From Acholeplasma sp. (GTDB taxonomy: Bacteria; Bacillota_I; Bacilli_A; Acholeplasmatales; UBA5453), in the NCBI GenBank assembly GCA_012839355.1, contig DUNK01000037.1:372-64371 (forward strand): a DNA stretch of 64,000 nucleotides, read 5' to 3'. A program made the position numbers and the translations under genes. Shown here one piece after another: positions 1 to 64,000 of the stretch (its first letter is position 1; every line of letters begins with the position of its first letter). Below the pieces are notes generated by a model. That model saw only the letters and a program-made list of their open reading frames with translations. It did no database searches and was not told the origin of the DNA.

Positions 1-22
1 GAACAATTTTGTTCTTTTTTTT
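1..22 (+). terminator. Rho-independent terminator of an off-window upstream plus-strand gene
   Basis: Hairpin gaacaa-tt-ttgttc (1-14) followed by a T8 run (15-22). Confidence 0.45.
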
Positions 23-144
23 ATATTCATATTATGTATAATTTTTATTTTATAAACCAAAACTATAACAAAAACAGCATAAATATTTGTTAAAAACCAC
101 CTTTTTTTATGAAAATTTTACATTTTCGAACTTTTGTCTATTTT

Positions 145-753
145 TTAGAAGTGTTCAAAAACGAACAAGATTCCTTCATACTGAGTAATATATTCATCAA
201 CTTTTCCGATATCTTTTACATCAAGCCAAACCCATCGCCAGTTTTTGAAATAACATTTTTGCTGTATAGTTTCAACCTCTAATCTACTTAATCTTACTCT
301 CCAATCATAAGCATATACTGAAATTGAACTATTAGAGGGAATAGCTACAGAAGCGGTGTGAGTTTCTATTGTTTCTTTAGTAAATTTATATCCTGCCGCT
401 GCTTCAAAAACTTTTAATTTTAATTTAACCTTAGGACTATATTCATGTCCTGTTCGTTTAGTAGTGCTATATTCCAAATGTTGTGTTATAGTGCTGGGGT
501 TTACTCCCGAAATTACATGTCTTTTATTAGTTTTAGTAGCAACTAAGTTATCGTATCTTTTTGTCACAGTGTTCTCATCTCTCGTATGTAATGACGTCCA
601 TCTATAGTTATCATAATAAATTTCGGCACCAACTTCATGAGGAACATTTCCATATACTATAGTTTCATTTACTAAATAGCCAAATAACATTACAGCAATA
701 AATACTCCAAAAGTGTAAAATACTTTTTTGTAAAATTTTAAGGCATTCTTCAT
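145..753 (-). CDS. Hypothetical membrane-anchored or secreted protein (N-terminal TM helix, beta-rich ectodomain)
   Basis: Long ORF 145..774. The AGGAG Shine-Dalgarno (SD) sequence lies 8 nt before the third ATG (753), giving MKNALKFYKKVFYTFGVFIAVMLFGYL as a signal-anchor. No recognisable family motif. Confidence 0.55.
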   Translation of the reverse strand: MKNALKFYKKVFYTFGVFIAVMLFGYLVNETIVYGNVPHEVGAEIYYDNYRWTSLHTRDENTVTKRYDNLVATKTNKRHVISGVNPSTITQHLEYSTTKRTGHEYSPKVKLKLKVFEAAAGYKFTKETIETHTASVAIPSNSSISVYAYDWRVRLSRLEVETIQQKCYFKNWRWVWLDVKDIGKVDEYITQYEGILFVFEHF

Positions 754-824
754 TTTCATATCTCCTACTTTCATAATATTTTTATAGTAATATCTTGCAA
801 GAATATACCTTTTTCCCTATTGTT

Positions 825-859
825 TAAATAAAAATGGACAATCTTTGCGACGTGTCCAT
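825..859 (-). terminator. Rho-independent terminator after the 149-aa gene
   Basis: Minus strand ATGGACA-N12-TGTCCAT hairpin (859..834) followed by TTTTTATTT. Confidence 0.6.
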
Positions 860-908
860 TATGAGTCATTTATTTCTTTATGTCAAGAAATGGTTAGTTT
901 TTTAAAGT

Positions 909-1358
909 TTATCCTGAAATATTTGCTAGTTTTTCTATTTTCTTAGCAATATATTTTTTTTGTTCCCGTGAGTATCTACTTATACCAACACTGATAACTT
1001 CTCCTGTTTTTAAGAAAAACACTAGAGTGTCATCTTGAGTTTTCTCGGTTTTAAAACGATAATCTTCAATAGCAGAAAACGCGAATCTTTTTCTGTACAT
1101 ATTAAATGGAGTATTAAATGTAATTATTTCATCACTAATTTTAACACTATAAAACAAATTCACAATTGATTTAACGAAGAAAATAATGATTAATGCCACT
1201 AACAACATTTTAAATATCTCGTTTATATTAAAATTATCAGAAATGACAATTACGTTTAACACACTTAACACTAATAAAATAATAAAAACTAATGTTAATG
1301 TTGGATTAAAATATAATTCTCTTAAATATTTTTTATCTTTAGGCTTGATCGTTTCCAT
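909..1358 (-). CDS. Hypothetical membrane protein (two TM helices plus a cytoplasmic PH-like C-terminal domain, YdbS/YdbT-like topology)
   Basis: ORF with GGTGGA SD 5 nt upstream of the ATG. Its start overlaps the rnj stop by 20 nt. Two hydrophobic helices (LTLVFIILLVLSVLNVIVI, LLVALIIIFFV). Family call is tentative. Confidence 0.5.
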   Translation of the reverse strand: METIKPKDKKYLRELYFNPTLTLVFIILLVLSVLNVIVISDNFNINEIFKMLLVALIIIFFVKSIVNLFYSVKISDEIITFNTPFNMYRKRFAFSAIEDYRFKTEKTQDDTLVFFLKTGEVISVGISRYSREQKKYIAKKIEKLANISG

Positions 1359-3033
1359 TGTCTTCCACCGATATTAAGACTGGTATAGTTACTGGTCTTC
1401 TTCTTAACTCTTTAAATAAATATTTGTTGATTTCATCTCTTAATGTATATTTAATCTCATTCCAATTAACATACTTACTAGTTTCTAAATACGCATTTAT
1501 GCGGGAAATAAAGATGTTTTTAATTTCTTCTTCAACCATCTTTATATCACTTTCTGTTAAAAATCCTTTTGTAATAAGTTCTACTTCACCTGAGATTTCC
1601 TTTGCTAGAGGATCAACATGAGCGATACAAATTAAAACTCCATCTTCGCTTAATAACTCTCTATCATGTAAAACAATATCATTAATATCGCCTAACCCTA
1701 AACCATCAATTAAAACATCACCATTGCGATAACGACCTTTTTGGACAAACACTCTTTCTTCATCGTCAAACCTTAAAAGATCACCATTATCTAACAAAAA
1801 TACTCTGCTCTCATCATAACCCATCGTTTTAGCGATATTTAAGACTTTATACATCTTACTATATTCACCTATCACAGGCATTATGTATTTTGGTTTTAAC
1901 ATATTAATTAGCATTTTAATCTCATCTGCTGTCGCATTATTACCTGTTAAATATTCTTTATCAATGACATTAATCTTCGCATTACTACGATAGAGTAAAT
2001 TGATTGTTTTAGCAGCAATCCTTTCTGTACCACTAATCGGAGCTGTAGCGACAATTATTGTGTCATTTTCATTGATATGAATTAAATTATCAGCCTTTCT
2101 TAACATTCTTTGCAACATATAATAAGGCTCGTGTCTATCGCCTGTAACTAAACAGACAAGGTCAGGATCATCATTTTTAGTTTTTTCATCAATAAACTTT
2201 AAATAAACAAGTTTATCATCTGGTATTGATAAATAGTTGTTTTCAATTGCTATATCAACAATCCTTTGGGCTTTTCTACCAATAATCGCAACTCTTTTAT
2301 CATACTTTAAAGCGATATTAACAATCTTTTGAATTTGCATTAGATCACTTGAATATAAAGAGATAATTACTCTATCTGTTGCAGTAAATATCGCTTCATT
2401 AACAAGATGATCAAACATTTCTCTTTTATTTCCATCATAAATATCTTGACTACCTAATGATTCAGTCATTAATAGTAATGTCTTTGATTCAGCAATCTCA
2501 GTTAATTTATTAAAATCTGTTTGGTATCTAACATCTGCAACTTGGTCAAAAGAAAAATTACTTGTATAAACTATCGTTCCTGCTAGTGTTTGTAAAGCAA
2601 AACCAACACTTTCAGGAATTGAATGTGTAGTCTTAAAAAAAGAAACTTTTACATTGCCAAACTTAATCATCGCATATTCTGGTACTGTCTTAAGTTTATA
2701 ATCATCAGGATTTAAACCATGTTCCTTTAATGTATCTTTAATTAATTGCATTGTGAAGTTTGTTGCATAGACTGGTACATCAATTTCTTTTAAGAGATGC
2801 GCTATTGCACCAATATGTTCATTATGAGCGTGCGACATGAAAATGCCTTCTATTTGGTCTTTCTTTTGAACAAGCACGCGAAAGTCAGGAATAATCTCAT
2901 CAATTCCAAATAATTCTCTTGATGGATATTTCATTCCTGCATCAAAAACAAATAGACGTTCTTCTACATCTATTACATATAAGTTTTTACCGTTTTCGCC
3001 TAATCCACCTAAGGCAAACACTTGAATTTTCAT
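1339..3033 (-). CDS. rnj: Ribonuclease J (metallo-beta-lactamase / beta-CASP RNase)
   Basis: 564 aa. N-terminus MKIQVFALGGLGENGKN, beta-lactamase motif HAHNEH, overall RNase J architecture. GAAGGATG SD. Confidence 0.9.
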   Translation of the reverse strand: MKIQVFALGGLGENGKNLYVIDVEERLFVFDAGMKYPSRELFGIDEIIPDFRVLVQKKDQIEGIFMSHAHNEHIGAIAHLLKEIDVPVYATNFTMQLIKDTLKEHGLNPDDYKLKTVPEYAMIKFGNVKVSFFKTTHSIPESVGFALQTLAGTIVYTSNFSFDQVADVRYQTDFNKLTEIAESKTLLLMTESLGSQDIYDGNKREMFDHLVNEAIFTATDRVIISLYSSDLMQIQKIVNIALKYDKRVAIIGRKAQRIVDIAIENNYLSIPDDKLVYLKFIDEKTKNDDPDLVCLVTGDRHEPYYMLQRMLRKADNLIHINENDTIIVATAPISGTERIAAKTINLLYRSNAKINVIDKEYLTGNNATADEIKMLINMLKPKYIMPVIGEYSKMYKVLNIAKTMGYDESRVFLLDNGDLLRFDDEERVFVQKGRYRNGDVLIDGLGLGDINDIVLHDRELLSEDGVLICIAHVDPLAKEISGEVELITKGFLTESDIKMVEEEIKNIFISRINAYLETSKYVNWNEIKYTLRDEINKYLFKELRRRPVTIPVLISVEDNGNDQA

Positions 3034-3133
3034 AATTCACATCCTTCATTAAATATTATAACACTTCTTAAAAACATTTAGATATGTTTTGTTAAATATA
3101 TTTAAGTATTGTATAATTGAAATGGTGAAGATA

Positions 3134-3742
3134 ATGACAATTAAACATCCAATTCCAAAAAAGAAATATGAAAAGAAAGACCGACCAAAAAGCATGTCAT
3201 ATACTAGTAACTTAGGGATGACACTAGAGAGTGATGTTGAAGAAACGAACCTTTACTATCTAAAAACAAAAAGAGCGGTTATCTATAAAAAACCAACACC
3301 TGTTCAAATTGTTGATGTTTCTTATCCAAGCCGTAATAAAGCGAAAATTGTTGAAGCATATTATAGAACTCCATCAACAACTGACTTTAATGGAATATAT
3401 AAAGGCTATTATATTGATTTTGACTGTAAAGAAACAAAAAGTACAACAAGTATCCCCCTTGCCAACATTCACAACCATCAGATCGAACACTTAAAAAACA
3501 TCGTAGATGCTGGGGGAATCGGTTTTTTAATTATCTATTTTAAAGCTTATAACGAATATTACTATTTACCCTTTAATGTTCTATACGAATATCATCTAAA
3601 ATCGTTAAAAGGCGGGAGAAAGTCAATCCCATATGAAACATTTAAAGAAAGAGCTTATCCTATTAAGTTTTCCTTTAATCCTCGTCTTGATTACCTAACC
3701 GTAATTGATGAATATATAATTCCAACGATGGAGAAGCATTAA
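3134..3742 (+). CDS. recU: Holliday junction resolvase RecU
   Basis: Collinear with B. subtilis RecU as I remember it: GMTLE..ETN.YY, KKPTPVQIV, STTDFNGIYKGYYIDFDCKETK, HQIEH, GRKSI, AYPI. A TATAAT at 3111-3116 and GGTG SD favour the ATG at 3134 over the track start at 3089. Confidence 0.9.
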   Translation: MTIKHPIPKKKYEKKDRPKSMSYTSNLGMTLESDVEETNLYYLKTKRAVIYKKPTPVQIVDVSYPSRNKAKIVEAYYRTPSTTDFNGIYKGYYIDFDCKETKSTTSIPLANIHNHQIEHLKNIVDAGGIGFLIIYFKAYNEYYYLPFNVLYEYHLKSLKGGRKSIPYETFKERAYPIKFSFNPRLDYLTVIDEYIIPTMEKH

Positions 3743-4290
3743 GCTTCTTCTTTTTTTTCTGTAAAGATATGCGGAAAATATGGGTAGATCATTATGCCTA
3801 CAAGTAACATAAATAGATAAGATAGAAAGTTGTACGGTAAATTATATAAGATAAACGAATAAAACCAAGCATTACTATCAGTAAAATCACTAAAGAATAT
3901 TACACCACTAACCGAATGCATTAAATATCTAATTAGAAATGCCAGAGTGATAGCGAAAATAAACTTTTTCACATCATTAAAGGCATTTTTCTTAAACACT
4001 GCAACTAAACCAACTAGTGTAAATGCTAAAAAGTAATCAAAGATTATTGATCCCCAGTGTATTACAAATCCATCTAACATAAAAACGACTATGCCAATAA
4101 TAAAACCAGAGATACATCCATATAAATATCCATGTCTTAAACTAGCGATAATTACTGGCAATAATACTAATGATATTCTCCCTCCTTGTGGCATTTGTAG
4201 GAGTGGGATTATTGCTGCGAATATTTCTAGTAATACGCCAATAACTGTTAAAACTGCTGTTTCTACTATTATGTATGTTTTCTTGTTCAT
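3739..4290 (-). CDS. thiT: Thiamine transporter ThiT (ECF S-component)
   Basis: About 183-aa polytopic membrane protein directly downstream of a TPP riboswitch. GGAGGG SD 5 nt before the ATG at 4290. The track start at 4323 is a TTG inside the riboswitch terminator. Confidence 0.8.
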   Translation of the reverse strand: MNKKTYIIVETAVLTVIGVLLEIFAAIIPLLQMPQGGRISLVLLPVIIASLRHGYLYGCISGFIIGIVVFMLDGFVIHWGSIIFDYFLAFTLVGLVAVFKKNAFNDVKKFIFAITLAFLIRYLMHSVSGVIFFSDFTDSNAWFYSFILYNLPYNFLSYLFMLLVGIMIYPYFPHIFTEKKEEA

Positions 4291-4302
4291 ATGTTCCCTC
4301 CA

Positions 4303-4436
4303 TAAAAAAATTCTTTCGGACAATACGCCAAAAGAATAATCTTAAAAAACACTTTTTACAATTCCTCCGCTGGCATTGTCCAGATCAGGTATATGGGTCG
4401 ATTTAACATCCTCTCAGCCGTAGCTCCCCAAGTAAA
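4303..4436 (-). promoter_or_regulatory. TPP (THI-box) riboswitch with intrinsic terminator
   Basis: Minus strand reads GGGGAGCUACGGCUGAGAGG...CGACCCAUAUACCUGAUCUGGACAAUGCCAGCGGAGGAA, which carries the conserved CUGAGA and ACCUGAUCUGGAUAAUGCCAGCG elements. It is followed by an AUUCUUU-N14-AAAGAAU hairpin plus U7 (4340..4303). Confidence 0.9.
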
Positions 4437-4477
4437 TGAATATTTAATTCATATAAATTATAACATATAAAAACTCT

Positions 4478-5233
4478 TTAAGTTAGTTTTTTCCTTTTTT
4501 GCCCTCTTGCGGTTATTCTTTGAACTAAACAACGTGGGAAGATTCTTATACAAAAATACATCAACTTCGCTTTAAATCCAGGCAGGATTAATGATTTTTT
4601 AGACTCAATTGCTTTTCTTGCAATCTTGTTAGGTTTACCACGATAACTTTTCTCTTTCGTGCCTGCAGTCTTATAAAAATCAGTCTTAATGCTTCCTGGT
4701 GCTAATGTTTGAACTTTCACATTGTGAGCTTTCGCTTCTAAACTAACAGCTAAACTTAAACTCGTTAAATAAGCTTTACTAGCGCCATAAGTTGCCGCAT
4801 ATGAACAAGGAATAAATGAAGCGATTGAAGAAACATTAATGATTCTTCCTTTTTTCTTTTCTGTAAACTCTTGGTAGTAATGTTTAAAGATATAATGAGC
4901 AGCTTCAACATTAAGATTAATGATTGCTGCTTCTTTTTCTAACTTACCATCAAGAAAGTTTTCGCTATAGCCAACACCGGCATTATTAATTAACACATCT
5001 ACATCATAAAACTTAGTATATTCATACAAGTTTTTTCTCGCCATTTCATCAGTTAAATCAGCAACAAAGATTTGAACTTTATTAGAATATTTTTGTTCAA
5101 TCTCTTTTTTTGCTGTAACTAAATTATTATAATTTCTCGATGTAATTATTAAATTATACCCTAAATCAGCAAGCGCATTAGAAAAGCCTCTACCGAGCCC
5201 TGTTGCACCGCCAGTTATCAACGCATAACTCAT
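4478..5233 (-). CDS. Short-chain dehydrogenase/reductase (SDR) family oxidoreductase
   Basis: N-terminal ITGGATGLGRG (TGxxxGxG), NNAG, catalytic YGASKAY (YxxxK). The start overlaps the pdp stop. Confidence 0.85.
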   Translation of the reverse strand: MSYALITGGATGLGRGFSNALADLGYNLIITSRNYNNLVTAKKEIEQKYSNKVQIFVADLTDEMARKNLYEYTKFYDVDVLINNAGVGYSENFLDGKLEKEAAIINLNVEAAHYIFKHYYQEFTEKKKGRIINVSSIASFIPCSYAATYGASKAYLTSLSLAVSLEAKAHNVKVQTLAPGSIKTDFYKTAGTKEKSYRGKPNKIARKAIESKKSLILPGFKAKLMYFCIRIFPRCLVQRITARGQKRKKLT

Positions 5234-6525
5234 TTAATAACTCCCTCAATTAGTTTTAAAACTCGTTTATTTTTACCAATTTTAATCGCTTCTTGTAAAA
5301 TTTTTAGTGATTGTTCGACATTTTTACTATTAGCATGTAAGTAACAAATAACATCATCTTTATTAACATAAGCACCAACCTTATTAACGAACTCTAAACC
5401 AACTGCCATATCAATTTCATCATCTAAAGTGCGTCTACCTGCCCCTAAAAGCATTCCGGCAACACCGATCTGTTCAGTGTCCATCTCTTCAATAAAACCG
5501 CTCTTATAGGCAATAAATGGGATTTTATATTTAGCTGTAGGTAATAATTCTGGATTTAAAATAACTTCTTTATCTCCACCTTGAGCTACAACCATCTCAA
5601 CTAATTTATTAAATGCTTCACCACTACTAATCTTTTCATCTAATAATGCTTCGGCTTCTTTTTCGCAAGTAATTTCTGCAGCAATTAATAATTGCTTACA
5701 AATCTCATAAACAACAATCTTTAAATCTTCTGGTCCTCCACCTTTTAACATTTCTATCGCTTCTTTAACTTCTAAAGCATTACCGATATTATTTCCTAAA
5801 GGTTCGTCCATACTAGTAATTATCGCTGACATTTTTCTGCCAGCAAGGTTACCGATATTAACCATTAACTCAGCTAATTTTTTCGCTTCAGTGATTGTTT
5901 CTAAGAAAGCACCCGAACCAACCTTCACATCTAAACAAATCGCATTAGCTCCACTTGCGAGTTTTTTACTCATAATACTTGAAGCAATTAATGGAATTGC
6001 CGGAACTGTACCTGTGACATCTCTTAACGCATAAATATATTTATCTGCTGGTGTAATATTATCCGATTGGCCAATAATTGCTAGACCGATTTCATTTACT
6101 TGTTTAATAAAATCTTTCTCACTCATCTCAATATTAAAACCTTTAATGCTCTCTAACTTATCAAGAGTACCGCCAGTATGACCTAACCCTCTTCCACTCA
6201 TCTTCGCAAACTTAGCTCCACACGCAGCCATTAAAGGTCCTAAAACGATTGATACTTTATCGCCTACACCACCTGTTGAATGCTTATCAACTTTAATTCC
6301 TTCAATTGAACTTAAATCAAAAACATCACCGCTATTCATCATCGCTAAAGCCATGTTTGTTGATTCTTCATCAGTCATTCCATTAAAGTAGACAGCCATT
6401 AAAAAAGCACTCATTTGATAATTAGGAATACTTTTATTTGTAAACCCTTCTATAATAAAAGATATTTCTTCTTTAGTTAGTTCTTGTTTTTCTCTTTTTT
6501 TAATAATTAAATCAACCATTCTCAT
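5230..6525 (-). CDS. pdp: Pyrimidine-nucleoside (thymidine) phosphorylase
   Basis: MRMVDLIIKKR N-terminus, DKHSTGGVGDK, SGRGLGHTGGTLDKLE motifs. The track start at 6534 is a GTG inside the AGAGGTG SD, so the ATG at 6525 is the likely start. Confidence 0.9.
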   Translation of the reverse strand: MRMVDLIIKKREKQELTKEEISFIIEGFTNKSIPNYQMSAFLMAVYFNGMTDEESTNMALAMMNSGDVFDLSSIEGIKVDKHSTGGVGDKVSIVLGPLMAACGAKFAKMSGRGLGHTGGTLDKLESIKGFNIEMSEKDFIKQVNEIGLAIIGQSDNITPADKYIYALRDVTGTVPAIPLIASSIMSKKLASGANAICLDVKVGSGAFLETITEAKKLAELMVNIGNLAGRKMSAIITSMDEPLGNNIGNALEVKEAIEMLKGGGPEDLKIVVYEICKQLLIAAEITCEKEAEALLDEKISSGEAFNKLVEMVVAQGGDKEVILNPELLPTAKYKIPFIAYKSGFIEEMDTEQIGVAGMLLGAGRRTLDDEIDMAVGLEFVNKVGAYVNKDDVICYLHANSKNVEQSLKILQEAIKIGKNKRVLKLIEGVIK

Positions 6526-6681
6526 AGTTTTCACCTCTATAATATTATACCATAAATCAAATTATAAAATTGATTTGATTAACTAAAACTAAAAACTATG
6601 AAAAAAAACAAATTTCCTGTTGTTTTTCATAAAAAGACAATTAAAACAATTCCCCCAATATGCAATATTGTTGGATTTTAA

Positions 6682-6710
6682 TTGGTTAAGTTCTCTCTTC
6701 ATGCTATAAT
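6682..6710 (+). promoter_or_regulatory. Sigma-A type promoter with extended -10
   Basis: TTGGTT (6682-6687), 17-nt spacer containing TG at 6702-6703 (TGc just upstream of the -10), then TATAAT (6705-6710). It lies inside the 5' end of the track ORF 6682..7299, arguing for a later start. Confidence 0.55.
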
Positions 6711-6726
6711 ACATAAGGTGATAAAG

Positions 6727-7299
6727 TTGGAAATAGTTTTAGTCAGACATGGTGAAACAACAGCTAACACATATAAATTAATTCAAGGTTGGACTGATAA
6801 TCCCTTAAATGAAGCGGGAATACTTCAAGCTCACGAGGCAGGAAAATATTTAAAGAGTATCAATTATAAGCCCGACGTGGCTTACACTAGCCCACTTTCA
6901 AGAGCTTACGATACAGGAGAAATTATTTTATCGTATATTAATAATTCACTTTCTTTAAATCATGATTTTCATTTCATCGAAAGAAACTTTGGTCCTTTTG
7001 AGCATCATGAAGCGATTCCAACTTTAGAAAAGGTTTTAGTTCCTGGTTTTGATGAACCAGGTTTTGAATCTGATAAAATGATTCAAAGTCGTGTTCTTTT
7101 AGGTCTAAAAAACATTTATAAATATCATAAAGGCGAAAAAGTTATTATATTTTGTCACTCACACACAATAAAATCTTGTTTAATCTTAGCTGAACCAGAA
7201 ACATACACCTACAAACAATTTATCAATAATGGTTCAATTCATAAAATAAAATTTGATGGAGAAAAAATTAAAGTCTTGGACTTTCATTTCTATCCATAA
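6727..7299 (+). CDS. Histidine phosphatase family protein (phosphoglycerate mutase / alpha-ribazole phosphatase-like)
   Basis: LVRHGETTAN (RHGE catalytic motif) near the N-terminus and a later H in CHSHT. AAGGTG SD at 6715-6720 precedes the TTG at 6727. Confidence 0.8.
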   Translation: MEIVLVRHGETTANTYKLIQGWTDNPLNEAGILQAHEAGKYLKSINYKPDVAYTSPLSRAYDTGEIILSYINNSLSLNHDFHFIERNFGPFEHHEAIPTLEKVLVPGFDEPGFESDKMIQSRVLLGLKNIYKYHKGEKVIIFCHSHTIKSCLILAEPETYTYKQFINNGSIHKIKFDGEKIKVLDFHFYP

Positions 7300-7318
7300 A
7301 AAAACACCTCATGGGTGC
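7298..7318 (-). terminator. Rho-independent terminator after plsC
   Basis: Minus strand GCACCC-AUGA-GGUGU hairpin followed by a U run (complement of the A run at 7298-7304). Weak, short stem. Confidence 0.4.
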
Positions 7319-7332
7319 TTTATTCTAAACTA

Positions 7333-7357
7333 AGCCACAGCTTGCTGTGGTTTTTTT
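7333..7357 (+). terminator. Rho-independent terminator after the histidine phosphatase gene
   Basis: CCACAG-CTTG-CTGTGG hairpin (7335-7350) followed by T7 (7351-7357). Confidence 0.7.
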
Positions 7358-8165
7358 AATGTATTGTTTCGTGTTCCTTCAACATTTTCATAATCTTACC
7401 AGCAACTTTATCTGATAATTCTTGTGCCTTTAAGTCTTTATAATCATCATATTCTATTGGTTTACCGATAATAACTTTAACATTAGTTGTTCTTCTTAAG
7501 TATCGTTTATGGTAATCTTCTGAACCGATTAAAGCTACTGGTAATATTGGTAATTTAGCTTTCGTTGTCAGTTTAAATGCGCCAGGCTTAAATGTATCTA
7601 AATTATGAAAATCTTCTTTCTTTCTAGTTCCTTCTGGGAAAACTGCCATTGGTAAACCTTCACTCATCAGTTTTGAACCACGATTAATTTCTTTTAAAGC
7701 ATTTCTCGCATTGTCACGATCAAGGCTTAAGATTCCAAAACCATTTAACCATCTCGTTACAAACTTGTTAATAAAAAGACTATCTTTTGCAAGCATTCCA
7801 ATTCGTTTTCTAGTTAATGATAACATTATAAGCGCATCAGCACCGCTTCTATGGTTAGCATAAATACCATATGCGCTATCTTTAGGAATGTTTTCAAAAC
7901 CTATTACTTTATCAATCTTTAATTTAATAATAAATAGTCTTACAAAGTCACATAAGTGTCTTAGATAAAAATGCTTAAGTCTATTTGTAGGTTTAGCATA
8001 AATAACAAATGGTACAGTTAAAATCATCGTTAGAAAAACAGCGACATAGCCTGCTGCTAAGCCTACAAAAAACCATAAAAAGGCAAATAAATAACTTAGC
8101 CCTGATAAAAAGGTTAAATGAGTAAAAGTAACTATCCATACTAAAAAGAATAAAAATATAATCAT
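7356..8165 (-). CDS. plsC: 1-acyl-sn-glycerol-3-phosphate acyltransferase
   Basis: NHRSGADA (HX4D acyltransferase motif) and FPEGTR, with N-terminal TM helices. Abuts the folA stop. Confidence 0.85.
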   Translation of the reverse strand: MIIFLFFLVWIVTFTHLTFLSGLSYLFAFLWFFVGLAAGYVAVFLTMILTVPFVIYAKPTNRLKHFYLRHLCDFVRLFIIKLKIDKVIGFENIPKDSAYGIYANHRSGADALIMLSLTRKRIGMLAKDSLFINKFVTRWLNGFGILSLDRDNARNALKEINRGSKLMSEGLPMAVFPEGTRKKEDFHNLDTFKPGAFKLTTKAKLPILPVALIGSEDYHKRYLRRTTNVKVIIGKPIEYDDYKDLKAQELSDKVAGKIMKMLKEHETIH

Positions 8166-8648
8166 TTACTTAACACGTCCGTATACTGTGAATTTTAAAT
8201 CCTTGTTTAATCCTTCTTTTTCTTCTAATAATTGAAAATCTTTATTGATGTCAAATTTTGGGAAATAAATATCTCCTTTATATTCTTTTAAAATCCAAGT
8301 AATATAAAGTTTATCCGCAAAAGGTATCGCAAGGTTATAAATAGTTGCACCACCGATAACCCATAATTCTTCTTTTACCCCTTTTAAAAATTCTTCAACA
8401 TCATTTACTTTTATTGCATCATCGTATAAATCATCATTAAGTGATGCTACATAGATTTTACCATAAGGTAACTTTTTATTCTTATAATATACATCTTTTA
8501 GTGAGCGATAAGTCTTTTCACCCATCAAAACTGTTTTATTATGCGTCTTTTCCTTAAAATACAATAAATCTTCCTTGTATCTCCAAGGAAGTTTATCGCT
8601 ATCGCCAACTAACCAATTTTGATCCATCGCCCAAATTAAGTTTATCAT
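8166..8648 (-). CDS. folA: Dihydrofolate reductase
   Basis: 160 aa. [35 protein letters not shown] motifs. Overlaps the thyA stop. Confidence 0.9.
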
Positions 8649-9511
8649 ACAGCTACTGCGCCTTTGATACCTGGATGAGGTTTATAATCTGTTAATTCAA
8701 AATCCTCAAATTTAAAATCTGTAATGTTTTTAACATTAGGATTAATTTTCATTTTTGGTAATGCTCTTGGTTCTCTACTTAATTGTAAGTTGATTTGGTC
8801 AAAGTGATTGCTGTATATGTGTGCGTCACCTAAAGTGTGAACGAATTCGTAAGGCTCTAAGCCTGTCACTTGCGCCACCATCATTAAAAGTAATGAATAA
8901 CTAGCAATATTAAATGGCACTCCTAAAAAGATATCAGCACTTCTTTGATAGAGTTGTAAAGAGAGTTTTCCATCTTTCACATAAAACTGAAACATCATAT
9001 GACATGGAGGTAACGCCATTTCTTTTAATTTTGGCGGGTTCCAAGCATTGACGATTAATCTTCTAGAATGCGGATTTCTTTTAATCTCTTCAATCACATT
9101 TAAGAGTTGATCATAACCATTAAAGTTACGCCATTGTTCACCATAAACAGGACCTAAATTACCATGTTTTTTCGCAAAAGAATCATCAGTCTTAATCTTT
9201 TCAACAAACTCTTCTAATGATTCGCCTTTATAATCTTTATGGTTTTTAAATGTTTCATATGGCCACTCATTCCAAATTCTTACATCATTATCAACTAAAT
9301 ATTTAATGTTAGTATCACCAGTAATAAACCATAATAACTCGTGAATAATCGCTCTTAAATAAACTCTTTTAGTCGTTAACAAAGGAAAGCCTTCTTCTAA
9401 ATTAAAACGCATTTGGTAACCAAAAAGACTTCTTGTTCCTGTTCCTGTTCTGTCATCTTTTGATGAACCATTTTCCATTACATGTCTACATAATTCTAAA
9501 TATTGTTTCAT
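8645..9511 (-). CDS. thyA: Thymidylate synthase (ThyA type)
   Basis: DRTGTGT, WNEWP, active-site PPCH in [30 protein letters not shown]. Confidence 0.95.
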
Positions 9512-10884
9512 TTTGCCACCTCATATAAACTTTCGGCGTATATCGCTGTCATTTTTAATAAATCTTCTATTTCAATATATTCATTCTTTTGATGAATGTA
9601 TGATGGTTTACCAGGGAATGTCGGTCCAAACGCTACACTATTAGCCATCGCTCTTGCATAAGTTCCACCACCTGTTGTCAATGGTTTAGCATCTAAATCA
9701 TTAGTATGTTTCTTATAAACATTAAGAAGCGTTTGAATCTCTTTACTATTAGGATCTACATATAACGCTTTTTGATATTTACCTACAGTTACTGTTGCCC
9801 CTAATGAGTTAAAGGCTTTTTTAATCTTTTTAATAAACTCATCATAAGAAACTCCATTAGGATGACGAATATTTAATTCAATTTCAAAAGTATCCTCAAC
9901 TGTTTTAAAGACACCAGCATTAATTGTCACACTACCTGTTTCTTCATCAAAATGATCAACACCTATCTTTTTTCCTTCTAAGTCGTTTAACAGGTATGTG
10001 TTAACTAAATCAATAAAGTCATTATTTAAATCTACTTCATTAAAAAACTCAATTAATAAATAAGCAGCATTAATTCCTTTTTCAGGAAGTGAGCCATGTG
10101 CACTCTTGCCTATAATACTCAAAGAAAGTTTATCATTAACAACTTCTGCTGTACCTTCGTAGTTATGTTTCTTTAAATATTTTAAATATTTATTTTTTAA
10201 ACTAACATCACTTAAAACTGCACAAGCAGCATCTGGTACCATATTCGCTACTAACCCTGAAGAAAACTTAATTAAACCGTTCTTATCATCTACTCTAGTA
10301 GAAACTTTCACATTAACAATTCCTTTTTCAGCGTATGTTAATGGGAAATCAGAATCAGGAATTATCCCAAAAGACGGTTGAGCAGGAAACTTATCAAAAT
10401 AATAACGAATACCTCTCCAACCAGTTTCTTCATCTGTTCCTAAAATAAATTTAATTCTTTTCTTAAGAGGTAATTTTAACTCCTTAATAATTTTCATCGC
10501 ATAATAAGCAGCCATACATGGCCCTTTATCATCTAATGCGCCGCGAGCGTAAATCTTACCATCAACAATCTTTGCAGCATAAGCTGGATAGTCCCACCCA
10601 GAACCCGCTGGTACAACATCTAAATGTCCAGCTATACCGATATACTCTTCGCCTTCACCAAGTTCGATGTGACCAGCATAACCATCAGCATTTAATGTTT
10701 TAAATCCATCTTTTTTCGCTAAATTTAACATATAATTTAGCGCTTCATCAATACCTTCACCGAAAGGCGTTTTTGAATTAGGATTAAATTCTGTTAATTC
10801 TGAGTTAATTTGTAAGAGTTCGACTGTTTTCTCAATTAATTCATCTTTTCTCTTTAATACTTCTTTATAAAAATCAACCTTCAT
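9508..10884 (-). CDS. pepV: M20-family dipeptidase (PepV-like)
   Basis: 458 aa. [20 protein letters not shown] metal-ligand motifs. Strong TAAGGAGG SD. Confidence 0.85.
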
Positions 10885-10979
10885 ATCTCGAACCTCCTTA
10901 AAGTATTATAACAATTTTTACTTTTCTAAACAACAAGAGAAACTATCTATACTTTTTTTAACAAAAAAAAAGAAGCCTT

Positions 10980-11315
10980 TTAATCAGCTTCTTCTTCGCT
11001 TTTAGGACTGGAGAGAAAACTTATTTTTTCCGCAATTACTTCTACCATTTGAATTTGTTGGTCTTGCAGAAAAGTTGTTTTCATTTGCATTCTCCCAGAA
11101 ACGGCAATTTGTGATCCTTTTACACAATAAGTGCTTAACGATTCTGCTAATCCCTGCCATAATGTTATGGGGATAAAATCTGTTTCATAAAGACCATCTT
11201 GATTTTTAAACGGTCTTTGAACCGCAACTGTAATGTTTGACACTTTTTTACCACCATCTAAATCCTTCACAACTGGATCGGCGGTCAGTCTGCCAACTAA
11301 TGAAAAATTGTTCAT
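10980..11315 (-). CDS. ssb: Single-stranded DNA-binding protein, short SsbB-like form without the canonical acidic C-terminal tip
   Basis: OB-fold N-terminus MNNFSLVGRLTADPV. 111 aa ending ...SPKSEEEAD, with no D-D-D-(I/L)-P-F tip. Own promoter TTGACA-N16-TATAAT and AAGGAG SD just upstream. Confidence 0.85.
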   Translation of the reverse strand: MNNFSLVGRLTADPVVKDLDGGKKVSNITVAVQRPFKNQDGLYETDFIPITLWQGLAESLSTYCVKGSQIAVSGRMQMKTTFLQDQQIQMVEVIAEKISFLSSPKSEEEAD

Positions 11316-11408
11316 CTAATCATCTCCTTACGGACTATTATAACGATAGAATTATTCTTGTCAAATCGCTGTTTTACCGCTTATTAAAAGGATTTGTTTT
11401 TGTTTTTA

Positions 11409-11439
11409 GAAAATAAAAGGCCTATTCATTTAGGCCTTT
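11409..11439 (-). terminator. Rho-independent terminator after the ileS-to-M16 peptidase gene string
   Basis: AAAGGCCT-N8-AGGCCTTT hairpin (11416-11439) flanked by A/T runs on both sides, so potentially bidirectional. Confidence 0.7.
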
Positions 11440-11481
11440 ATTTTAAAACTCTTAATTATTCTTTTTTATCTCAATTTTTAG

Positions 11482-12771
11482 TTATTTAGACTTTTTTGGA
11501 TTAATTGTATAAGTAGTTATTACATCACTATTTATTTCTGCAGTTAATGAAAAAACATCTTCTAGTTTAACATCATTGATAATCTTTGGATATTCAAATA
11601 AATCAATACCATATGTTGCTATATCTAAATAGCCATAAGTTATACCTTCAACACTATTAATACTTTTAATAAAAGCACCTTGATTCATTCTTTTAATCAT
11701 TTTAAATCTTTCTTCATTGGCTTTTCTTCTTTTTAAGTTCTTTAGGGTTGTTTGTAAGGTGTTTAATAACACTTCAGGCTTTCTAGTATAACCTGCTATA
11801 TGAAACGATAAATAAGATTTATGTAAGTTAATATAATAGCTAAAACTTCTATTAATTAACTCTTGATCTAACAGTTTTTCATATATTTCACCACTATTAG
11901 AAAAATAATACTCTAACAACATACTTAATTTTAGTGCTTTAATATACTGTTCTCTTAAGTTTTTATTTTCTTCAAACTTAACGCTTAGACCGACTAACGG
12001 TATATTAACATTACCTTCTTCAGATTCTTCTGTTACTACCACTTTTTTAGGTTCATAAGGCTCAAACCTTTTGATGCTTCCGATATTTTTAAATGTTTTC
12101 TTTGCTTGATTATTTTGGATTAATTCTAAATATTCATCAACATCAAAATTACCAGTTACTATTAGTCTCATATTAGATGGATGATAGAAAGTATAATACG
12201 CATTATATAAATCTGTTTTAGTAATTCTTTTTATCTCTTCTTCTGTTCCAATAACATCTTTTTTTAAGTAACAATTTTTATATGTATTTTCTAGTAGTTT
12301 ATTGTAAATTCTCATGGTTGGTTCATCTAAATACATATTAATCTCTTCAGTGATAATTCCTTGTTCGGTTTTAACTATCTTATCAGTAAAATAAGGCATT
12401 TGAACATAATCAAGCAAGTATTCTAAGGCTTCAAGAAAGTTTTCTGTACCTCTAATTAAATAACCTGTTTTATCATGACTAGTAAAGGCATTAGAGTTAA
12501 TCCCCATATCATCAAATACTTGCATCGCATCAATACCACCTGGCATCTTAAATAAAACATGTTCTAAAAAGTGAGCAATACCTGAAGGTTGAATAACTTT
12601 ATTTTTCTTTCCTACTGGGATAAACGCTAAATCCATCCCACCAAAATTAGTTGAAAATACCGCAAATATTTTTTGAAAATCTCTTTTAGGAACTAAAATA
12701 ACTTCTAAACCATTACTTAATGTCTTCTTATAGACTATTTCATTATACTTTTTATATTCTTTAACTATCAT
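11482..12771 (-). CDS. M16-family zinc peptidase (active subunit, YmfH-like)
   Basis: HFLEH (HxxEH inverted zincin motif) at about residue 67. 429 aa. Start overlaps the upstream partner. Confidence 0.85.
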   Translation of the reverse strand: MIVKEYKKYNEIVYKKTLSNGLEVILVPKRDFQKIFAVFSTNFGGMDLAFIPVGKKNKVIQPSGIAHFLEHVLFKMPGGIDAMQVFDDMGINSNAFTSHDKTGYLIRGTENFLEALEYLLDYVQMPYFTDKIVKTEQGIITEEINMYLDEPTMRIYNKLLENTYKNCYLKKDVIGTEEEIKRITKTDLYNAYYTFYHPSNMRLIVTGNFDVDEYLELIQNNQAKKTFKNIGSIKRFEPYEPKKVVVTEESEEGNVNIPLVGLSVKFEENKNLREQYIKALKLSMLLEYYFSNSGEIYEKLLDQELINRSFSYYINLHKSYLSFHIAGYTRKPEVLLNTLQTTLKNLKRRKANEERFKMIKRMNQGAFIKSINSVEGITYGYLDIATYGIDLFEYPKIINDVKLEDVFSLTAEINSDVITTYTINPKKSK

Positions 12772-13979
12772 TCCTTAACCTCCGGTTCTAACATATAAAC
12801 TGTATCTATTTGAACCATCCGGGCCACAGTTAAAATATCTTCTTTTGTAACACTATTAATAACTTTTATCTTCTCTTCTCTTTTAGACTCTTTATTTAAC
12901 AACTTTTGAAGATAGATGTTATTCATCCATCTACCTTGACTATCTTCAAGTTCTTTTAAGTCATTGATAAAATATAATTTTGTTCTTTCTAACTCTTCAT
13001 CGCTGACTAAATTAGTTTGGAGGTCTTTTAACTGTTCATTTATAAGTTTTTTCGCAAGATTAACTTTCTTTTTAGGGACACCTGCATAAACGCATAAAAA
13101 ACCTTTATACGCATCATAACTTGATCTAACAGAGTAACATAAAGAGTGTTTTTCACGAACAATCATAAATAATCTTGAAGAAGAATATCCGCCAAAAATA
13201 GCGTTAAATAACACTGCGGCAGTATATAAATCGTCCTTATAATCAATAGGTAAATTATAACCGATATTTAATTTAACTTGATTGATATCGTCTTGTTCAA
13301 CTATTCGTTTAACTCCGTTAGTGTAGTGTGGTTCATCATCAATCGGATTATGATTATAGTTATTTCTACCTACAAAATATTTACTTATCATCTCTTTAGT
13401 TTTAGAATCAATATCCCCCGATATAACAACATCATAATCGTTATTATTAACCACATTAAAATAATACTCATTTAACTTTTCATATGTTATAGCACTTATA
13501 TCTTCTTTAGTGCTATTTGGTCTTATTGCGTATCTTTCACCTTTAAACATATTTTTAACCAATCTTTCTAAAGCAACATATGTTTTATCGTTTTCTAACT
13601 CTTCTAATCTTTCAAGTAATAAACTTTTTTCTAAGTCAAAATACTTTTTAGGTAACATCTTATGACCAAAAATTAAATCATTTAAAATCTTTAAACTTAA
13701 CTCAAAAAAACCTTCTTCCATATAAGAAGGATTTATAATGTTTAACGAAACATTTAAAACTGAAAGTTTACCAAGTATATAAGTTCTAGCAGAGACTCCA
13801 CTACCATATAAGTTTTCTAATGCTTCATTAAGTTTTTTTCTTGTATTATACAAAGAAGTTGCCGAACTCATCACAGCAGGTAATAAAGCTCTTAAGGCAA
13901 CATTTTCTTCTTTAATCTCTTCTTTAAAACGGATTGAGATAGTTACCGTTTTAAATTTCTTTGTGTTATTTATTATCAT
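12768..13979 (-). CDS. M16-family peptidase-like protein (non-catalytic partner, YmfF-like)
   Basis: 403 aa with insulinase-like layout but no HxxEH. Translationally coupled to the active M16 gene. Confidence 0.7.
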   Translation of the reverse strand: MIINNTKKFKTVTISIRFKEEIKEENVALRALLPAVMSSATSLYNTRKKLNEALENLYGSGVSARTYILGKLSVLNVSLNIINPSYMEEGFFELSLKILNDLIFGHKMLPKKYFDLEKSLLLERLEELENDKTYVALERLVKNMFKGERYAIRPNSTKEDISAITYEKLNEYYFNVVNNNDYDVVISGDIDSKTKEMISKYFVGRNNYNHNPIDDEPHYTNGVKRIVEQDDINQVKLNIGYNLPIDYKDDLYTAAVLFNAIFGGYSSSRLFMIVREKHSLCYSVRSSYDAYKGFLCVYAGVPKKKVNLAKKLINEQLKDLQTNLVSDEELERTKLYFINDLKELEDSQGRWMNNIYLQKLLNKESKREEKIKVINSVTKEDILTVARMVQIDTVYMLEPEVKE

Positions 13980-14689
13980 TAAATAATCTCTAAAGCAATC
14001 TCCATCATATTTGTGAAAGCTTGTTCTCTTTCTTTTGCTGTTGTTAATTCTTTTGTTACCAGTGAATCAGAGATTGTTAAAATACATGCTGCATTTTTGC
14101 CTGAAACTTTCGCATTTGCAAATAAAGCAAATGATTCCATCTCTACACATAAACAACCTTGTTCACTATAAAGTTTTTCGTGAACAGATCCAGTTGGACG
14201 ATAAAACGCATCGCTTGAATGGATTGTTCCTTTATTAATTTTCATATTTAACTTTTTCGCTGCATCTTCTAACTTCTTATTAAGTTTTGCTGATGCTTCT
14301 AATTTGTTAACTTTACCTAAACCGATTAATTCAGCGAATGTTGATTCACTATATGCATCAGTCGCTAAGACAACATCATATAAATTTAACTTATCTGTGT
14401 ATGCTCCTGCTGAACCAACACGAATAATATTTTCAACATCATAAAAATTAAATAACTCATACGAATAAATACCAATTGATGGTTGGCCCATTCCGCTTCC
14501 CATAACTGTTACTTTCTTACCTTTATATGTTCCAGTATAACCAAACATATTACGTGTTTTATTAATTTGAACAACATCTTCTAAATATCTTTCAGCGATA
14601 AACTTAGCTCTTAGTGGATCACCTGGCATTAAAACTGTTTTCGCTACTAAACTTTTATCTTTGACATCAATATGAGGTGTTGGGATCAT
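13979..14689 (-). CDS. deoD: Purine nucleoside phosphorylase DeoD-type
   Basis: MIPTPHI start, [29 protein letters not shown]-like, and EMES motifs. GAAAGGAAG SD precedes the ATG at 14689. The track start at 14716 is a TTG inside deoC. Confidence 0.9.
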
Positions 14690-15344
14690 TTTTACTACTT
14701 CCTTTCTGTGTAACAATTGCTATTCCACTTGAAGCGCCAATTCTTGTTGCGCCTGCTTTAATCATATTCATTGCATCTTCGTAAGTTCTAACTCCGCCGC
14801 TTGCTTTTACGCCCATTTCTTTGCCAACAGTTTTTCTCATTAATTTTATATCTTCAGCTGTTGCTCCACCTTTAGCGAAACCGGTAGATGTTTTTACAAA
14901 ATCGGCTCCTGCCTCTTTTGCTAACTCACACGCCTTAACTTTTAATTCTTTTGTTAAATTGCAAGTCTCAATAATTACTTTTAAGAGTCTACCTTTACAT
15001 GCTTTTTTTATTTTCTTAATCTCATCTAAGACAATATCATAATTACCATTTAACATTGCATTTTGGTTTATCACCATATCAATCTCATCAGCGCCATCTT
15101 TTATTGCTTGTTTAGTTTCTAAAACTTTAACGCTAGCGCTATGTGTTCCTGCCGGAAATCCCACAACTGTGCAAATTAACACATCTGTGTCCTTTAATGT
15201 TTCTTTAGCATATTTTACATAAATAGGGTCCACACAAACACTCTTAAAGTCATATTTTTTTGCTTCATCAAGAAGTTTTTTAATGTCTTCTAAAGTTACT
15301 GTTGGACCTAACTTTGTATGATCAATATACTTATTTAATTTCAT
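14667..15344 (-). CDS. deoC: Deoxyribose-phosphate aldolase
   Basis: IDHTKL, VCV.P, Schiff-base lysine context [15 protein letters not shown]. Confidence 0.9.
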
Positions 15345-15357
15345 ATTTTCACTCCCT

Positions 15358-16236
15358 TTAAAAATCGATAATTTGATCTAAATTAATTCTCTTAAAATGC
15401 TTTTCAACATTAGTGAATTTTGCTTTTTTAAGAGCGGATGCAACCTTTTTTCTATTCTTCTTATTTTCAATTACTTTTGTGTTTTCTAAAAATCCTGGCA
15501 CATTAGTTGTCAGTTTTTCAATCTTCGCAATTAACTCATGATAAGGAATAATTGTTGTTTTTGTTGAGTTATTAGTATTGTAATATACATAGTCAAGATG
15601 TGGAGGGAAAACAGTTAATTTTCCTTCTTGCCAATGAATCGAAAAATACAAGTTTTTATTTTCATCTACAACAATATAATAGTTAGGAACATATACTTCT
15701 TGGTCTCTGTAATATCTTTGTAAACTATATTGTTCATTAACATACTTTAAAATATCATTAAGCTTATCTTTTGGACAAAAATAGATATCATCTAAAAGAT
15801 AATTATATTTCTCTTTAAACGCTTCTTTAGTCATCTCAAAAGATCTAATTACCGTTGGCATTCTTAACTCAATAACATCTTTGAAGTGCTCATTATAAAC
15901 GTAAAAATCAAACTCCTCACAAAGTTTTTTTACAATTTCAAAAATAAAGTTTGCCGCAAAACTTGTTGTCATCACTGGTATTTCTACACGCATATTCACA
16001 TCTAAAAACCTTGGGTTTAGACGGTGCAAATCTCTAACAACACTTTTGTTAGTTAAGATGAATTCTGCTTTACTGGCTAAAATTGGGTTGTTATATAAAA
16101 TCTTAAATTGGTTAGTATATTCGCCGTTGTTTGCATCTTCTCTTGCTTCTGGAATCTCATCAAAAAAAGACAACATCTGTTCGAAGTCGAATTGTCTTGT
16201 CTGCTCTTTGAAGAAATGCAAAACATATTTAACCAT
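15358..16236 (-). CDS. Hypothetical protein (no recognisable family)
   Basis: 292-aa ORF. GGGTGG SD lies in the last codons of surE, and the start abuts the surE stop. Soluble, with a Lys-rich C-terminus. Confidence 0.6.
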
Positions 16237-17028
16237 TTACTTACCACCCTTGTTATTAATTTTACCATATTTAAGATGTTCATTCAATTGTTGGCTAATG
16301 TCATTATTTAACTTTTGACTAAACTCTAATCTTGAACGATCTTCAAAAATTGGTGTAATCGAAATTATCCCATTTCTATAACAATAAACATCGCTATTCT
16401 CTTTTTCAGGAAGATTCATATTTTGATAAATTGCCATATATTTATTAAAACTTTTTCTAATAAATGCAGGCTTATATTTATGTTCTCCCTGAATAGTAAA
16501 CATAACTCCTTTTGGATCAATAAACGTATCCATCGGAAAATTGATATTTAATAAATAATCGCTACTCACTAAGTTATTATCTAAAAGAAACTTAACGAGC
16601 GCTGTTGTATATCTTTCAGACATTTGAAAGTCTCTATAAGGGCTGCTAAGCGCAATCGCTGGTATCCCTAAACTAGCAGCTTCTGATGCTGCACCAATTG
16701 TCCCAGAGCGCGAAACATCTGAACCTAAATTAGCACCTTGATTAATGCCTGATACAACTAAATCAAACTTAATTTTGTCGTAGAAAAACAGGCCTAATCT
16801 TAAACAATCAGCAGGTGTTCCTTTAACTGAATAGGCTCTAACCGCGCCATAAAGATTGCCATAGTTTTTCACTTTCATTTTCTTTCTAAGTGATAAAGCT
16901 TGGCTCATTCCGCTTTGGTGTTTTTCTGGTGCGAATATATAAACTTCACCAAGAGGTTTTAATTGTTCAACTAGTATTTTTAAACCTAATGACAAAATCC
17001 CATCATCATTAACTACTAGTATCTTCAT
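16237..17028 (-). CDS. surE: 5'/3'-nucleotidase SurE
   Basis: MKILVVNDDGI N-terminus and GINQGANLG motif. The start overlaps the ileS 3' end by 20 nt. Confidence 0.9.
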   Translation of the reverse strand: MKILVVNDDGILSLGLKILVEQLKPLGEVYIFAPEKHQSGMSQALSLRKKMKVKNYGNLYGAVRAYSVKGTPADCLRLGLFFYDKIKFDLVVSGINQGANLGSDVSRSGTIGAASEAASLGIPAIALSSPYRDFQMSERYTTALVKFLLDNNLVSSDYLLNINFPMDTFIDPKGVMFTIQGEHKYKPAFIRKSFNKYMAIYQNMNLPEKENSDVYCYRNGIISITPIFEDRSRLEFSQKLNNDISQQLNEHLKYGKINNKGGK

Positions 17029-19726
17029 ATTTCATTTCCTTTAAAACTTCCTCGCATCTTTCGCAAACGCTAATTGAATTTACTTTCTTAACTATATTCC
17101 AACAACGTTCACACTTGTGTCCTTCCGCCTCATAAGCTTCTACTTCTAGCGTTTCGCTTTCTTTAACATTTACTTCAGCAACCATTAAAATTAAAGGTAA
17201 ATCAACTTCTAACTTTTTAATTGATTCCATTAAATCTTTTGGTAGTCCTAAATTTAGGCCTGCCTCTAATGATTTACCGATAACATGTTCTTTTCTTAAC
17301 TCTTCAAGTTTTAATAAAACATCATTTCTTAATTCTAAGAACTTATCAAAATCTTCTAATAATTCTTTTTCCTTATAATGTTCAACATCAGTAAATCTTT
17401 CTAAGTAAACATCTTCTTTAGTCGCATAAGATAAATGCCAGTAAACTTCACTTGTTGTGTGTGGAATAATTGGATTTAACATCAATAATAGTTCATTTAA
17501 GTGATGATAAATAACTGTTTGCATCCCACGTCTTTTCGCACTATCTTGTGCATCAACATATAAAACATCTTTTGCATAATCTAAATAATACGCAGATAAA
17601 GCGTTAATGATATAGTTAGTAATTAATCTATTTACTACATCAAAACGGTAGTTATCATATGCATTAAAGACTTTTTCTTTTAATTCTTGTAGTTTAACTA
17701 ACATCATCTTATCAGTATTAATTAATTTTTCATAAGGAACTAGATTTTCTTTTGGACTAAAATCAAATAAGTTCGCTAACATAAATCTAAATGTGTTTCT
17801 TAACTTACGATAAGTCTCAGTCGCTAATTTAATCGTAGTTTGGCCGAGTTTAACATCGCTCGCATAATCAACTGTTGATACCCAAAGTCTTAAAATGTCT
17901 GCTCCATTTTCTTTCATTATCTTTAGTGGATCAATAACATTTCCTAAACTCTTACTCATAATTCTATTTTTCTCATCTAATACAAATCCATGAGAGATTA
18001 CAGCTTTATATGGACTCTTACCATTTACTGCAACTGAAGTTGTTAAACTTGAGTTAAACCAGCCGCGATATTGGTCACTTCCTTCTAAATATAAATCAGC
18101 AGGAAAATCTATACCATTTCTATTTAAAACTGTATAGCTTGTTCCTGAATCGAACCAAACATCCATAATATCCATTTCTTTTTTAAAGATGCCGTTTGGG
18201 CTACCTGGATGAGTATAGCCTTTAGGAAGTAAATCTTTCGCATCTCTAATAAACCAAGCGTTAGAGCCTTCTTTACCAAAGATTTTCGCAATATGTCTAA
18301 TAATATCAGCATCTAAAATGACTGATTCATCTTCAGCATAAAAGACAGGGATTGGTACACCCCAAACTCTTTGACGGCTAATACACCAATCATTACGATC
18401 CTTAATCATATTGCTAATTCTTAATTCTCCCCACTTTTGAATCCATTCCACTTTTTTAATTTCCGCAAGAATTTCTTCTTTAATCGGTTCAATACTCGCA
18501 AACCATTGTGGAGTAGCTTTAAACATAATTGGCTTTCTTGTTCGCCAGTCATGTGGATAACTATGCTTAATAAAATCAAGTTTTAACAATAAACCTTTGT
18601 TTTCTAACTGTTCAGTTATTAATGGATTAGCTTTCATATAAAACATCCCAGCATAATTTGGCGTATCAGCTGTATAATAACCGGCATCATCAATCGGAAC
18701 TAACACATCTAAATTATATTTTTTACCAACGATAAAGTCTTCTTCACCATGTCCAGGAGCTGTATGAACTAAACCTGTACCATCAACTACTGTCACGTGT
18801 TCACCTAAAATAACCGGTAAAATTTTCTCATCATACAAAGGGTGAACATACTTACTATATTCAAGAACTTCACCTTTATAAGTGTCAATAACTTGATAAT
18901 TCGTTATGTTTAATTCATTCATAACTTTCTCATGTAAATCTTTAGCCATAATTAAAATATCTTTATCAGTCTCCACTGATACATAATCATAATTAGGGTT
19001 AACACTAATTGCCAAGTTAGCAGGGAGTGTCCATGGAGTTGTAGTCCAAAAGACTAGCTTTTGACCTTTAAACTTACCTTCAACAACCGGCACTTGCACA
19101 GTAATTGATGGCGAAGTTACTTCTTCATAAATAATTTCTGCTTCCGCTAAGGCTGATTCGCTTGAAGGTGACCAGTAAACAGGTCTTAAACCTTTATAGA
19201 TTAAACCTCTTTCGACCATCTTCGCAAACACTAATAGTTGCGCTTCTTCAAACTCAGGTTGGAGAGTAATATAAGGTTTATCCCACTCACCTAAAATACC
19301 AATTCTCTTGAATTGTTCTTTTTGCGCATCAATTTGTTTGTTAGCGTATTTTTCGCATAATTTACGATAATCACTAACTAGCATAGTTTTATATGTTATA
19401 CCTTGCTTACTTAAAGCAGATTCAATCGGTAATCCGTGTGTATCCCAACCAGGAATATAGCGAGCATAAAAACCTTTTAGTGTTTTATATCTCACTACGA
19501 AGTCTTTTAAAATTTTATTTAAAGCGTGACCTATATGAATTGGACCATTGGCATATGGAGGTCCATCATGTAAAACGAAACTCTTATTCTTTTCGTTTAA
19601 TTTTAATCCTTTCTCATAAATCTTTAATTCTTCCCACTTAGCTATAATCTCAGGCTCTTTATTACCTAAATTACCTCTCATTGAAAATTCTGTTTTAGGA
19701 AGCAACAATGTATCTTTTAATTCCAT
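17009..19726 (-). CDS. ileS: Isoleucine--tRNA ligase
   Basis: 905 aa. HIGH motif (PYANGPIHIGHA), KMSKS (IMSKSLGN), C-terminal Cys4 zinc ribbon (CERCWN...CERC). Confidence 0.97.
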   Translation of the reverse strand: MELKDTLLLPKTEFSMRGNLGNKEPEIIAKWEELKIYEKGLKLNEKNKSFVLHDGPPYANGPIHIGHALNKILKDFVVRYKTLKGFYARYIPGWDTHGLPIESALSKQGITYKTMLVSDYRKLCEKYANKQIDAQKEQFKRIGILGEWDKPYITLQPEFEEAQLLVFAKMVERGLIYKGLRPVYWSPSSESALAEAEIIYEEVTSPSITVQVPVVEGKFKGQKLVFWTTTPWTLPANLAISVNPNYDYVSVETDKDILIMAKDLHEKVMNELNITNYQVIDTYKGEVLEYSKYVHPLYDEKILPVILGEHVTVVDGTGLVHTAPGHGEEDFIVGKKYNLDVLVPIDDAGYYTADTPNYAGMFYMKANPLITEQLENKGLLLKLDFIKHSYPHDWRTRKPIMFKATPQWFASIEPIKEEILAEIKKVEWIQKWGELRISNMIKDRNDWCISRQRVWGVPIPVFYAEDESVILDADIIRHIAKIFGKEGSNAWFIRDAKDLLPKGYTHPGSPNGIFKKEMDIMDVWFDSGTSYTVLNRNGIDFPADLYLEGSDQYRGWFNSSLTTSVAVNGKSPYKAVISHGFVLDEKNRIMSKSLGNVIDPLKIMKENGADILRLWVSTVDYASDVKLGQTTIKLATETYRKLRNTFRFMLANLFDFSPKENLVPYEKLINTDKMMLVKLQELKEKVFNAYDNYRFDVVNRLITNYIINALSAYYLDYAKDVLYVDAQDSAKRRGMQTVIYHHLNELLLMLNPIIPHTTSEVYWHLSYATKEDVYLERFTDVEHYKEKELLEDFDKFLELRNDVLLKLEELRKEHVIGKSLEAGLNLGLPKDLMESIKKLEVDLPLILMVAEVNVKESETLEVEAYEAEGHKCERCWNIVKKVNSISVCERCEEVLKEMKYEDTSS

Positions 19727-19748
19727 CTATAAATCCCTCACTTTGTAT

Positions 19749-19945
19749 AAAAAAATCCCTAGAAAACTCTAAGGACGAAATTTCGCGGTACCACCTTAGT
19801 TCCGTATAAAATACGACACTCATTTTTAAATTTTACTCATCGGTGATATTTATTAAAAAGTTATGTAAGGCTCACACCATCCCTTACTCGCTTAAATTAA
19901 CTAATTTTTAATAAACTTGTCCGAATCATCGTAAAGATTTAGTTT
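19749..19945 (-). promoter_or_regulatory. T-box riboswitch, Ile specifier (AUC)
   Basis: Minus strand features: GA/K-turn GAUGA...UGAG; specifier loop ending ...U-AUC-A directly before the closing helix CCGA (AUC at 19845-19847); T-box core AAGGUGGUACCGCG (19784-19797); terminator UCCUUAG-N6-CUAGGGA plus U7 (to 19749). Confidence 0.9.
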
Positions 19946-19989
19946 TGGCTAATTATGATTATAACATAATTAACCCCTTTTGTATAATG

Positions 19990-20328
19990 TTAAATAGTTT
20001 TATATTCAGCGACAAATTGTTTTAAAGTGCCATCTTTAAATTCTTGCGCTCTCGCAAACAAAAAGATTCGTGAATTAATCCTTTCTATTTTTCCACCTAC
20101 AGCAAACATTACACCGCTTAAAAATGCGATAACTTTGTTTGCTTCATCAATATCTAACTTCTCAAAATTAACCACTAATGGACTACCGTTAATCAATTCA
20201 TTTGCTAAACTAACGATATAATCATCATCGCCAGTGTCTAAATCTTCAAAAATTATACGCTCAAATGCTGTTTTAACTGTATATTCTTGAAATCGTGGTA
20301 ATTTTGTTTGTTCATCTTTTTTACTCAT
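19990..20328 (-). CDS. sepF: Cell division protein SepF (short form)
   Basis: 112 aa. SepF core pattern ...LINGSPLVVNFEKLDIDEANKVIAFLSGVMFAVGGKIERINSRIFLF. Confidence 0.75.
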   Translation of the reverse strand: MSKKDEQTKLPRFQEYTVKTAFERIIFEDLDTGDDDYIVSLANELINGSPLVVNFEKLDIDEANKVIAFLSGVMFAVGGKIERINSRIFLFARAQEFKDGTLKQFVAEYKTI

Positions 20329-20336
20329 ATTTTCAC

Positions 20337-20960
20337 CTACTTAGTAAATAAACTACCTATTCTAATAAATGTTGCCCCATTTTTAATCCCAATCAAGTAA
20401 TCATCGCTCATCCCAATTGATAGTTCTTTTAAGTTTAATTCTTGACTTAAAGATGCGGCTTCTTTATATATTTTATTTGTTAATTCTAAATTGTTGTAAA
20501 CGCCCATTTGCATTATACCTACTGGTATAATTTTATCATAACTACTGAGCATTTTGTAAAAATCACTTAATTTACTTTTAGATAATCCACTTTTAGTTTT
20601 TTCATTAGCTAAGTTAAGCTGAATAAAACACTTTAAAGGCTCAATTCTCGCTTTATTGATTTCTTTTACTAAACTGATCCGATCTAATGAATGTAAATAC
20701 GTTATTTCGTTAATGATACTCTTTACTTTATTTGATTGTAAGGAGCCAATAAAATGCCAAGTGATATTTAAGTCTTTCAGTGCTGCTTTCTTTTTTAAAA
20801 GTTCATCAGCTCTACTTTCACCAAAGTGTGTAATGCCTAAACTATATAAATATCTCATCACTTCAACACTAATATATTTTGATGCACAAACGATTGTTAC
20901 ATCTTTATCTTTTATGCTTTCTTTTAACTTACTAACATTAGTTTTTATTTTCTCAAACAT
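20337..20960 (-). CDS. YggS/YlmE-family pyridoxal-phosphate homeostasis protein
   Basis: 207 aa. PLP-lysine context VCASKY, HFIGSLQSNK, single-domain alanine-racemase N-terminal fold layout. Sits in the ylmE position next to sepF. Confidence 0.8.
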   Translation of the reverse strand: MFEKIKTNVSKLKESIKDKDVTIVCASKYISVEVMRYLYSLGITHFGESRADELLKKKAALKDLNITWHFIGSLQSNKVKSIINEITYLHSLDRISLVKEINKARIEPLKCFIQLNLANEKTKSGLSKSKLSDFYKMLSSYDKIIPVGIMQMGVYNNLELTNKIYKEAASLSQELNLKELSIGMSDDYLIGIKNGATFIRIGSLFTK

Positions 20961-22053
20961 TAAATCTAAACGACAATATATCTCCGTCTTTAACTAAATA
21001 CTCTTTTCCTTCTAAACGGACTTTGCCAGCCTCCTTAGCCTTTTGATAACTGCCAAGACTAACTAAATCATCATAACTAACAGTCTCAGCTCGAATAAAT
21101 CCTTTTTCAAAATCAGTGTGGATAACTCCCGCACACTCTTTCGCAGTCATTCCTTTTTTGTATGTCCAAGCTCTTGTCTCTCCACTTAAAAAGGAAAAGA
21201 AAGTTTCCAAACCTAACAGTTCATAAGCACCTGTAATAACGTTATTAAGCCTAAAATCAGTTAACCCTAACTCTTCTAAATATTCTTTTTCTTCCTCTTC
21301 ACTAAATTCTTTCAAATCATCTGCTAACTTAATTGAGAGTGGTACAACCTTAATATTGTTCTTTTTGGCATACGCCAGCAAACTTTGATAATAGGTATTA
21401 TTTTCAATATCTAACAAGTCATCATCTTTTAAATTTGCGATATACATTAAAGGTTTTTCTGTTAAGAAATTATAACTTTTAATTGCTTTTTTTTCTTCAA
21501 CCGTTAAGTTTAACTTATTAATTGGTATTTCTTTTTCTAAGTTTTCTTTAATTAAAACTAATGTTTCATACTCTAACTTTTCAGATGCAATCTTATCAAC
21601 TAAAACCTTTTTATGAAGTCGATCAATTCTTTTATTAATTACATCTAAATCCGCTAAAATTAATTCTAGTTCAACTGTTAAGGCATCATTAACTGGATCA
21701 ACTTCTGCAAATACATGAGAAATATTAGGATCATTAAAGCATCTTATTACATGGCATAATGCATCAACATTTCTAATGCTATCTAAAAATTTATTTCCTA
21801 ACCCTTCACCTTTACTTGCCCCACTAACAAGTCCAGGTATATCAACAAATTCTAAACTTGTTGGGATTATCTTTTTAGCGTTTGTGATTCTGCCTATCTC
21901 ATTTAAACGCTTATCAATAATTGTTACAACACCGACATTTGGTTCTAATGTCGCAAACATATAATTAGCACTTAAAACATGAGAGTTTGTAAGTGCATTA
22001 AATAGTGTTGATTTTCCAACATTAGGTAACCCTATTATTCCGGCTTGTAACAT
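20953..22053 (-). CDS. ychF: Redox-regulated ATPase YchF (Obg-like)
   Basis: GLPNVGKSTLFNALT P-loop, DIPGLV, C-terminal TGS-like domain (RAWTYKKGMTAKECAGVIHTDFEKGFIRAE). Confidence 0.92.
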   Translation of the reverse strand: MLQAGIIGLPNVGKSTLFNALTNSHVLSANYMFATLEPNVGVVTIIDKRLNEIGRITNAKKIIPTSLEFVDIPGLVSGASKGEGLGNKFLDSIRNVDALCHVIRCFNDPNISHVFAEVDPVNDALTVELELILADLDVINKRIDRLHKKVLVDKIASEKLEYETLVLIKENLEKEIPINKLNLTVEEKKAIKSYNFLTEKPLMYIANLKDDDLLDIENNTYYQSLLAYAKKNNIKVVPLSIKLADDLKEFSEEEEKEYLEELGLTDFRLNNVITGAYELLGLETFFSFLSGETRAWTYKKGMTAKECAGVIHTDFEKGFIRAETVSYDDLVSLGSYQKAKEAGKVRLEGKEYLVKDGDILSFRFNV

Positions 22054-22068
22054 CTTATCATCCTATCT

Positions 22069-22091
22069 TTAAAAAAAGGCTAAATTTAGCC
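22069..22091 (-). terminator. Possible rho-independent terminator after ftsZ
   Basis: Minus strand GGCTA-AATT-TAGCC hairpin followed by T7. Short AT-rich stem. Confidence 0.45.
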
Positions 22092-22097
22092 ATTTTT

Positions 22098-23219
22098 TTA
22101 TTTTTTACCAAGCCATGAAGGTAGTTTTCTTTGTGGTCTTTCAGGTTCTGCTTTTGGCTCTTCCTGTTTTTTCACTTCAAAACCTTCATTAGTAATTGAA
22201 ACTTGTTCACTGCTTGTTTTTCTAAATAGTTGTTCAGAGAAGTCTTCAATTGTATCTTTAGCTTTTAAGTCATAACCTGTCGCGATTACTGTCACTAACA
22301 TTTCATCGCCAACATCTAAGTTAATTGTTGTACCATAAATAACGTTTATATCATGACCGCTAGCGTTTCTAATTTCTTCTAAGGCGTGTTCTACTTCAAA
22401 AACTCCTAACTCCTTTGAAGCTGTAATATTAACGATTGCGTCTGTTGCGCCATCAATCGTAACTTCTAAAAGTTTAGAGTGAATTGCTTTTCTTGCTGCT
22501 TCAACAGCTCTATTTTCACCAGAGGCAATTCCGATACCCATTAGTGCAGTACCTTTATTTGCCATAACTGTTTTAACATCCGCAAAGTCAACATTAATTA
22601 AACCTGGGACAGAAATGATTTCTGAAATACCTTGAACACCTTGTCTTAATACGTTATCTGCTTCTCTAAACGCATCTAACATTGATGTAGTAGGATCTGC
22701 AACTGATAATAATCTTTCATTAGGAATAACGATTAGAGTATCAACTTGTTCTTTTAACGCTGTTAATCCTTCAATTGCTACTTGTGTTCTTTTTGGTCCT
22801 TCAAAAATAAATGGTTTAGTAACTATACCAATAGTTAAAATTCCCATTTCTTTCGCAAACTTAGCAATTATTGGCGCTGCGCCAGTTCCAGTACCTCCAC
22901 CCATACCAGCAGTGATAAAGACCATGTCAGCATCTGCTAAAATTGCTCTTATATCATCTTCAGACTCAAGTGCAGCTTCACGACCAATGTTTGGTTTAGC
23001 ACCCGCTCCTAGTCCTCTCGTTAATTTTTTACCAATTTGTAAACGTGTTTCAGCTTTAGAAATTCTTAAAACTTGTGCATCTGTATTTATCGCAACGAAT
23101 TCAACGCCCTTAACATCATTTTCAATCATTCTGTTAATCGCATTTCCACCGCCGCCACCCACACCGAGAACTTTTAAAACTGGCTTTTCATTAAATTGGT
23201 CATGTTCTCCAAACACCAT
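22098..23219 (-). CDS. ftsZ: Cell division GTPase FtsZ
   Basis: Tubulin signature [25 protein letters not shown]. 373 aa. GAGGAGG SD. Confidence 0.97.
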
Positions 23220-23307
23220 TTTTATTCCTCCTCAAACACAAAAAAACAAAGTGCTATATTAAGTATACATTAAAACCCACGGAAAATAAAGGAGTTAATT
23301 TATAAAA

Positions 23308-24417
23308 TTAAACTTCAAAATTATAAACTTTTTTTAATTCTTCTTTAAAATCTAAAAGTCTATCGTTTTTAATTGCTTCTCTTATCTGTCTCATTAACTC
23401 TTTTAAATATAGTAAATTTTGATAAGTTAAAATTCTTAATCCTAGTATTTCATTTTCTCTAATTAAATGTCTTACATAACTTCTACTATATTTACTAATC
23501 TTAGAAGGCAAGTTTGGATCTAATGGCTTTAAATCATTTTCAAACTCTTTATTTTTGATTATCAATCTACCTTCAGTGGTGAATATTTGCCCGTGTCGTG
23601 CGTTTCTTGTTGGTAAGACACAGTCAAACATATCAACTCCACCAATCACACCATTAATTAAATCTTCAGGTGTACCAACACCCATTAAATAACGTGGTTT
23701 ATCTTTTGGTAAAATGTTATTTAAATGTTTAATAACATCATCCATTTCCTTTTTAGTTTCACCTAATGATAATCCACCAATCGCATAACCAGGAAAGTCA
23801 ATCTCAATTGTTTTTTTAGCACTATATTCTCTTAAATCTAAATATGTTCCGCCTTGAACTATCCCAAACAGTGCTTGATCAGTATTATGAACATCTTTAC
23901 CTCTTTTTGCCCATCTTAATGTTCTATCAATTGATTCAATCATATATTCTCTTTTTGAATCAACTGGTGGACACTCATCAAAACTCATAATAATATCGGC
24001 ACCGATTTGGTGTTGAATTTTGATTGATTCTTCTGGTGTTAAAAACAATTTATCTCCATTTCTAGGATTAGTAAAATGAACACCCTCTTCAGTGATTTTT
24101 CTATGTGTACTTAAACTAAAAACTTGAAATCCACCGCTATCAGTTAATAGTGCTTTATCCCATTGCATAAAACTTTTAGCACCATTATGAAGATTTATTA
24201 CATCCATTCCTGGCGTTAACCATAGATGATACGTATTAGCTAATATTAAACCTTCTGAAACTTCTTCTATTTCGCTAGGCGAAAGAGTCTTAACTGTCGC
24301 TTTCGTTCCAACCGGCATAAAAATTGGTGTTTCAATTTCCAAATCACCAACAGTTAAAATGCCATATCTAGCTCCTGATTGTTTGCATATATGTTTTAAT
24401 TCATATTTAACTCGCAT
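23308..24417 (-). CDS. tgt: tRNA-guanine transglycosylase (queuine tRNA-ribosyltransferase)
   Basis: PIFMPVGT, LTDSGGFQV, GYAIGGLS. 369 aa. The C-terminal zinc-site motif CxCxxC is not obvious. Confidence 0.9.
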   Translation of the reverse strand: MRVKYELKHICKQSGARYGILTVGDLEIETPIFMPVGTKATVKTLSPSEIEEVSEGLILANTYHLWLTPGMDVINLHNGAKSFMQWDKALLTDSGGFQVFSLSTHRKITEEGVHFTNPRNGDKLFLTPEESIKIQHQIGADIIMSFDECPPVDSKREYMIESIDRTLRWAKRGKDVHNTDQALFGIVQGGTYLDLREYSAKKTIEIDFPGYAIGGLSLGETKKEMDDVIKHLNNILPKDKPRYLMGVGTPEDLINGVIGGVDMFDCVLPTRNARHGQIFTTEGRLIIKNKEFENDLKPLDPNLPSKISKYSRSYVRHLIRENEILGLRILTYQNLLYLKELMRQIREAIKNDRLLDFKEELKKVYNFEV

Positions 24418-24498
24418 ATATACTCCTTAGTTTACTTGTTATTTATAAAATATAATGTTAATATTAAAAAGACTTAAATGTTAAATAGAGGTGTTACT

Positions 24499-24981
24499 TT
24501 GCAAAATTTTACAATTAAAGATTTATTACGGCAAGCAATCATTGCATCACTATATGTTGTCTTAGTACTAATATTTCATTTTGTTAGTTTTGATGCAATT
24601 CAATTTCGCGTCGCAGAGTTACTTTTAATCTTAGTTTTTTTTGACAAAAAGAGTGTTGTCGGTCTAACTATTGGTGTAGTTATATCAAACCTTTTTTCAC
24701 CAATAATGTTATACGATATCGCCTTTGGAACACTCGCTACAACCATCACACTTCTTTTAATGTTGTTGCTAAGAAAATGGCCTTATATAGCCTTGTTAAT
24801 TCCTAGTATCATTAATGGCCCAGTGATTGGTTTAATGCTTTATATTGCAACAGGTGCTCCATTTTTATTAACTACCTTACAAGTTTTTATTGGGGAATTT
24901 GTTGTAACATATATCTTTGGACTCCCAATCTACTATTTATTAAAACGATTAAACTTTGAAAACATCTATTTTGGAGAGTAG
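24499..24981 (+). CDS. queT: Queuosine-precursor transporter QueT (ECF S-component)
   Basis: About 160-aa polytopic protein with the QueT-like N-terminus IKDLLRQAIIASLYVVL...FDAIQFRVAE. Divergent from tgt. AGAGGTG SD (24487-24493) precedes the TTG at 24499; the track ATG at 24478 has no SD. Confidence 0.75.
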   Translation: MQNFTIKDLLRQAIIASLYVVLVLIFHFVSFDAIQFRVAELLLILVFFDKKSVVGLTIGVVISNLFSPIMLYDIAFGTLATTITLLLMLLLRKWPYIALLIPSIINGPVIGLMLYIATGAPFLLTTLQVFIGEFVVTYIFGLPIYYLLKRLNFENIYFGE

Positions 24982-24999
24982 GCACTGCCTACTTTTTTA
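24976..24999 (+). terminator. Rho-independent terminator after queT
   Basis: GTAGGC-ACT-GCCTAC hairpin (24978-24992) followed by T6. Confidence 0.7.
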
Positions 25000-25000
25000 T

Positions 25001-25029
25001 TTAAAAAACCACTTTTTAAAAGCGGTTTT
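25001..25029 (-). terminator. Rho-independent terminator after pyk
   Basis: Minus strand AACCGCUU...AAGUGGUU hairpin followed by U6. Confidence 0.55.
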
Positions 25030-25036
25030 TAAAATT

Positions 25037-26455
25037 TTAATTAACGTCAATAATTCTTATTGTGTTAGTTGAACCGTGTTGTTGTGCGTAACCACTTGTA
25101 ATAATTATTTTATCTCCGTTTTTAAGTCCTAATTCTTTTGCGACTTCTATACCGACTCTGTCATAACTTAAAAAGTCTGTATAGTCCTTACGATAAACAG
25201 GATGTACACCCCAATAACAAGATAGTTTCGTACATGTTTTTCTATTGTTTGTTACAGCGATAATTGGTACACAAGGTCTAAATTTGCATAATCTTTTTGG
25301 TGTTCCACCTGTCTCAGTAAATGCGACAACCGCTTTTACATCAGATAAAGTTGAAGCGATTTGGCTAACTGTTAAGCCGATTGCATCGTTAACTGTTGAT
25401 TGTTTATTATGGAAATATTTATCTAAAATTCCTTCATAATCAAATGCTGGTTCAATAACTTTTGCAATTGAAACCATTGTTTCTACTGACTCAACCGGAT
25501 ATTCACCAGCTGCAGTCTCACCAGATAACATTATCGCATCAGATCCATCTAAAATCGCATTCGCAACATCGCTTGTTTCAGCTCTTGTCGGGCGCGGATA
25601 ACTCATCATTGATTCTAACATGTGTGTTGCAGTAATGATTGGTCTACCTGCCTGAATTGCTTTAGAAATCATTATCTTTTGGTATAAAGGAACAAGCTCA
25701 TTAGTAACCTCAACCCCTAAATCTCCTCTTGCAACCATTATGCCATCACTGACTTCAATAATTGCGTCAATATCATCCATCGCTGCTTGCGATTCAATTT
25801 TCGCAATAATTTCAATGTGTTTAGCATTTAAAAAAGATAAAATACTTCTTACTGATAAAACATCACCAGGCGTTCTTACAAATGATAAGGCAATATAATC
25901 AACATCCATATCTACCGCAAACTTAATATCTTCGCTATCTTTTGCAGAAATAAAAGGCATAGTAATATGTGTCCCAGGAACATTTACACCTTTTTTATCT
26001 TTAATCGTGCCCGAGTTCATTACCTCTACATATAAATGATCATCTCTTTTTTCAATAACTGTTAATCTTACTCTACCATCATCTATTAAAAGACAATCAC
26101 CTATTTTAATATCATCATATAATTCATTAACAGGAATATGAAAACCTTCTTCATTTCCTAATACTGGCTTTTTAAATATTTTAATGAAACTTCCTCTTTT
26201 ATAAGTAACTTTACCATTTTCAAAATCACCAACGCGAATCTCAGGTCCTTTAGTATCAGCTAAAATACCGACAAACTTATCTAATTTTTTCGCTACTTCT
26301 CTTATCATTTCAATTGTTTTTCTATGGTCTTCAAGTTTGCCATGTGAAAAATTAATTCTCGCTACATTCATCCCTGCTTCAATTAACTTTTCAATCATCT
26401 CTGGTGAGTTTGATGCAGGTCCAATTGTCGCAACTATCTTTGTTTGTTTATTCAT
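25037..26455 (-). CDS. pyk: Pyruvate kinase
   Basis: TKIVATIGPAS, NFSHG, MVARGDLGVE. 472 aa. Confidence 0.95.
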   Translation of the reverse strand: MNKQTKIVATIGPASNSPEMIEKLIEAGMNVARINFSHGKLEDHRKTIEMIREVAKKLDKFVGILADTKGPEIRVGDFENGKVTYKRGSFIKIFKKPVLGNEEGFHIPVNELYDDIKIGDCLLIDDGRVRLTVIEKRDDHLYVEVMNSGTIKDKKGVNVPGTHITMPFISAKDSEDIKFAVDMDVDYIALSFVRTPGDVLSVRSILSFLNAKHIEIIAKIESQAAMDDIDAIIEVSDGIMVARGDLGVEVTNELVPLYQKIMISKAIQAGRPIITATHMLESMMSYPRPTRAETSDVANAILDGSDAIMLSGETAAGEYPVESVETMVSIAKVIEPAFDYEGILDKYFHNKQSTVNDAIGLTVSQIASTLSDVKAVVAFTETGGTPKRLCKFRPCVPIIAVTNNRKTCTKLSCYWGVHPVYRKDYTDFLSYDRVGIEVAKELGLKNGDKIIITSGYAQQHGSTNTIRIIDVN

Positions 26456-26559
26456 TTATCTAACACCTTTCCTTCGGCTTTAATTTAAAAACTACCACTT
26501 AAAATTATATCATATTTACATACCAAAATAAACAAATATGTTAGATATCGGTATATGAA

Positions 26560-26583
26560 AGAAAAAAGGCTCAAACGAGCCCT
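26560..26583 (-). terminator. Rho-independent terminator after hsp20
   Basis: Minus strand GGGCTC-GTTT-GAGCC hairpin followed by T6. Confidence 0.7.
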
Positions 26584-26603
26584 CTTTCTTTTCTTTTCGT
26601 TAT

Positions 26604-27008
26604 TTATTTAATTTCAATTAACTTTTCTGTTTCAATTGTTTTTTCCTTTTTAGGAACTTCAACTACTAAAACACCTTTATCAAGTTTCGCTTTAATATCT
26701 GACTCATCAAGATTATCACCAACATAAAACTTTCTAACTGCACTTGAGTGTACTCTTTCTCTTCTTACATAGTGACCAGTTTCTACGTTTTCTTCTTTAT
26801 CTTTAGAAGCAGAAATTGTTAAATATCCTTTTTCTAAAGCTACCTTAATCTCATCTTTTTCAAATCCTGGTACATCTACGATTAACTCATAGTGATCTTC
26901 AGTGTCTTTAATGTCAGTACTTAAAAGCGAACTATTTCTTGTAGTGTTTGTTTCAAAAAAGTTATCAAAGAAATCATCAAAATAACTTCTTCTTGCTAAT
27001 TTAAACAT
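26604..27008 (-). CDS. Small heat-shock protein (Hsp20 / alpha-crystallin family, IbpA-like)
   Basis: 134 aa. Alpha-crystallin domain pattern DIKDTEDHYELIVDVPGFEKDEIKV...GVLVVEVPK. Confidence 0.9.
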   Translation of the reverse strand: MFKLARRSYFDDFFDNFFETNTTRNSSLLSTDIKDTEDHYELIVDVPGFEKDEIKVALEKGYLTISASKDKEENVETGHYVRRERVHSSAVRKFYVGDNLDESDIKAKLDKGVLVVEVPKKEKTIETEKLIEIK

Positions 27009-27042
27009 AAAACTACCCCCTTCTTTCTTTTCTTTTATCTAT

Positions 27043-27071
27043 ATTATAACACCATCTTTTAGCACTGTCAA
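27043..27071 (-). promoter_or_regulatory. Sigma-A promoter of hsp20
   Basis: Minus strand TTGACA (27071..27066), N17, TATAAT (27048..27043). Confidence 0.7.
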
Positions 27072-27085
27072 GTATAGAGTGCCAA
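27059..27085. promoter_or_regulatory. CIRCE operator (HrcA binding site)
   Basis: TTAGCACTG-N9-GAGTGCCAA versus the consensus TTAGCACTC-N9-GAGTGCTAA. Overlaps the -35 of the hsp20 promoter. Confidence 0.8.
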
Positions 27086-27145
27086 TTTTTATTTTTGCCA
27101 GTTTAAGCCGTTAATTGTTGGGATATTTCACATTTTGCGAATGAC

Positions 27146-27174
27146 TTGCAAATTATTTTAACTTAGATTATACT
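27146..27174 (+). promoter_or_regulatory. Sigma-A promoter of the zinc-uptake operon
   Basis: TTGCAA (27146-27151), N17, TATACT (27169-27174). An inverted repeat TTATC-AG-GATAA (27186-27197) lies just downstream and is a candidate Zur operator. Confidence 0.5.
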
Positions 27175-27212
27175 TAATAGTAGGATTATCAGGATAACTT
27201 AGGGGGTATTTT

Positions 27213-28100
27213 ATGAAAAAGAATCTCTATACTATATTATTTATTATACTTATAAGTCTAACTTTAACTTCATGCAAGAAAAAAGATGCCGATTTAGTCG
27301 CTTCATTTTATCCGCATTATGATATTTTAAAAAACATTTCTAAAGATAAACTTAAAGTTGATTTAGTTGTTCCGTTTGGTTGTGAGGTTCATGACTTTAC
27401 ACCAACCCCAAAAGATATTGAGATGATAAACAAATCAAAACTTTTTGTTTACGCAAGCGATAAAATTGATGTTTGGGTTAAAGATCTCATCAATACTAAT
27501 ATTAACTACGTTAACCTATCTAACGAAGTCACAATTGAATTTAGTGATGATATCGGCGCTTCTATTCATTTTTGGACCGATACTCTTGTTTTTGTAGATA
27601 TGATTGATATTTTAAAAGATGAAATTATTAAAATTGATCCAGAAAACGCAGATTTTTACACAGAAAATGCAAATAACTATAAAACTGAAATATTAGCACT
27701 TCATGACGAATTAGTATCTTTTTTAAATGAAACCACTCATGAAAAAGTTATATATTTTGCTGGCCATGATGCTTTAGGCGGGTTTAGTCATCGGTATAAT
27801 ATTGAGATTAACTCTTTAATTGAACATTTCAGCCCTGAAGCCGAACAGACAATTAGACAAATTGAAAACATTATTTCAGCTTTAAGAGAAACAAACACAG
27901 AATATTTATTCATTGAAGAATTAACAACCCCAAGAGTTGCTGAAACAATAAGACGAGAGTTACAAAAAGATAATTTAGATGTAACTTTACTAGAATTACA
28001 CGGCTATCATAACATTTCATTAAATGAAGGAAAAAGAGGTGTAACTTATGCAGACTTACTCAGACAAAACATCAAACACATCAAACAAGCTTTTAATTGA
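27213..28100 (+). CDS. znuA: Zinc ABC transporter substrate-binding lipoprotein (ZnuA/AdcA, cluster A-I)
   Basis: Lipobox LTLTSC, TroA-like fold length (295 aa), and operon context with ABC-3 permease and Zur. The metal assignment is inferred from the Zur linkage. Confidence 0.8.
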   Translation: MKKNLYTILFIILISLTLTSCKKKDADLVASFYPHYDILKNISKDKLKVDLVVPFGCEVHDFTPTPKDIEMINKSKLFVYASDKIDVWVKDLINTNINYVNLSNEVTIEFSDDIGASIHFWTDTLVFVDMIDILKDEIIKIDPENADFYTENANNYKTEILALHDELVSFLNETTHEKVIYFAGHDALGGFSHRYNIEINSLIEHFSPEAEQTIRQIENIISALRETNTEYLFIEELTTPRVAETIRRELQKDNLDVTLLELHGYHNISLNEGKRGVTYADLLRQNIKHIKQAFN

Positions 28101-28752
28101 GTTTAATGATACTTCTGTTTCTTTTGGGAATCTTGAAGCCTTAAAAGACATTACTTTAAAAATCAATAGTAAAGACTTTTTATATATCATCGGCCCTAAT
28201 GGTTCAGGTAAAACAACGTTAGTTAGATTATTAGCAGGTCTAATTAAGCCTACCAAAGGTAATGTAAAAAGATACGATAAAAGTTGTGGCTATTTACCAC
28301 AAATGATTAAACTTCCAACAAACTTCCCAATAACTGTTAAAGAAGTTATTTATTCTGGTTTTGAAAAACAAGCTCTTTTTATTAAAAACAAGGATGAAGA
28401 GAAAATAAATTACTGGTTAGAAAAAATGGACATACTAGAATTAAAAAATTCTTTAATGTTCAATTTATCTGGCGGACAACAACAAAGAGTCCTTTTAGTT
28501 CGCGCTTTAATTAATAATCCTGAACTATTAATCTTAGATGAACCGACTAGTGCTCTTGATCCTGACTTTAGAGATTATTTTTATAAATTGATTAAAGAAG
28601 TTCATAATAGTGGTACAACAATCCTTTTTGTTACTCACGACTTACATAAACCGATTTTTGATTCAGTTAAAGTTTTAGAAGTTGACCAAACAGTTAAGTT
28701 TTATGGAACTTATGAAGACTACACTAAGAAAGGCGGTGGTAAACATGTTTAG
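28048..28752 (+). CDS. znuC: Zinc ABC transporter ATP-binding protein
   Basis: Walker A GPNGSGKTT, signature LSGGQQQR, Walker B LILDEPTSALD. AAAGAGGTG SD supports the ATG at 28048, which gives a 53-nt overlap with znuA. Confidence 0.88.
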   Translation: MQTYSDKTSNTSNKLLIEFNDTSVSFGNLEALKDITLKINSKDFLYIIGPNGSGKTTLVRLLAGLIKPTKGNVKRYDKSCGYLPQMIKLPTNFPITVKEVIYSGFEKQALFIKNKDEEKINYWLEKMDILELKNSLMFNLSGGQQQRVLLVRALINNPELLILDEPTSALDPDFRDYFYKLIKEVHNSGTTILFVTHDLHKPIFDSVKVLEVDQTVKFYGTYEDYTKKGGGKHV

Positions 28753-29554
28753 TTTTTTAACTAGCACTTTTATGATTTACGCCTTAATAATTAGTCTTTG
28801 TTTAGGTCTTGCTGCCGCTTTAATTAGCCCTTACTTAGTTTTAAACAACCAATCGATGATTGCTGATGGATTAAGTCATGTTGCTTTTACTGGTATCGCC
28901 TTTGGCCTATTATTAGTTGACCAACCACTTTATGTTGCTTTACCAATTGTTATTTTAGCTGCAATTTTAATAACTTATTTAGGTAACTTAAAAATGATTA
29001 ATCATGATTCAGCAATCGGTGTCGTCTCAGCCTTTAGTATGGCGGTAGGACTAATAGCGATAAGCGTTTCTTCTGGCTTTAATCGTTCAATCGAATCATT
29101 ATTAGTTGGTAGCATTTTAACCGTTTCACCAACTGAAGTTATATTTGCAGCGGTTTTACTTATCTTGATTATCACTTTTGTTTTAGTTTTTTACAGACCA
29201 CTTTTATCAATGACTTATGATGAAAACTTCGCAAAAGTAAGCGGCGTTAAAAATAATTTGTTAAAGTATTTTCTTTCTGTTATCACTGCTTCTTTTATTA
29301 CAATCGGCATAAGCACCGCAGGAATGTTATTAATATCAGCATTTATTATCTTTCCTGCTTTAATCGCTAGCCAACTTGCAAAAAACTTCCGCCAAACTAT
29401 CACTTTCGGATTAATTGCATCAGTACTAAGCGTCTTTGCTGGCATTACTTTTGCATATCATTTAGATATTCCTGTCGGTTCTGCGATAATTGTTTTATAT
29501 ACAATTTTATTAGTTTTTTCACTACTATATAGAAAGTTTAGGAGAGTGATTTAA
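28745..29554 (+). CDS. znuB: Zinc ABC transporter permease (ABC-3 family)
   Basis: Polytopic ABC-3 permease. The ATG at 28745 overlaps the znuC stop (ATGTTTAG). The track start at 28682 is in-frame upstream but inside znuC. Confidence 0.85.
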   Translation: MFSFLTSTFMIYALIISLCLGLAAALISPYLVLNNQSMIADGLSHVAFTGIAFGLLLVDQPLYVALPIVILAAILITYLGNLKMINHDSAIGVVSAFSMAVGLIAISVSSGFNRSIESLLVGSILTVSPTEVIFAAVLLILIITFVLVFYRPLLSMTYDENFAKVSGVKNNLLKYFLSVITASFITIGISTAGMLLISAFIIFPALIASQLAKNFRQTITFGLIASVLSVFAGITFAYHLDIPVGSAIIVLYTILLVFSLLYRKFRRVI

Positions 29555-29950
29555 ATGCGTATGACAAAGAATAGAAAAATTATTTTAGAAATGATTAAAG
29601 AGTCCAATAAGTCTTTAAGCGCTGAACTTCTCATTAATAAACTATCACCAAAAGTTATGGATCCTTCAACAGTTTATAGAAGCCTAGACACACTCTTTAA
29701 CAACAACTATTTAATGAAAAGCACATTAAACCAAACAGCTTACTATCACATAAACAAGCCTGATCATAAGCATTATATGCAGTGCTTAAAGTGTGAAAAA
29801 CTAATTGAAGTTGATTGTCACTTGCATAAATTAGAAGATTTAGTTCATGATAATAAAGATTTAACAATTATTAGCCACAACTTAACTTTCTTTGGTTATT
29901 GTAAGGAATGTGGTAAGAAAGAAAAAAGATTATTAAGCCACAAAGTTTAA
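29555..29950 (+). CDS. zur: Fur-family zinc uptake regulator (Zur)
   Basis: 131 aa. wHTH N-terminus, HKHY, CLKC...CKEC cysteine pairs. Last gene of the Zn operon. Confidence 0.8.
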   Translation: MRMTKNRKIILEMIKESNKSLSAELLINKLSPKVMDPSTVYRSLDTLFNNNYLMKSTLNQTAYYHINKPDHKHYMQCLKCEKLIEVDCHLHKLEDLVHDNKDLTIISHNLTFFGYCKECGKKEKRLLSHKV

Positions 29951-29963
29951 TAATCTTTTTTTA
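29926..29963. terminator. Bidirectional rho-independent terminator (znu-zur operon and the convergent 42-aa gene)
   Basis: Perfect 11-bp stem AAGATTATTAA-N10-TTAATAATCTT, with T6 downstream on plus and an A run upstream (a U run on minus). Confidence 0.75.
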
Positions 29964-29983
29964 TATTTATTTTAAATCAATTA

Positions 29984-30112
29984 CTATTTTCCAAACCATT
30001 TTTCACCGACATCTATTTCTACTTCTGCAGAACCTTGCGGAACTGAAGCACTTAAAACGTCGTATTCAAATATCATAACTTCAATAATCGGTTTTTCATA
30101 AGTTTTTTTCAT
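29984..30112 (-). CDS. Small protein, 42 aa (MKKTYEKPIIEVMIFEYDVLSASVPQGSAEVEIDVGEKWFGK)
   Basis: Not in the ORF track because it is under 60 aa. AGAGGTG SD 5 nt before the ATG (30112), TAG stop at 29984-29986, its own promoter, and the shared terminator. Confidence 0.6.
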   Translation of the reverse strand: MKKTYEKPIIEVMIFEYDVLSASVPQGSAEVEIDVGEKWFGK

Positions 30113-30141
30113 GTAAACACCTCTTTTTTTCTTATGTATCC

Positions 30142-30170
30142 ATTATACTATAAATCGTTTTAATTCACAA
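30142..30170 (-). promoter_or_regulatory. Sigma-A promoter of the 42-aa gene
   Basis: Minus strand TTGTGA (30170..30165), N17, TATAAT (30147..30142). Confidence 0.6.
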
Positions 30171-30176
30171 CAATTA

Positions 30177-30497
30177 TTAATTTTCTTCTTCATCATCTAA
30201 GATATCTTCAACAATCTCATCAATACTTACATTTTTGTTTATATCGTTATCACGAAAAAAGATGTTCTCTTTTTCTTTATCCATTTTTTTAATCGCTTTT
30301 TTTAGATTATATAACTTCATTCCTGCTTGTAACCAAATAACAACTAACACAACTAAAAGAAACAACATAATTGTCATATTAGAATAAAAGAACATAGCAA
30401 AAATTATCACAATAATAGTATTAATGGAATTAATAATTAGCTGCGCTTTAAATTGCTGCTTAAACATCTTTTCTAAATCTCGATCATCATTATGCAT
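30177..30497 (-). CDS. Hypothetical small membrane protein (two TM helices, acidic C-terminal tail)
   Basis: 106-aa ORF whose start overlaps the nitroreductase stop. TM segments IINSINTIIVIIFAMFFY and IMLFLLVVLVVIWL. Tail DILDDEEEN. Confidence 0.55.
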   Translation of the reverse strand: MHNDDRDLEKMFKQQFKAQLIINSINTIIVIIFAMFFYSNMTIMLFLLVVLVVIWLQAGMKLYNLKKAIKKMDKEKENIFFRDNDINKNVSIDEIVEDILDDEEEN

Positions 30498-30997
30498 TAT
30501 TTAATTTCCACAACTCTTTCTTTTGCGTATTGCGTTCTAGCTTCTTTTTCTTCGTCTTTATAACCTAACTGAATTAATGATAAAGGAATGATTCCTTCTT
30601 CTAAGTTTAAAATTTCCTTTACTTGTTTGGTTGCTGGCTCTTTTGGATAAACTCCACACCAGCAAGTACCCAAACCTAAGTGTTCAGCTGTTAATAAAAT
30701 GTTTTGCGTAGCAGCGGCACAGTCTTGAACCCAAAAATCAGTTTTATTATCTGCTAGTTTTGACATATCACCTGCCACAACAACCATAACTGGCGCATTA
30801 AAATCTCTAAAGATCTTAACTAACTCACTGCGTTTTTCAGCGTTTTTAACAATATAAAACTTCCATGGCTGACTATTTCTCGCACTAGGAGCTGCCATCG
30901 CTGCCTTCATAAGTTTATCTAAAAATAAATCACTAACCATTTTATCTTTAAATTTTCTAATACTTCTTCTTTTTAAAATTGTTTCATAAGCGTTCAT
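30497..30997 (-). CDS. Nitroreductase-family (FMN-dependent) oxidoreductase
   Basis: ILKRRSIRKF N-terminal motif, SARNSQPW. 166 aa. GAAAGGAAG SD. Confidence 0.85.
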   Translation of the reverse strand: MNAYETILKRRSIRKFKDKMVSDLFLDKLMKAAMAAPSARNSQPWKFYIVKNAEKRSELVKIFRDFNAPVMVVVAGDMSKLADNKTDFWVQDCAAATQNILLTAEHLGLGTCWCGVYPKEPATKQVKEILNLEEGIIPLSLIQLGYKDEEKEARTQYAKERVVEIK

Positions 30998-31047
30998 ATA
31001 ACTTCTTCCTTTCTAAAAAAAACCTCAACGAATTGAGGTTGTTTTTA

Positions 31048-31731
31048 TTATAATGTTTCAATTGCTGCAAACCAAACGTTCTTGCCTCGTTGTTTCTTTC
31101 TACCTTTTTGTGAAATAATTAACATTAATGAAATAACAAATGGTACTCCATAAGTTGCTAAAATGCCAATTTCTTGCCATTGCTCAAAACTATAAGAAGC
31201 TTCAGCCACTACTAAAGCATTAATATAATAGCATGCCATTGGTATTAAACCAAACAACAATAATGTAATCTTAGAACCGATTGTTCTTGTTTTACCAGCT
31301 GCAACAATAATTAATAACACTAACCAATAAATTGCTAATGCTGCTAGTGCGCCTAAATAAAGGTATAATGTTGCACCTAAGTTTTCTGCAACAGTACCAA
31401 AACCTAATGCTTTTATTAGGTTATATAAAAACTCTAGTACCGGTTTTTCAGTATAATAAATCTCACCTACAAATATAGGCATAAGCACTAAACCGAACAC
31501 TAGTGCTTTTTTACCTCCCATTGAAAACATTAAAATCATTAAAACTTTTAGTCCAAATAGGGTATAAAAAATTGACATGTTAATTACATCCATGCTTAAG
31601 AAATCTGGTAAACCTTCAATATTGTCAATATAAACAGGTATAGCGTCTTTATCAACAGCGATTAATTTCCAAACCATTAAGCCGATTAATGCAAAACCAA
31701 TTAAAAGCGAAAATAATCTTCTTAACTTCAT
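31048..31731 (-). CDS. Hypothetical polytopic membrane protein
   Basis: About 227 aa with 6-7 hydrophobic helices. AGGAGG SD precedes the ATG at 31731; the track start at 31752 lacks an SD. Confidence 0.55.
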   Translation of the reverse strand: MKLRRLFSLLIGFALIGLMVWKLIAVDKDAIPVYIDNIEGLPDFLSMDVINMSIFYTLFGLKVLMILMFSMGGKKALVFGLVLMPIFVGEIYYTEKPVLEFLYNLIKALGFGTVAENLGATLYLYLGALAALAIYWLVLLIIVAAGKTRTIGSKITLLLFGLIPMACYYINALVVAEASYSFEQWQEIGILATYGVPFVISLMLIISQKGRKKQRGKNVWFAAIETL

Positions 31732-31851
31732 TTGTATCCTCCTAATTAACATCTAACCACATCAAAGATTAGATTATTATTCTTAATTTTAACATATATT
31801 AATTGTTTTGTAAAACATAAATAAGTATTATTTAAAATATTTTCGCTTATT

Positions 31852-33219
31852 TTACGATTTATTTGTTTTTGGTAGACTTGCTGCAGCGATTGATTGACCC
31901 ACTCTTCTTGTTTCTTCATCAGGTATGACAAGTTTAATTTGTTTACCTAATTTAGGGAATTCTTTCTTTAATACTTTTGTTGCTGTTTTAACGATAATGT
32001 CGCCACCAACCCCACTCATAACTCTACCTAATAGTAAAACTAATTCAATATGATAAAACTCGCTGTAATAAGCTAAACCGAAGGCTAAATATGTACCGAT
32101 TGTTTCATAAATATCAACATAAGTTTCGCTTGTTGGGTCTAATTTTTGAACAACTTTTAGTCTTTCGGCTAATGTTAAATCTTCCTCAAACTTAATACCG
32201 CATGTTTCTGCAAGTCTAATAACTGCATCTTGTGAGAAATACTTACAACCAACACCGATATCTCCGCTCCACTCATCAACTGGTCCGTTTTTTTGAACAT
32301 CAACCGGGACAAACGCCAATTCGTTTAACCAACCGGAAATATTACCATCATTATTAATATAACCAACTGCTTCACTCGTTCCCATAGCGATACCTAGTAG
32401 ATTGTTTTTCTTTAAAGCCATCGCTCCAGCTAATGCTGTAACATCACCATCGTTTGCTACTACTAAAGGCACATTTAATTCTTTAGCAATATCAATATAA
32501 ATGTTTTTAACATGTTCCTCAAACAATTCTTCTGGTACTTGGATAAATAAACTACCAACTTTAGCTTCATTATTAATATAAATGCCTGCACTTGATACGC
32601 CTAACGCATCAACTCTTGGCATTTTGCTTGCAGCTAAATAGATTGCTTGACGAATCTTTTCTTTGTGATATTTAGGATCACTGTTTAGTTTTGGTAGCCA
32701 AACTATTTCAGTTGAAAAAATTGGTTTCCCATTTACAACTGCAGAGACTTTCATATCTGAGCCACCAGCATCAAAACCAATTCGGTATCCATCTAAGTTT
32801 TTACCAATTGCTCTTTCGATTCTTTTACTTTCTGGTCTGTTTTCCATATGAACCACTTCAAATGGCTTACCATAAACTCTTCTCATAAAGTTAGAATCAA
32901 ATGTTCTTCTACCTTCTAAATAAATCTTTTTTAATCCTTCATAAATCTTTTTAGGCCCTACAACAATAATCTTATAGCCTCCATAAAGCCATAATAAAGT
33001 TTTAGAAAGTTTTTCTAAGTAGAAAAGATTCTCTTCTAAATGTTCATCGTCACTAAAAATTATTGTTTCATAAAACTCATTTAATCCATCTTCCCTTTCA
33101 ACAACAATCGTTATCTCTTCATGTTTACTTTTTTTAACTCTCTTTCTAAAGTTTTGAAAATATAAAACAATTGGTGAAAAATTTGGATCTAATTTAATTG
33201 GATACTTTACAACCTTCAT
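31852..33219 (-). CDS. ROK/ASKHA-fold sugar-kinase-like protein with an unassigned ~140-aa N-terminal extension
   Basis: Phosphate-1 motif IGFDAGGSDMKV, ANDGDVTALAG, GIAMGTSEAVGYI. No ROK zinc CxCGxxGC motif seen. AAGGAGG SD. Confidence 0.65.
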   Translation of the reverse strand: MKVVKYPIKLDPNFSPIVLYFQNFRKRVKKSKHEEITIVVEREDGLNEFYETIIFSDDEHLEENLFYLEKLSKTLLWLYGGYKIIVVGPKKIYEGLKKIYLEGRRTFDSNFMRRVYGKPFEVVHMENRPESKRIERAIGKNLDGYRIGFDAGGSDMKVSAVVNGKPIFSTEIVWLPKLNSDPKYHKEKIRQAIYLAASKMPRVDALGVSSAGIYINNEAKVGSLFIQVPEELFEEHVKNIYIDIAKELNVPLVVANDGDVTALAGAMALKKNNLLGIAMGTSEAVGYINNDGNISGWLNELAFVPVDVQKNGPVDEWSGDIGVGCKYFSQDAVIRLAETCGIKFEEDLTLAERLKVVQKLDPTSETYVDIYETIGTYLAFGLAYYSEFYHIELVLLLGRVMSGVGGDIIVKTATKVLKKEFPKLGKQIKLVIPDEETRRVGQSIAAASLPKTNKS

Positions 33220-33245
33220 TGTTTCCTCCTTATATTAATCTATAT

Positions 33246-35924
33246 TTATTCCGCTCTTAAAGAGTCTACAGGGTCTTTTCTTGCAGCTGAACGTGATGGG
33301 ATTAATCCTGAAACTAAACTAAGTATAATACTAATTGATACCATTATTAGAGCATAATTCCACGGGAAGTTGGCGATATTGCCACCGATATGTTTATTAA
33401 CAATTAAATTAATTATTGCCGAACCAGCATATGTTACTGCAATCGCAAACAAACCTGCCGTTAATCCTATTACAAATGTTTCAGCGATAAACAAGTTTGA
33501 TACATCTCTCTTTCTACCACCGATTGATCTGATAACACCAATTTCATTTGTTCTCTCAACGACTGAAACATATGTAATTATCGCAATCATCACCGATGAT
33601 ACAACTAACGCTAAACTCGTAAAGACAATTAATGCTATCGTTATTAAATTAATAGCATCATTAATCATGTTAAAAACAATTGATAATGGGTCTGAATAAG
33701 TAATCTTTTCTCTATCTGAAGTTTTTAAAGTAACTCCATTTACTACTAAAACGCCTGGTTTATTCCAGGTATCTAAATAATTTAAAACATTTTTCTTGTG
33801 ATTCAAATCTTTTGGATAAATAGATATCGTCCCAGCTAGTTCATTGCCACCTAAATCTCTTAATGACAATGTGTAGATTTCTAAATCATCACTTCCTCCA
33901 CCCATCATTCCAATTAGCGCTAAAACTGAATTATGTTTACCAACAAAACCAATATTATTCTTTTCTACTCCGTTATATGTATATGTGTAGTTGTAAGTAA
34001 TTCCTATTGGCATATCTTCATAATACATACCACGATAAACCATATCTTCTTCTTTTTCATGGTTGTTTTTTAAGTGTGCAACCACTTCAGAATTTTTGTT
34101 TTGTTCAATAATATAGTTAGCTAATTCTTCAGTATAATAAAAGCCACTCTTTAAAGTTCCATAATGAATATTTTCTTTAGGTTCTAAAATACCAACAATT
34201 TCTAATTCCACCCCTACTATATCAGGGTCAGCAAAATCACTCTTATAAGCATTATAAGTAAATGGGTTTACTGGATTCATCGTCTTATTAAAAACCACAT
34301 CATTAGGATACCATACAAACTTTTTCGCCATTAATTCTTCATATGTAAATTGATTAGAAAAAGGTAAATCATAATTATAATTCGGATCAACATTAACTCT
34401 TAAAACTTCATTAATAAATTCATCTAAATTATAATAGCCAAGTTGAGCAAGTAAAAAATCAGAAATCATTCTATCTTTATTTACAACTATCATTATCTCA
34501 TTTTTCTTCGTTGCCATCTTACCTGCTAAAACATCATATTGCGATAAAATATATTCTTCGTTATCTGGCATTTGTTTAACACCCGCAATAAAATTACTAG
34601 CAAGACTCGCATAAGGTTTTGTTGTTTCGTTTTGCTTTAAAATATCTGTCGCAATCGTTTTTAAAACAGACAAACTAATTATCTTTGAATCAGCAGCTGC
34701 ACTTTCTTTAAACTCAAAATAAATATTATTTGTAACATCTATTTCGTAATCAAAAAATAGTGCGGCAATATCTTCTTCAGGAATCTCTTTAACATAGTTT
34801 ATGTAGTCTTCTGTAATAACACTCTCAACAAACAAATTACCGACGGTTTGTGCGCCTTCTCTAATTTGTTCAATCATCTTTTCAACGTTAACTATGCCGT
34901 TTTCCTTAACGATTTCTAGTTTTTCTCGTTGATTCATTCGTTCAATCGCAGCATTGATATCAAAAGCATCTTTAGTTACCATAACCGGATTCCCTGATAA
35001 CATATCATCTTGTAAATCCTCTATAAATTCGGTTAGTCCATAACTTACAGATAACACTAAAGAGATTCCAATAATACCTATTGAACCAGCAATGCTCGTT
35101 AGTATTGTTCGTGACTTTTTACTAATTAAATTATTTAAAGATAACAAGAAAGTTGTAAAAAGACTCATCTTTGTTTTTTCTTTCTTTTCTTTTGTTTTTT
35201 CTTTATAAACTATTGTTTGTTTTTCTTGTTCTTCTAATTCTTCTTTAGTTAAAGGGTTAGAATCATCAGTAACCCTACCATCTAACAAGTTAATAATTCT
35301 TGTTGAATATTCTTCTGCTAAATTAGAGTTATGAGTAACCATAACAACAAGTCTTTCTTTAGAAATCTCTTTAATAATTTCTAAAATTTGTTTACTTGTT
35401 TTCGTGTCAAGCGCCCCTGTTGGTTCATCAGCAAGTAAAATATCTGGATCATTAACAAGTGCCCTTGCAATCGCTACTCTTTGGCTTTGCCCGCCCGAGA
35501 GTTGATTAGGTTTCTTATAATACTGATCGCTCAACCCAACTGAATCTAACGCCTTTTTAGCTTTTTCTATTCTTTCTTCTTTACTGTAACCAGCAATCGT
35601 TAATGCTAACTCAACATTTTTTAAAACTGTTTGATGAGGAATTAAGTTATAACTTTGAAAAACAAACCCTACTCTATGGTTTCTATATACATCCCAGTCT
35701 TTACTTTTAAACTCTTTTGTTGAAGTTCCATTAATTATTAAATCTCCACTAGTATATTTGTCTAAACCACCAATTAAATTTAAAAGAGTTGTTTTACCTG
35801 AACCGCTTGGTCCTAAAACTGAAACAAATTCATTTCTTCTAAAGACTAAATTTACATCCTTTAAAGCCTCTACTTTATAAGTTGGCATTTTATAGTCTTT
35901 ATAAATATTTTTAAGTTCTAACAT
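33246..35924 (-). CDS. MacB-type fused ABC ATPase / FtsX-family permease with a very large extracytoplasmic domain
   Basis: Walker A GPSGSGKTT, LSGGQSQR, LLADEPTGALD. One TM at about residue 275, an ectodomain of about 470 aa, and a C-terminal FtsX 3-TM bundle. MLELKNIYKDY (ATG 35924) is the typical ABC N-terminus; alternative upstream start at 35945. Confidence 0.85.
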   Translation of the reverse strand: MLELKNIYKDYKMPTYKVEALKDVNLVFRRNEFVSVLGPSGSGKTTLLNLIGGLDKYTSGDLIINGTSTKEFKSKDWDVYRNHRVGFVFQSYNLIPHQTVLKNVELALTIAGYSKEERIEKAKKALDSVGLSDQYYKKPNQLSGGQSQRVAIARALVNDPDILLADEPTGALDTKTSKQILEIIKEISKERLVVMVTHNSNLAEEYSTRIINLLDGRVTDDSNPLTKEELEEQEKQTIVYKEKTKEKKEKTKMSLFTTFLLSLNNLISKKSRTILTSIAGSIGIIGISLVLSVSYGLTEFIEDLQDDMLSGNPVMVTKDAFDINAAIERMNQREKLEIVKENGIVNVEKMIEQIREGAQTVGNLFVESVITEDYINYVKEIPEEDIAALFFDYEIDVTNNIYFEFKESAAADSKIISLSVLKTIATDILKQNETTKPYASLASNFIAGVKQMPDNEEYILSQYDVLAGKMATKKNEIMIVVNKDRMISDFLLAQLGYYNLDEFINEVLRVNVDPNYNYDLPFSNQFTYEELMAKKFVWYPNDVVFNKTMNPVNPFTYNAYKSDFADPDIVGVELEIVGILEPKENIHYGTLKSGFYYTEELANYIIEQNKNSEVVAHLKNNHEKEEDMVYRGMYYEDMPIGITYNYTYTYNGVEKNNIGFVGKHNSVLALIGMMGGGSDDLEIYTLSLRDLGGNELAGTISIYPKDLNHKKNVLNYLDTWNKPGVLVVNGVTLKTSDREKITYSDPLSIVFNMINDAINLITIALIVFTSLALVVSSVMIAIITYVSVVERTNEIGVIRSIGGRKRDVSNLFIAETFVIGLTAGLFAIAVTYAGSAIINLIVNKHIGGNIANFPWNYALIMVSISIILSLVSGLIPSRSAARKDPVDSLRAE

Positions 35925-36073
35925 GATATCACTCTTTCTTAGCATACATATTAATTATTATAACTAATTATTGCCCTTTTTTCAATTATTTAAGACATTT
36001 TTTAAAATCTGTAAAGAAAGCAAAAAATCCCCCTTTAAATGATTAAGAGGTATTTCATCTATAAAATTACTTT

Positions 36074-36700
36074 TTAAAGTAAATGTAAATATATCGCAAA
36101 GAAGTGAAGCGTTGTTCCTGCTATAACGAATAAATGCCAAACAAAATGACTATACTTCCACTTTAAAGCATAGAAAGCTACGCCTAATGTATAGGCGACT
36201 CCACCACCTAAAATCCAAAAGAATGCTTCTTTGCTTGCAGCCCATAAAGGCTGAAATACAGCAACACCACTCCAACCTAAAATTAAATATAATACGATAT
36301 GCAAAGCCTTATACTTTTTAAAGTTAACACTTTTTAATATTACACCTAAAGTTATTACCGACCATTGTATACAAATAAAGATAACATCAATTGGATGTTT
36401 GAAAATTATTAAAAATATTGGTAAATATGTACCACCAATAAGTAAATAAATACTTAAATGATCAAATCTTCTAAAAACTCTTTTAACTATTGTTTCTTTT
36501 TTAAAGGAATGATATAAACAACTCATTGTATATAACATAATCGCTGTTACGCCAAACAAAGTTACTCCTACTACCGCTTCAGCTGTTTTCGCTTTTAAAA
36601 TCATCAACACTAAACCTGCAATCGCAAGCAGCGCTCCTACACCATGACTTACAGCGTTAGCGATTTCTTCACCTAATGTTTGCCAACGTCTCTTTCTCAT
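36074..36700 (-). CDS. Hemolysin III / PAQR-family membrane protein (YplQ-like)
   Basis: 208 aa, 7 TM. EEIANAVSHGVG, HxxxH-type C-terminal histidines (SHFVWHLFV). Confidence 0.85.
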   Translation of the reverse strand: MRKRRWQTLGEEIANAVSHGVGALLAIAGLVLMILKAKTAEAVVGVTLFGVTAIMLYTMSCLYHSFKKETIVKRVFRRFDHLSIYLLIGGTYLPIFLIIFKHPIDVIFICIQWSVITLGVILKSVNFKKYKALHIVLYLILGWSGVAVFQPLWAASKEAFFWILGGGVAYTLGVAFYALKWKYSHFVWHLFVIAGTTLHFFAIYLHLL

Positions 36701-36704
36701 TTTT

Positions 36705-37358
36705 TCACTTCTCCTTTTTTAATTTTTCAACAAAAATGTTTACAGCAATATTTTTACTAATTTGATATCTTCTATCGCTTTTGATTGTTATTGCATTTTC
36801 ATCTTTATATTCTACCACAAAATCATCTGCTATTTTAATTTTATTATTATCAAAGTAATTAAATACATCATCACTTTCATTAACCATAATTATTTTAAAA
36901 CTATCATTTTTATTTAACGCAAACAAGTTGAGTGTAGAAATTTTATATTCTTCACCAAAAACGGGAATTGGATGTCCGTGTGGATCAGTTTTTGGTCTTC
37001 CTAAAAACTCATATAAAGCATCAACTAATTTTACACTTGCAGCATGTTCAAGACGCTCTGCATCTTCATGAACTTCACTCCATTTAAAATTTAATGTTTC
37101 TGTCAAAAAAAGTTCAATAATGCGGTGGGCCCTAATTACTCTTATTGCCTCAGTTATGCCTTTTTCAGTTAAACGAACTCCCTTATAAGGTTTATAAACC
37201 ACCAAGTCCTGTTTAGCAAGTTTTTTAAACATTTCATTAGCTGTTTGAATTGTCACTTCAAGTGTGTTTGCGACAACTTGTGTGTTCGCTAATTTTGCCT
37301 TTTCTTCAACCGTTAATGTATAGATTGTTTTAATATAATCTTCTTCTCTTTTATTCAT
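36705..37358 (-). CDS. DtxR-family metal-dependent transcriptional repressor (TroR/MntR/SloR-like, with a C-terminal FeoA/SH3-like domain)
   Basis: EDYIKTIY, wHTH ...YKGVRLTEKG..., metal-site HRIIELFL and DAERLEH. About 217 aa. Alternative TTG start at 37370. Confidence 0.85.
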   Translation of the reverse strand: MNKREEDYIKTIYTLTVEEKAKLANTQVVANTLEVTIQTANEMFKKLAKQDLVVYKPYKGVRLTEKGITEAIRVIRAHRIIELFLTETLNFKWSEVHEDAERLEHAASVKLVDALYEFLGRPKTDPHGHPIPVFGEEYKISTLNLFALNKNDSFKIIMVNESDDVFNYFDNNKIKIADDFVVEYKDENAITIKSDRRYQISKNIAVNIFVEKLKKEK

Positions 37359-37362
37359 AATT

Positions 37363-38475
37363 TTACCCAAAGTTTTCTCTTAAATTTTCAGTAATTTTCT
37401 CTTTACCTTTATCAGTTAAAATTAAATAATTATTAGTGATTTTTAAATAGTTTTCAGCTACTGCTAGTTTAATATATTTTTCTTTATTAAAATTACTTTC
37501 AAACATTTTTTCAAAACCAATATCGCCAATTTGATATTTTGATATTTCTGCTTCATGGTTTTCAATATGAACCAATAAAGTTAAAATACTATAATCTCTC
37601 TTTTGTCTACTTCTCTTTACTAGTTTATATATTATTCCGTTTCTCTTATTTAATAATAACGTTAGTAGAAATGTTATTAAAGTGACAGTCGCAATTGAGC
37701 CACTAATAACTACATCAAAATATAAGGCAGCAAAATAACCAACGATACTATTTGCTACTCCAACAATAACTGCCATTAATAATGTTTTTTTAAGATCTTT
37801 CGTAAACAAAAGAGCTGTTGCCGCTGGCCCGACAGTCATCGCAATAACTAAGATTGAACCAACTGCATTAAATGCTGCGACTGATGTTAAACTAACTAAA
37901 AACATCAACGCATAATGGATAAAGATTGGTGATATTCCTACTACTGTTGCTAAAGCAGCATCAAAGTTAACTATCTTTAATTCTTTGTAAAAAACTATTA
38001 TAAACACTAAATTTAATAGTGCTACAAAAGCCATAATATAAAGTGATTTCGGTCCAATATTATAACCAAAAACAACTAGTTGGTCAAATATTGCAAACTC
38101 TAAATTTCCTAATAAGACAGCGTCAACATCTAAATGAACACTTCTAAAACCTAAACTAATAATTATTACCGCAATACTAAAAAGAAGCGGAAAAACAACA
38201 CCAGTTGCGGCATCTTCTGTTGTCTTTTTAGACTTAACTAGTAACTCAATTAAATAAGTTGTAAAAACGCCCATTAATGTTGCCATTAAAATTAAGATAG
38301 GACTGTTTAAATTACCTACTAGCATAAAACCAAAAACAATCCCAAGCAAAACTGTATGACTAATCGCATCAGTCATCATTGAAATTTTTCTAATAACTAA
38401 AAAGACTCCAAGTAAACTTGTTGAAATTGCAGTTAAAATTGCAATTAATAAAATACTAGCATCCATTTTCTTCAC
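37363..38475 (-). CDS. Mn/Fe/Zn ABC transporter permease (ABC-3 family, TroD-like) with a ~90-aa C-terminal cytoplasmic tail
   Basis: ABC-3 polytopic core (DAISHTVLLG). The tail ends ...ENYLKITNNYLILTDKGKEKI. Overlaps the upstream permease. Confidence 0.85.
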   Translation of the reverse strand: MKKMDASILLIAILTAISTSLLGVFLVIRKISMMTDAISHTVLLGIVFGFMLVGNLNSPILILMATLMGVFTTYLIELLVKSKKTTEDAATGVVFPLLFSIAVIIISLGFRSVHLDVDAVLLGNLEFAIFDQLVVFGYNIGPKSLYIMAFVALLNLVFIIVFYKELKIVNFDAALATVVGISPIFIHYALMFLVSLTSVAAFNAVGSILVIAMTVGPAATALLFTKDLKKTLLMAVIVGVANSIVGYFAALYFDVVISGSIATVTLITFLLTLLLNKRNGIIYKLVKRSRQKRDYSILTLLVHIENHEAEISKYQIGDIGFEKMFESNFNKEKYIKLAVAENYLKITNNYLILTDKGKEKITENLRENFG

Positions 38476-39514
38476 CTATAATTGCTTCAACTTTACAAAC
38501 TCCTTTTTGAGTGAGTAAATATTTGTCTTTTTCTTTACTAATATAACCATTATTAATCATCATATCGATGTTGTTCAACTCTGTAACAAGATTACCATGA
38601 TGATAAGCGTGAATTAAAATATGATATTTAATAATTTGATGTTTGTGATATTTATCTTTAATAACTTTAAATAATATTCCTGTCTTTGGCGAAAAGAATA
38701 GTGCTAAAATTACTAAACTACATAAAACTACAACGATAACCGGTCCTGTTGGTAGGTTAGTTACTGATGAACTAATTGTTGTCCCAACAAAAGCTGATAA
38801 AAGACCAATTAAGCCAGCTAAAATTACATTGATAGATAGTTTGTTGCTAAACTGTCTACTAGCAACTGCTGGGGCAATTAATAATGCACTCATTAAAATT
38901 ACTCCTACTGTCTTAATACTTATCGTAACAACAATAACTACTAAAACATTTATAATCGCATTAATAATTTTATTTTTATATCCTAAACTATGTGAAAACT
39001 CGCTATTAAATATACAGATTTTAAGTTCTTTCCAAAACAATAATATAACTAATAATACGAAAAGAGATACAGCGATAATAAATATTACATCACTTTTTAA
39101 CATAGTCGCAGCTTGTCCAAAAATAAAACTATTGATTCCTACTTGCGATCCGTCACCCGTTGTCTGTACGATTAATAGCAATACTTGTCCAAAACCGAAA
39201 AATGAAGACAATATTAACGCGAGTCCTGCATCAGATTTAATATTTGAAAACCTTTTAATTATCTCTAAAACAAGCATCGCAAACAACGCAGACATTGCTG
39301 CACCCACTAATAAAACAATCATATTTTTACTTTGCGTAAACATAAACGCTAAAACAATTCCTGGTAAAGTAGCATGACTTAATGCATCGCCTACAAGCGC
39401 CTGTTTTTTTAGCACCAAAAACACGCCAAAGGCACCATTGACTAATCCTAAAGTCATCGTACCAAGCGCAATTATAATAAAGATATAGTTTTCTGTAAAC
39501 CAACTACCCATCAA
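38456..39514 (-). CDS. Mn/Fe/Zn ABC transporter permease (ABC-3 family, TroC-like) with a ~65-aa C-terminal tail
   Basis: ABC-3 core (GDALSHATLPG). Tail ...NNGYISKEKDKYLLTQKGVCKV. Start overlaps the ATPase stop. Confidence 0.85.
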   Translation of the reverse strand: MMGSWFTENYIFIIIALGTMTLGLVNGAFGVFLVLKKQALVGDALSHATLPGIVLAFMFTQSKNMIVLLVGAAMSALFAMLVLEIIKRFSNIKSDAGLALILSSFFGFGQVLLLIVQTTGDGSQVGINSFIFGQAATMLKSDVIFIIAVSLFVLLVILLFWKELKICIFNSEFSHSLGYKNKIINAIINVLVVIVVTISIKTVGVILMSALLIAPAVASRQFSNKLSINVILAGLIGLLSAFVGTTISSSVTNLPTGPVIVVVLCSLVILALFFSPKTGILFKVIKDKYHKHQIIKYHILIHAYHHGNLVTELNNIDMMINNGYISKEKDKYLLTQKGVCKVEAIIGEENGC

Positions 39515-40239
39515 TTATCACCTTCAAGCAGTTTTGGTTCTCTGTATGCTAATTTAATGTTTTCTTGTGTAAACACTTCACTTACATTACCACTAACTAT
39601 TATTTGCTTGTTAAGCAATGTTACTTGATCAAAATAATCTCTAACTGTATCTAAATCATGATGAACTACAACAACAGTTTTTCCTTCATCTTTTAACTCT
39701 CTTAAAATCTTTAAAATTGCCTTTTCTGTTTTAACATCAATACCTTGAAAAGGTTCATCCATTAGATAAATCTCAGCTTCTTGAACTAAACTTCTTGCTA
39801 AAAACACTCTTTGTTGCTGACCGCCAGAAAGTTCTTTAATATGTCTATTTTTATATTGTTCCATACCAACCTTTTTAAGTGCTTCAAGTGCTAATTCTTT
39901 ATCCTTTTGGCCTGGTCTTTTTATCCAGCCAACATGACCATATCTTCCCATTAAAACAACATCAAAAACAGTCGTTGGAAAATCCCAGTCAACACTTTCT
40001 CTTTGCGGAACATAAGAAATTTTCTTTCTTATATCTTTATACTCTTTATCAAAAAACAACACGCTTCCTGTAACAAGTTTAACTATCCCTAATAACGCTT
40101 TTATTAAGGTTGATTTCCCTGCGCCATTTGGCCCTACTATAGCCATTAATGAACCTTTTTTAATGTTTAAATCTATATCCCATAACACAGGTTTTAAATC
40201 ATATGAAACAGTTAAATCTTTTATTTTTATTGCATCCAT
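39511..40239 (-). CDS. Mn/Fe/Zn ABC transporter ATP-binding protein (TroB/MntB-like)
   Basis: GPNGAGKST, LSGGQQQR, YLMDEPFQGID. Confidence 0.9.
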   Translation of the reverse strand: MDAIKIKDLTVSYDLKPVLWDIDLNIKKGSLMAIVGPNGAGKSTLIKALLGIVKLVTGSVLFFDKEYKDIRKKISYVPQRESVDWDFPTTVFDVVLMGRYGHVGWIKRPGQKDKELALEALKKVGMEQYKNRHIKELSGGQQQRVFLARSLVQEAEIYLMDEPFQGIDVKTEKAILKILRELKDEGKTVVVVHHDLDTVRDYFDQVTLLNKQIIVSGNVSEVFTQENIKLAYREPKLLEGDN

Positions 40240-40251
40240 ATTTTCACTTCC

Positions 40252-41166
40252 TTATTTTAAACCACCAATTATTGTATCTATATTATGTCTAACCATATCT
40301 AAATAGTTTTCTGCTCCGCTACCTTCTTCTCCTAAAGAATCACTATATAAAGTCCCACCAATAATAACATTATGACCCATTACTTTCACAGCATCAATTA
40401 AGGACTTGATTGTTGTTTCTGGAATAGAACTTTCTAAGTAAATAGCTTTAACATTATTATCAACAATCAGATTTGCTAAATCTTTTATATCTTTTGCACT
40501 AGCTTCACTTTCAGTTGATATTCCTTGAATACTTAAAACATTAAATCCATATGCTTTACCAAAATAAGAAAATGCATCATGGGCAGTAATTAAGACTCTT
40601 TTTTCTTCTTCAATAAGCAAAACTTCTTCTTTTATATATTCATCTAGTAAAATAAGTTTTTCTTTGTATTTATTAAAGTTATTCAAATAATCTAACTCAT
40701 TTTCTTCATCCATTAAAATTAGTCTATTTGTAAGTGCTTCTGCAGCTATAGTCCAAAGGTTTACATCAAACCAAAAATGTGGGTCAATTTCTCCGTTTTC
40801 ATCTTTTATTAAACTTTCCTCAGGAACAAAACTGCCTAACTCAAGTAATTTATCGTCTAAAACATGCAAGACTTTCCCCATCTTAGCCTCTAAGTTTAAT
40901 CCGTTTGTAACAACAAGATCAGCTTTACTAATTGCACGAGTAACGCTCGGTCTAGGAATAAAACTGTGTGGATCAACACCAACATTCATTACCGTTGTTA
41001 CACTCACATGTTCTTTTCCTATCTCGCTTAATAAATCGCCAATCATAGTCGTTGTCGCAACAACATTAACTTTCCCTTCTACATATTTAAAAGGAACGCT
41101 TCTTCTACAACTAGATAAACTTAAAGCTAATATTAAGATTAAATTTAGTATTAAAAACTTCTTCAT
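40252..41166 (-). CDS. Metal (Mn/Fe/Zn) ABC transporter substrate-binding lipoprotein (TroA/PsaA/MntA-like)
   Basis: Lipobox LSLSSC, DPHFW motif (EIDPHFWF), TroA-like length. First gene of an operon ending in a DtxR-family repressor. Confidence 0.88.
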   Translation of the reverse strand: MKKFLILNLILILALSLSSCRRSVPFKYVEGKVNVVATTTMIGDLLSEIGKEHVSVTTVMNVGVDPHSFIPRPSVTRAISKADLVVTNGLNLEAKMGKVLHVLDDKLLELGSFVPEESLIKDENGEIDPHFWFDVNLWTIAAEALTNRLILMDEENELDYLNNFNKYKEKLILLDEYIKEEVLLIEEEKRVLITAHDAFSYFGKAYGFNVLSIQGISTESEASAKDIKDLANLIVDNNVKAIYLESSIPETTIKSLIDAVKVMGHNVIIGGTLYSDSLGEEGSGAENYLDMVRHNIDTIIGGLK

Positions 41167-41186
41167 ATAATCTCCTACAAAAAAAT

Positions 41187-41204
41187 GTTAAGGCTTACCT
41201 TAAC
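41187..41204. promoter_or_regulatory. DtxR/TroR-type operator candidate
   Basis: Perfect inverted repeat GTTAAGG-CTTA-CCTTAAC, resembling the DtxR box TWAGGTWAGSCTWACCTWA. Sits between a TATAAT (minus strand) and the SD of the SBP gene. Confidence 0.6.
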
Positions 41205-41235
41205 CTTATTATACTATAATGTTAATTACATAGCA

Positions 41236-41269
41236 AGAAAAAAGCCATAACTCTAATGAATTATGGCCT
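41236..41269 (-). terminator. Rho-independent terminator after the peroxiredoxin gene
   Basis: Minus strand GGCCATAA-N10-TTATGGC hairpin followed by T6. Confidence 0.7.
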
Positions 41270-41285
41270 TAAAATTTAGTTTTGT

Positions 41286-41999
41286 TTATTTATCTTTTTT
41301 AAAACATAAGAACCAATCTAAGCATTTCATATCTTCATCTGTGCTTTCCATTCTTTCTTTTGCAGCACCACATGAACCTGCTGTACGTACAATTACATCT
41401 TCGCCAGGATGCCAATCAGCTGGTAAAGCTACATGATCTTTATCTGCTTTTTGTAAAGCAACAATAATTCTCTTAATTTCATTAAAGTTTCTACCAACTT
41501 CTTGTGGATAATAAAGAATAGTTCTTATAATTCCTTTCGGATCTACAAAATAAACTGCTCTAACTGCTTGTGTAGATGAATGATTTGGGGAAATCATTCC
41601 ATAAGCGTTAGCTACATCCATTGTAATATCTTCAATTAATGGAAACTTAACTTCGATATTTTTCATATCTTTCCATTCGAGTTCTTGAATCTTTCTTAAC
41701 CATGCAATATGAGCATAAAGTGAGTCAATTGATAAACCCACTAACTCAGTATTTAATTTCTTAAAATCTTCAGCCATATTTGCAAAAGTCATAAACTCTG
41801 TTGTACATACTGGTGTAAAATCCGCTGGGTGTGAAAATAAAATCGCCCACTTGCCTTTATAATCTTCAGGGAAGTTAATAACTCCTTGAGTTGTAACGGC
41901 TGTAAAACTTGGCGCCTTATCTCCAATCACAGGCATTCTTCTCGTTTTTTTCTCCAATAATTCTTTCATTTCTCTTCCACACATTTCATCAAAATTCAT
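41286..41999 (-). CDS. Peroxiredoxin (Prx6-like 1-Cys type)
   Basis: Peroxidatic Cys context HPADFTPVCTTE and HIAW. 237 aa. Strong AGAGGAGGAAAG SD at the 41999 start. Confidence 0.88.
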   Translation of the reverse strand: MNFDEMCGREMKELLEKKTRRMPVIGDKAPSFTAVTTQGVINFPEDYKGKWAILFSHPADFTPVCTTEFMTFANMAEDFKKLNTELVGLSIDSLYAHIAWLRKIQELEWKDMKNIEVKFPLIEDITMDVANAYGMISPNHSSTQAVRAVYFVDPKGIIRTILYYPQEVGRNFNEIKRIIVALQKADKDHVALPADWHPGEDVIVRTAGSCGAAKERMESTDEDMKCLDWFLCFKKDK

Positions 42000-42077
42000 T
42001 TTCTTTCCTCCTCTTTTAAATACATTTTGATTATAATCAAATAACTATAATTTTTGATTACCACATATAGTTTAATA

Positions 42078-42110
42078 TAAAAAAAGTAGCAGTTCAATTA
42101 AGATGCTACC
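42078..42110 (-). terminator. Rho-independent terminator after phnA
   Basis: Minus strand GTAGCA-N12-TGCTAC hairpin followed by T7. Confidence 0.6.
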
Positions 42111-42161
42111 TTTCCCATTAATTACTTTAATTTTTTGATAAGTTTTATATTTTAATTGATA

Positions 42162-42470
42162 TTAAGCTTTCTTAACAAACTCACTTTTTAAATCCATTGC
42201 GCCAAAACCATCAATTCTACAAGAAATATTATGATCGCCATCTTGAATTTTAATATTATCGACTTTCGTGCCTTGTTTAAGTGGCGTTGATGAACCTTTC
42301 ACTTTTAAGTCTTTAATAACGATAACGCTATCGCCATCAACTAACTTATTACCATTAGCATCTAAAATATATACTTCTTGATGTTTATCCCATTTAAATT
42401 GGCATGCTGAACAAACTAACTTATCCCCTTCTTCATAAGTGTATTCAAATCCACAACTTGGGCATTTCAT
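42162..42470 (-). CDS. phnA: PhnA-family zinc-ribbon protein
   Basis: N-terminal CPSC...CSAC ribbon. C-terminal [27 protein letters not shown]...[22 protein letters not shown] matches the PhnA C-domain as I remember it. Confidence 0.85.
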
Positions 42471-42497
42471 AGTATCACTTTTTCCTTTCTTATATTT

Positions 42498-42812
42498 TTA
42501 AAATGCAAAACCTACTAAATCTGTTACTGGTAAGGCGATTGTTAAAGCTCTTACCTTTGTATGTGTGCCTAAGTTTTCACTAATTGCACTCATAATCTTC
42601 TCAGTTAATTCGCTTGGAACAACAATTAAAATAATTTCTTTTTCTGGTTGTATTAAGACGTTTAAAAACTTTTGAGTTTCGGCATCAGCTGTTCCTTTAG
42701 CGTGAATAACTGTACCACCTCTCGCACCGTTTGCTTTTGCAACCTCCATTATCTCATGTCTGTGTCCCTGATTACTAATTACTAAAATTACTTTATGATT
42801 TACATCAGCCAT
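42498..42812 (-). CDS. PII-like signal-transduction protein (GlnB-fold)
   Basis: 104 aa. Beta-alpha-beta-beta-alpha-beta pattern with GARGGTVIHAKGT at the T-loop base. AGGAGGG SD. Confidence 0.65.
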   Translation of the reverse strand: MADVNHKVILVISNQGHRHEIMEVAKANGARGGTVIHAKGTADAETQKFLNVLIQPEKEIILIVVPSELTEKIMSAISENLGTHTKVRALTIALPVTDLVGFAF

Positions 42813-42824
42813 AATACTACCCTC

Positions 42825-43133
42825 CTACTGTTCAATAAAGTTTAATGTACTTTTATTAATTGCTGCTAGTGGCACCGCAAAAGCCACTGCTCTATGGTTT
42901 TGAAATGCTTTTGCATCTTTAAATAAAACCATTAAATCTTCTACTTTTTCTTTTCGTAAAACAGATATAACTATTTCTTTTTCACTATCTGCCAAACCTA
43001 AATATGATAGCATTTCATTATCAGCCGTTCCCTTTCCATAAAAAGTCACATGATATTTTACTTCATTTTCATTTAACATATTAATAACTACATCTATTTT
43101 TTTACGATCACATATTACTATTAATAACTTCAT
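42825..43133 (-). CDS. PII-like signal-transduction protein (GlnB-fold), second paralogue
   Basis: 102 aa. MKLLIVICDRKK..., YHVTFYGKGTAD. AGAGGGA SD. Confidence 0.6.
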   Translation of the reverse strand: MKLLIVICDRKKIDVVINMLNENEVKYHVTFYGKGTADNEMLSYLGLADSEKEIVISVLRKEKVEDLMVLFKDAKAFQNHRAVAFAVPLAAINKSTLNFIEQ

Positions 43134-43144
43134 ATTATCCCTCT

Positions 43145-44626
43145 TTATAATTCAATAAACTCATCTTCAACTTTTTCTATCTTATGTTCTTTAGTTTTAT
43201 ATTTATATATTAATCCCAATATTTGAATTGTCAACTGCGGAGCCATAACTAAAAAGGCCATTACTCCAAATGCATTTTGTAAGATTAGCGAGCTTTGATT
43301 TGGTAAACCTGCGTATAAATAATTAGATGCACCAATCGCAAACGGAACTAAGAATGTTGATGCTAGTGCACCACTAACTGCCGCTCCACTATCGATTGCA
43401 ATACCTGTAAACATTTTTGGAACAAGTAACGCTAATATTATAACTATTACATAAACTGGTATTACAACATACAAGATATTTATACTAAATACTATTCTTG
43501 TCATTGCAAGAGCAATCATAGCTGTTACACCAATTACAATAGTTGGCAATAATATCTTTTTACTAATAATTCCATCGGTTACTTCTTGAACTTGGTTGAC
43601 TAAAACTATTACTGATGGTTCTGCCACAACTATAACCATCGCAAATAAAGCACCAAATAAAATTAAATATCCTTTACCATTTAAAGACGCTACTTTTTCA
43701 CCTAAATATGGACCTGTCTTCATAAATCCTAAAGAAGCACCAGATAAAAACAACACTAATCCTACATAAGTTAATAAAAATCCAAGTAAAATCGCTTTAA
43801 CTCTTGCAGCAGGATATTTAAAAGCTGTTATTTGAAATACAATAAAGAAAATAACAAACGGAACTATCGCAAAGGCAACATTTTTTAAATTATCTATGAT
43901 AATTGCCATAACTTTAACTGTGCCTTCCGCATCAACAGTAAATGTTGGGTTTTTATAAAACGCCCCTAATAACATTACCGCAAAGATTGGTCCCATTGAA
44001 GTTATTCCTAATATTCCAAAACTATCTTCGCTTGTTGAATCTTCTTGAGTTGAAACTATCCCAAAGCCTAAAGCCAGTAAGAAAGGTACTGCCATTGGTC
44101 CTGTTGAAAATCCACCAGCATCAAAAGAAACAGGAATAAAATCAAAATGAGTAAAGCAACCAATAGTAAACAATATAGCGTATAAAACTATAATTAAATA
44201 TTTAATCGGTATTTTAAATAATACTCTTAACAAAGAAATTAACGCAAACAAAGCTGAACCTAAAGCAATCGTTAATACCATCGTATAAAGGGGAACAGTA
44301 CTTTCAAATTGTTTGCCTAAAACTAAGACAGATGGTTCAGCGATTGTAATTAAAAATCCAAGTAACAATGCCACGATTAAGAAAAACACTAAATTCTTTT
44401 TCTTAACTATAAAAGCGCCTATCTCTTTTGCAAGACCCATAATTGATGATTCAGAACCAATACTAAAAATCACTAGTCCAACCATCAACATTATAACACC
44501 TGCTAAAAATGTAAAAATAGTTGTCGCATCTACTTTAAAAAATAATAAAACGATTGTAATAACTATAGTTAAAGGCAAAATCGCCTGAACAGATTCTTTA
44601 ATTTTTTCTAATAATAACTTTTTCAA
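43145..44626 (-). CDS. Internally duplicated polytopic membrane protein, DUF1538-like (putative transporter)
   Basis: 493 aa. Two homologous halves (…ITIAEPSVLVLGKQ… and …VVVAEPSVIVLVNQ…). TTG start with AGGATGTGG SD, 11 nt after the purA stop. The DUF1538 assignment is from memory of the family plus its known linkage to PII genes. Confidence 0.6.
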   Translation of the reverse strand: MKKLLLEKIKESVQAILPLTIVITIVLLFFKVDATTIFTFLAGVIMLMVGLVIFSIGSESSIMGLAKEIGAFIVKKKNLVFFLIVALLLGFLITIAEPSVLVLGKQFESTVPLYTMVLTIALGSALFALISLLRVLFKIPIKYLIIVLYAILFTIGCFTHFDFIPVSFDAGGFSTGPMAVPFLLALGFGIVSTQEDSTSEDSFGILGITSMGPIFAVMLLGAFYKNPTFTVDAEGTVKVMAIIIDNLKNVAFAIVPFVIFFIVFQITAFKYPAARVKAILLGFLLTYVGLVLFLSGASLGFMKTGPYLGEKVASLNGKGYLILFGALFAMVIVVAEPSVIVLVNQVQEVTDGIISKKILLPTIVIGVTAMIALAMTRIVFSINILYVVIPVYVIVIILALLVPKMFTGIAIDSGAAVSGALASTFLVPFAIGASNYLYAGLPNQSSLILQNAFGVMAFLVMAPQLTIQILGLIYKYKTKEHKIEKVEDEFIEL

Positions 44627-44637
44627 TTAACCACATC

Positions 44638-45909
44638 CTAAAAAACACTTTTAACTTCTATTGTCTGTTCGCGGTTTGGCCCAACAGAAAATAGTACTAC
44701 TTCTAGACCGCTCAACTCTTCTATTTTTCTTAAATAGTTTTGAGCGTTTATTGGTAACTCTTCAAAACATGTTACATTACTAATATCTTCTTCCCAACCT
44801 GGCATTGTAATATAGTTAGGTGTTACTTTACTATATTCATTAATATCAGCTGGTATATAATTTATTTCTTTACCATTATGATTATATGATATACAAATCT
44901 TTAATTCTTTTAATCCGCTTAAAACATCTAAAACTGTAACAGCGATGTGACTTATACCACTAACGCGTTTTGAATGATTTAAGATCACACTATCAAACCA
45001 ACCAGGACGGCGATAAGTTTGAGTGCGCGGTTCATATTCAACTTTCGTTTTATGAAAGTGTTTAACAATCTCTTCATCGTTAATCAGTGTTGGCATCGGA
45101 CCAGCACCTTCACGTGTCATATACGCTTTTACAACCCCAATAGCACCTTCTAAAAGCCATGGTGCAATTCCGGCATAAAGCGGTAAAGCAGCGGCCGTTG
45201 GACTTGATGAAGTGACATAAGGATATGTTCCGTTTTCCACGCAAAGCATTACTCCTTGCGCGCCTTCAAATAAAACCTTCTTCTTTTTTTCTATTGCCTC
45301 ATTTAAAAATATTGATGTATCAATTACATATTTTCTCATTCTCTCAGCATAGACTTTGTATTCATTATATATTTCTTCAAAATCAAAAGATTCAATTTCT
45401 AATTTTTCAGCATCAATGTTTTTTTGCCTAATAATTTTCTTTAATTCTTCTTTAAAATTAGAACCGGTAAATATTTCCATTCTTAAACCGATTCTATTCG
45501 CTTTATCACTATATGCAGGACCGATTCCTTTTTTAGTTGTTGATAATTTATCTTTACCTTTACTTAACTCAATTGCCTCTTCAATTTTTAAATGATAAGG
45601 CATAACGACATGAGCACGATTAGAAACATATAATTGTAAATTTGGATCATTTAACTCATCAATTTCTTCTAATAATCCTTTAACATCAATAACCATTCCT
45701 TGCGTTAAAAGATTAACTACATCTTTATTAACTGAACCTGAGGGTAGTAATTGAAACAGATGATATTTACCATCAGCAATAACTGTATGACCGGCGTTGT
45801 TTCCGCCTTGAAATCTTGCAACTACATCAGCTTTTGATGCTAAAAAGTCTGTAATTTTACCTTTTCCTTCATCGCCCCATGCAGTTCCTACTACAACTAT
45901 CGTGTTCAT
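44638..45909 (-). CDS. purA: Adenylosuccinate synthetase
   Basis: GTAWGDEGKGK P-loop, GGNNAGHT, TTKKGIGPAY, GPNREQ-type C-terminus. Confidence 0.95.
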   Translation of the reverse strand: MNTIVVVGTAWGDEGKGKITDFLASKADVVARFQGGNNAGHTVIADGKYHLFQLLPSGSVNKDVVNLLTQGMVIDVKGLLEEIDELNDPNLQLYVSNRAHVVMPYHLKIEEAIELSKGKDKLSTTKKGIGPAYSDKANRIGLRMEIFTGSNFKEELKKIIRQKNIDAEKLEIESFDFEEIYNEYKVYAERMRKYVIDTSIFLNEAIEKKKKVLFEGAQGVMLCVENGTYPYVTSSSPTAAALPLYAGIAPWLLEGAIGVVKAYMTREGAGPMPTLINDEEIVKHFHKTKVEYEPRTQTYRRPGWFDSVILNHSKRVSGISHIAVTVLDVLSGLKELKICISYNHNGKEINYIPADINEYSKVTPNYITMPGWEEDISNVTCFEELPINAQNYLRKIEELSGLEVVLFSVGPNREQTIEVKSVF

Positions 45910-47321
45910 TATTTAGCCTCTCTTCTAATTATTTCTCTTGCTACCCAAACGCCGTTTGCTCCAGCTTGAGCTAAACCTCTTGTAATACCAGCACCATCCC
46001 CACCAATAAATAAGTTTTTAACATCAGTCTCAAATTTATCAGTAGTTTTAAATCTTGCTGAATAAAACTTCGTCTCTACACCATATAAAAGTGTATGTGC
46101 ACTAGCAATTCCTGGTGTAATATGATTTAATGCTTCCATCATTTCAATAACTGATTGTAAAGTATTATATGGTAATACTAACCCTAAATCTCCTGGGACT
46201 GCTTCTTTTAAAGAAGGTGTTACAAAGTTGTCAATTAAGTCTTCATGAGTTGTCGCTCTCTTATTTAACAAATCTCCATATCTTTGAACAATTACAGTAC
46301 CACCAGTAATTTGGTTAGCGATTCCTCCAATTGCATGACCATATTTATGTGGGTTATTAAAAGGTGGTTCAAACTGATGACTGACAAGTAACGCAAAGTT
46401 AGTATTTGTTGTGCCTAAAGCTGGGTTACTATAAGCGTGACCATTAGCTAAAACCGTACCACCATGATTCTCAACAACCACATGACCACTTGGATTCGAA
46501 CAAAACGTTCTTACATGTGTTCCTAAACTCGTATTATAAACGAACTTTCCTTCATACAAGTGTTCGTTAATTTCTTCCATAATTAAATCGTTAGTCTCAA
46601 CTCTTACACCAATATCGATTTGATTATTACTAATTTTTATTCCATTTCTTTTGGCGATATTATGTAACCAACTAGCGCCTTCTCTACCAGCAGCGATAAA
46701 GACATATTTACTATTAATAACCTCTCCACCATTAATAGTTACACCTTTAACAACGCTATCTTTGATAATGACATCTTTAACTTCTGTTTTAAATCTCATA
46801 TCGATTTTTTCTTTTAATTCGTCATAAATAGATTTCATTATTTCAATATTTTGTTCAGTGCCTAAATGTCTTACCTGCGCTCTTAAAAGTTTTAGACCAA
46901 CAGCTAAACCTCTTCTTTCAATCTCTTTAACTTTTAAAGTTGTTGGATCAGTTAAATCTTTTGTTGCGCCGTGTTTTAAATTGATCTCATCAACATATTT
47001 AATTAAATCTAAAACGATATCTTTATCTAAGTAGTTAGTCATCCAACCGCCAAACTCACTCGTAATATTAAACTTACCATCAGAGTAGGCACCAGAGCCG
47101 CCAAAACCACTTGTTATTGAACAAGCAGGCGAACAACCAGCATGACCTTCTTTATCAACTGGACATTTATCAATTAAACCTAAATTGATTGGACATCTTC
47201 TGTTATAGATATCAAATCCTTTATCGATTAATAACACTTTTAAGTGTGGTGCTTTAACCATAAATTCATAGGCATTATATAGCCCAGCAGGACCACCACC
47301 AACGATAATTACATCATACAT
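45909..47321 (-). CDS. FAD-dependent oxidoreductase of unknown function (COG2509-like)
   Basis: N-terminal dinucleotide fold VIIVGGGPAGL and C-terminal GGDGAGITRG. 470 aa. The stop overlaps the purA start (ATAATG). Confidence 0.75.
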   Translation of the reverse strand: MYDVIIVGGGPAGLYNAYEFMVKAPHLKVLLIDKGFDIYNRRCPINLGLIDKCPVDKEGHAGCSPACSITSGFGGSGAYSDGKFNITSEFGGWMTNYLDKDIVLDLIKYVDEINLKHGATKDLTDPTTLKVKEIERRGLAVGLKLLRAQVRHLGTEQNIEIMKSIYDELKEKIDMRFKTEVKDVIIKDSVVKGVTINGGEVINSKYVFIAAGREGASWLHNIAKRNGIKISNNQIDIGVRVETNDLIMEEINEHLYEGKFVYNTSLGTHVRTFCSNPSGHVVVENHGGTVLANGHAYSNPALGTTNTNFALLVSHQFEPPFNNPHKYGHAIGGIANQITGGTVIVQRYGDLLNKRATTHEDLIDNFVTPSLKEAVPGDLGLVLPYNTLQSVIEMMEALNHITPGIASAHTLLYGVETKFYSARFKTTDKFETDVKNLFIGGDGAGITRGLAQAGANGVWVAREIIRREAK

Positions 47322-47435
47322 ATTTTTTTCACCTTTTTATAAAGCATTTTATAAACACATAACATTATAACAAATTATTACTACAATTCAAAAAATATTT
47401 ATAACTTTTTCATAATTAAAAAAACACCTTTTTCA

Positions 47436-47468
47436 ACAAAAAAGAAGCGAATCTAATTGTTCGCTTCT
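47436..47468 (-). terminator. Rho-independent terminator after the tandem ABC/FtsX genes
   Basis: Minus strand AGAAGCGAA-N8-TTCGCTTCT hairpin followed by TTTTTGTTG. Confidence 0.7.
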
Positions 47469-47481
47469 TCTATTATGCTTA

Positions 47482-49911
47482 TTAAATATCGTATTGTGAT
47501 AATATTCGAGCAGGTGTTTTCATCAACAATCTAAAGACTGGCAATAAACCTGCAAAAATATTTAAACCATAAACAACAACTAATCCTATTAAATATGTTA
47601 ATGGGTTAATCTTAAACATCATAAGCTCGCCAAGGAAACTTTGATTTAGCAAGTGTAAAATATAACACATTAATGTATAGCCGATAAAAGCTGTAATAGT
47701 AGTAATTATTATTATTTCAATTAAATAAGAACTCGCTATTTCTCGTTTCTTAACGCCTAAAGCTCTATAAACGGCAACTTCATAAATCTTTTGAATTAAT
47801 GATGATTTCATTACAAAATAAAATCCCACTAAAGTAGCCCCAACAAACATTAGTAATGTAACTGCAGCACTCGCTATCATTGCAGAACGCGTATCTTTAA
47901 GTTCAGCTATTGCTTGTTTATACATATCCGTTCCTTCAATACCTAAACTGTTTTTTAAATTTTGAATTAGCAATTTTGGATTACTTGAATATATGTAGTT
48001 TCGAGTTGTTTTTGTTAAGATTGAAGATTTTAATGTATCTAATTTCACTAATACATAATCCATTTCAATATCATGAACACCTGTAACATAATAAGTCTCT
48101 TGTTCATCTGTTGCTGGATTAACAAGTAATATTGATAAAGGGAAAGTTATTTCATCAATATTTGGATAGCCTAAATTATTTAATTGAGCAGCATTTAATA
48201 AAACATCCTTCTTATTTACAGGCATCGAACCTTTAACTAAATTAAGATTCTCAAATGCCTCAACTGGCCAATACGTTATATCATTACCAAGTATATCATT
48301 ACCAAGAGCGTTTACCATCATAAACTCTTCTGATGCAAAGATTAAATCAACTTTAGCATCAACTACACCAACAATTTTCGCATCCGTATTAGTATACTCT
48401 ATTCTTTCATTAAACAAGCCATTTACATTCCAAACTCCAAAATCTTGAGCTTCAATATTACCTAAAAAACTATCAAGAAAAACTTTTGATACTACTAGTT
48501 CATTTTTAGCTGTGGCGTGTCTACCATGAACAAGTTTATATTTTTTCGCATGATCAATATGTGTGAACATTTTATGTGTTTCTATACCTTTAGTTCCATC
48601 ATTTTTCAAAAATGTTAAAGACACTCCGCTCCCATAAGGATTTATGAAGAAATCTTCTGAATCGCCTTTTAGGGCTTCAAGTTGAGCTAAGGTTGGTTTT
48701 TCTTCATCAAATAATGTAGAGTATTCTACATATCCTTTTGGTAAACGTGCATATGAGTCAGCATCAATAATCGCTACCGCTGCAAAACTCATTACAGCAT
48801 AAGCAATTATCATCCCTGCAATAAAGAAACTTGCAAACAACAACTTACCTTTTCTACTAGTGCCTAAAAGTTTTAAAAAGGCATTTTTAAACATTTTCTT
48901 AACAGAAAATAATAGTCCTTTTTCCTTTTTAACAAACTTATGGTCTAACTCCTTAACATCATAAGTTGTTTTTTGAACTTCTTCTTTAGATTTCTTAACA
49001 TAATGCTCATCTTTTATTACAATTCCTGCTGATTCAGCAAGTTTAATATTTTTATAACCTGATACATCAACATACAATGTTTCATCTTTTAAAATTAATT
49101 TAACATTAACATTACTTAATTTCTTATCATAATAAACATCAACATTAACTTTTTCATTTTTAAGATTATCTTGATTTTTAATATCCTTTAAATAAATAGT
49201 AGCATCAGCAAAATTATGATCTTTCGCTTCATCGTTTAATTTATCGGCAATTATTTTGCCATCCTCAACCGTAATTATTCTATCAGCATAAACGTTTGCG
49301 ATTTCTTTTTCGTGTGTCACTAATATTACTAAAGTTTCTTTTGAGATTTCTTTAATAATATTCATAATCTCAAATGTGTTTCTACTATCTAAGTTTCCTG
49401 TCGGTTCATCAGCGATAATCACTCTAGGGTTTTTAACAAGCGCTCGAGCTATCGCTACTCTTTGTTGTTGTCCGCCTGATAATTGTAATGCTTTTTTCTT
49501 TCTAAACGGATACATGCCTACAGCTTTTAAAACGTAATGAACACGATGTTCAATTTCTTCTTCATTATTAATACCTAAGTTTCTTAAAACGAATCTAATG
49601 TTTTCATAAACAGATAATTCTGGTAATAAATAATAGTTTTGGAAAATATAACCTACATATTCATTTCTAATCTTATCCCAAACTCTTGATCTATATCTAG
49701 GTATATATTCATCATAAAACTCAATCTCTCCTGAATTAACCTTATCAAGTCCCCCAATCACATTTAAAAGAGTTGTCTTACCAGAACCTGAACTTCCGTG
49801 AATTGCAACTAAACCTTTTTCTTCTAACTCTAGAGAAACATTATTTAACACATGAATTTGATTTTTCTTACCTTTAAAGAAAAACTTGTTTAAATTTCTT
49901 AACTTAATCAT
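47482..49911 (-). CDS. MacB-type fused ABC ATPase / FtsX-family permease (second of a tandem pair)
   Basis: GSSGSGKTT, LSGGQQQR, IIADEPTGNLD. TM at about residue 360, ectodomain of about 290 aa, C-terminal FtsX bundle. AAGGAGGAG SD lies in the last codons of the upstream gene. Confidence 0.85.
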   Translation of the reverse strand: MIKLRNLNKFFFKGKKNQIHVLNNVSLELEEKGLVAIHGSSGSGKTTLLNVIGGLDKVNSGEIEFYDEYIPRYRSRVWDKIRNEYVGYIFQNYYLLPELSVYENIRFVLRNLGINNEEEIEHRVHYVLKAVGMYPFRKKKALQLSGGQQQRVAIARALVKNPRVIIADEPTGNLDSRNTFEIMNIIKEISKETLVILVTHEKEIANVYADRIITVEDGKIIADKLNDEAKDHNFADATIYLKDIKNQDNLKNEKVNVDVYYDKKLSNVNVKLILKDETLYVDVSGYKNIKLAESAGIVIKDEHYVKKSKEEVQKTTYDVKELDHKFVKKEKGLLFSVKKMFKNAFLKLLGTSRKGKLLFASFFIAGMIIAYAVMSFAAVAIIDADSYARLPKGYVEYSTLFDEEKPTLAQLEALKGDSEDFFINPYGSGVSLTFLKNDGTKGIETHKMFTHIDHAKKYKLVHGRHATAKNELVVSKVFLDSFLGNIEAQDFGVWNVNGLFNERIEYTNTDAKIVGVVDAKVDLIFASEEFMMVNALGNDILGNDITYWPVEAFENLNLVKGSMPVNKKDVLLNAAQLNNLGYPNIDEITFPLSILLVNPATDEQETYYVTGVHDIEMDYVLVKLDTLKSSILTKTTRNYIYSSNPKLLIQNLKNSLGIEGTDMYKQAIAELKDTRSAMIASAAVTLLMFVGATLVGFYFVMKSSLIQKIYEVAVYRALGVKKREIASSYLIEIIIITTITAFIGYTLMCYILHLLNQSFLGELMMFKINPLTYLIGLVVVYGLNIFAGLLPVFRLLMKTPARILSQYDI

Positions 49912-49912
49912 T

Positions 49913-52126
49913 TTAGAACTCCTCCTTACTTAAAGTGAGGACCTGAATCACACTTTGATTAAATACTTTCTTATTAAATCTTAAACCTAACCAAACGCCT
50001 AAGAAAAGGAATATTAAAACTAAGACAATATAATCACTAAACTTCATATAGTCAAGCAATGTTCTAATATTACTAAATCTGTATTGCAAGAAATAAAAGC
50101 CTATCATCGTTATAACAAAGCCTATCATATTCATAATTACTTGCTCTAAAACAACCATCTTTGCTAAAGCTGATTTGTTCGTTCCTATCGATCTAAATAT
50201 CGCAAAATCTTTCTTTCTGCTTGCCATTATGTTTTTACTAACAGCGTGAACTATTGCATATAAAAAGAATCCCATCCCTACTAATAGTAATCCAGAAATC
50301 AAACCTTGAATAAAAAGCATAAACTTTTGGAGTGGTGAACTAATGTTGGCAGGGTAGTAAACCTTATAAATTGTTTGATCAATCGACTTAATAAAGTTAT
50401 CTCCCTTTCTAAAATTAGCGACTTCAACACTTATCATATTTTTGTCAATTTTATACTTAGATACATAATTTTGCATAGACAAATCTAATACTTGATCTAA
50501 TAATTCTTTTTTAATCAAGCCTCCATAAAACTCTCCTTCAACTTTACCTACCGAACCTACTTCAAGTATTACGGTAGATGTGTGTTCGTAATAAGTATGA
50601 AATTTAACATTTACATTGTTTTCAACAACATATGTTTGAGATTCATCGCTTTTTATCATTTGTATATCATACAATAAAGTCGCATTCGGATCATATTCTA
50701 ATTCAAAACCAACAGAATCTTCTAAATTGCAATATAAACTATCTTTGAGATTCTGTCTAATATGATTATAAAGATTAACATCAATATCAGCAACAATCTC
50801 TTGAGTTAAATATGCTTCTGAAAAATAAATCGTACGTCTTTCTAGTTTATCAAGTCCGACAACCTTAAACTCTACAAAGTGTTCTAAATTGCCACCATAG
50901 TAATAGATAGGCGTGAATGCCAAACCTATAACATCACCAACTTTTATAGTGTTATAATATGATGAAACAACTACTTCATTAATTTCTTTCGGTAGTTCTC
51001 CTTTAACATCGCCTTTGCTTAAAATTTTTGCAGAATCAGTTTTTGAAACATAAAAATTATGATGACTATTTAACAAGTTAATGCTTAAGTTTCTATTGTT
51101 ATGAAACAGATGTGCATTTTCATAAACAGTCAGGACATTTCTATTACTTTTAATTTTGTCGATTTCGGCACTGCTAAGTGGTTCTCCATCTCTTCTTTCA
51201 ACTAAAAGTCTAGTCTCAGGAACTTGTGGATAAGTTTCCGAATCCATCAATCCTAATTCCCTTCTCGCTTTCACTTGCGAAGAAAATATTAAAGTAAAAA
51301 TACCAATAACTAAGATTTGTAAAATCAACATAAAAATCGTTCTTTTAGGTGTTGAAAAAATGTTTCTTAAACTAATTTTAAAGAGTGTTAACCAAGACAC
51401 TTTTTTAGCTTCTAGTTTGACTGGTTGTTCTTGTTTTTCAAACTCTTTTAACTCTACATCTTCAACAATAGTTCCATCATGCATCCTAATCTTTCTAGTT
51501 GCATAAGGTTCTACTTGTGCATAATCATGCGTAACAACTATCACAAGTTTATCTTTACTAATCTCATGAAGTAAAGCCATCACTTGTTTAGACGATTCAG
51601 AGTCTAAGTTTCCTGTCGGTTCATCAGCAACAATAATCGGTGTATCTTTAGCAAGTGCACGAGCTAAAACCGCACGTTGTTTTTGTCCACCTGAAAGTTT
51701 TGATGCTTTATGGTTTTTATGACTACTTAAACCAACTCTATCAATTAACTCTAACGCTCTTTTTCTTCTTTTATCTTTTGGGTAACCTTGCACCTCGAGC
51801 GCAAATAAAACATTTTGATAAACAGTATAAGAATCGATAATATTATAGTTTTGGAAAACAAAACCTACATATGAACTACGATAAGTTTCCCAGTCGCTAA
51901 TCGTATAATGTGATGTCTCTTCACCATAGTGGTAAAGTTCACCTTCTTCATATCCATCTAAACCACTTATAACATTAAGTAATGTCGATTTACCACTGCC
52001 TGATTCACCCGTTATCGCAACAAACTCACCTATATCAAAACTAGCAGAAACATTTTGCATTCCAACTGAAACTGTCTCTGCCGATTTATAATATTTACTT
52101 ACATTTTCTAACTTTAATATCTTCAT
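49913..52126 (-). CDS. MacB-type fused ABC ATPase / FtsX-family permease (first of a tandem pair)
   Basis: GESGSGKST, LSGGQKQR, IVADEPTGNLD. TM at about residue 265, ectodomain of about 330 aa, FtsX bundle. GGAGA SD favours the ATG at 52126 (MKILKLENVSKYY) over 52138. Confidence 0.85.
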   Translation of the reverse strand: MKILKLENVSKYYKSAETVSVGMQNVSASFDIGEFVAITGESGSGKSTLLNVISGLDGYEEGELYHYGEETSHYTISDWETYRSSYVGFVFQNYNIIDSYTVYQNVLFALEVQGYPKDKRRKRALELIDRVGLSSHKNHKASKLSGGQKQRAVLARALAKDTPIIVADEPTGNLDSESSKQVMALLHEISKDKLVIVVTHDYAQVEPYATRKIRMHDGTIVEDVELKEFEKQEQPVKLEAKKVSWLTLFKISLRNIFSTPKRTIFMLILQILVIGIFTLIFSSQVKARRELGLMDSETYPQVPETRLLVERRDGEPLSSAEIDKIKSNRNVLTVYENAHLFHNNRNLSINLLNSHHNFYVSKTDSAKILSKGDVKGELPKEINEVVVSSYYNTIKVGDVIGLAFTPIYYYGGNLEHFVEFKVVGLDKLERRTIYFSEAYLTQEIVADIDVNLYNHIRQNLKDSLYCNLEDSVGFELEYDPNATLLYDIQMIKSDESQTYVVENNVNVKFHTYYEHTSTVILEVGSVGKVEGEFYGGLIKKELLDQVLDLSMQNYVSKYKIDKNMISVEVANFRKGDNFIKSIDQTIYKVYYPANISSPLQKFMLFIQGLISGLLLVGMGFFLYAIVHAVSKNIMASRKKDFAIFRSIGTNKSALAKMVVLEQVIMNMIGFVITMIGFYFLQYRFSNIRTLLDYMKFSDYIVLVLIFLFLGVWLGLRFNKKVFNQSVIQVLTLSKEEF

Positions 52127-52190
52127 TTTCGTCTCCATTTATATTAAATAATCCACATTAATTATACTATATAGTATAACATTATCAAAT

Positions 52191-53084
52191 CTAAACACTT
52201 TCAAGAATTGGTAAAATTTTCTTTACATCTTCTTTATACCACTTAGGATATTTATTTGATTTTAATGTTTCTTTAATTAAATCATTATACTTTGTATTTT
52301 TCTGTCTAACTAACAATGTTAACGCATTTCTAAGTAAAAGTGTCCTACCTTTCCACAAATATGCATGTTTACCATACTTCTTTTGAAACTCTTTATTTGA
52401 TAGTTTAAAAAGATCTTCAATTAAAACATATGCTGTTTCTTTTACTTGTAAATCTTCATGGTATTTACCTTCGATATCTTTATTTTTTGGACATACCTGC
52501 TGACAAATATCACAGCCCAAAAGTAGATAGTTTTTCTTAATTAAATCTTCACCAAAAGGTTCTTTTAACTGATTGTTAGCACTCATACACTTATTAATAT
52601 CAAACCCACCTTCTAGTGCATTAACAGGGCAAGAATTAATACATATCATACAATCACCACATGAATCATTATTTTCTACTATCACTTCAGGATACTTATC
52701 TTTCGTTAAGATTAAACCTATAAAGAAATAACTACCTAACTCTTGATTAATCATTAAATCGTTTTTTGCTAGATAAGCCAAACCTGTTAACTCTAAACAT
52801 CTTCTTTCATCTAAACTATGATTATCAACTAAAATAGTATACTCATAACCTTTTAACGCTTCACTAGCAATCTTTTTTATAACACTATGATAATCATAAC
52901 CATATGTATAAATTGAACCAACTAACTTGTCATCTTGTTGTTTAAGTGTAATTTTAGGATAAGCTAATCCTACAACAAAAATTGAAGAAACATCTTTTAA
53001 GTGTTCTTCTTTTTCATAGTTATCATATCTAGTTTTATCAATTACGCCTACAAGGTTAAAAACCTTTTTTAATCTTTCATACAT
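52191..53084 (-). CDS. queG: Epoxyqueuosine reductase QueG-like (short form)
   Basis: Collinear with B. subtilis QueG as I remember it: GYDYHSV, GSYFFIGLILT, two ferredoxin motifs CGDCMICINSCP and CDICQQVCPKNK, SNKEFQKKYG..LWKGR..LLRNA. Only 297 aa, so it lacks the C-terminal HEAT-like extension. Confidence 0.75.
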   Translation of the reverse strand: MYERLKKVFNLVGVIDKTRYDNYEKEEHLKDVSSIFVVGLAYPKITLKQQDDKLVGSIYTYGYDYHSVIKKIASEALKGYEYTILVDNHSLDERRCLELTGLAYLAKNDLMINQELGSYFFIGLILTKDKYPEVIVENNDSCGDCMICINSCPVNALEGGFDINKCMSANNQLKEPFGEDLIKKNYLLLGCDICQQVCPKNKDIEGKYHEDLQVKETAYVLIEDLFKLSNKEFQKKYGKHAYLWKGRTLLLRNALTLLVRQKNTKYNDLIKETLKSNKYPKWYKEDVKKILPILESV

Positions 53085-53086
53085 AT

Positions 53087-54322
53087 TTAATCCTCAGTAA
53101 TAATCTTCTCTTCCTTTTTCATAATTATAATATTAACCATTATTAATAAAAAGCCGATTATGAAAAATAAGACCGCAAAATCAAACACTAACAATCTATT
53201 ATTATGATATAAAAACGCTCCTAAAATTGGTCCAATGATATTGCTTAATGAAAGGAACGATTGTTTAATTCCCATAATTCTCCCCATATTTTCCTCTTCA
53301 GCAAAACTTGCGACATATTCTCGTTCTAAAGGTAAATTAACCGTTTTAATGATGATATAAACTAAATAGTATGTATATAGATAAACTAAAAATGAAAACA
53401 TCGTCCCTCTAAAACAAATTAAGACTAAAACCGCGCTTAATAACTGAAAGATTGCAATTACTTGCAGTTTAGCTTTAATTTTTTTAAGTAAAGGAACCAT
53501 TAAGATACTTGTAAAGACTCCAACAAATCCAACAATCATTTTAAACTGACCTAAGACATCTTCTTTATACCCTAAATCATTAATAAAATAGACATCTAAA
53601 TATTTATCAATATTAATGTGTGACATTGAAAAAAAGAAAAAACTAATTAAAAAGATTATTAATTTAATATCCTTTGTTTTAAGGAGTTTAAATGCTTTAA
53701 AAATATTAACTCCTTTTTCTTTTTGATTGTTAACCACTTCTTTTGGCTTAAACATAACCAATACAAGTAACGCCAAAAACGCACTCAACAAACCTTGAAT
53801 TATTAAAACATTAGGCATATGATCAGTCTTAAAATATTTAATGAAAAAATCGTTAGTATAAATAAACCCACCAAAATATTGACCTATTGCTCCACCAATG
53901 GCTGTTGCTGCTGCGCCATAGACAAGATTTCTTGTTTTATTGTGTTTTTTAGATATTACAACAACCTCACTCAAAAAGATTGTTGATGGTGCTGCCATGC
54001 CTACACCACTAAAAAATCTTACTATAGCTAAGCCCCAAGGCCCGAACACTTCACCTAAACCAAATAAGTATTGAGCTAAACCATAGATAAGAAAACCAAT
54101 AAAAACACTTATTTTCTTTTTACCGTGATCAGCTAAACTTCCCCATAACGGCGCTGAGACCATCGCACCTAAACTCATAAAAGCGAAGAAAAATCCAAAC
54201 ATATAGTCTGGAAAATTAAGTTCAGCCACATAACTAGGTGTGATTGGATGGTGAATATTCATGAATATTCCTTGCAAGAATAATAGCGTTATTACTACTA
54301 TAAAGGCCTGTTTATCTTTCAT
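53087..54322 (-). CDS. MFS transporter
   Basis: 411 aa, about 12 TM, with the MFS loop motif GSLADHGKKK between TM2 and TM3. Confidence 0.8.
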   Translation of the reverse strand: MKDKQAFIVVITLLFLQGIFMNIHHPITPSYVAELNFPDYMFGFFFAFMSLGAMVSAPLWGSLADHGKKKISVFIGFLIYGLAQYLFGLGEVFGPWGLAIVRFFSGVGMAAPSTIFLSEVVVISKKHNKTRNLVYGAAATAIGGAIGQYFGGFIYTNDFFIKYFKTDHMPNVLIIQGLLSAFLALLVLVMFKPKEVVNNQKEKGVNIFKAFKLLKTKDIKLIIFLISFFFFSMSHINIDKYLDVYFINDLGYKEDVLGQFKMIVGFVGVFTSILMVPLLKKIKAKLQVIAIFQLLSAVLVLICFRGTMFSFLVYLYTYYLVYIIIKTVNLPLEREYVASFAEEENMGRIMGIKQSFLSLSNIIGPILGAFLYHNNRLLVFDFAVLFFIIGFLLIMVNIIIMKKEEKIITED

Positions 54323-54405
54323 TATATCTTCCTATCTATTTTTATACATAACCTCATATATAGTTTAGAACTATTTATGAGTATTGTCAAAAGAACATGT
54401 TAATT

Positions 54406-54431
54406 AAAAGAAAAAGTGTCGTTTGACACTT
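54406..54431 (-). terminator. Rho-independent terminator after the T-box / lyase / PPIase unit
   Basis: Minus strand AAGTGTC-AAAC-GACACTT hairpin followed by a T-rich run. Confidence 0.7.
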
Positions 54432-55256
54432 TTAAACATAAATTACTGCGCTTGGCTCATAGCCATTTAATTCAACTGTTACGCTTTCTATAACTACATT
54501 TGTTAAAGGTCTATCATTATAGTCTGTTTGTAGATTTGCGATTTGATCTAACACATCAAAACCACTGATTAAACCTCCAAATGAGGCGTAGTTACCATTT
54601 AGGTGTGGAGAAGTTTTATGAACGATGAAAAACTGACTTGTCGCACTATCAGGCACCATTGTTCGTGCCATAGAAATTACACCTCTATAATGTCTTAAGT
54701 TATTAGTAACTCCATTACTGCTAAAATCTCCTTTAATATTTCCATAAGGAACTCCAACATGACCACCCTGAATCATAAAGTCTTTAATTACTCTATGAAA
54801 ACTAGAACCAGTATACTTATTATTTTCTACATATTTTAAGAAATTATTAACCGTGTTTGGTGCCACCTCAGGAAAGAGTTCCAGTTTCATCTCACCAAAA
54901 TTCAACACTTTAATTGTAACTACTGGGTTATTCTCACTTAAATAACTATAATATTTTAACTCTGCCAACTTATCTTCCCACCTTGCAACTAAATTTAGAT
55001 TTTTATTAACTTTTGAACTAAAATTATATGGTTGATCATTTAAATACCATCCAAGGAAATTGTACCCTTCTTTTGTTGGTTCAGTAGGTTCGGTAACCAA
55101 CTCACCTTTTTTGAGTGTTTGAGCGGGGGCTTCTCCTACTCCTTCATTTAAATCAAATGTGATAGTATATGTTTTCTTTCCACAAGAAACTAATGTTAAT
55201 AATAAAACAAATATTGTAATTATATTTAATATCTTTTTATCCATTTTACATTCCAT
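54432..55256 (-). CDS. Surface lipoprotein: Listeria-Bacteroides (Flg_new) repeat plus a cyclophilin-type peptidyl-prolyl isomerase
   Basis: Lipobox LTLVSC. YTITFDLNEG...GYNFLGWY repeat. Cyclophilin signature FHRVIKDFMIQGG. The ATG at 55256 overlaps the lyase stop (TAATG); alternative ATG at 55244. Confidence 0.85.
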   Translation of the reverse strand: MECKMDKKILNIITIFVLLLTLVSCGKKTYTITFDLNEGVGEAPAQTLKKGELVTEPTEPTKEGYNFLGWYLNDQPYNFSSKVNKNLNLVARWEDKLAELKYYSYLSENNPVVTIKVLNFGEMKLELFPEVAPNTVNNFLKYVENNKYTGSSFHRVIKDFMIQGGHVGVPYGNIKGDFSSNGVTNNLRHYRGVISMARTMVPDSATSQFFIVHKTSPHLNGNYASFGGLISGFDVLDQIANLQTDYNDRPLTNVVIESVTVELNGYEPSAVIYV

Positions 55257-56704
55257 TAGTATTTATTTAGAAAATCTTCTTTAAATTTTTTAACTAATTT
55301 TTCTTGCCAATTTGATGTTGGTGCTAATTCACCAAAGAAAAATCTTAACGTTTCTGGTTCTCTTGTAAATTTCAAACCACCGATTAAATCTCTATTCTTA
55401 TAGAGCCAAATAATTCTATCAACTGCATAATTGATATGTGAAAGTGTAAATACTCTTCTTGGAATCGCAAGTCTAACAAGTTCCATATCAGCTAACTTTT
55501 CAGTTCCATCAGGATTTCTCACTTCTGATAATGTTCCTCTTTCCATCCCTCTAATACCACTAACAATATAGAGTGCTGTAGCTAAAGCACCTGCAGGGTA
55601 TTCTTCTTGTTTAATATGAGGAACGAAACTTCTTGCATCTAAGTGACAACCAAGACCACCACCAGGCGTTACGACTGGAACTTTATGTTTTACTAATTCA
55701 TTAACCATATAATCAATAAAGATTGGCCCTTGACTAATAACATCAAATTCCATTGATTCTTCTAAACCAACAGCAATCATTTCCATTTCTCTTGTGCTCA
55801 TGCCGCCATAAGTTAAGAATCCTTCATACATTACTACAAACTCTTTCATTTTATTGTAGAGTTTTTCATCTTTTAAGACTATTCCGCCACCTTTTGCAAA
55901 CCCAAACTTTCGCGCTGAGAAATAAACTATATCAAACAACTGACAAAACTCTTTAGTTATTTCACTAATCGGTTTATTTTCAAATCCTTTTTCTCTAACT
56001 TTAATAAAATATAAGTTATCTTGCAGTAAACTAGCATCTAAAACAGTCATAACTCCTGCTTTTTTACATCTTTCAGTAACTGCTTTAGCATTTTCAAAAC
56101 TAATTGGTTGACCACCAATTAAATTAGTTCCCGCCTCAATTCTTAAAAAGGCGATTTCTTCTTTACTATATTTTTTAAAATAGTCATCTAATTTCTTTAA
56201 ATCTACATTGCCCTTAAATGGATAATCACTTTGGATCTTTAAACCTTCATCAATAATTAATTCATCTACAATTCCGCCCATAGCGAGAATGTGAGATTTA
56301 GTCGTTGTAAAGTGATAGTTCATCGGCGTTCTTGTATTAGGTTTAACTAGCGCTCTACTAATAATATGCTCACAAGCACGGCCTTGGTGAGCAGGTAAAA
56401 AGTAAGGTAAACCTAAAAGGCTTGTTACAGCTTTTTCTAAACGATAAAACGTCTTACTGCCAGCATACGCTTCATCAGCACGCATTGAGGCAGCTAACTG
56501 TTCATCACTTGAAGCGTTCACGCCACTATCAGTTAACATATCTAAAAACACATCTTCATTTCTTAATAAAAATGTATTGTTAGTTGCTTTAGTGATTGCC
56601 TTATACCTTTCATCTACATCTAACAAATTTATTTTTGAAACAACCTTTGGTTTATGTAACTCTAATGGTTGTTCCTTTAAATACTTCATCTCAATTCTTT
56701 TCAT
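55256..56704 (-). CDS. Beta-eliminating lyase, tyrosine phenol-lyase-like (TPL/tryptophanase family, PLP-dependent)
   Basis: Collinear with C. freundii TPL as I remember it: NTFLL..D.F.D.LTDSG.NA.SD, DEAYAGS, HQGR, NYHFTTT, GGQP, FENK.I.EI, PLP-lysine context FSARKFG, YEG...YGG, LDAR, RLAIPRRV, LRFF. 482 aa. Confidence 0.85.
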   Translation of the reverse strand: MKRIEMKYLKEQPLELHKPKVVSKINLLDVDERYKAITKATNNTFLLRNEDVFLDMLTDSGVNASSDEQLAASMRADEAYAGSKTFYRLEKAVTSLLGLPYFLPAHQGRACEHIISRALVKPNTRTPMNYHFTTTKSHILAMGGIVDELIIDEGLKIQSDYPFKGNVDLKKLDDYFKKYSKEEIAFLRIEAGTNLIGGQPISFENAKAVTERCKKAGVMTVLDASLLQDNLYFIKVREKGFENKPISEITKEFCQLFDIVYFSARKFGFAKGGGIVLKDEKLYNKMKEFVVMYEGFLTYGGMSTREMEMIAVGLEESMEFDVISQGPIFIDYMVNELVKHKVPVVTPGGGLGCHLDARSFVPHIKQEEYPAGALATALYIVSGIRGMERGTLSEVRNPDGTEKLADMELVRLAIPRRVFTLSHINYAVDRIIWLYKNRDLIGGLKFTREPETLRFFFGELAPTSNWQEKLVKKFKEDFLNKY

Positions 56705-56730
56705 ATTAATCTCTCCTAACTCTTTATAAT

Positions 56731-56945
56731 AAAAAAAGATTCATCCGTTAAGGACGAATCTAAAAATAGACCGTGGTACCACCTTAATTCACTACTATTG
56801 TAGCCTCAAATTAGTTTTAACTGGACTAGACCAGGATACGCTCCTATAAATGTAACTTGTAAATCTTTTTTGAAATACTTCCACCAAATGTATTCTCTCT
56901 GTTCATTGAAAAAGAAATACTCTTTTTTATAATCATTGCCTATCA
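56731..56945 (-). promoter_or_regulatory. T-box riboswitch, apparent Tyr specifier (UAC)
   Basis: Minus strand features: K-turn (GAUAGGC / AAU bulge / GA ... GA / GCGUAUC); specifier-loop 5' side AGAGUA; AG bulge AGAGA; distal loop GGUGGAA; UAC-A immediately before the closing helix UUUAUAG (UAC at 56852-56854); T-box core AAGGUGGUACCACGG (56771-56785); 10-bp terminator AGAUUCGUCC/GGAUGAAUCU plus U7 (to 56731). Confidence 0.85.
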
Positions 56946-56966
56946 GATTAATTTTTAATTACTACT

Positions 56967-56995
56967 ATAATACTATTAAAAAACTTTTTTCGCAA
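56967..56995 (-). promoter_or_regulatory. Sigma-A promoter of the T-box/lyase unit
   Basis: Minus strand TTGCGA (56995..56990), N17, TATTAT (56972..56967). Confidence 0.55.
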
Positions 56996-57036
56996 CAAAA
57001 AATATATTTTTTATTTCTATTTGCTTTATTTTGGAC

Positions 57037-60000
57037 TTATTCTACCTCTTTTAACATCTTTCTAATCTTTCTTAATTCTTTATTAGCGTCAATATACCAA
57101 TTATTAGAAAAGACACGATAAACATTCCAACCACGAGCTTTTAAATACTTTTCTTGGTGAAGTAAGTTTCTTCTTGCAGTTACATTAGTATCATTAACAA
57201 TATCGCAAATAATACCTAACTTATACTCTTTTTCTTCTTCATCATAAATTGCTAAATCAATATAATGTTCACCAGCACCAATAGAAGTATGAACATTGTA
57301 TTTTAAACCTTCTAAACGTTTCTTAATATCAAGTGCTAACTCTTCAGTTAAAGCTCTTTGCGTCTCTTCTTCTTTAGAGTGTAATTCTTGTAAGACTAAC
57401 TTCGCTAAATCTTTCTTGCCGTTAGAAATGAAATAACAATACCTCATAAAATCTTTTAAAAGTTTTGGTCCTGCGCCTTGTAAATCTTCGACCTTAAATT
57501 CTTCAGGATACAAAGATGAAACAAAATAGATTTTCTTCTTCGCACGCGTTACCGCAACGTTAAGTCTGTTTTGACCACCTTCATGGTTTAACCAGCCAAA
57601 TCTTCTTTTTACAGTTCCTGTTTTATCTTTCGCATAACCCATTGAAAAAATGATAATATCTCTTTCATCACCTTGAACATTTTCAATGTTTTTAATGAAT
57701 AAACTTTTATCTTCATTATCTTCAGTTCTCATTAATTCTTCTTCAAACTGGCGTTGATATGTGCCTTTTTTAAAGATTTCTTTATCGATATGATTTTCAA
57801 TTAAATCTCTTTGCGCACTATTAAAAGTAATGACGCCAATCGTTTCATTATTTTTACGAGTTCTAAAAATCTTCTTAATTATCTTAACAACTTCTTTTGC
57901 TTCTTCAACATTTTGTCTATTATGGAAAATACCTTCTTCCACATGTACATATTCAATCGGTGGTTTAGGACTTTCTTTTTGGTTAGGTGAAACGATTAAT
58001 TTACCATCATAAAAAGCATAATTAGAAAAAGAAATTAACTCTTCATAATTAGATCTATAGTGATAGTTTAATAGCGTTTCTTTATATTTATATCTCGCTA
58101 AGTCTAATAAACTTTTCGCATCTAATGAAACATCTTGTAAGATTTCTTCTTCAAAGAGTTCATCTTCATTATCAATTCTCCCAAAACCTAAGCTTGATGG
58201 TCTTAACTGTTTTGGATCCCCTGCTATTACAACCTTTTTCGCACGATAAATTGAAGGGATTCCCTTTTCAACATACATCTGTGATGCTTCATCAAATATA
58301 ACTAAATCAAAAAGTCCGTGCTCTAAAGGAATTAACGAACTAACAACCTCAGGAGTCATCATCCAAATTTTAATACTTTCAAATAACTCTGGTTGAAAGT
58401 GATTAATAAACTCATTAACAGATGGTTTTTTAGCTGCTTCTAATATACGCTTGATATCCATAATTCTTTTCGCATTAGAAAAGTTTAATGCTTGTTTGTA
58501 TAACTCCATCTCAAACGACTCAGTCGTTATTAATATCTTCTCAGCAACTAACGCTTCTAAACGTTCTTTCGTATCTTGATATTCATCAATCACACTTAAA
58601 TCTTCTTGGTGGAGAGCTTTAAACTCTTCTAAATAACCTGTGTAATAAGCCCTAAACAAATATTCTCTAAACTTGGAAATATCAATTATATCTTTTACTA
58701 ATTCATCTTCAGTAAGCATATTTAAGTATTTAATTTCTAATTTGTTTAATTCTAAATATGACGCTTCTAATTTAGGTAATCTATTTATATTTTCTAAAAG
58801 ATAATTATTTACTCTTGCATCCTTAAGTAATAACTTTAAATACTTCTTCTCATATCTTCCTTTTTGAGCGAAATATAATAGTTTACCTTTATTCATTTTT
58901 AAGAAAATTTTTCTTAACTGAATCTTTCTAAACAAACCTGAAGTATTATAATCTTCAACAAACTCTAAATATCCTTCACTAAACTTCTTAAATTCTATCT
59001 TAGAACTTCTAGTTAATTTCTTTTCAAACCTTTTTACAACTGGATATCTACTAACTATCTTATGATATTCTAAATATTTTTTTAATTCACTATTACTATC
59101 AAATTTATCTTCTAACCCTTTTAAATCACTATAACTTAAGTTCCCAAAGTGTCTATTAAACATTTCATAAACACTTTTAGGTGTTAACTCTTCGTTTACT
59201 TCTCTATCTTTTAAATACTTATTTAGTAATTCAGAAACATTAAACCCATCAACTTCACCAAAGAGTAAATTAATAGTTCTATCTAATGTGTTAAGGAGTT
59301 CGGTAATCTCCGCCTCTGATTGATAGCGATCATTATTGATAGTCCTAATTGGTGGTGTTGGATCAATAAAATTACTAAGCATATTGTAGAAGTTAGTTTT
59401 ATTTTCAGCATCATCTAAAAACATCGCGTATTTTGATGCGTTTTTGAGCCTTGAATAGATAACATCTAAAGCCGCTCTTTTCTCACTGACAACTAAGACA
59501 TTTTCTTTGTTTAAAATGGCATTCGCAATTAGGCTTGTGATAGTCTGACTTTTGCCTGTTCCAGGCGGACCAAAAATAACAAGTTTTTGTTCCTTGTTTA
59601 ATAAATCAATAACATTTTCTTGCGAGTCATTTAATTCGTTTATATATGTAATACTATCTTCATTTATCTTACTTTTATCTACCGCAAAAACAACTTCTTT
59701 TTCTTTTTTATATAAGTTTTCTTCATCAATTAAACCTTCCAATAATTCATTATATTTATTACTTTCAATAATCGCATTCATATCTTTTTGAATCATTGAT
59801 GAATAAGGTTTATATCTTCCTAAAACAAGATATTGTCTAAGTTCAAAGTTACGATATTTTCTTCTTTCAAACTGAGCTTTTAATAAACTTTCAAACATTT
59901 CAAACTCAAACTTTTTAAATTTATCGTGGAGCGCCACACCATTTTTTTCATAATAATCAAACACTTCATCAGTCAAAGTGTGACGACTAAAACTTTCCAC

Positions 60001-60729
60001 AAACGGATCTTTTTCCTTTAATGATTCTTTATCAAGTTTAGAAATCATTAAGAGTAAATCGTTATTATAAATGATATCTTTTTTATCATCTTTTTGAAGA
60101 TAAAAATTTCTTCTGCTTCTTTTTAACGCCACCGGAAAAAACAGTAGTGGCGCCTTTATCGGAAACTTTTCCTTTCTTAAATATCCTTCAATATAAGGAT
60201 AAGCAATATATAAATTATAAGCTCCCGTTTCCTTTAATTCTTTATTAACATTTCGATATAAATTCGTTAAGTCTTTAAATCTTCTTTCGTTTGGAAGTTC
60301 AAAATTATACCGTCTTGTTTTTTTGTTTGTGAGAAAGTCAATTAGATTTTCATCATCTTCTAACGTTGCCAAATCAAAGTTTCTTAACTTTTCAATTCTT
60401 CCCATATAAAGGTTCTGGTTATTTTTAGAAAGGTTAGTAAGTCTATCCTTATAATTATTTAAAACTTTATATGCTTTTTTAGATACCTTTACTTCTTTTA
60501 TCTTCTTAGAACGATAATTATTAATGACTTCTAAAAAGTCTTTTGAGTAGTCTTTAATAAAATCTTTATCAATCCCTGGAACAGCTAAAAAATCATTAGT
60601 TTTGAGTGGCATTTTGTTTACCATCTCAACTAACGCCTCGTCATTACAAATAAATGCATTTTCATTCTCAGCTCTTAACTGATCTCGTAACGTTAAAAGT
60701 TCTTCTAAAAACTCATTTTTGTATAACAA
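57037..60729 (-). CDS. Large SF1B (Upf1/DNA2-like, AAA_11/AAA_12) helicase with an N-terminal HRDC-like domain and a C-terminal Vsr/DUF559-like endonuclease-fold domain
   Basis: 1230 aa. HRDC-like N-terminus (LRDQLRAENENAFICNDEALVEMVNKMPLKTNDFLAVPGI). Walker A GPPGTGKSQT, motif II FDEASQM, GDPKQLRP, QGDERD, LNVAVTRAKKK. C-terminal ...YIDLAIYDEEE..YKLGIICD......ARRNLLHQEKYLKARGWNVYRVFSNNWY. TTG start with GGGAGA SD and its own TATAAT (60802-60807 region). Confidence 0.8.
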   Translation of the reverse strand: MLYKNEFLEELLTLRDQLRAENENAFICNDEALVEMVNKMPLKTNDFLAVPGIDKDFIKDYSKDFLEVINNYRSKKIKEVKVSKKAYKVLNNYKDRLTNLSKNNQNLYMGRIEKLRNFDLATLEDDENLIDFLTNKKTRRYNFELPNERRFKDLTNLYRNVNKELKETGAYNLYIAYPYIEGYLRKEKFPIKAPLLFFPVALKRSRRNFYLQKDDKKDIIYNNDLLLMISKLDKESLKEKDPFVESFSRHTLTDEVFDYYEKNGVALHDKFKKFEFEMFESLLKAQFERRKYRNFELRQYLVLGRYKPYSSMIQKDMNAIIESNKYNELLEGLIDEENLYKKEKEVVFAVDKSKINEDSITYINELNDSQENVIDLLNKEQKLVIFGPPGTGKSQTITSLIANAILNKENVLVVSEKRAALDVIYSRLKNASKYAMFLDDAENKTNFYNMLSNFIDPTPPIRTINNDRYQSEAEITELLNTLDRTINLLFGEVDGFNVSELLNKYLKDREVNEELTPKSVYEMFNRHFGNLSYSDLKGLEDKFDSNSELKKYLEYHKIVSRYPVVKRFEKKLTRSSKIEFKKFSEGYLEFVEDYNTSGLFRKIQLRKIFLKMNKGKLLYFAQKGRYEKKYLKLLLKDARVNNYLLENINRLPKLEASYLELNKLEIKYLNMLTEDELVKDIIDISKFREYLFRAYYTGYLEEFKALHQEDLSVIDEYQDTKERLEALVAEKILITTESFEMELYKQALNFSNAKRIMDIKRILEAAKKPSVNEFINHFQPELFESIKIWMMTPEVVSSLIPLEHGLFDLVIFDEASQMYVEKGIPSIYRAKKVVIAGDPKQLRPSSLGFGRIDNEDELFEEEILQDVSLDAKSLLDLARYKYKETLLNYHYRSNYEELISFSNYAFYDGKLIVSPNQKESPKPPIEYVHVEEGIFHNRQNVEEAKEVVKIIKKIFRTRKNNETIGVITFNSAQRDLIENHIDKEIFKKGTYQRQFEEELMRTEDNEDKSLFIKNIENVQGDERDIIIFSMGYAKDKTGTVKRRFGWLNHEGGQNRLNVAVTRAKKKIYFVSSLYPEEFKVEDLQGAGPKLLKDFMRYCYFISNGKKDLAKLVLQELHSKEEETQRALTEELALDIKKRLEGLKYNVHTSIGAGEHYIDLAIYDEEEKEYKLGIICDIVNDTNVTARRNLLHQEKYLKARGWNVYRVFSNNWYIDANKELRKIRKMLKEVE

Positions 60730-60867
60730 TTAATATTCTCCCTTTCTAAATACCATACACTACTATTTTAACATTAAAATGAGACATTTTGCATATTTTC
60801 TATTATATGTAAAAAATACCACATCAGTGGCATTTTTACTTAAACTAATTTTTATCTATTTTTATTA

Positions 60868-61221
60868 TCAACAAAACTTTAATATCTCTGGTGTTATCTT
60901 AGGGATACTTATAGTCCAAAACTCCCACCAACCACCGATAACATTCGCAATTGCAGCTATTGCATACACAACTGAAGTAAGCACCGCTAAACTGAAGATT
61001 GCAGCCATCAGTATACCCCAAACCGCAATATACACGCATAAAATTATGATTGATACAATTAATAAAATTAAAATTCTTAATACTATTGGAATATCATTAG
61101 TAGCTAAACTAACAACACCATTCCAAAATCTTGGTGTGATTGTGCTATATAAGAACTTCCACAACCAGACAACCGGATAATATAACTTCCCTAAACCTTT
61201 TAAATTAATATCATAATTCAT
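60868..61221 (-). CDS. Hypothetical small membrane protein (about 3 TM)
   Basis: 117 aa. Strong AAAGGAGG SD. Hydrophobic helices ILILLIVSIIILCVYIAVWGILMAAIF and LAVLTSVVYAIAAIANVIG. A weak hairpin plus T run follows at about 60823-60850. The overlapping plus-strand ORF 60779..61180 has no SD. Confidence 0.6.
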   Translation of the reverse strand: MNYDINLKGLGKLYYPVVWLWKFLYSTITPRFWNGVVSLATNDIPIVLRILILLIVSIIILCVYIAVWGILMAAIFSLAVLTSVVYAIAAIANVIGGWWEFWTISIPKITPEILKFC

Positions 61222-61253
61222 TACTTAAAAAACCTCCTTTAATACCTACTCTA

Positions 61254-61282
61254 ATTATATAGTTTTAACCACTATAAGTCAA
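61254..61282 (-). promoter_or_regulatory. Sigma-A promoter of the 117-aa membrane protein gene
   Basis: Minus strand TTGACT (61282..61277), N17, TATAAT (61259..61254). Confidence 0.6.
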
Positions 61283-61298
61283 TTATAAGCGCCTTATC

Positions 61299-64000
61299 TT
61301 ACTCGTCTTTTTCAAATACTATTTCTGGAAAAAGCGCTAAGTATTCTTCTTCTTTTTCGCGGTTATACCAATAGACAATTTGATTTGCTGAGATACTCGT
61401 AATTTTATATTCTAAATCTTCTCTACTCTTTATTAGGTCTTTGGCTTTTTTAGAAAACTGGACAACTTTTTTCCCATCATGAGTTACATACCCATTTTCT
61501 ATTTTTAACTCATCACCAGGAAGCGCCTTCCTAACATTATATCTACTAAACTCAAAGTATCCTAAGAAAACATCAGAATATCCAAGTCTATAAACAAACC
61601 TCTTTGGCTCCTTAATTTCTTTATCATATTCAACAATTCTCAAGTTTTCTATTCTATCAACATAGTTAAATATTTTATGGTTTGTATGAATATTTAAATT
61701 ATCCTTGGCTCTAGTTATACCAACATAGAGGACTCTTAAATCTGCATCTTCAAGATATTCAGTTGAATCATAATAAATGAATACATTATTAAACTCTTTC
61801 CCTTTAGCCTTATGAAGTGTTGAAACAACAAAAGGTGCTTCAATATAGAAATCATCTAGGTTAGTTTCAAGTAAATACTCTTTGAAATCACTAATAAAGA
61901 CATCAACACCTGCGGTTTGTTTGAATTTATTTAATATTTTTCTGTATAGTTCATAGTCTTTAACTGTTTTATATCTCCCAGCAAAATTCTTAAATGTTTC
62001 TATCCAAATTTTATCCGTTATTTGGGTATTAAGATTTTTTGCTTTATACTCTAAAAGATTATAAAACTCTCTGATTTCATAAACATTGAAGGCTTTAACA
62101 TTATCAGTTGCTTGAATTAACTCCGCCCTTCTTTCTTTTTTGTTTAATATGCCTGTTATTTGTAAAGCTTCTTCATTTGTTAAAGTAAGAATGGCTGTTG
62201 TTCCTCTTAATTTACTATTTAATATATCTTCAATAAACGGCATGATAAATCTTTGTCCGTTATACTTGGTTACTTTAATATGGCCTAACTCTTTTCGATG
62301 TGGGCGAATTTCTTTTTTCTTTAATCTATTTTTAATTAGTGAAGCAACTTTATTAGAAAAATCAATTAAGTTCTTTTTAGCTCTAAAATTTATGCCAAGT
62401 TCATAAAAGGCTTTATCTTTTTCGGCAAACATTCTAAAGTATTTTGAGTCAGCTCCTCTAAACTCAAAAATGTTTTGATCATCATCACCAACCGCAACAA
62501 CTCTTAAGTTTTCATTATAATCAATTAGAGCCTTAACTAACTCGTATTCTTCTACATTCATATCTTGTGCCTCATCAATAACTAAAATCATTTTAGTTGC
62601 GATTGCAGGCTCAACTTCACGACTTTTTATCTTTTCCGTAGCCGCTTTAATTACACTATCAGTCTCCATAAGATTACCAACTTTTCCTAGCACATCAAAA
62701 GCAAACGAATGAAAAGTTCTTATATTGATATAATAAGCACTTGAACCAATTAAATCTGCTAGTTTTTCTTTAAAGTCTGTCGCAGCAACACGAGAAAAAG
62801 TCAACATTAAAAGTTGTTCAGACCTGATATCTTCGTTATATAAAATTGAAACTAATTTGTGAACTAATACTCTCGTTTTACCTGAACCAGGACCAGCCGC
62901 TACAGCAATAGTTTCATTATCTTTATCTTTAATTACCGCTAATTGTTCATCTGTAAGTTCACTGAAAAGTTCATTAAACCTAATTACACTCATATTAAGA
63001 TTTAATTGTTCTTTCTTCTCGCCTGGGAAATATTTTTTAATAAATTCTTGATAATTCATTAAAAAGTAATCTTGAACTAACTCTAAAGCTTTTTCTTTAT
63101 TTTCATACATAATATTTGCAAACTCGCCAACGATATGGATTTGTTGTTTCCTGTTTTCATAAAATGTTTCTAAATTTTGATAATCTTCTTTAGTAAACAT
63201 CTTTCTAGGATTTAACTCCGTTTTAGTTATATCTAAACGGTGATATAAAACAAAGAACCCACCTTCAATTTGTAAAACTTTTATGTTTTGTAAGTAAAAG
63301 AGTCTATCTTCAATGTCTTTCATATTTACTTTAAATTGCAACAATTGATTTCTTCTATTGAATTCTTTTACTAACTCCATAATAGAAAAATAAACCATGT
63401 TTTTATTCTTTTCAACAATTTTTTCTTTAACATTATACAAATATTCAATAATGAATTCATTCACTATAGTTTGCTTGCTAAATTTATCTAAATAGGCTTC
63501 GCCTTCTTCATATAATTTAATAATAAAATTATCTCTTGATTGTTTATCAACATCTATAATATTAGCCCTATCTAAATAACTAATTGCTCGTTTAACATCT
63601 TTAAGTTCACATTTAACATTGTTTTCGTCTAATTGTTGATAGATGTTTTTAACATTATAAAGAGCCCTTTCTGTTGTAAAAAGATTGAAAAGATGGTTAA
63701 TTATTTTCTCATAAAGTCTTACTTTTCTTATTGGACCTATATGTGTTGTACCATCAACAATTTCTGCTACTAAATCTTTATCATCGCGTAAAACATTAAT
63801 TTCTCTTAATTTACGAACAATACCAATTACCTCTTCAGTGGTTAAACCTAATAAATCTGCGATATAATCAACCCTTGATTCTGCAATATCGACATCGCTA
63901 GATTTTATATTTTTTTCTGTTATTAAAAGTTGCATTACTCTTTTAGCATTCATTACTTCTTTTTCTGCAAACATGTTTGACTTATCTATTCGTTCATTTG
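61299..64000 (-). CDS. UvrD/Rep-type SF1A helicase with a long winged-helix-rich N-terminal region; 5' end probably off-window
   Basis: AAGPGSGKTRVLVHK (motif I), VIDEAQDMN (II), VGDDDQNIFEFRGA (III), TLHKAKGKEFNNVF and YVGITRAKDNL (V/VI). The reading frame upstream of the ATG at 63974 stays open to the window edge (…NERIDKSN-M…), so the protein may be longer than 891 aa. Confidence 0.8.
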   Translation of the reverse strand, partial: NERIDKSNMFAEKEVMNAKRVMQLLITEKNIKSSDVDIAESRVDYIADLLGLTTEEVIGIVRKLREINVLRDDKDLVAEIVDGTTHIGPIRKVRLYEKIINHLFNLFTTERALYNVKNIYQQLDENNVKCELKDVKRAISYLDRANIIDVDKQSRDNFIIKLYEEGEAYLDKFSKQTIVNEFIIEYLYNVKEKIVEKNKNMVYFSIMELVKEFNRRNQLLQFKVNMKDIEDRLFYLQNIKVLQIEGGFFVLYHRLDITKTELNPRKMFTKEDYQNLETFYENRKQQIHIVGEFANIMYENKEKALELVQDYFLMNYQEFIKKYFPGEKKEQLNLNMSVIRFNELFSELTDEQLAVIKDKDNETIAVAAGPGSGKTRVLVHKLVSILYNEDIRSEQLLMLTFSRVAATDFKEKLADLIGSSAYYINIRTFHSFAFDVLGKVGNLMETDSVIKAATEKIKSREVEPAIATKMILVIDEAQDMNVEEYELVKALIDYNENLRVVAVGDDDQNIFEFRGADSKYFRMFAEKDKAFYELGINFRAKKNLIDFSNKVASLIKNRLKKKEIRPHRKELGHIKVTKYNGQRFIMPFIEDILNSKLRGTTAILTLTNEEALQITGILNKKERRAELIQATDNVKAFNVYEIREFYNLLEYKAKNLNTQITDKIWIETFKNFAGRYKTVKDYELYRKILNKFKQTAGVDVFISDFKEYLLETNLDDFYIEAPFVVSTLHKAKGKEFNNVFIYYDSTEYLEDADLRVLYVGITRAKDNLNIHTNHKIFNYVDRIENLRIVEYDKEIKEPKRFVYRLGYSDVFLGYFEFSRYNVRKALPGDELKIENGYVTHDGKKVVQFSKKAKDLIKSREDLEYKITSISANQIVYWYNREKEEEYLALFPEIVFEKDE

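Follow-up and report, generated by a model that had tools for sequence, protein, structure and literature searches.

A recurring tyrosine T-box upstream of a tyrosine phenol-lyase-like clade suggests that anaerobes run the enzyme backwards, from phenol to tyrosine

Why would a gene for an enzyme resembling tyrosine phenol-lyase (TPL) lie behind an RNA switch that answers to lack of tyrosine? The question is raised by a locus on the minus strand of a 64-kb stretch of DNA, here called the window, from the genome (at least 1.16 Mb) of an Acholeplasma sp. Few clues to gene function that can be had from sequence only are as reliable as the specifier of a T-box, and a conserved Tyr specifier before a TPL-like enzyme would mean that the cell wants the enzyme once tyrosine runs out, the reverse of textbook tpl. 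The explanation that we hold to be moderately probable is a transcription-attenuating tRNA-Tyr T-box over a bicistronic transcript of lyase and cyclophilin genes, with the lyase supplying tyrosine from phenol. The features of the locus are collected in Table 1.

Table 1. Features of the T-box-lyase locus (positions in the window; CM, covariance model)
Feature	Position	Strand	Basis
Sigma-70-like promoter, TTGCGA-17 nt-TATTAT	56967..56995	(-)	Consensus scan, 9/12 matches
T-box leader RNA, reduced type (Stem I, IIA/B-like hairpin, Stem III, antiterminator; no Stem II)	56747..56945	(-)	RF00230
Stem I	56844..56937	(-)	CM alignment, duplex analysis, compensatory changes
K-turn, UGA	56935-56933	(-)	CM alignment
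AG bulge, AGAGA	56900-56896	(-)	CM alignment
Distal loop, GGUGGAA	56885-56879	(-)	CM alignment
Lower (closing) helix of Stem I, UUAUAAA/UUUAUAG, 3' strand after A56851		(-)	CM alignment, duplex analysis
Specifier UAC (Tyr), followed by purine A56851 and the closing helix	56852..56854	(-)	CM specifier slot
T-box core, AAGGUGGUACCACGG	56771..56785	(-)	CM posterior '*' across core
UGGU within core, predicted to pair with tRNA 3' end ACCA (discriminator A73)	56781-56778	(-)	
Antiterminator helix (A1, 7-nt bulge, A2)	56748..56787	(-)	Stand-alone fold
Intrinsic terminator, 10-bp stem and 5-nt loop (56761..56737), U7	56730..56761	(-)	Terminator scan
RBS of lyase ORF, AGGAG	56717-56713	(-)	
PLP-dependent beta-eliminating lyase, TPL-like clade, 482 aa	55256..56704	(-)	Pfam Beta_elim_lyase
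Co-transcribed lipoprotein: Listeria-Bacteroides repeat (PF09479), cyclophilin PPIase (PF00160), LVSC lipobox	54432..55256	(-)	Pfam; lipobox from sequence
Terminator closing the T-box-controlled transcript, 9-bp stem and T-run right after PPIase stop	54412..54433	(-)	Scan

The T-box covariance model RF00230 matched the leader end to end (model positions 1-219, 70.7 bits), with an E value of 2e-15 when 501 nt were searched and of 2.6e-13 when the search covered the whole window, confirming a T-box at the place given in a preliminary description of this DNA. A search of the window at the Rfam gathering score for RF00230 (93 bits) returned no T-box; the leader falls below this threshold because Stem II is absent and the S-turn is imperfect. 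Specifically, the alignment skips the 27-nt Stem II block, leaving just a IIA-like hairpin, and the 3' S-turn reads CAAG against the consensus GAA. The ileS leader of the window carries the identical Stem II deletion. T-boxes of the glyQS type are functional without Stem II, so this stem is not essential; the reduced leader type is kept in five Acholeplasmatales-like relatives, and the leaders of more distant relatives have the full T-box architecture. The earlier claim that every T-box element is present thus stands for the K-turn, AG bulge, distal loop, specifier, core, antiterminator, and terminator but not for Stem II. Compensatory changes were seen at 5/5 pairs of the distal helix of Stem I, and flanking helices covary among the leaders (GGAG/CUCC, AGGG/CCCU, GGGG/CCCC, GAAG/CUUC, and UUAUAAA/UUUAUAG).

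The same description had read UAC (Tyr) in the specifier position and UGGU in the core, and had proposed an RF00230 alignment as a check. In that alignment UAC falls in the specifier slot, as it does in 16 of 16 relatives with covariance-model alignments; without exception, the 26 leaders found before genes of the clade, the window's included, carry both UAC and UGGU, and the closing helix next to the codon covaries. T-box specifiers favor C-ending codons. The ileS leader, offered earlier as an internal control returning AUC (Ile), behaved accordingly: the model matched it at 19938..19768 (88.2 bits) and aligned AUC-A to the specifier, and the ORF that follows is IleRS (TIGR00392, 962 bits versus a cutoff of 621). 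At locus L101, trpB lies next to the lyase gene behind a Trp T-box with UGG and UGGC, and the lyase leader directly beside this module has UAC and UGGU. Neither the window nor any of the 19 loci that were scanned yielded a tRNA-Tyr gene. Altogether, the leader is almost certainly a Tyr T-box controlling the lyase gene.

When folded alone, nucleotides 56790..56747 form a helix, a 7-nt UGGUACC bulge, and a second helix (-8.6 kcal/mol), the canonical antiterminator topology. The terminator has a predicted energy of -13.1 kcal/mol (z -5.2), and none of 200 shuffles was as stable; AGAUUCGUCC is common to the terminator and the antiterminator, the terminator being the more stable fold. Because this AT-rich region shows no enrichment of promoter-like sites, the candidate promoter is weak evidence alone, although it does lie where one would be expected, immediately 5' of the start of the T-box. 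In the mechanism that we propose, which is that known for T-boxes in general, the platform of AG bulge and distal loop in Stem I would dock the tRNA elbow, and the UAC specifier would pair with the GUA (or QUA) anticodon. The free 3' ACCA of uncharged tRNA-Tyr would pair with the UGGU bulge and steady the antiterminator, letting polymerase read into the lyase gene; charged tRNA-Tyr would be unable to pair, and the stronger terminator would form, so that the lyase gene would be on under tyrosine limitation. The founding Tyr-specific T-box, that of Bacillus subtilis tyrS, shares UAC with a following purine, the UGGN antiterminator bulge, a competing terminator, and the on state with uncharged tRNA-Tyr. 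Unlike it, the window T-box controls a TPL-like lyase, not a synthetase, and its leader is without Stem II.

What, then, is the controlled enzyme? The ORF had been assigned to the TPL/tryptophanase family from its FTTT, LRFF, and SARK blocks, and both were recovered: it matches PF01212 (144.9 bits, cutoff 27) and NF009709 of the PRK13238 subfamily (557 bits, cutoff 285), with the motifs HFTTTK, LRFFFG, and SARK. The further suggestion that it looks closer to TPL held in part. In a PDB search, solved TPLs scored 370 bits versus 265-314 bits for tryptophanases, and the enzyme is about 40% identical to TPL of Citrobacter freundii versus 36% to TnaA; nevertheless, it is not a canonical TPL, as it scores 435.9 bits against the TPL equivalog TIGR02618 (cutoff 720.7), and the phylogeny that had been proposed as a check placed it in a separate lineage. 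Scores against the tryptophanase models were likewise below cutoff (339 versus 826 bits for TIGR02617; 396 versus 750 bits for NF053783). An AF2 model of the lyase (pLDDT 88.4, pTM 0.89) found TPLs as its top 15 PDB entries, with TM scores of 0.86-0.89 by query and 0.91-0.94 by target; no 482-aa clade member is in the PDB, and none is described as characterized in the literature found.

The substrate pocket was compared residue by residue, with roles in TPL taken from PMC10170061. The following TPL pocket and catalytic positions are kept in the lyase: Lys257 (K266), Tyr71 (Y80), Arg381 (R389), Thr124 (T133), Phe448/449 (F455/F456), Met379 (M387), Arg404 (R411), Arg100 (R109), Asn185 (N194), and Asp214 (D223), as well as Phe123, and all of them are invariant in the clade. 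Thr124, Met379, Arg381, and Phe448/449 are the specificity residues that read as TPL type, in line with the earlier suggestion. With C. freundii and Erwinia herbicola TPL (EC 4.1.99.2; PDB 2EZ1 and 1C7G) the lyase thus shares the fold (TM 0.89/0.94), the PLP lysine, and the phenol-ring residues. With E. coli TnaA (TIGR02617) it shares the superfamily and the fold, but the indole-specific Asp137, Val394, Ile396, and His463 are Thr, Met, Arg, and Phe. The clade is large, with thousands of sequences, and NCBI and most databases name its members "tryptophanase"; because the indole-specific residues are replaced, this label is probably wrong on substrate, the pocket being probably of the phenol type and not the indole type.

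The clade also departs from TPL. Arg217, Lys256, and His343, shared by TPL and TnaA, are L226, R265, and L351 (with H354 nearby) throughout the clade, and the chemistry may therefore differ from that of TPL. In the lyase, Met288 of TPL is Phe, and the PLP lysine is followed by a one-residue deletion. At its C terminus the lyase is extended by 25 aa, with an ordered strand and helix (459-477, pLDDT about 95) that are clade-invariant and absent from TPL and TnaA. These changes, together with the separate lineage and the score far under the TPL equivalog cutoff, speak for a related but different activity that would still supply tyrosine, for example that of a "tyrosine synthase" restricted to beta-replacement with amino acids carrying an O- or S-substituent, or of an enzyme that frees tyrosine from a conjugate. 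We regard this as the foremost of the alternatives, though improbable, since all known phenol-ring and alpha-proton residues are kept; moreover, it refines supply of tyrosine from phenol more than it competes with it.

That supply role is itself supported by the recurrence of the wiring. The 26 T-box leaders (window plus 25 related loci) come from diverse Bacillota and Acholeplasmatales; of 80 loci from genomes and 35 from metagenomes, 17 and 5, respectively, have a T-box, and 18 of 22 homologous leaders scored reach the gathering score (94-154 bits). Lyases with a T-box occur throughout the tree of the clade, at 9 or more positions, and the lyase is usually the sole gene under the T-box, which identifies it as the regulated target. 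A T-box is lacking in roughly two in three members from Bacillota and in every member from elsewhere. No earlier report of a Tyr T-box before a TPL-like lyase was found in the accessible literature, which did not cover two major T-box regulon surveys. This conserved wiring strengthens the case for the synthetic direction and suggests that anaerobes may run the enzyme backwards, from phenol to tyrosine.

A 4-hydroxyphenyl site of the TPL type combined with an on-switch at tyrosine shortage would give the enzyme the job of supplying tyrosine by forming a C-C bond on phenol. Two routes can be envisaged: the reverse reaction, in which phenol, pyruvate, and NH4+ would yield tyrosine, and beta-replacement, in which phenol would be joined to serine or cysteine. 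The lyase may thus be a phenol-salvage "tyrosine synthase" of a small-genome Acholeplasmatales bacterium living in anaerobic digesters. Carriers of the clade come from biogas fermenters, termite guts, and rumen-type samples, and phenol and ammonium are present in habitats of these kinds. Characterized TPL catalyzes the reverse reaction with a kcat 1.5 times that of the forward one and also catalyzes beta-replacement; its reverse-reaction Km values are high, at 12 mM for pyruvate, 20 mM for NH3, and 1.1 mM for phenol (PMC10170061). At the phenol levels found in nature, tyrosine would therefore not necessarily be formed on balance. We infer the tRNA response, the activity, and the direction of flux, and a physiological role in tyrosine supply from phenol is slightly favored in our judgment. 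That the whole 482-aa clade is a dedicated tyrosine synthase, run by T-boxes and independent of shikimate in anaerobic Bacillota and Acholeplasmatales, condensing phenol from the environment either with serine or with pyruvate plus ammonia, has in our view about an even chance.

The opposite direction of flux has to be weighed against this. Tyrosine itself switches on classical tpl, acting through TyrR and CRP (18-fold induction by tyrosine via TyrR; PMC10170061), which is opposite to a lyase wired to lack of tyrosine. An ordinary catabolic TPL could nonetheless carry a T-box for another reason: tyrosine analogues such as m-tyrosine and halogenated or hydroxylated tyrosines could raise uncharged tRNA-Tyr by blocking TyrRS, and the lyase might clear them, or the leader might be a relic that no longer regulates. 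The TPL-type pocket would suit a catabolic enzyme, TPL accepts many ring-substituted tyrosines (PMC10170061), and the T-box is missing in Proteobacteria and many Bacillota members, catabolism being plausible in those hosts that are aromatic-degrading Proteobacteria. Yet breaking down a scarce, limiting amino acid would be counterproductive, and neither one T-box survey nor the literature searched showed a catabolic enzyme under a T-box; the idea of a relic is opposed by an intact and conserved leader that covaries across 26 loci of very different lineages. Taken jointly, these two variants are unlikely.

A further alternative concerns the register in which the specifier is read. Shifted by one base, the specifier would be a Thr codon (ACA, ACU, or ACG) in all 18 leaders of the original alignment, and the T-box would answer to another tRNA; the posterior probability of the covariance model near the window's specifier codon is only 0.5-0.6. 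In high-scoring relatives, however, UAC-A is aligned with posterior probability '*'. By duplex analysis, 14 of 18 leaders have a single base between UAC and the closing helix, and a codon in the +1 frame would run into this helix; this covarying helix rules out the Thr register. In addition, the base after UAC is a purine in 23 of 26 leaders, the exceptions being L001 (U) and L087 and L089 (C, which would give ACC), and under a Thr reading the third base varies, whereas UAC is invariant. A misread specifier is accordingly very improbable. Chance resemblance to a T-box, or a plain tryptophanase without special regulation, to which the window leader's sub-threshold score and the NCBI name would point, is ruled out by the whole-window E value, the 18 related leaders above the gathering score, the exchange of Asp137, Ile396, and His463 for Thr, Arg, and Phe, and the TIGR02617 score.

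Supply of tyrosine by the lyase has relatives among known systems. The closest functional analogy is the Trp T-box before trpB, where a PLP enzyme joins indole to a three-carbon amino-acid skeleton and is on with uncharged cognate tRNA; TrpB has a fold of another type, unrelated to that of TPL, and the biosynthetic role is established for TrpB but inferred for the lyase. A precedent for a T-box on a non-shikimate, tyrosine-forming enzyme is phenylalanine-4-hydroxylase of the B. cereus group (Wels et al. 2008, PMC2494555), although that enzyme hydroxylates Phe, by different chemistry and in a narrow taxonomic range. If supply of tyrosine from phenol is true, making tyrosine would be a new physiological role of the TPL fold and would correspond, for tyrosine, to what TrpB does in indole salvage, and a widespread "tryptophanase" annotation would be corrected. 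Phenol, for which the usual view in these settings is that of a uremic toxin or an inhibitor of the process, would become a cross-fed nutrient and not just waste or a toxin, adding a phenol-to-tyrosine link to models of carbon and nitrogen cross-feeding in guts and anaerobic digesters, and the clade would offer a scaffold naturally tuned to synthesis of L-tyrosine, L-DOPA, and related compounds.

The second gene of the transcript does not recur with this wiring. The TAATG overlap between the lyase stop and the ATG of the cyclophilin ORF, and the surface cyclophilin lipoprotein itself, were found as the preliminary description had them, the latter by PF00160 and its LVSC lipobox. The pairing is present only in contigs of the window's species, and the partner is absent at all other T-box loci, including those of relatives at 71-78% identity; the cyclophilin is a species-specific passenger, not a feature of the system. 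Downstream of the closing terminator, an MFS gene has a promoter-like site of its own, TTGACA-17-TAAACT, at 54390..54362.

The leader of the lyase gene was recognized by a covariance model (CM) search with the Rfam T-box model RF00230, which returned a 199-nt match to model positions 1 to 219 with a score of 70.7 bits (E = 2e-15 locally and 2.6e-13 over the whole window). Because this score falls short of the gathering score of 93 bits, a default Rfam scan misses the element; at the gathering threshold, the scan of the window gave no T-box and only a TPP riboswitch, and the T-boxes of the window were detected with a permissive threshold below that curated score. The shortfall is due mainly to deletion of Stem II (27 model positions) and to an imperfect 3' S-turn. 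According to the preliminary description, every T-box element was present; the CM located all of the others but found Stem II deleted. Since the ileS T-box of the window has the same Stem II deletion (88.2 bits), the reduced architecture appears to be characteristic of this lineage.

Features of the lyase locus and of other loci in the window
Feature	Coordinates	Strand	Description
Promoter-like site	56995..56967	-	TTGCGA-17-TATTAT, 5' of the T-box match
RF00230 match	56945..56747	-	T-box leader, CM
Stem I elements		-	K-turn; specifier loop with AGUA on the 5' side, CM
AG bulge and distal loop		-	AGAGA and GGUGGAA, CM
Specifier	56854-56852	-	UAC, followed by A
IIA-like hairpin and Stem III		-	CM
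T-box core		-	AAGGUGGUACCACGG, CM
Antiterminator	56790..56747	-	-8.6 kcal/mol
Terminator	56761..56737	-	followed by U7; -13.1 kcal/mol, z -5.2; overlaps the antiterminator
RBS	56717-56713	-	AGGAG, precedes the lyase ORF
Lyase ORF	55256..56704	-	482 aa
Second terminator	54433..54412	-	immediately 3' of the cyclophilin gene
QueG-like gene	52191-53084	-	Fer4_16 and weak DUF1730 match
ileS T-box	19768-19938	-	AUC specifier; no Stem II or IIA/B region; sub-gathering
ileS gene	17009-19726	-
YfmH-family and M16-type genes	11482-13979	-	YfmH match 408 bits, above cutoff
TPP riboswitch	4344-4440	-	60.8 bits, above gathering
Thiamine transporter gene	3739-4323	-	ThiT/YuaJ-type S-component
Helicase/nuclease gene	57037-60729	-	very large
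Helicase/nuclease gene	61299-63974	-	very large

Folded alone, the antiterminator region formed a helix, a 7-nt UGGUACC bulge and a second helix, which is the textbook topology. The terminator is more stable than the antiterminator, and the AGAUUCGUCC strand is common to both. Minimum free energy folding of the whole leader was not informative for Stem I (z only -1.2), and RNAalifold on Stem I recovered the distal helix alone; because the length of the lower helix varies between lineages, it was analyzed sequence by sequence.

In the CM alignment of the window leader, UAC occupies the specifier slot with a posterior probability of only 0.5-0.6, and homologous leaders were therefore sought. The slot contained UAC in every CM alignment inspected, with a posterior of '*' in the high-scoring ones, and the triplet was invariant in all 26 leaders (that of the window and those of 25 related loci), as the preliminary assignment of a tyrosine specifier had it. 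The sole competing register, shifted by +1, would read ACN (Thr) throughout; it is ruled out by the closing helix of the specifier loop, which starts exactly one base past UAC in 14 of 18 leaders and covaries, with compensatory changes across GGAG/CUCC, AGGG/CCCU, GGGG/CCCC, GAAG/CUUC, AAAG/CUUU and UUAUAAA/UUUAUAG. In the distal helix of the leader alignment, double changes were found at 5/5 pairs. The Tyr T-boxes L087:1134-1387 and L089:1133-1386 (118-119 bits), from two loci of lyase relatives, have a pyrimidine C after the specifier (GAA-UAC-C-UCUG), at the position of the normally conserved purine.

The core is UGGU in 26/26 leaders, and a tRNA with discriminator A73 is therefore predicted. 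In bacteria, the discriminator is A73 in tRNA-Tyr and G73 in tRNA-Trp, as is well established. A search for a tRNA-Tyr on which to check A73 found none in the window and none in 19 loci scanned. The rule by which the specifier was read is supported by two further leaders. The ileS leader, put forward in the preliminary description as a positive control reading AUC, indeed gave AUC-A in the CM alignment, ahead of a bona fide IleRS. In locus L101, from a fermentation metagenome, the second T-box, located before trpB, has the loop AAA-UGG-A followed by a CCGC helix, and its core, GGUGGCACC, predicts G73.

The association of a T-box with this lyase is not an accident of a single genome. Among 80 loci from a genome-collection scan with alignment of the lyase protein, 17, all Bacillota or Mollicutes-like, carry GGUGGUACC(A/G)CG a short distance 5' of the gene; 5 further T-box loci came from a metagenome scan and 3 from closer relatives whose proteins are 74-78% identical. 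RF00230 matched all 22 leaders scored over its full length, 18 of them above the gathering score (94-154 bits). T-box-linked lyases, with leaders of full and of reduced architecture, are scattered over the whole tree of the clade formed by the lyase and its 482-aa relatives, many members of which have no T-box. The lyase is the sole gene behind the leader in most T-box loci, and clustering of the neighborhoods (834 ORFs from 81 loci) did not find a conserved partner gene. Inspection of proteobacterial and isolate loci gave no functional clue, in part owing to noisy ORF calling in high-GC DNA. L101:1175-4398 (contig UOOH01001011) carries tandem T-boxes, Tyr (UAC, UGGU) before the lyase and then Trp (UGG, UGGC) before trpB; this trpB (TIGR00263, 533 bits) immediately follows the lyase and is the first gene past its leader. 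As the locus is truncated at 4398, trpB may be followed by trpA or may be a solitary gene for indole salvage. In the T-box locus L024:4981-6750, the lyase ORF extends to 589 aa, exceeding the clade norm by about 107 aa at the C-terminus; fusion, read-through or misassembly could explain the difference.

The lyase belongs to Pfam Beta_elim_lyase and to the broad NCBIfam 'tryptophanase' subfamily PRK13238 (557 bits). It is far under the cutoff of the tyrosine phenol-lyase (TPL) equivalog (436 versus 721 bits) and under the cutoffs of both tryptophanase (TnaA) models (339 versus 826 and 396 versus 750 bits). A PDB search with the lyase scored TPLs at about 370 bits and tryptophanases at 265-314 bits, and the best superposition of its AlphaFold model (pLDDT 88.4) was with TPL (TM 0.89/0.94). 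The clade is very large, with more than 8000 matches scored, nearly all of them 479-482 aa long and sharing 60-79% identity with the query; its hosts are Bacillota, Spirochaetes, Proteobacteria and Actinobacteria, and its members are mostly named 'tryptophanase'. Clustering at 50% reduces it to essentially one representative, and a rough neighbor-joining tree placed it as a lineage apart from canonical TPL.

Several of the residues with roles established in TPL (Lys257, Tyr71, Arg381, Thr124 and Phe448/449, Citrobacter freundii numbering) are reviewed in PMC10170061. Like TPL, the clade keeps Thr124, Met379, Arg381 and Phe448/449, whereas in TnaA Thr124, Met379, Arg381 and Phe448 are replaced by Asp, Val, Ile and His, respectively, Phe449 being common to both; Tyr71, Arg100, Asn185, Asp214, Lys257 and Arg404 are also kept. 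Unlike both TPL and TnaA, the clade has Leu for Arg217, Arg for Lys256 and Leu for His343 (with a His three residues later); it further differs from TPL in having Phe for Met288, as in TnaA. One residue is lost after the PLP lysine, and the clade has acquired a conserved C-terminal extension (about 25 aa), which directly follows the Phe-Phe pair and is predicted in the AlphaFold model to form an ordered strand and helix. From these sequence comparisons, substrate recognition by the lyase is predicted to be TPL-like; the protein falls outside the characterized TPL equivalog, and a tryptophanase function is very improbable. The earlier placement of the ORF closer to TPL thus holds for the pocket residues, PDB scores and superposition, but the protein forms a separate lineage below the equivalog cutoff.

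Two sister lineages of the clade, represented by the family proteins P0138 and P0127, have in common with it the signature L/M217 plus R256. P0127 retains Thr, Arg and Phe at 124, 381 and 448; P0138 instead has Asp124, Met381 and Ile448, residues that point to another substrate, of neither the phenol nor the classic indole type. The family also includes members of about 900 aa in which two lyase-like halves stand in tandem, as well as 1552-aa and 3002-aa fusions (tandem and fusion proteins: P0122-P0125, P0128-P0130, P0141 and P0166).

In the window, the stop codon of the lyase and the start codon of the following gene overlap in TAATG. That gene encodes a lipoprotein of 274 aa, which contains a Listeria-Bacteroides repeat as well as a cyclophilin domain. 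An MFS transporter gene comes next, with a promoter-like site of its own; given this site and the second terminator, the controlled unit is the lyase and cyclophilin genes, and the MFS gene was rejected as part of the system because the terminator lies in between. The coupled lipoprotein was confined to contigs of this one species. In relatives whose lyases are 71-78% identical, the lyase is followed by other genes or by a gene in convergent orientation. As it was found in no relative, the cyclophilin was likewise rejected, and the pairing that the preliminary description had left unexplained is regarded as that of a passenger on the transcript, outside the system.

A T-box permits transcription when its tRNA is uncharged; the lyase would therefore be made when tyrosine is short. 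This is the opposite of classical tpl regulation, in which L-tyrosine activates expression 18-fold via TyrR (PMC10170061). On the simplest reading, the role of the T-box-controlled lyase would be to supply tyrosine from phenol: these bacteria would use the enzyme to build tyrosine from phenol and pyruvate plus NH4+, or from phenol and serine or cysteine. TPL chemistry is reversible, with a reverse kcat 1.5 times the forward one, and includes beta-replacement (PMC10170061). Indole salvage by TrpB is a parallel to the proposed use of phenol, and L101 has both modules side by side. Phenylalanine-4-hydroxylase, another non-shikimate tyrosine-forming enzyme, is under T-box control in the Bacillus cereus group (PMC2494555). 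The weak points of the synthesis reading are the millimolar Km values of known TPLs in the reverse reaction (PMC10170061), the clade-specific active-site changes and the many members without a T-box. The host is an uncultured Acholeplasma/Acholeplasmatales lineage common in biogas-fermenter metagenomes (longest contig, 1.16 Mb).

The RNA is a further member of the known T-box family, and the regulated enzyme clade is uncharacterized and probably mis-annotated. Our literature search found no paper linking a T-box with TPL, tryptophanase or tnaA; a listing may already exist in the tables of two other major T-box surveys. The text and supplements of the 2008 survey by Wels (PMC2494555) contain no TPL/tryptophanase gene under a T-box, and the literature found on phenol-dependent tyrosine auxotrophy consists of engineering papers only. 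T-box-controlled tyrosine synthesis from phenol would, if true, be new physiology.

Other features of the window were also recorded. Both of its T-boxes are sub-gathering, so default Rfam annotation would miss both. The TPP riboswitch lies upstream of the thiamine transporter gene, which is an ordinary arrangement. A QueG-like epoxyqueuosine reductase gene lies two genes past the Tyr T-box operon, on its 3' side; the wobble base of tRNA-Tyr, which reads the C of the specifier, is a site of queuosine modification, as it is in some other tRNAs, but the proximity is probably a coincidence. Upstream of the operon are two very large helicase/nuclease genes, one with HRDC, DUF4011, AAA_11/AAA_12 and MTES_1575 endonuclease domains and the other UvrD-like (about 1590 aa); the pair is syntenic in related Acholeplasmatales contigs (L131 and L132) and could be a defense or repair module. 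Finally, a YfmH-family gene adjoins one for an M16-type peptidase-like protein; both families have been connected with the 5-aminopentanol modification of EF-P, which one would not expect in a small genome of Mollicutes-like type.
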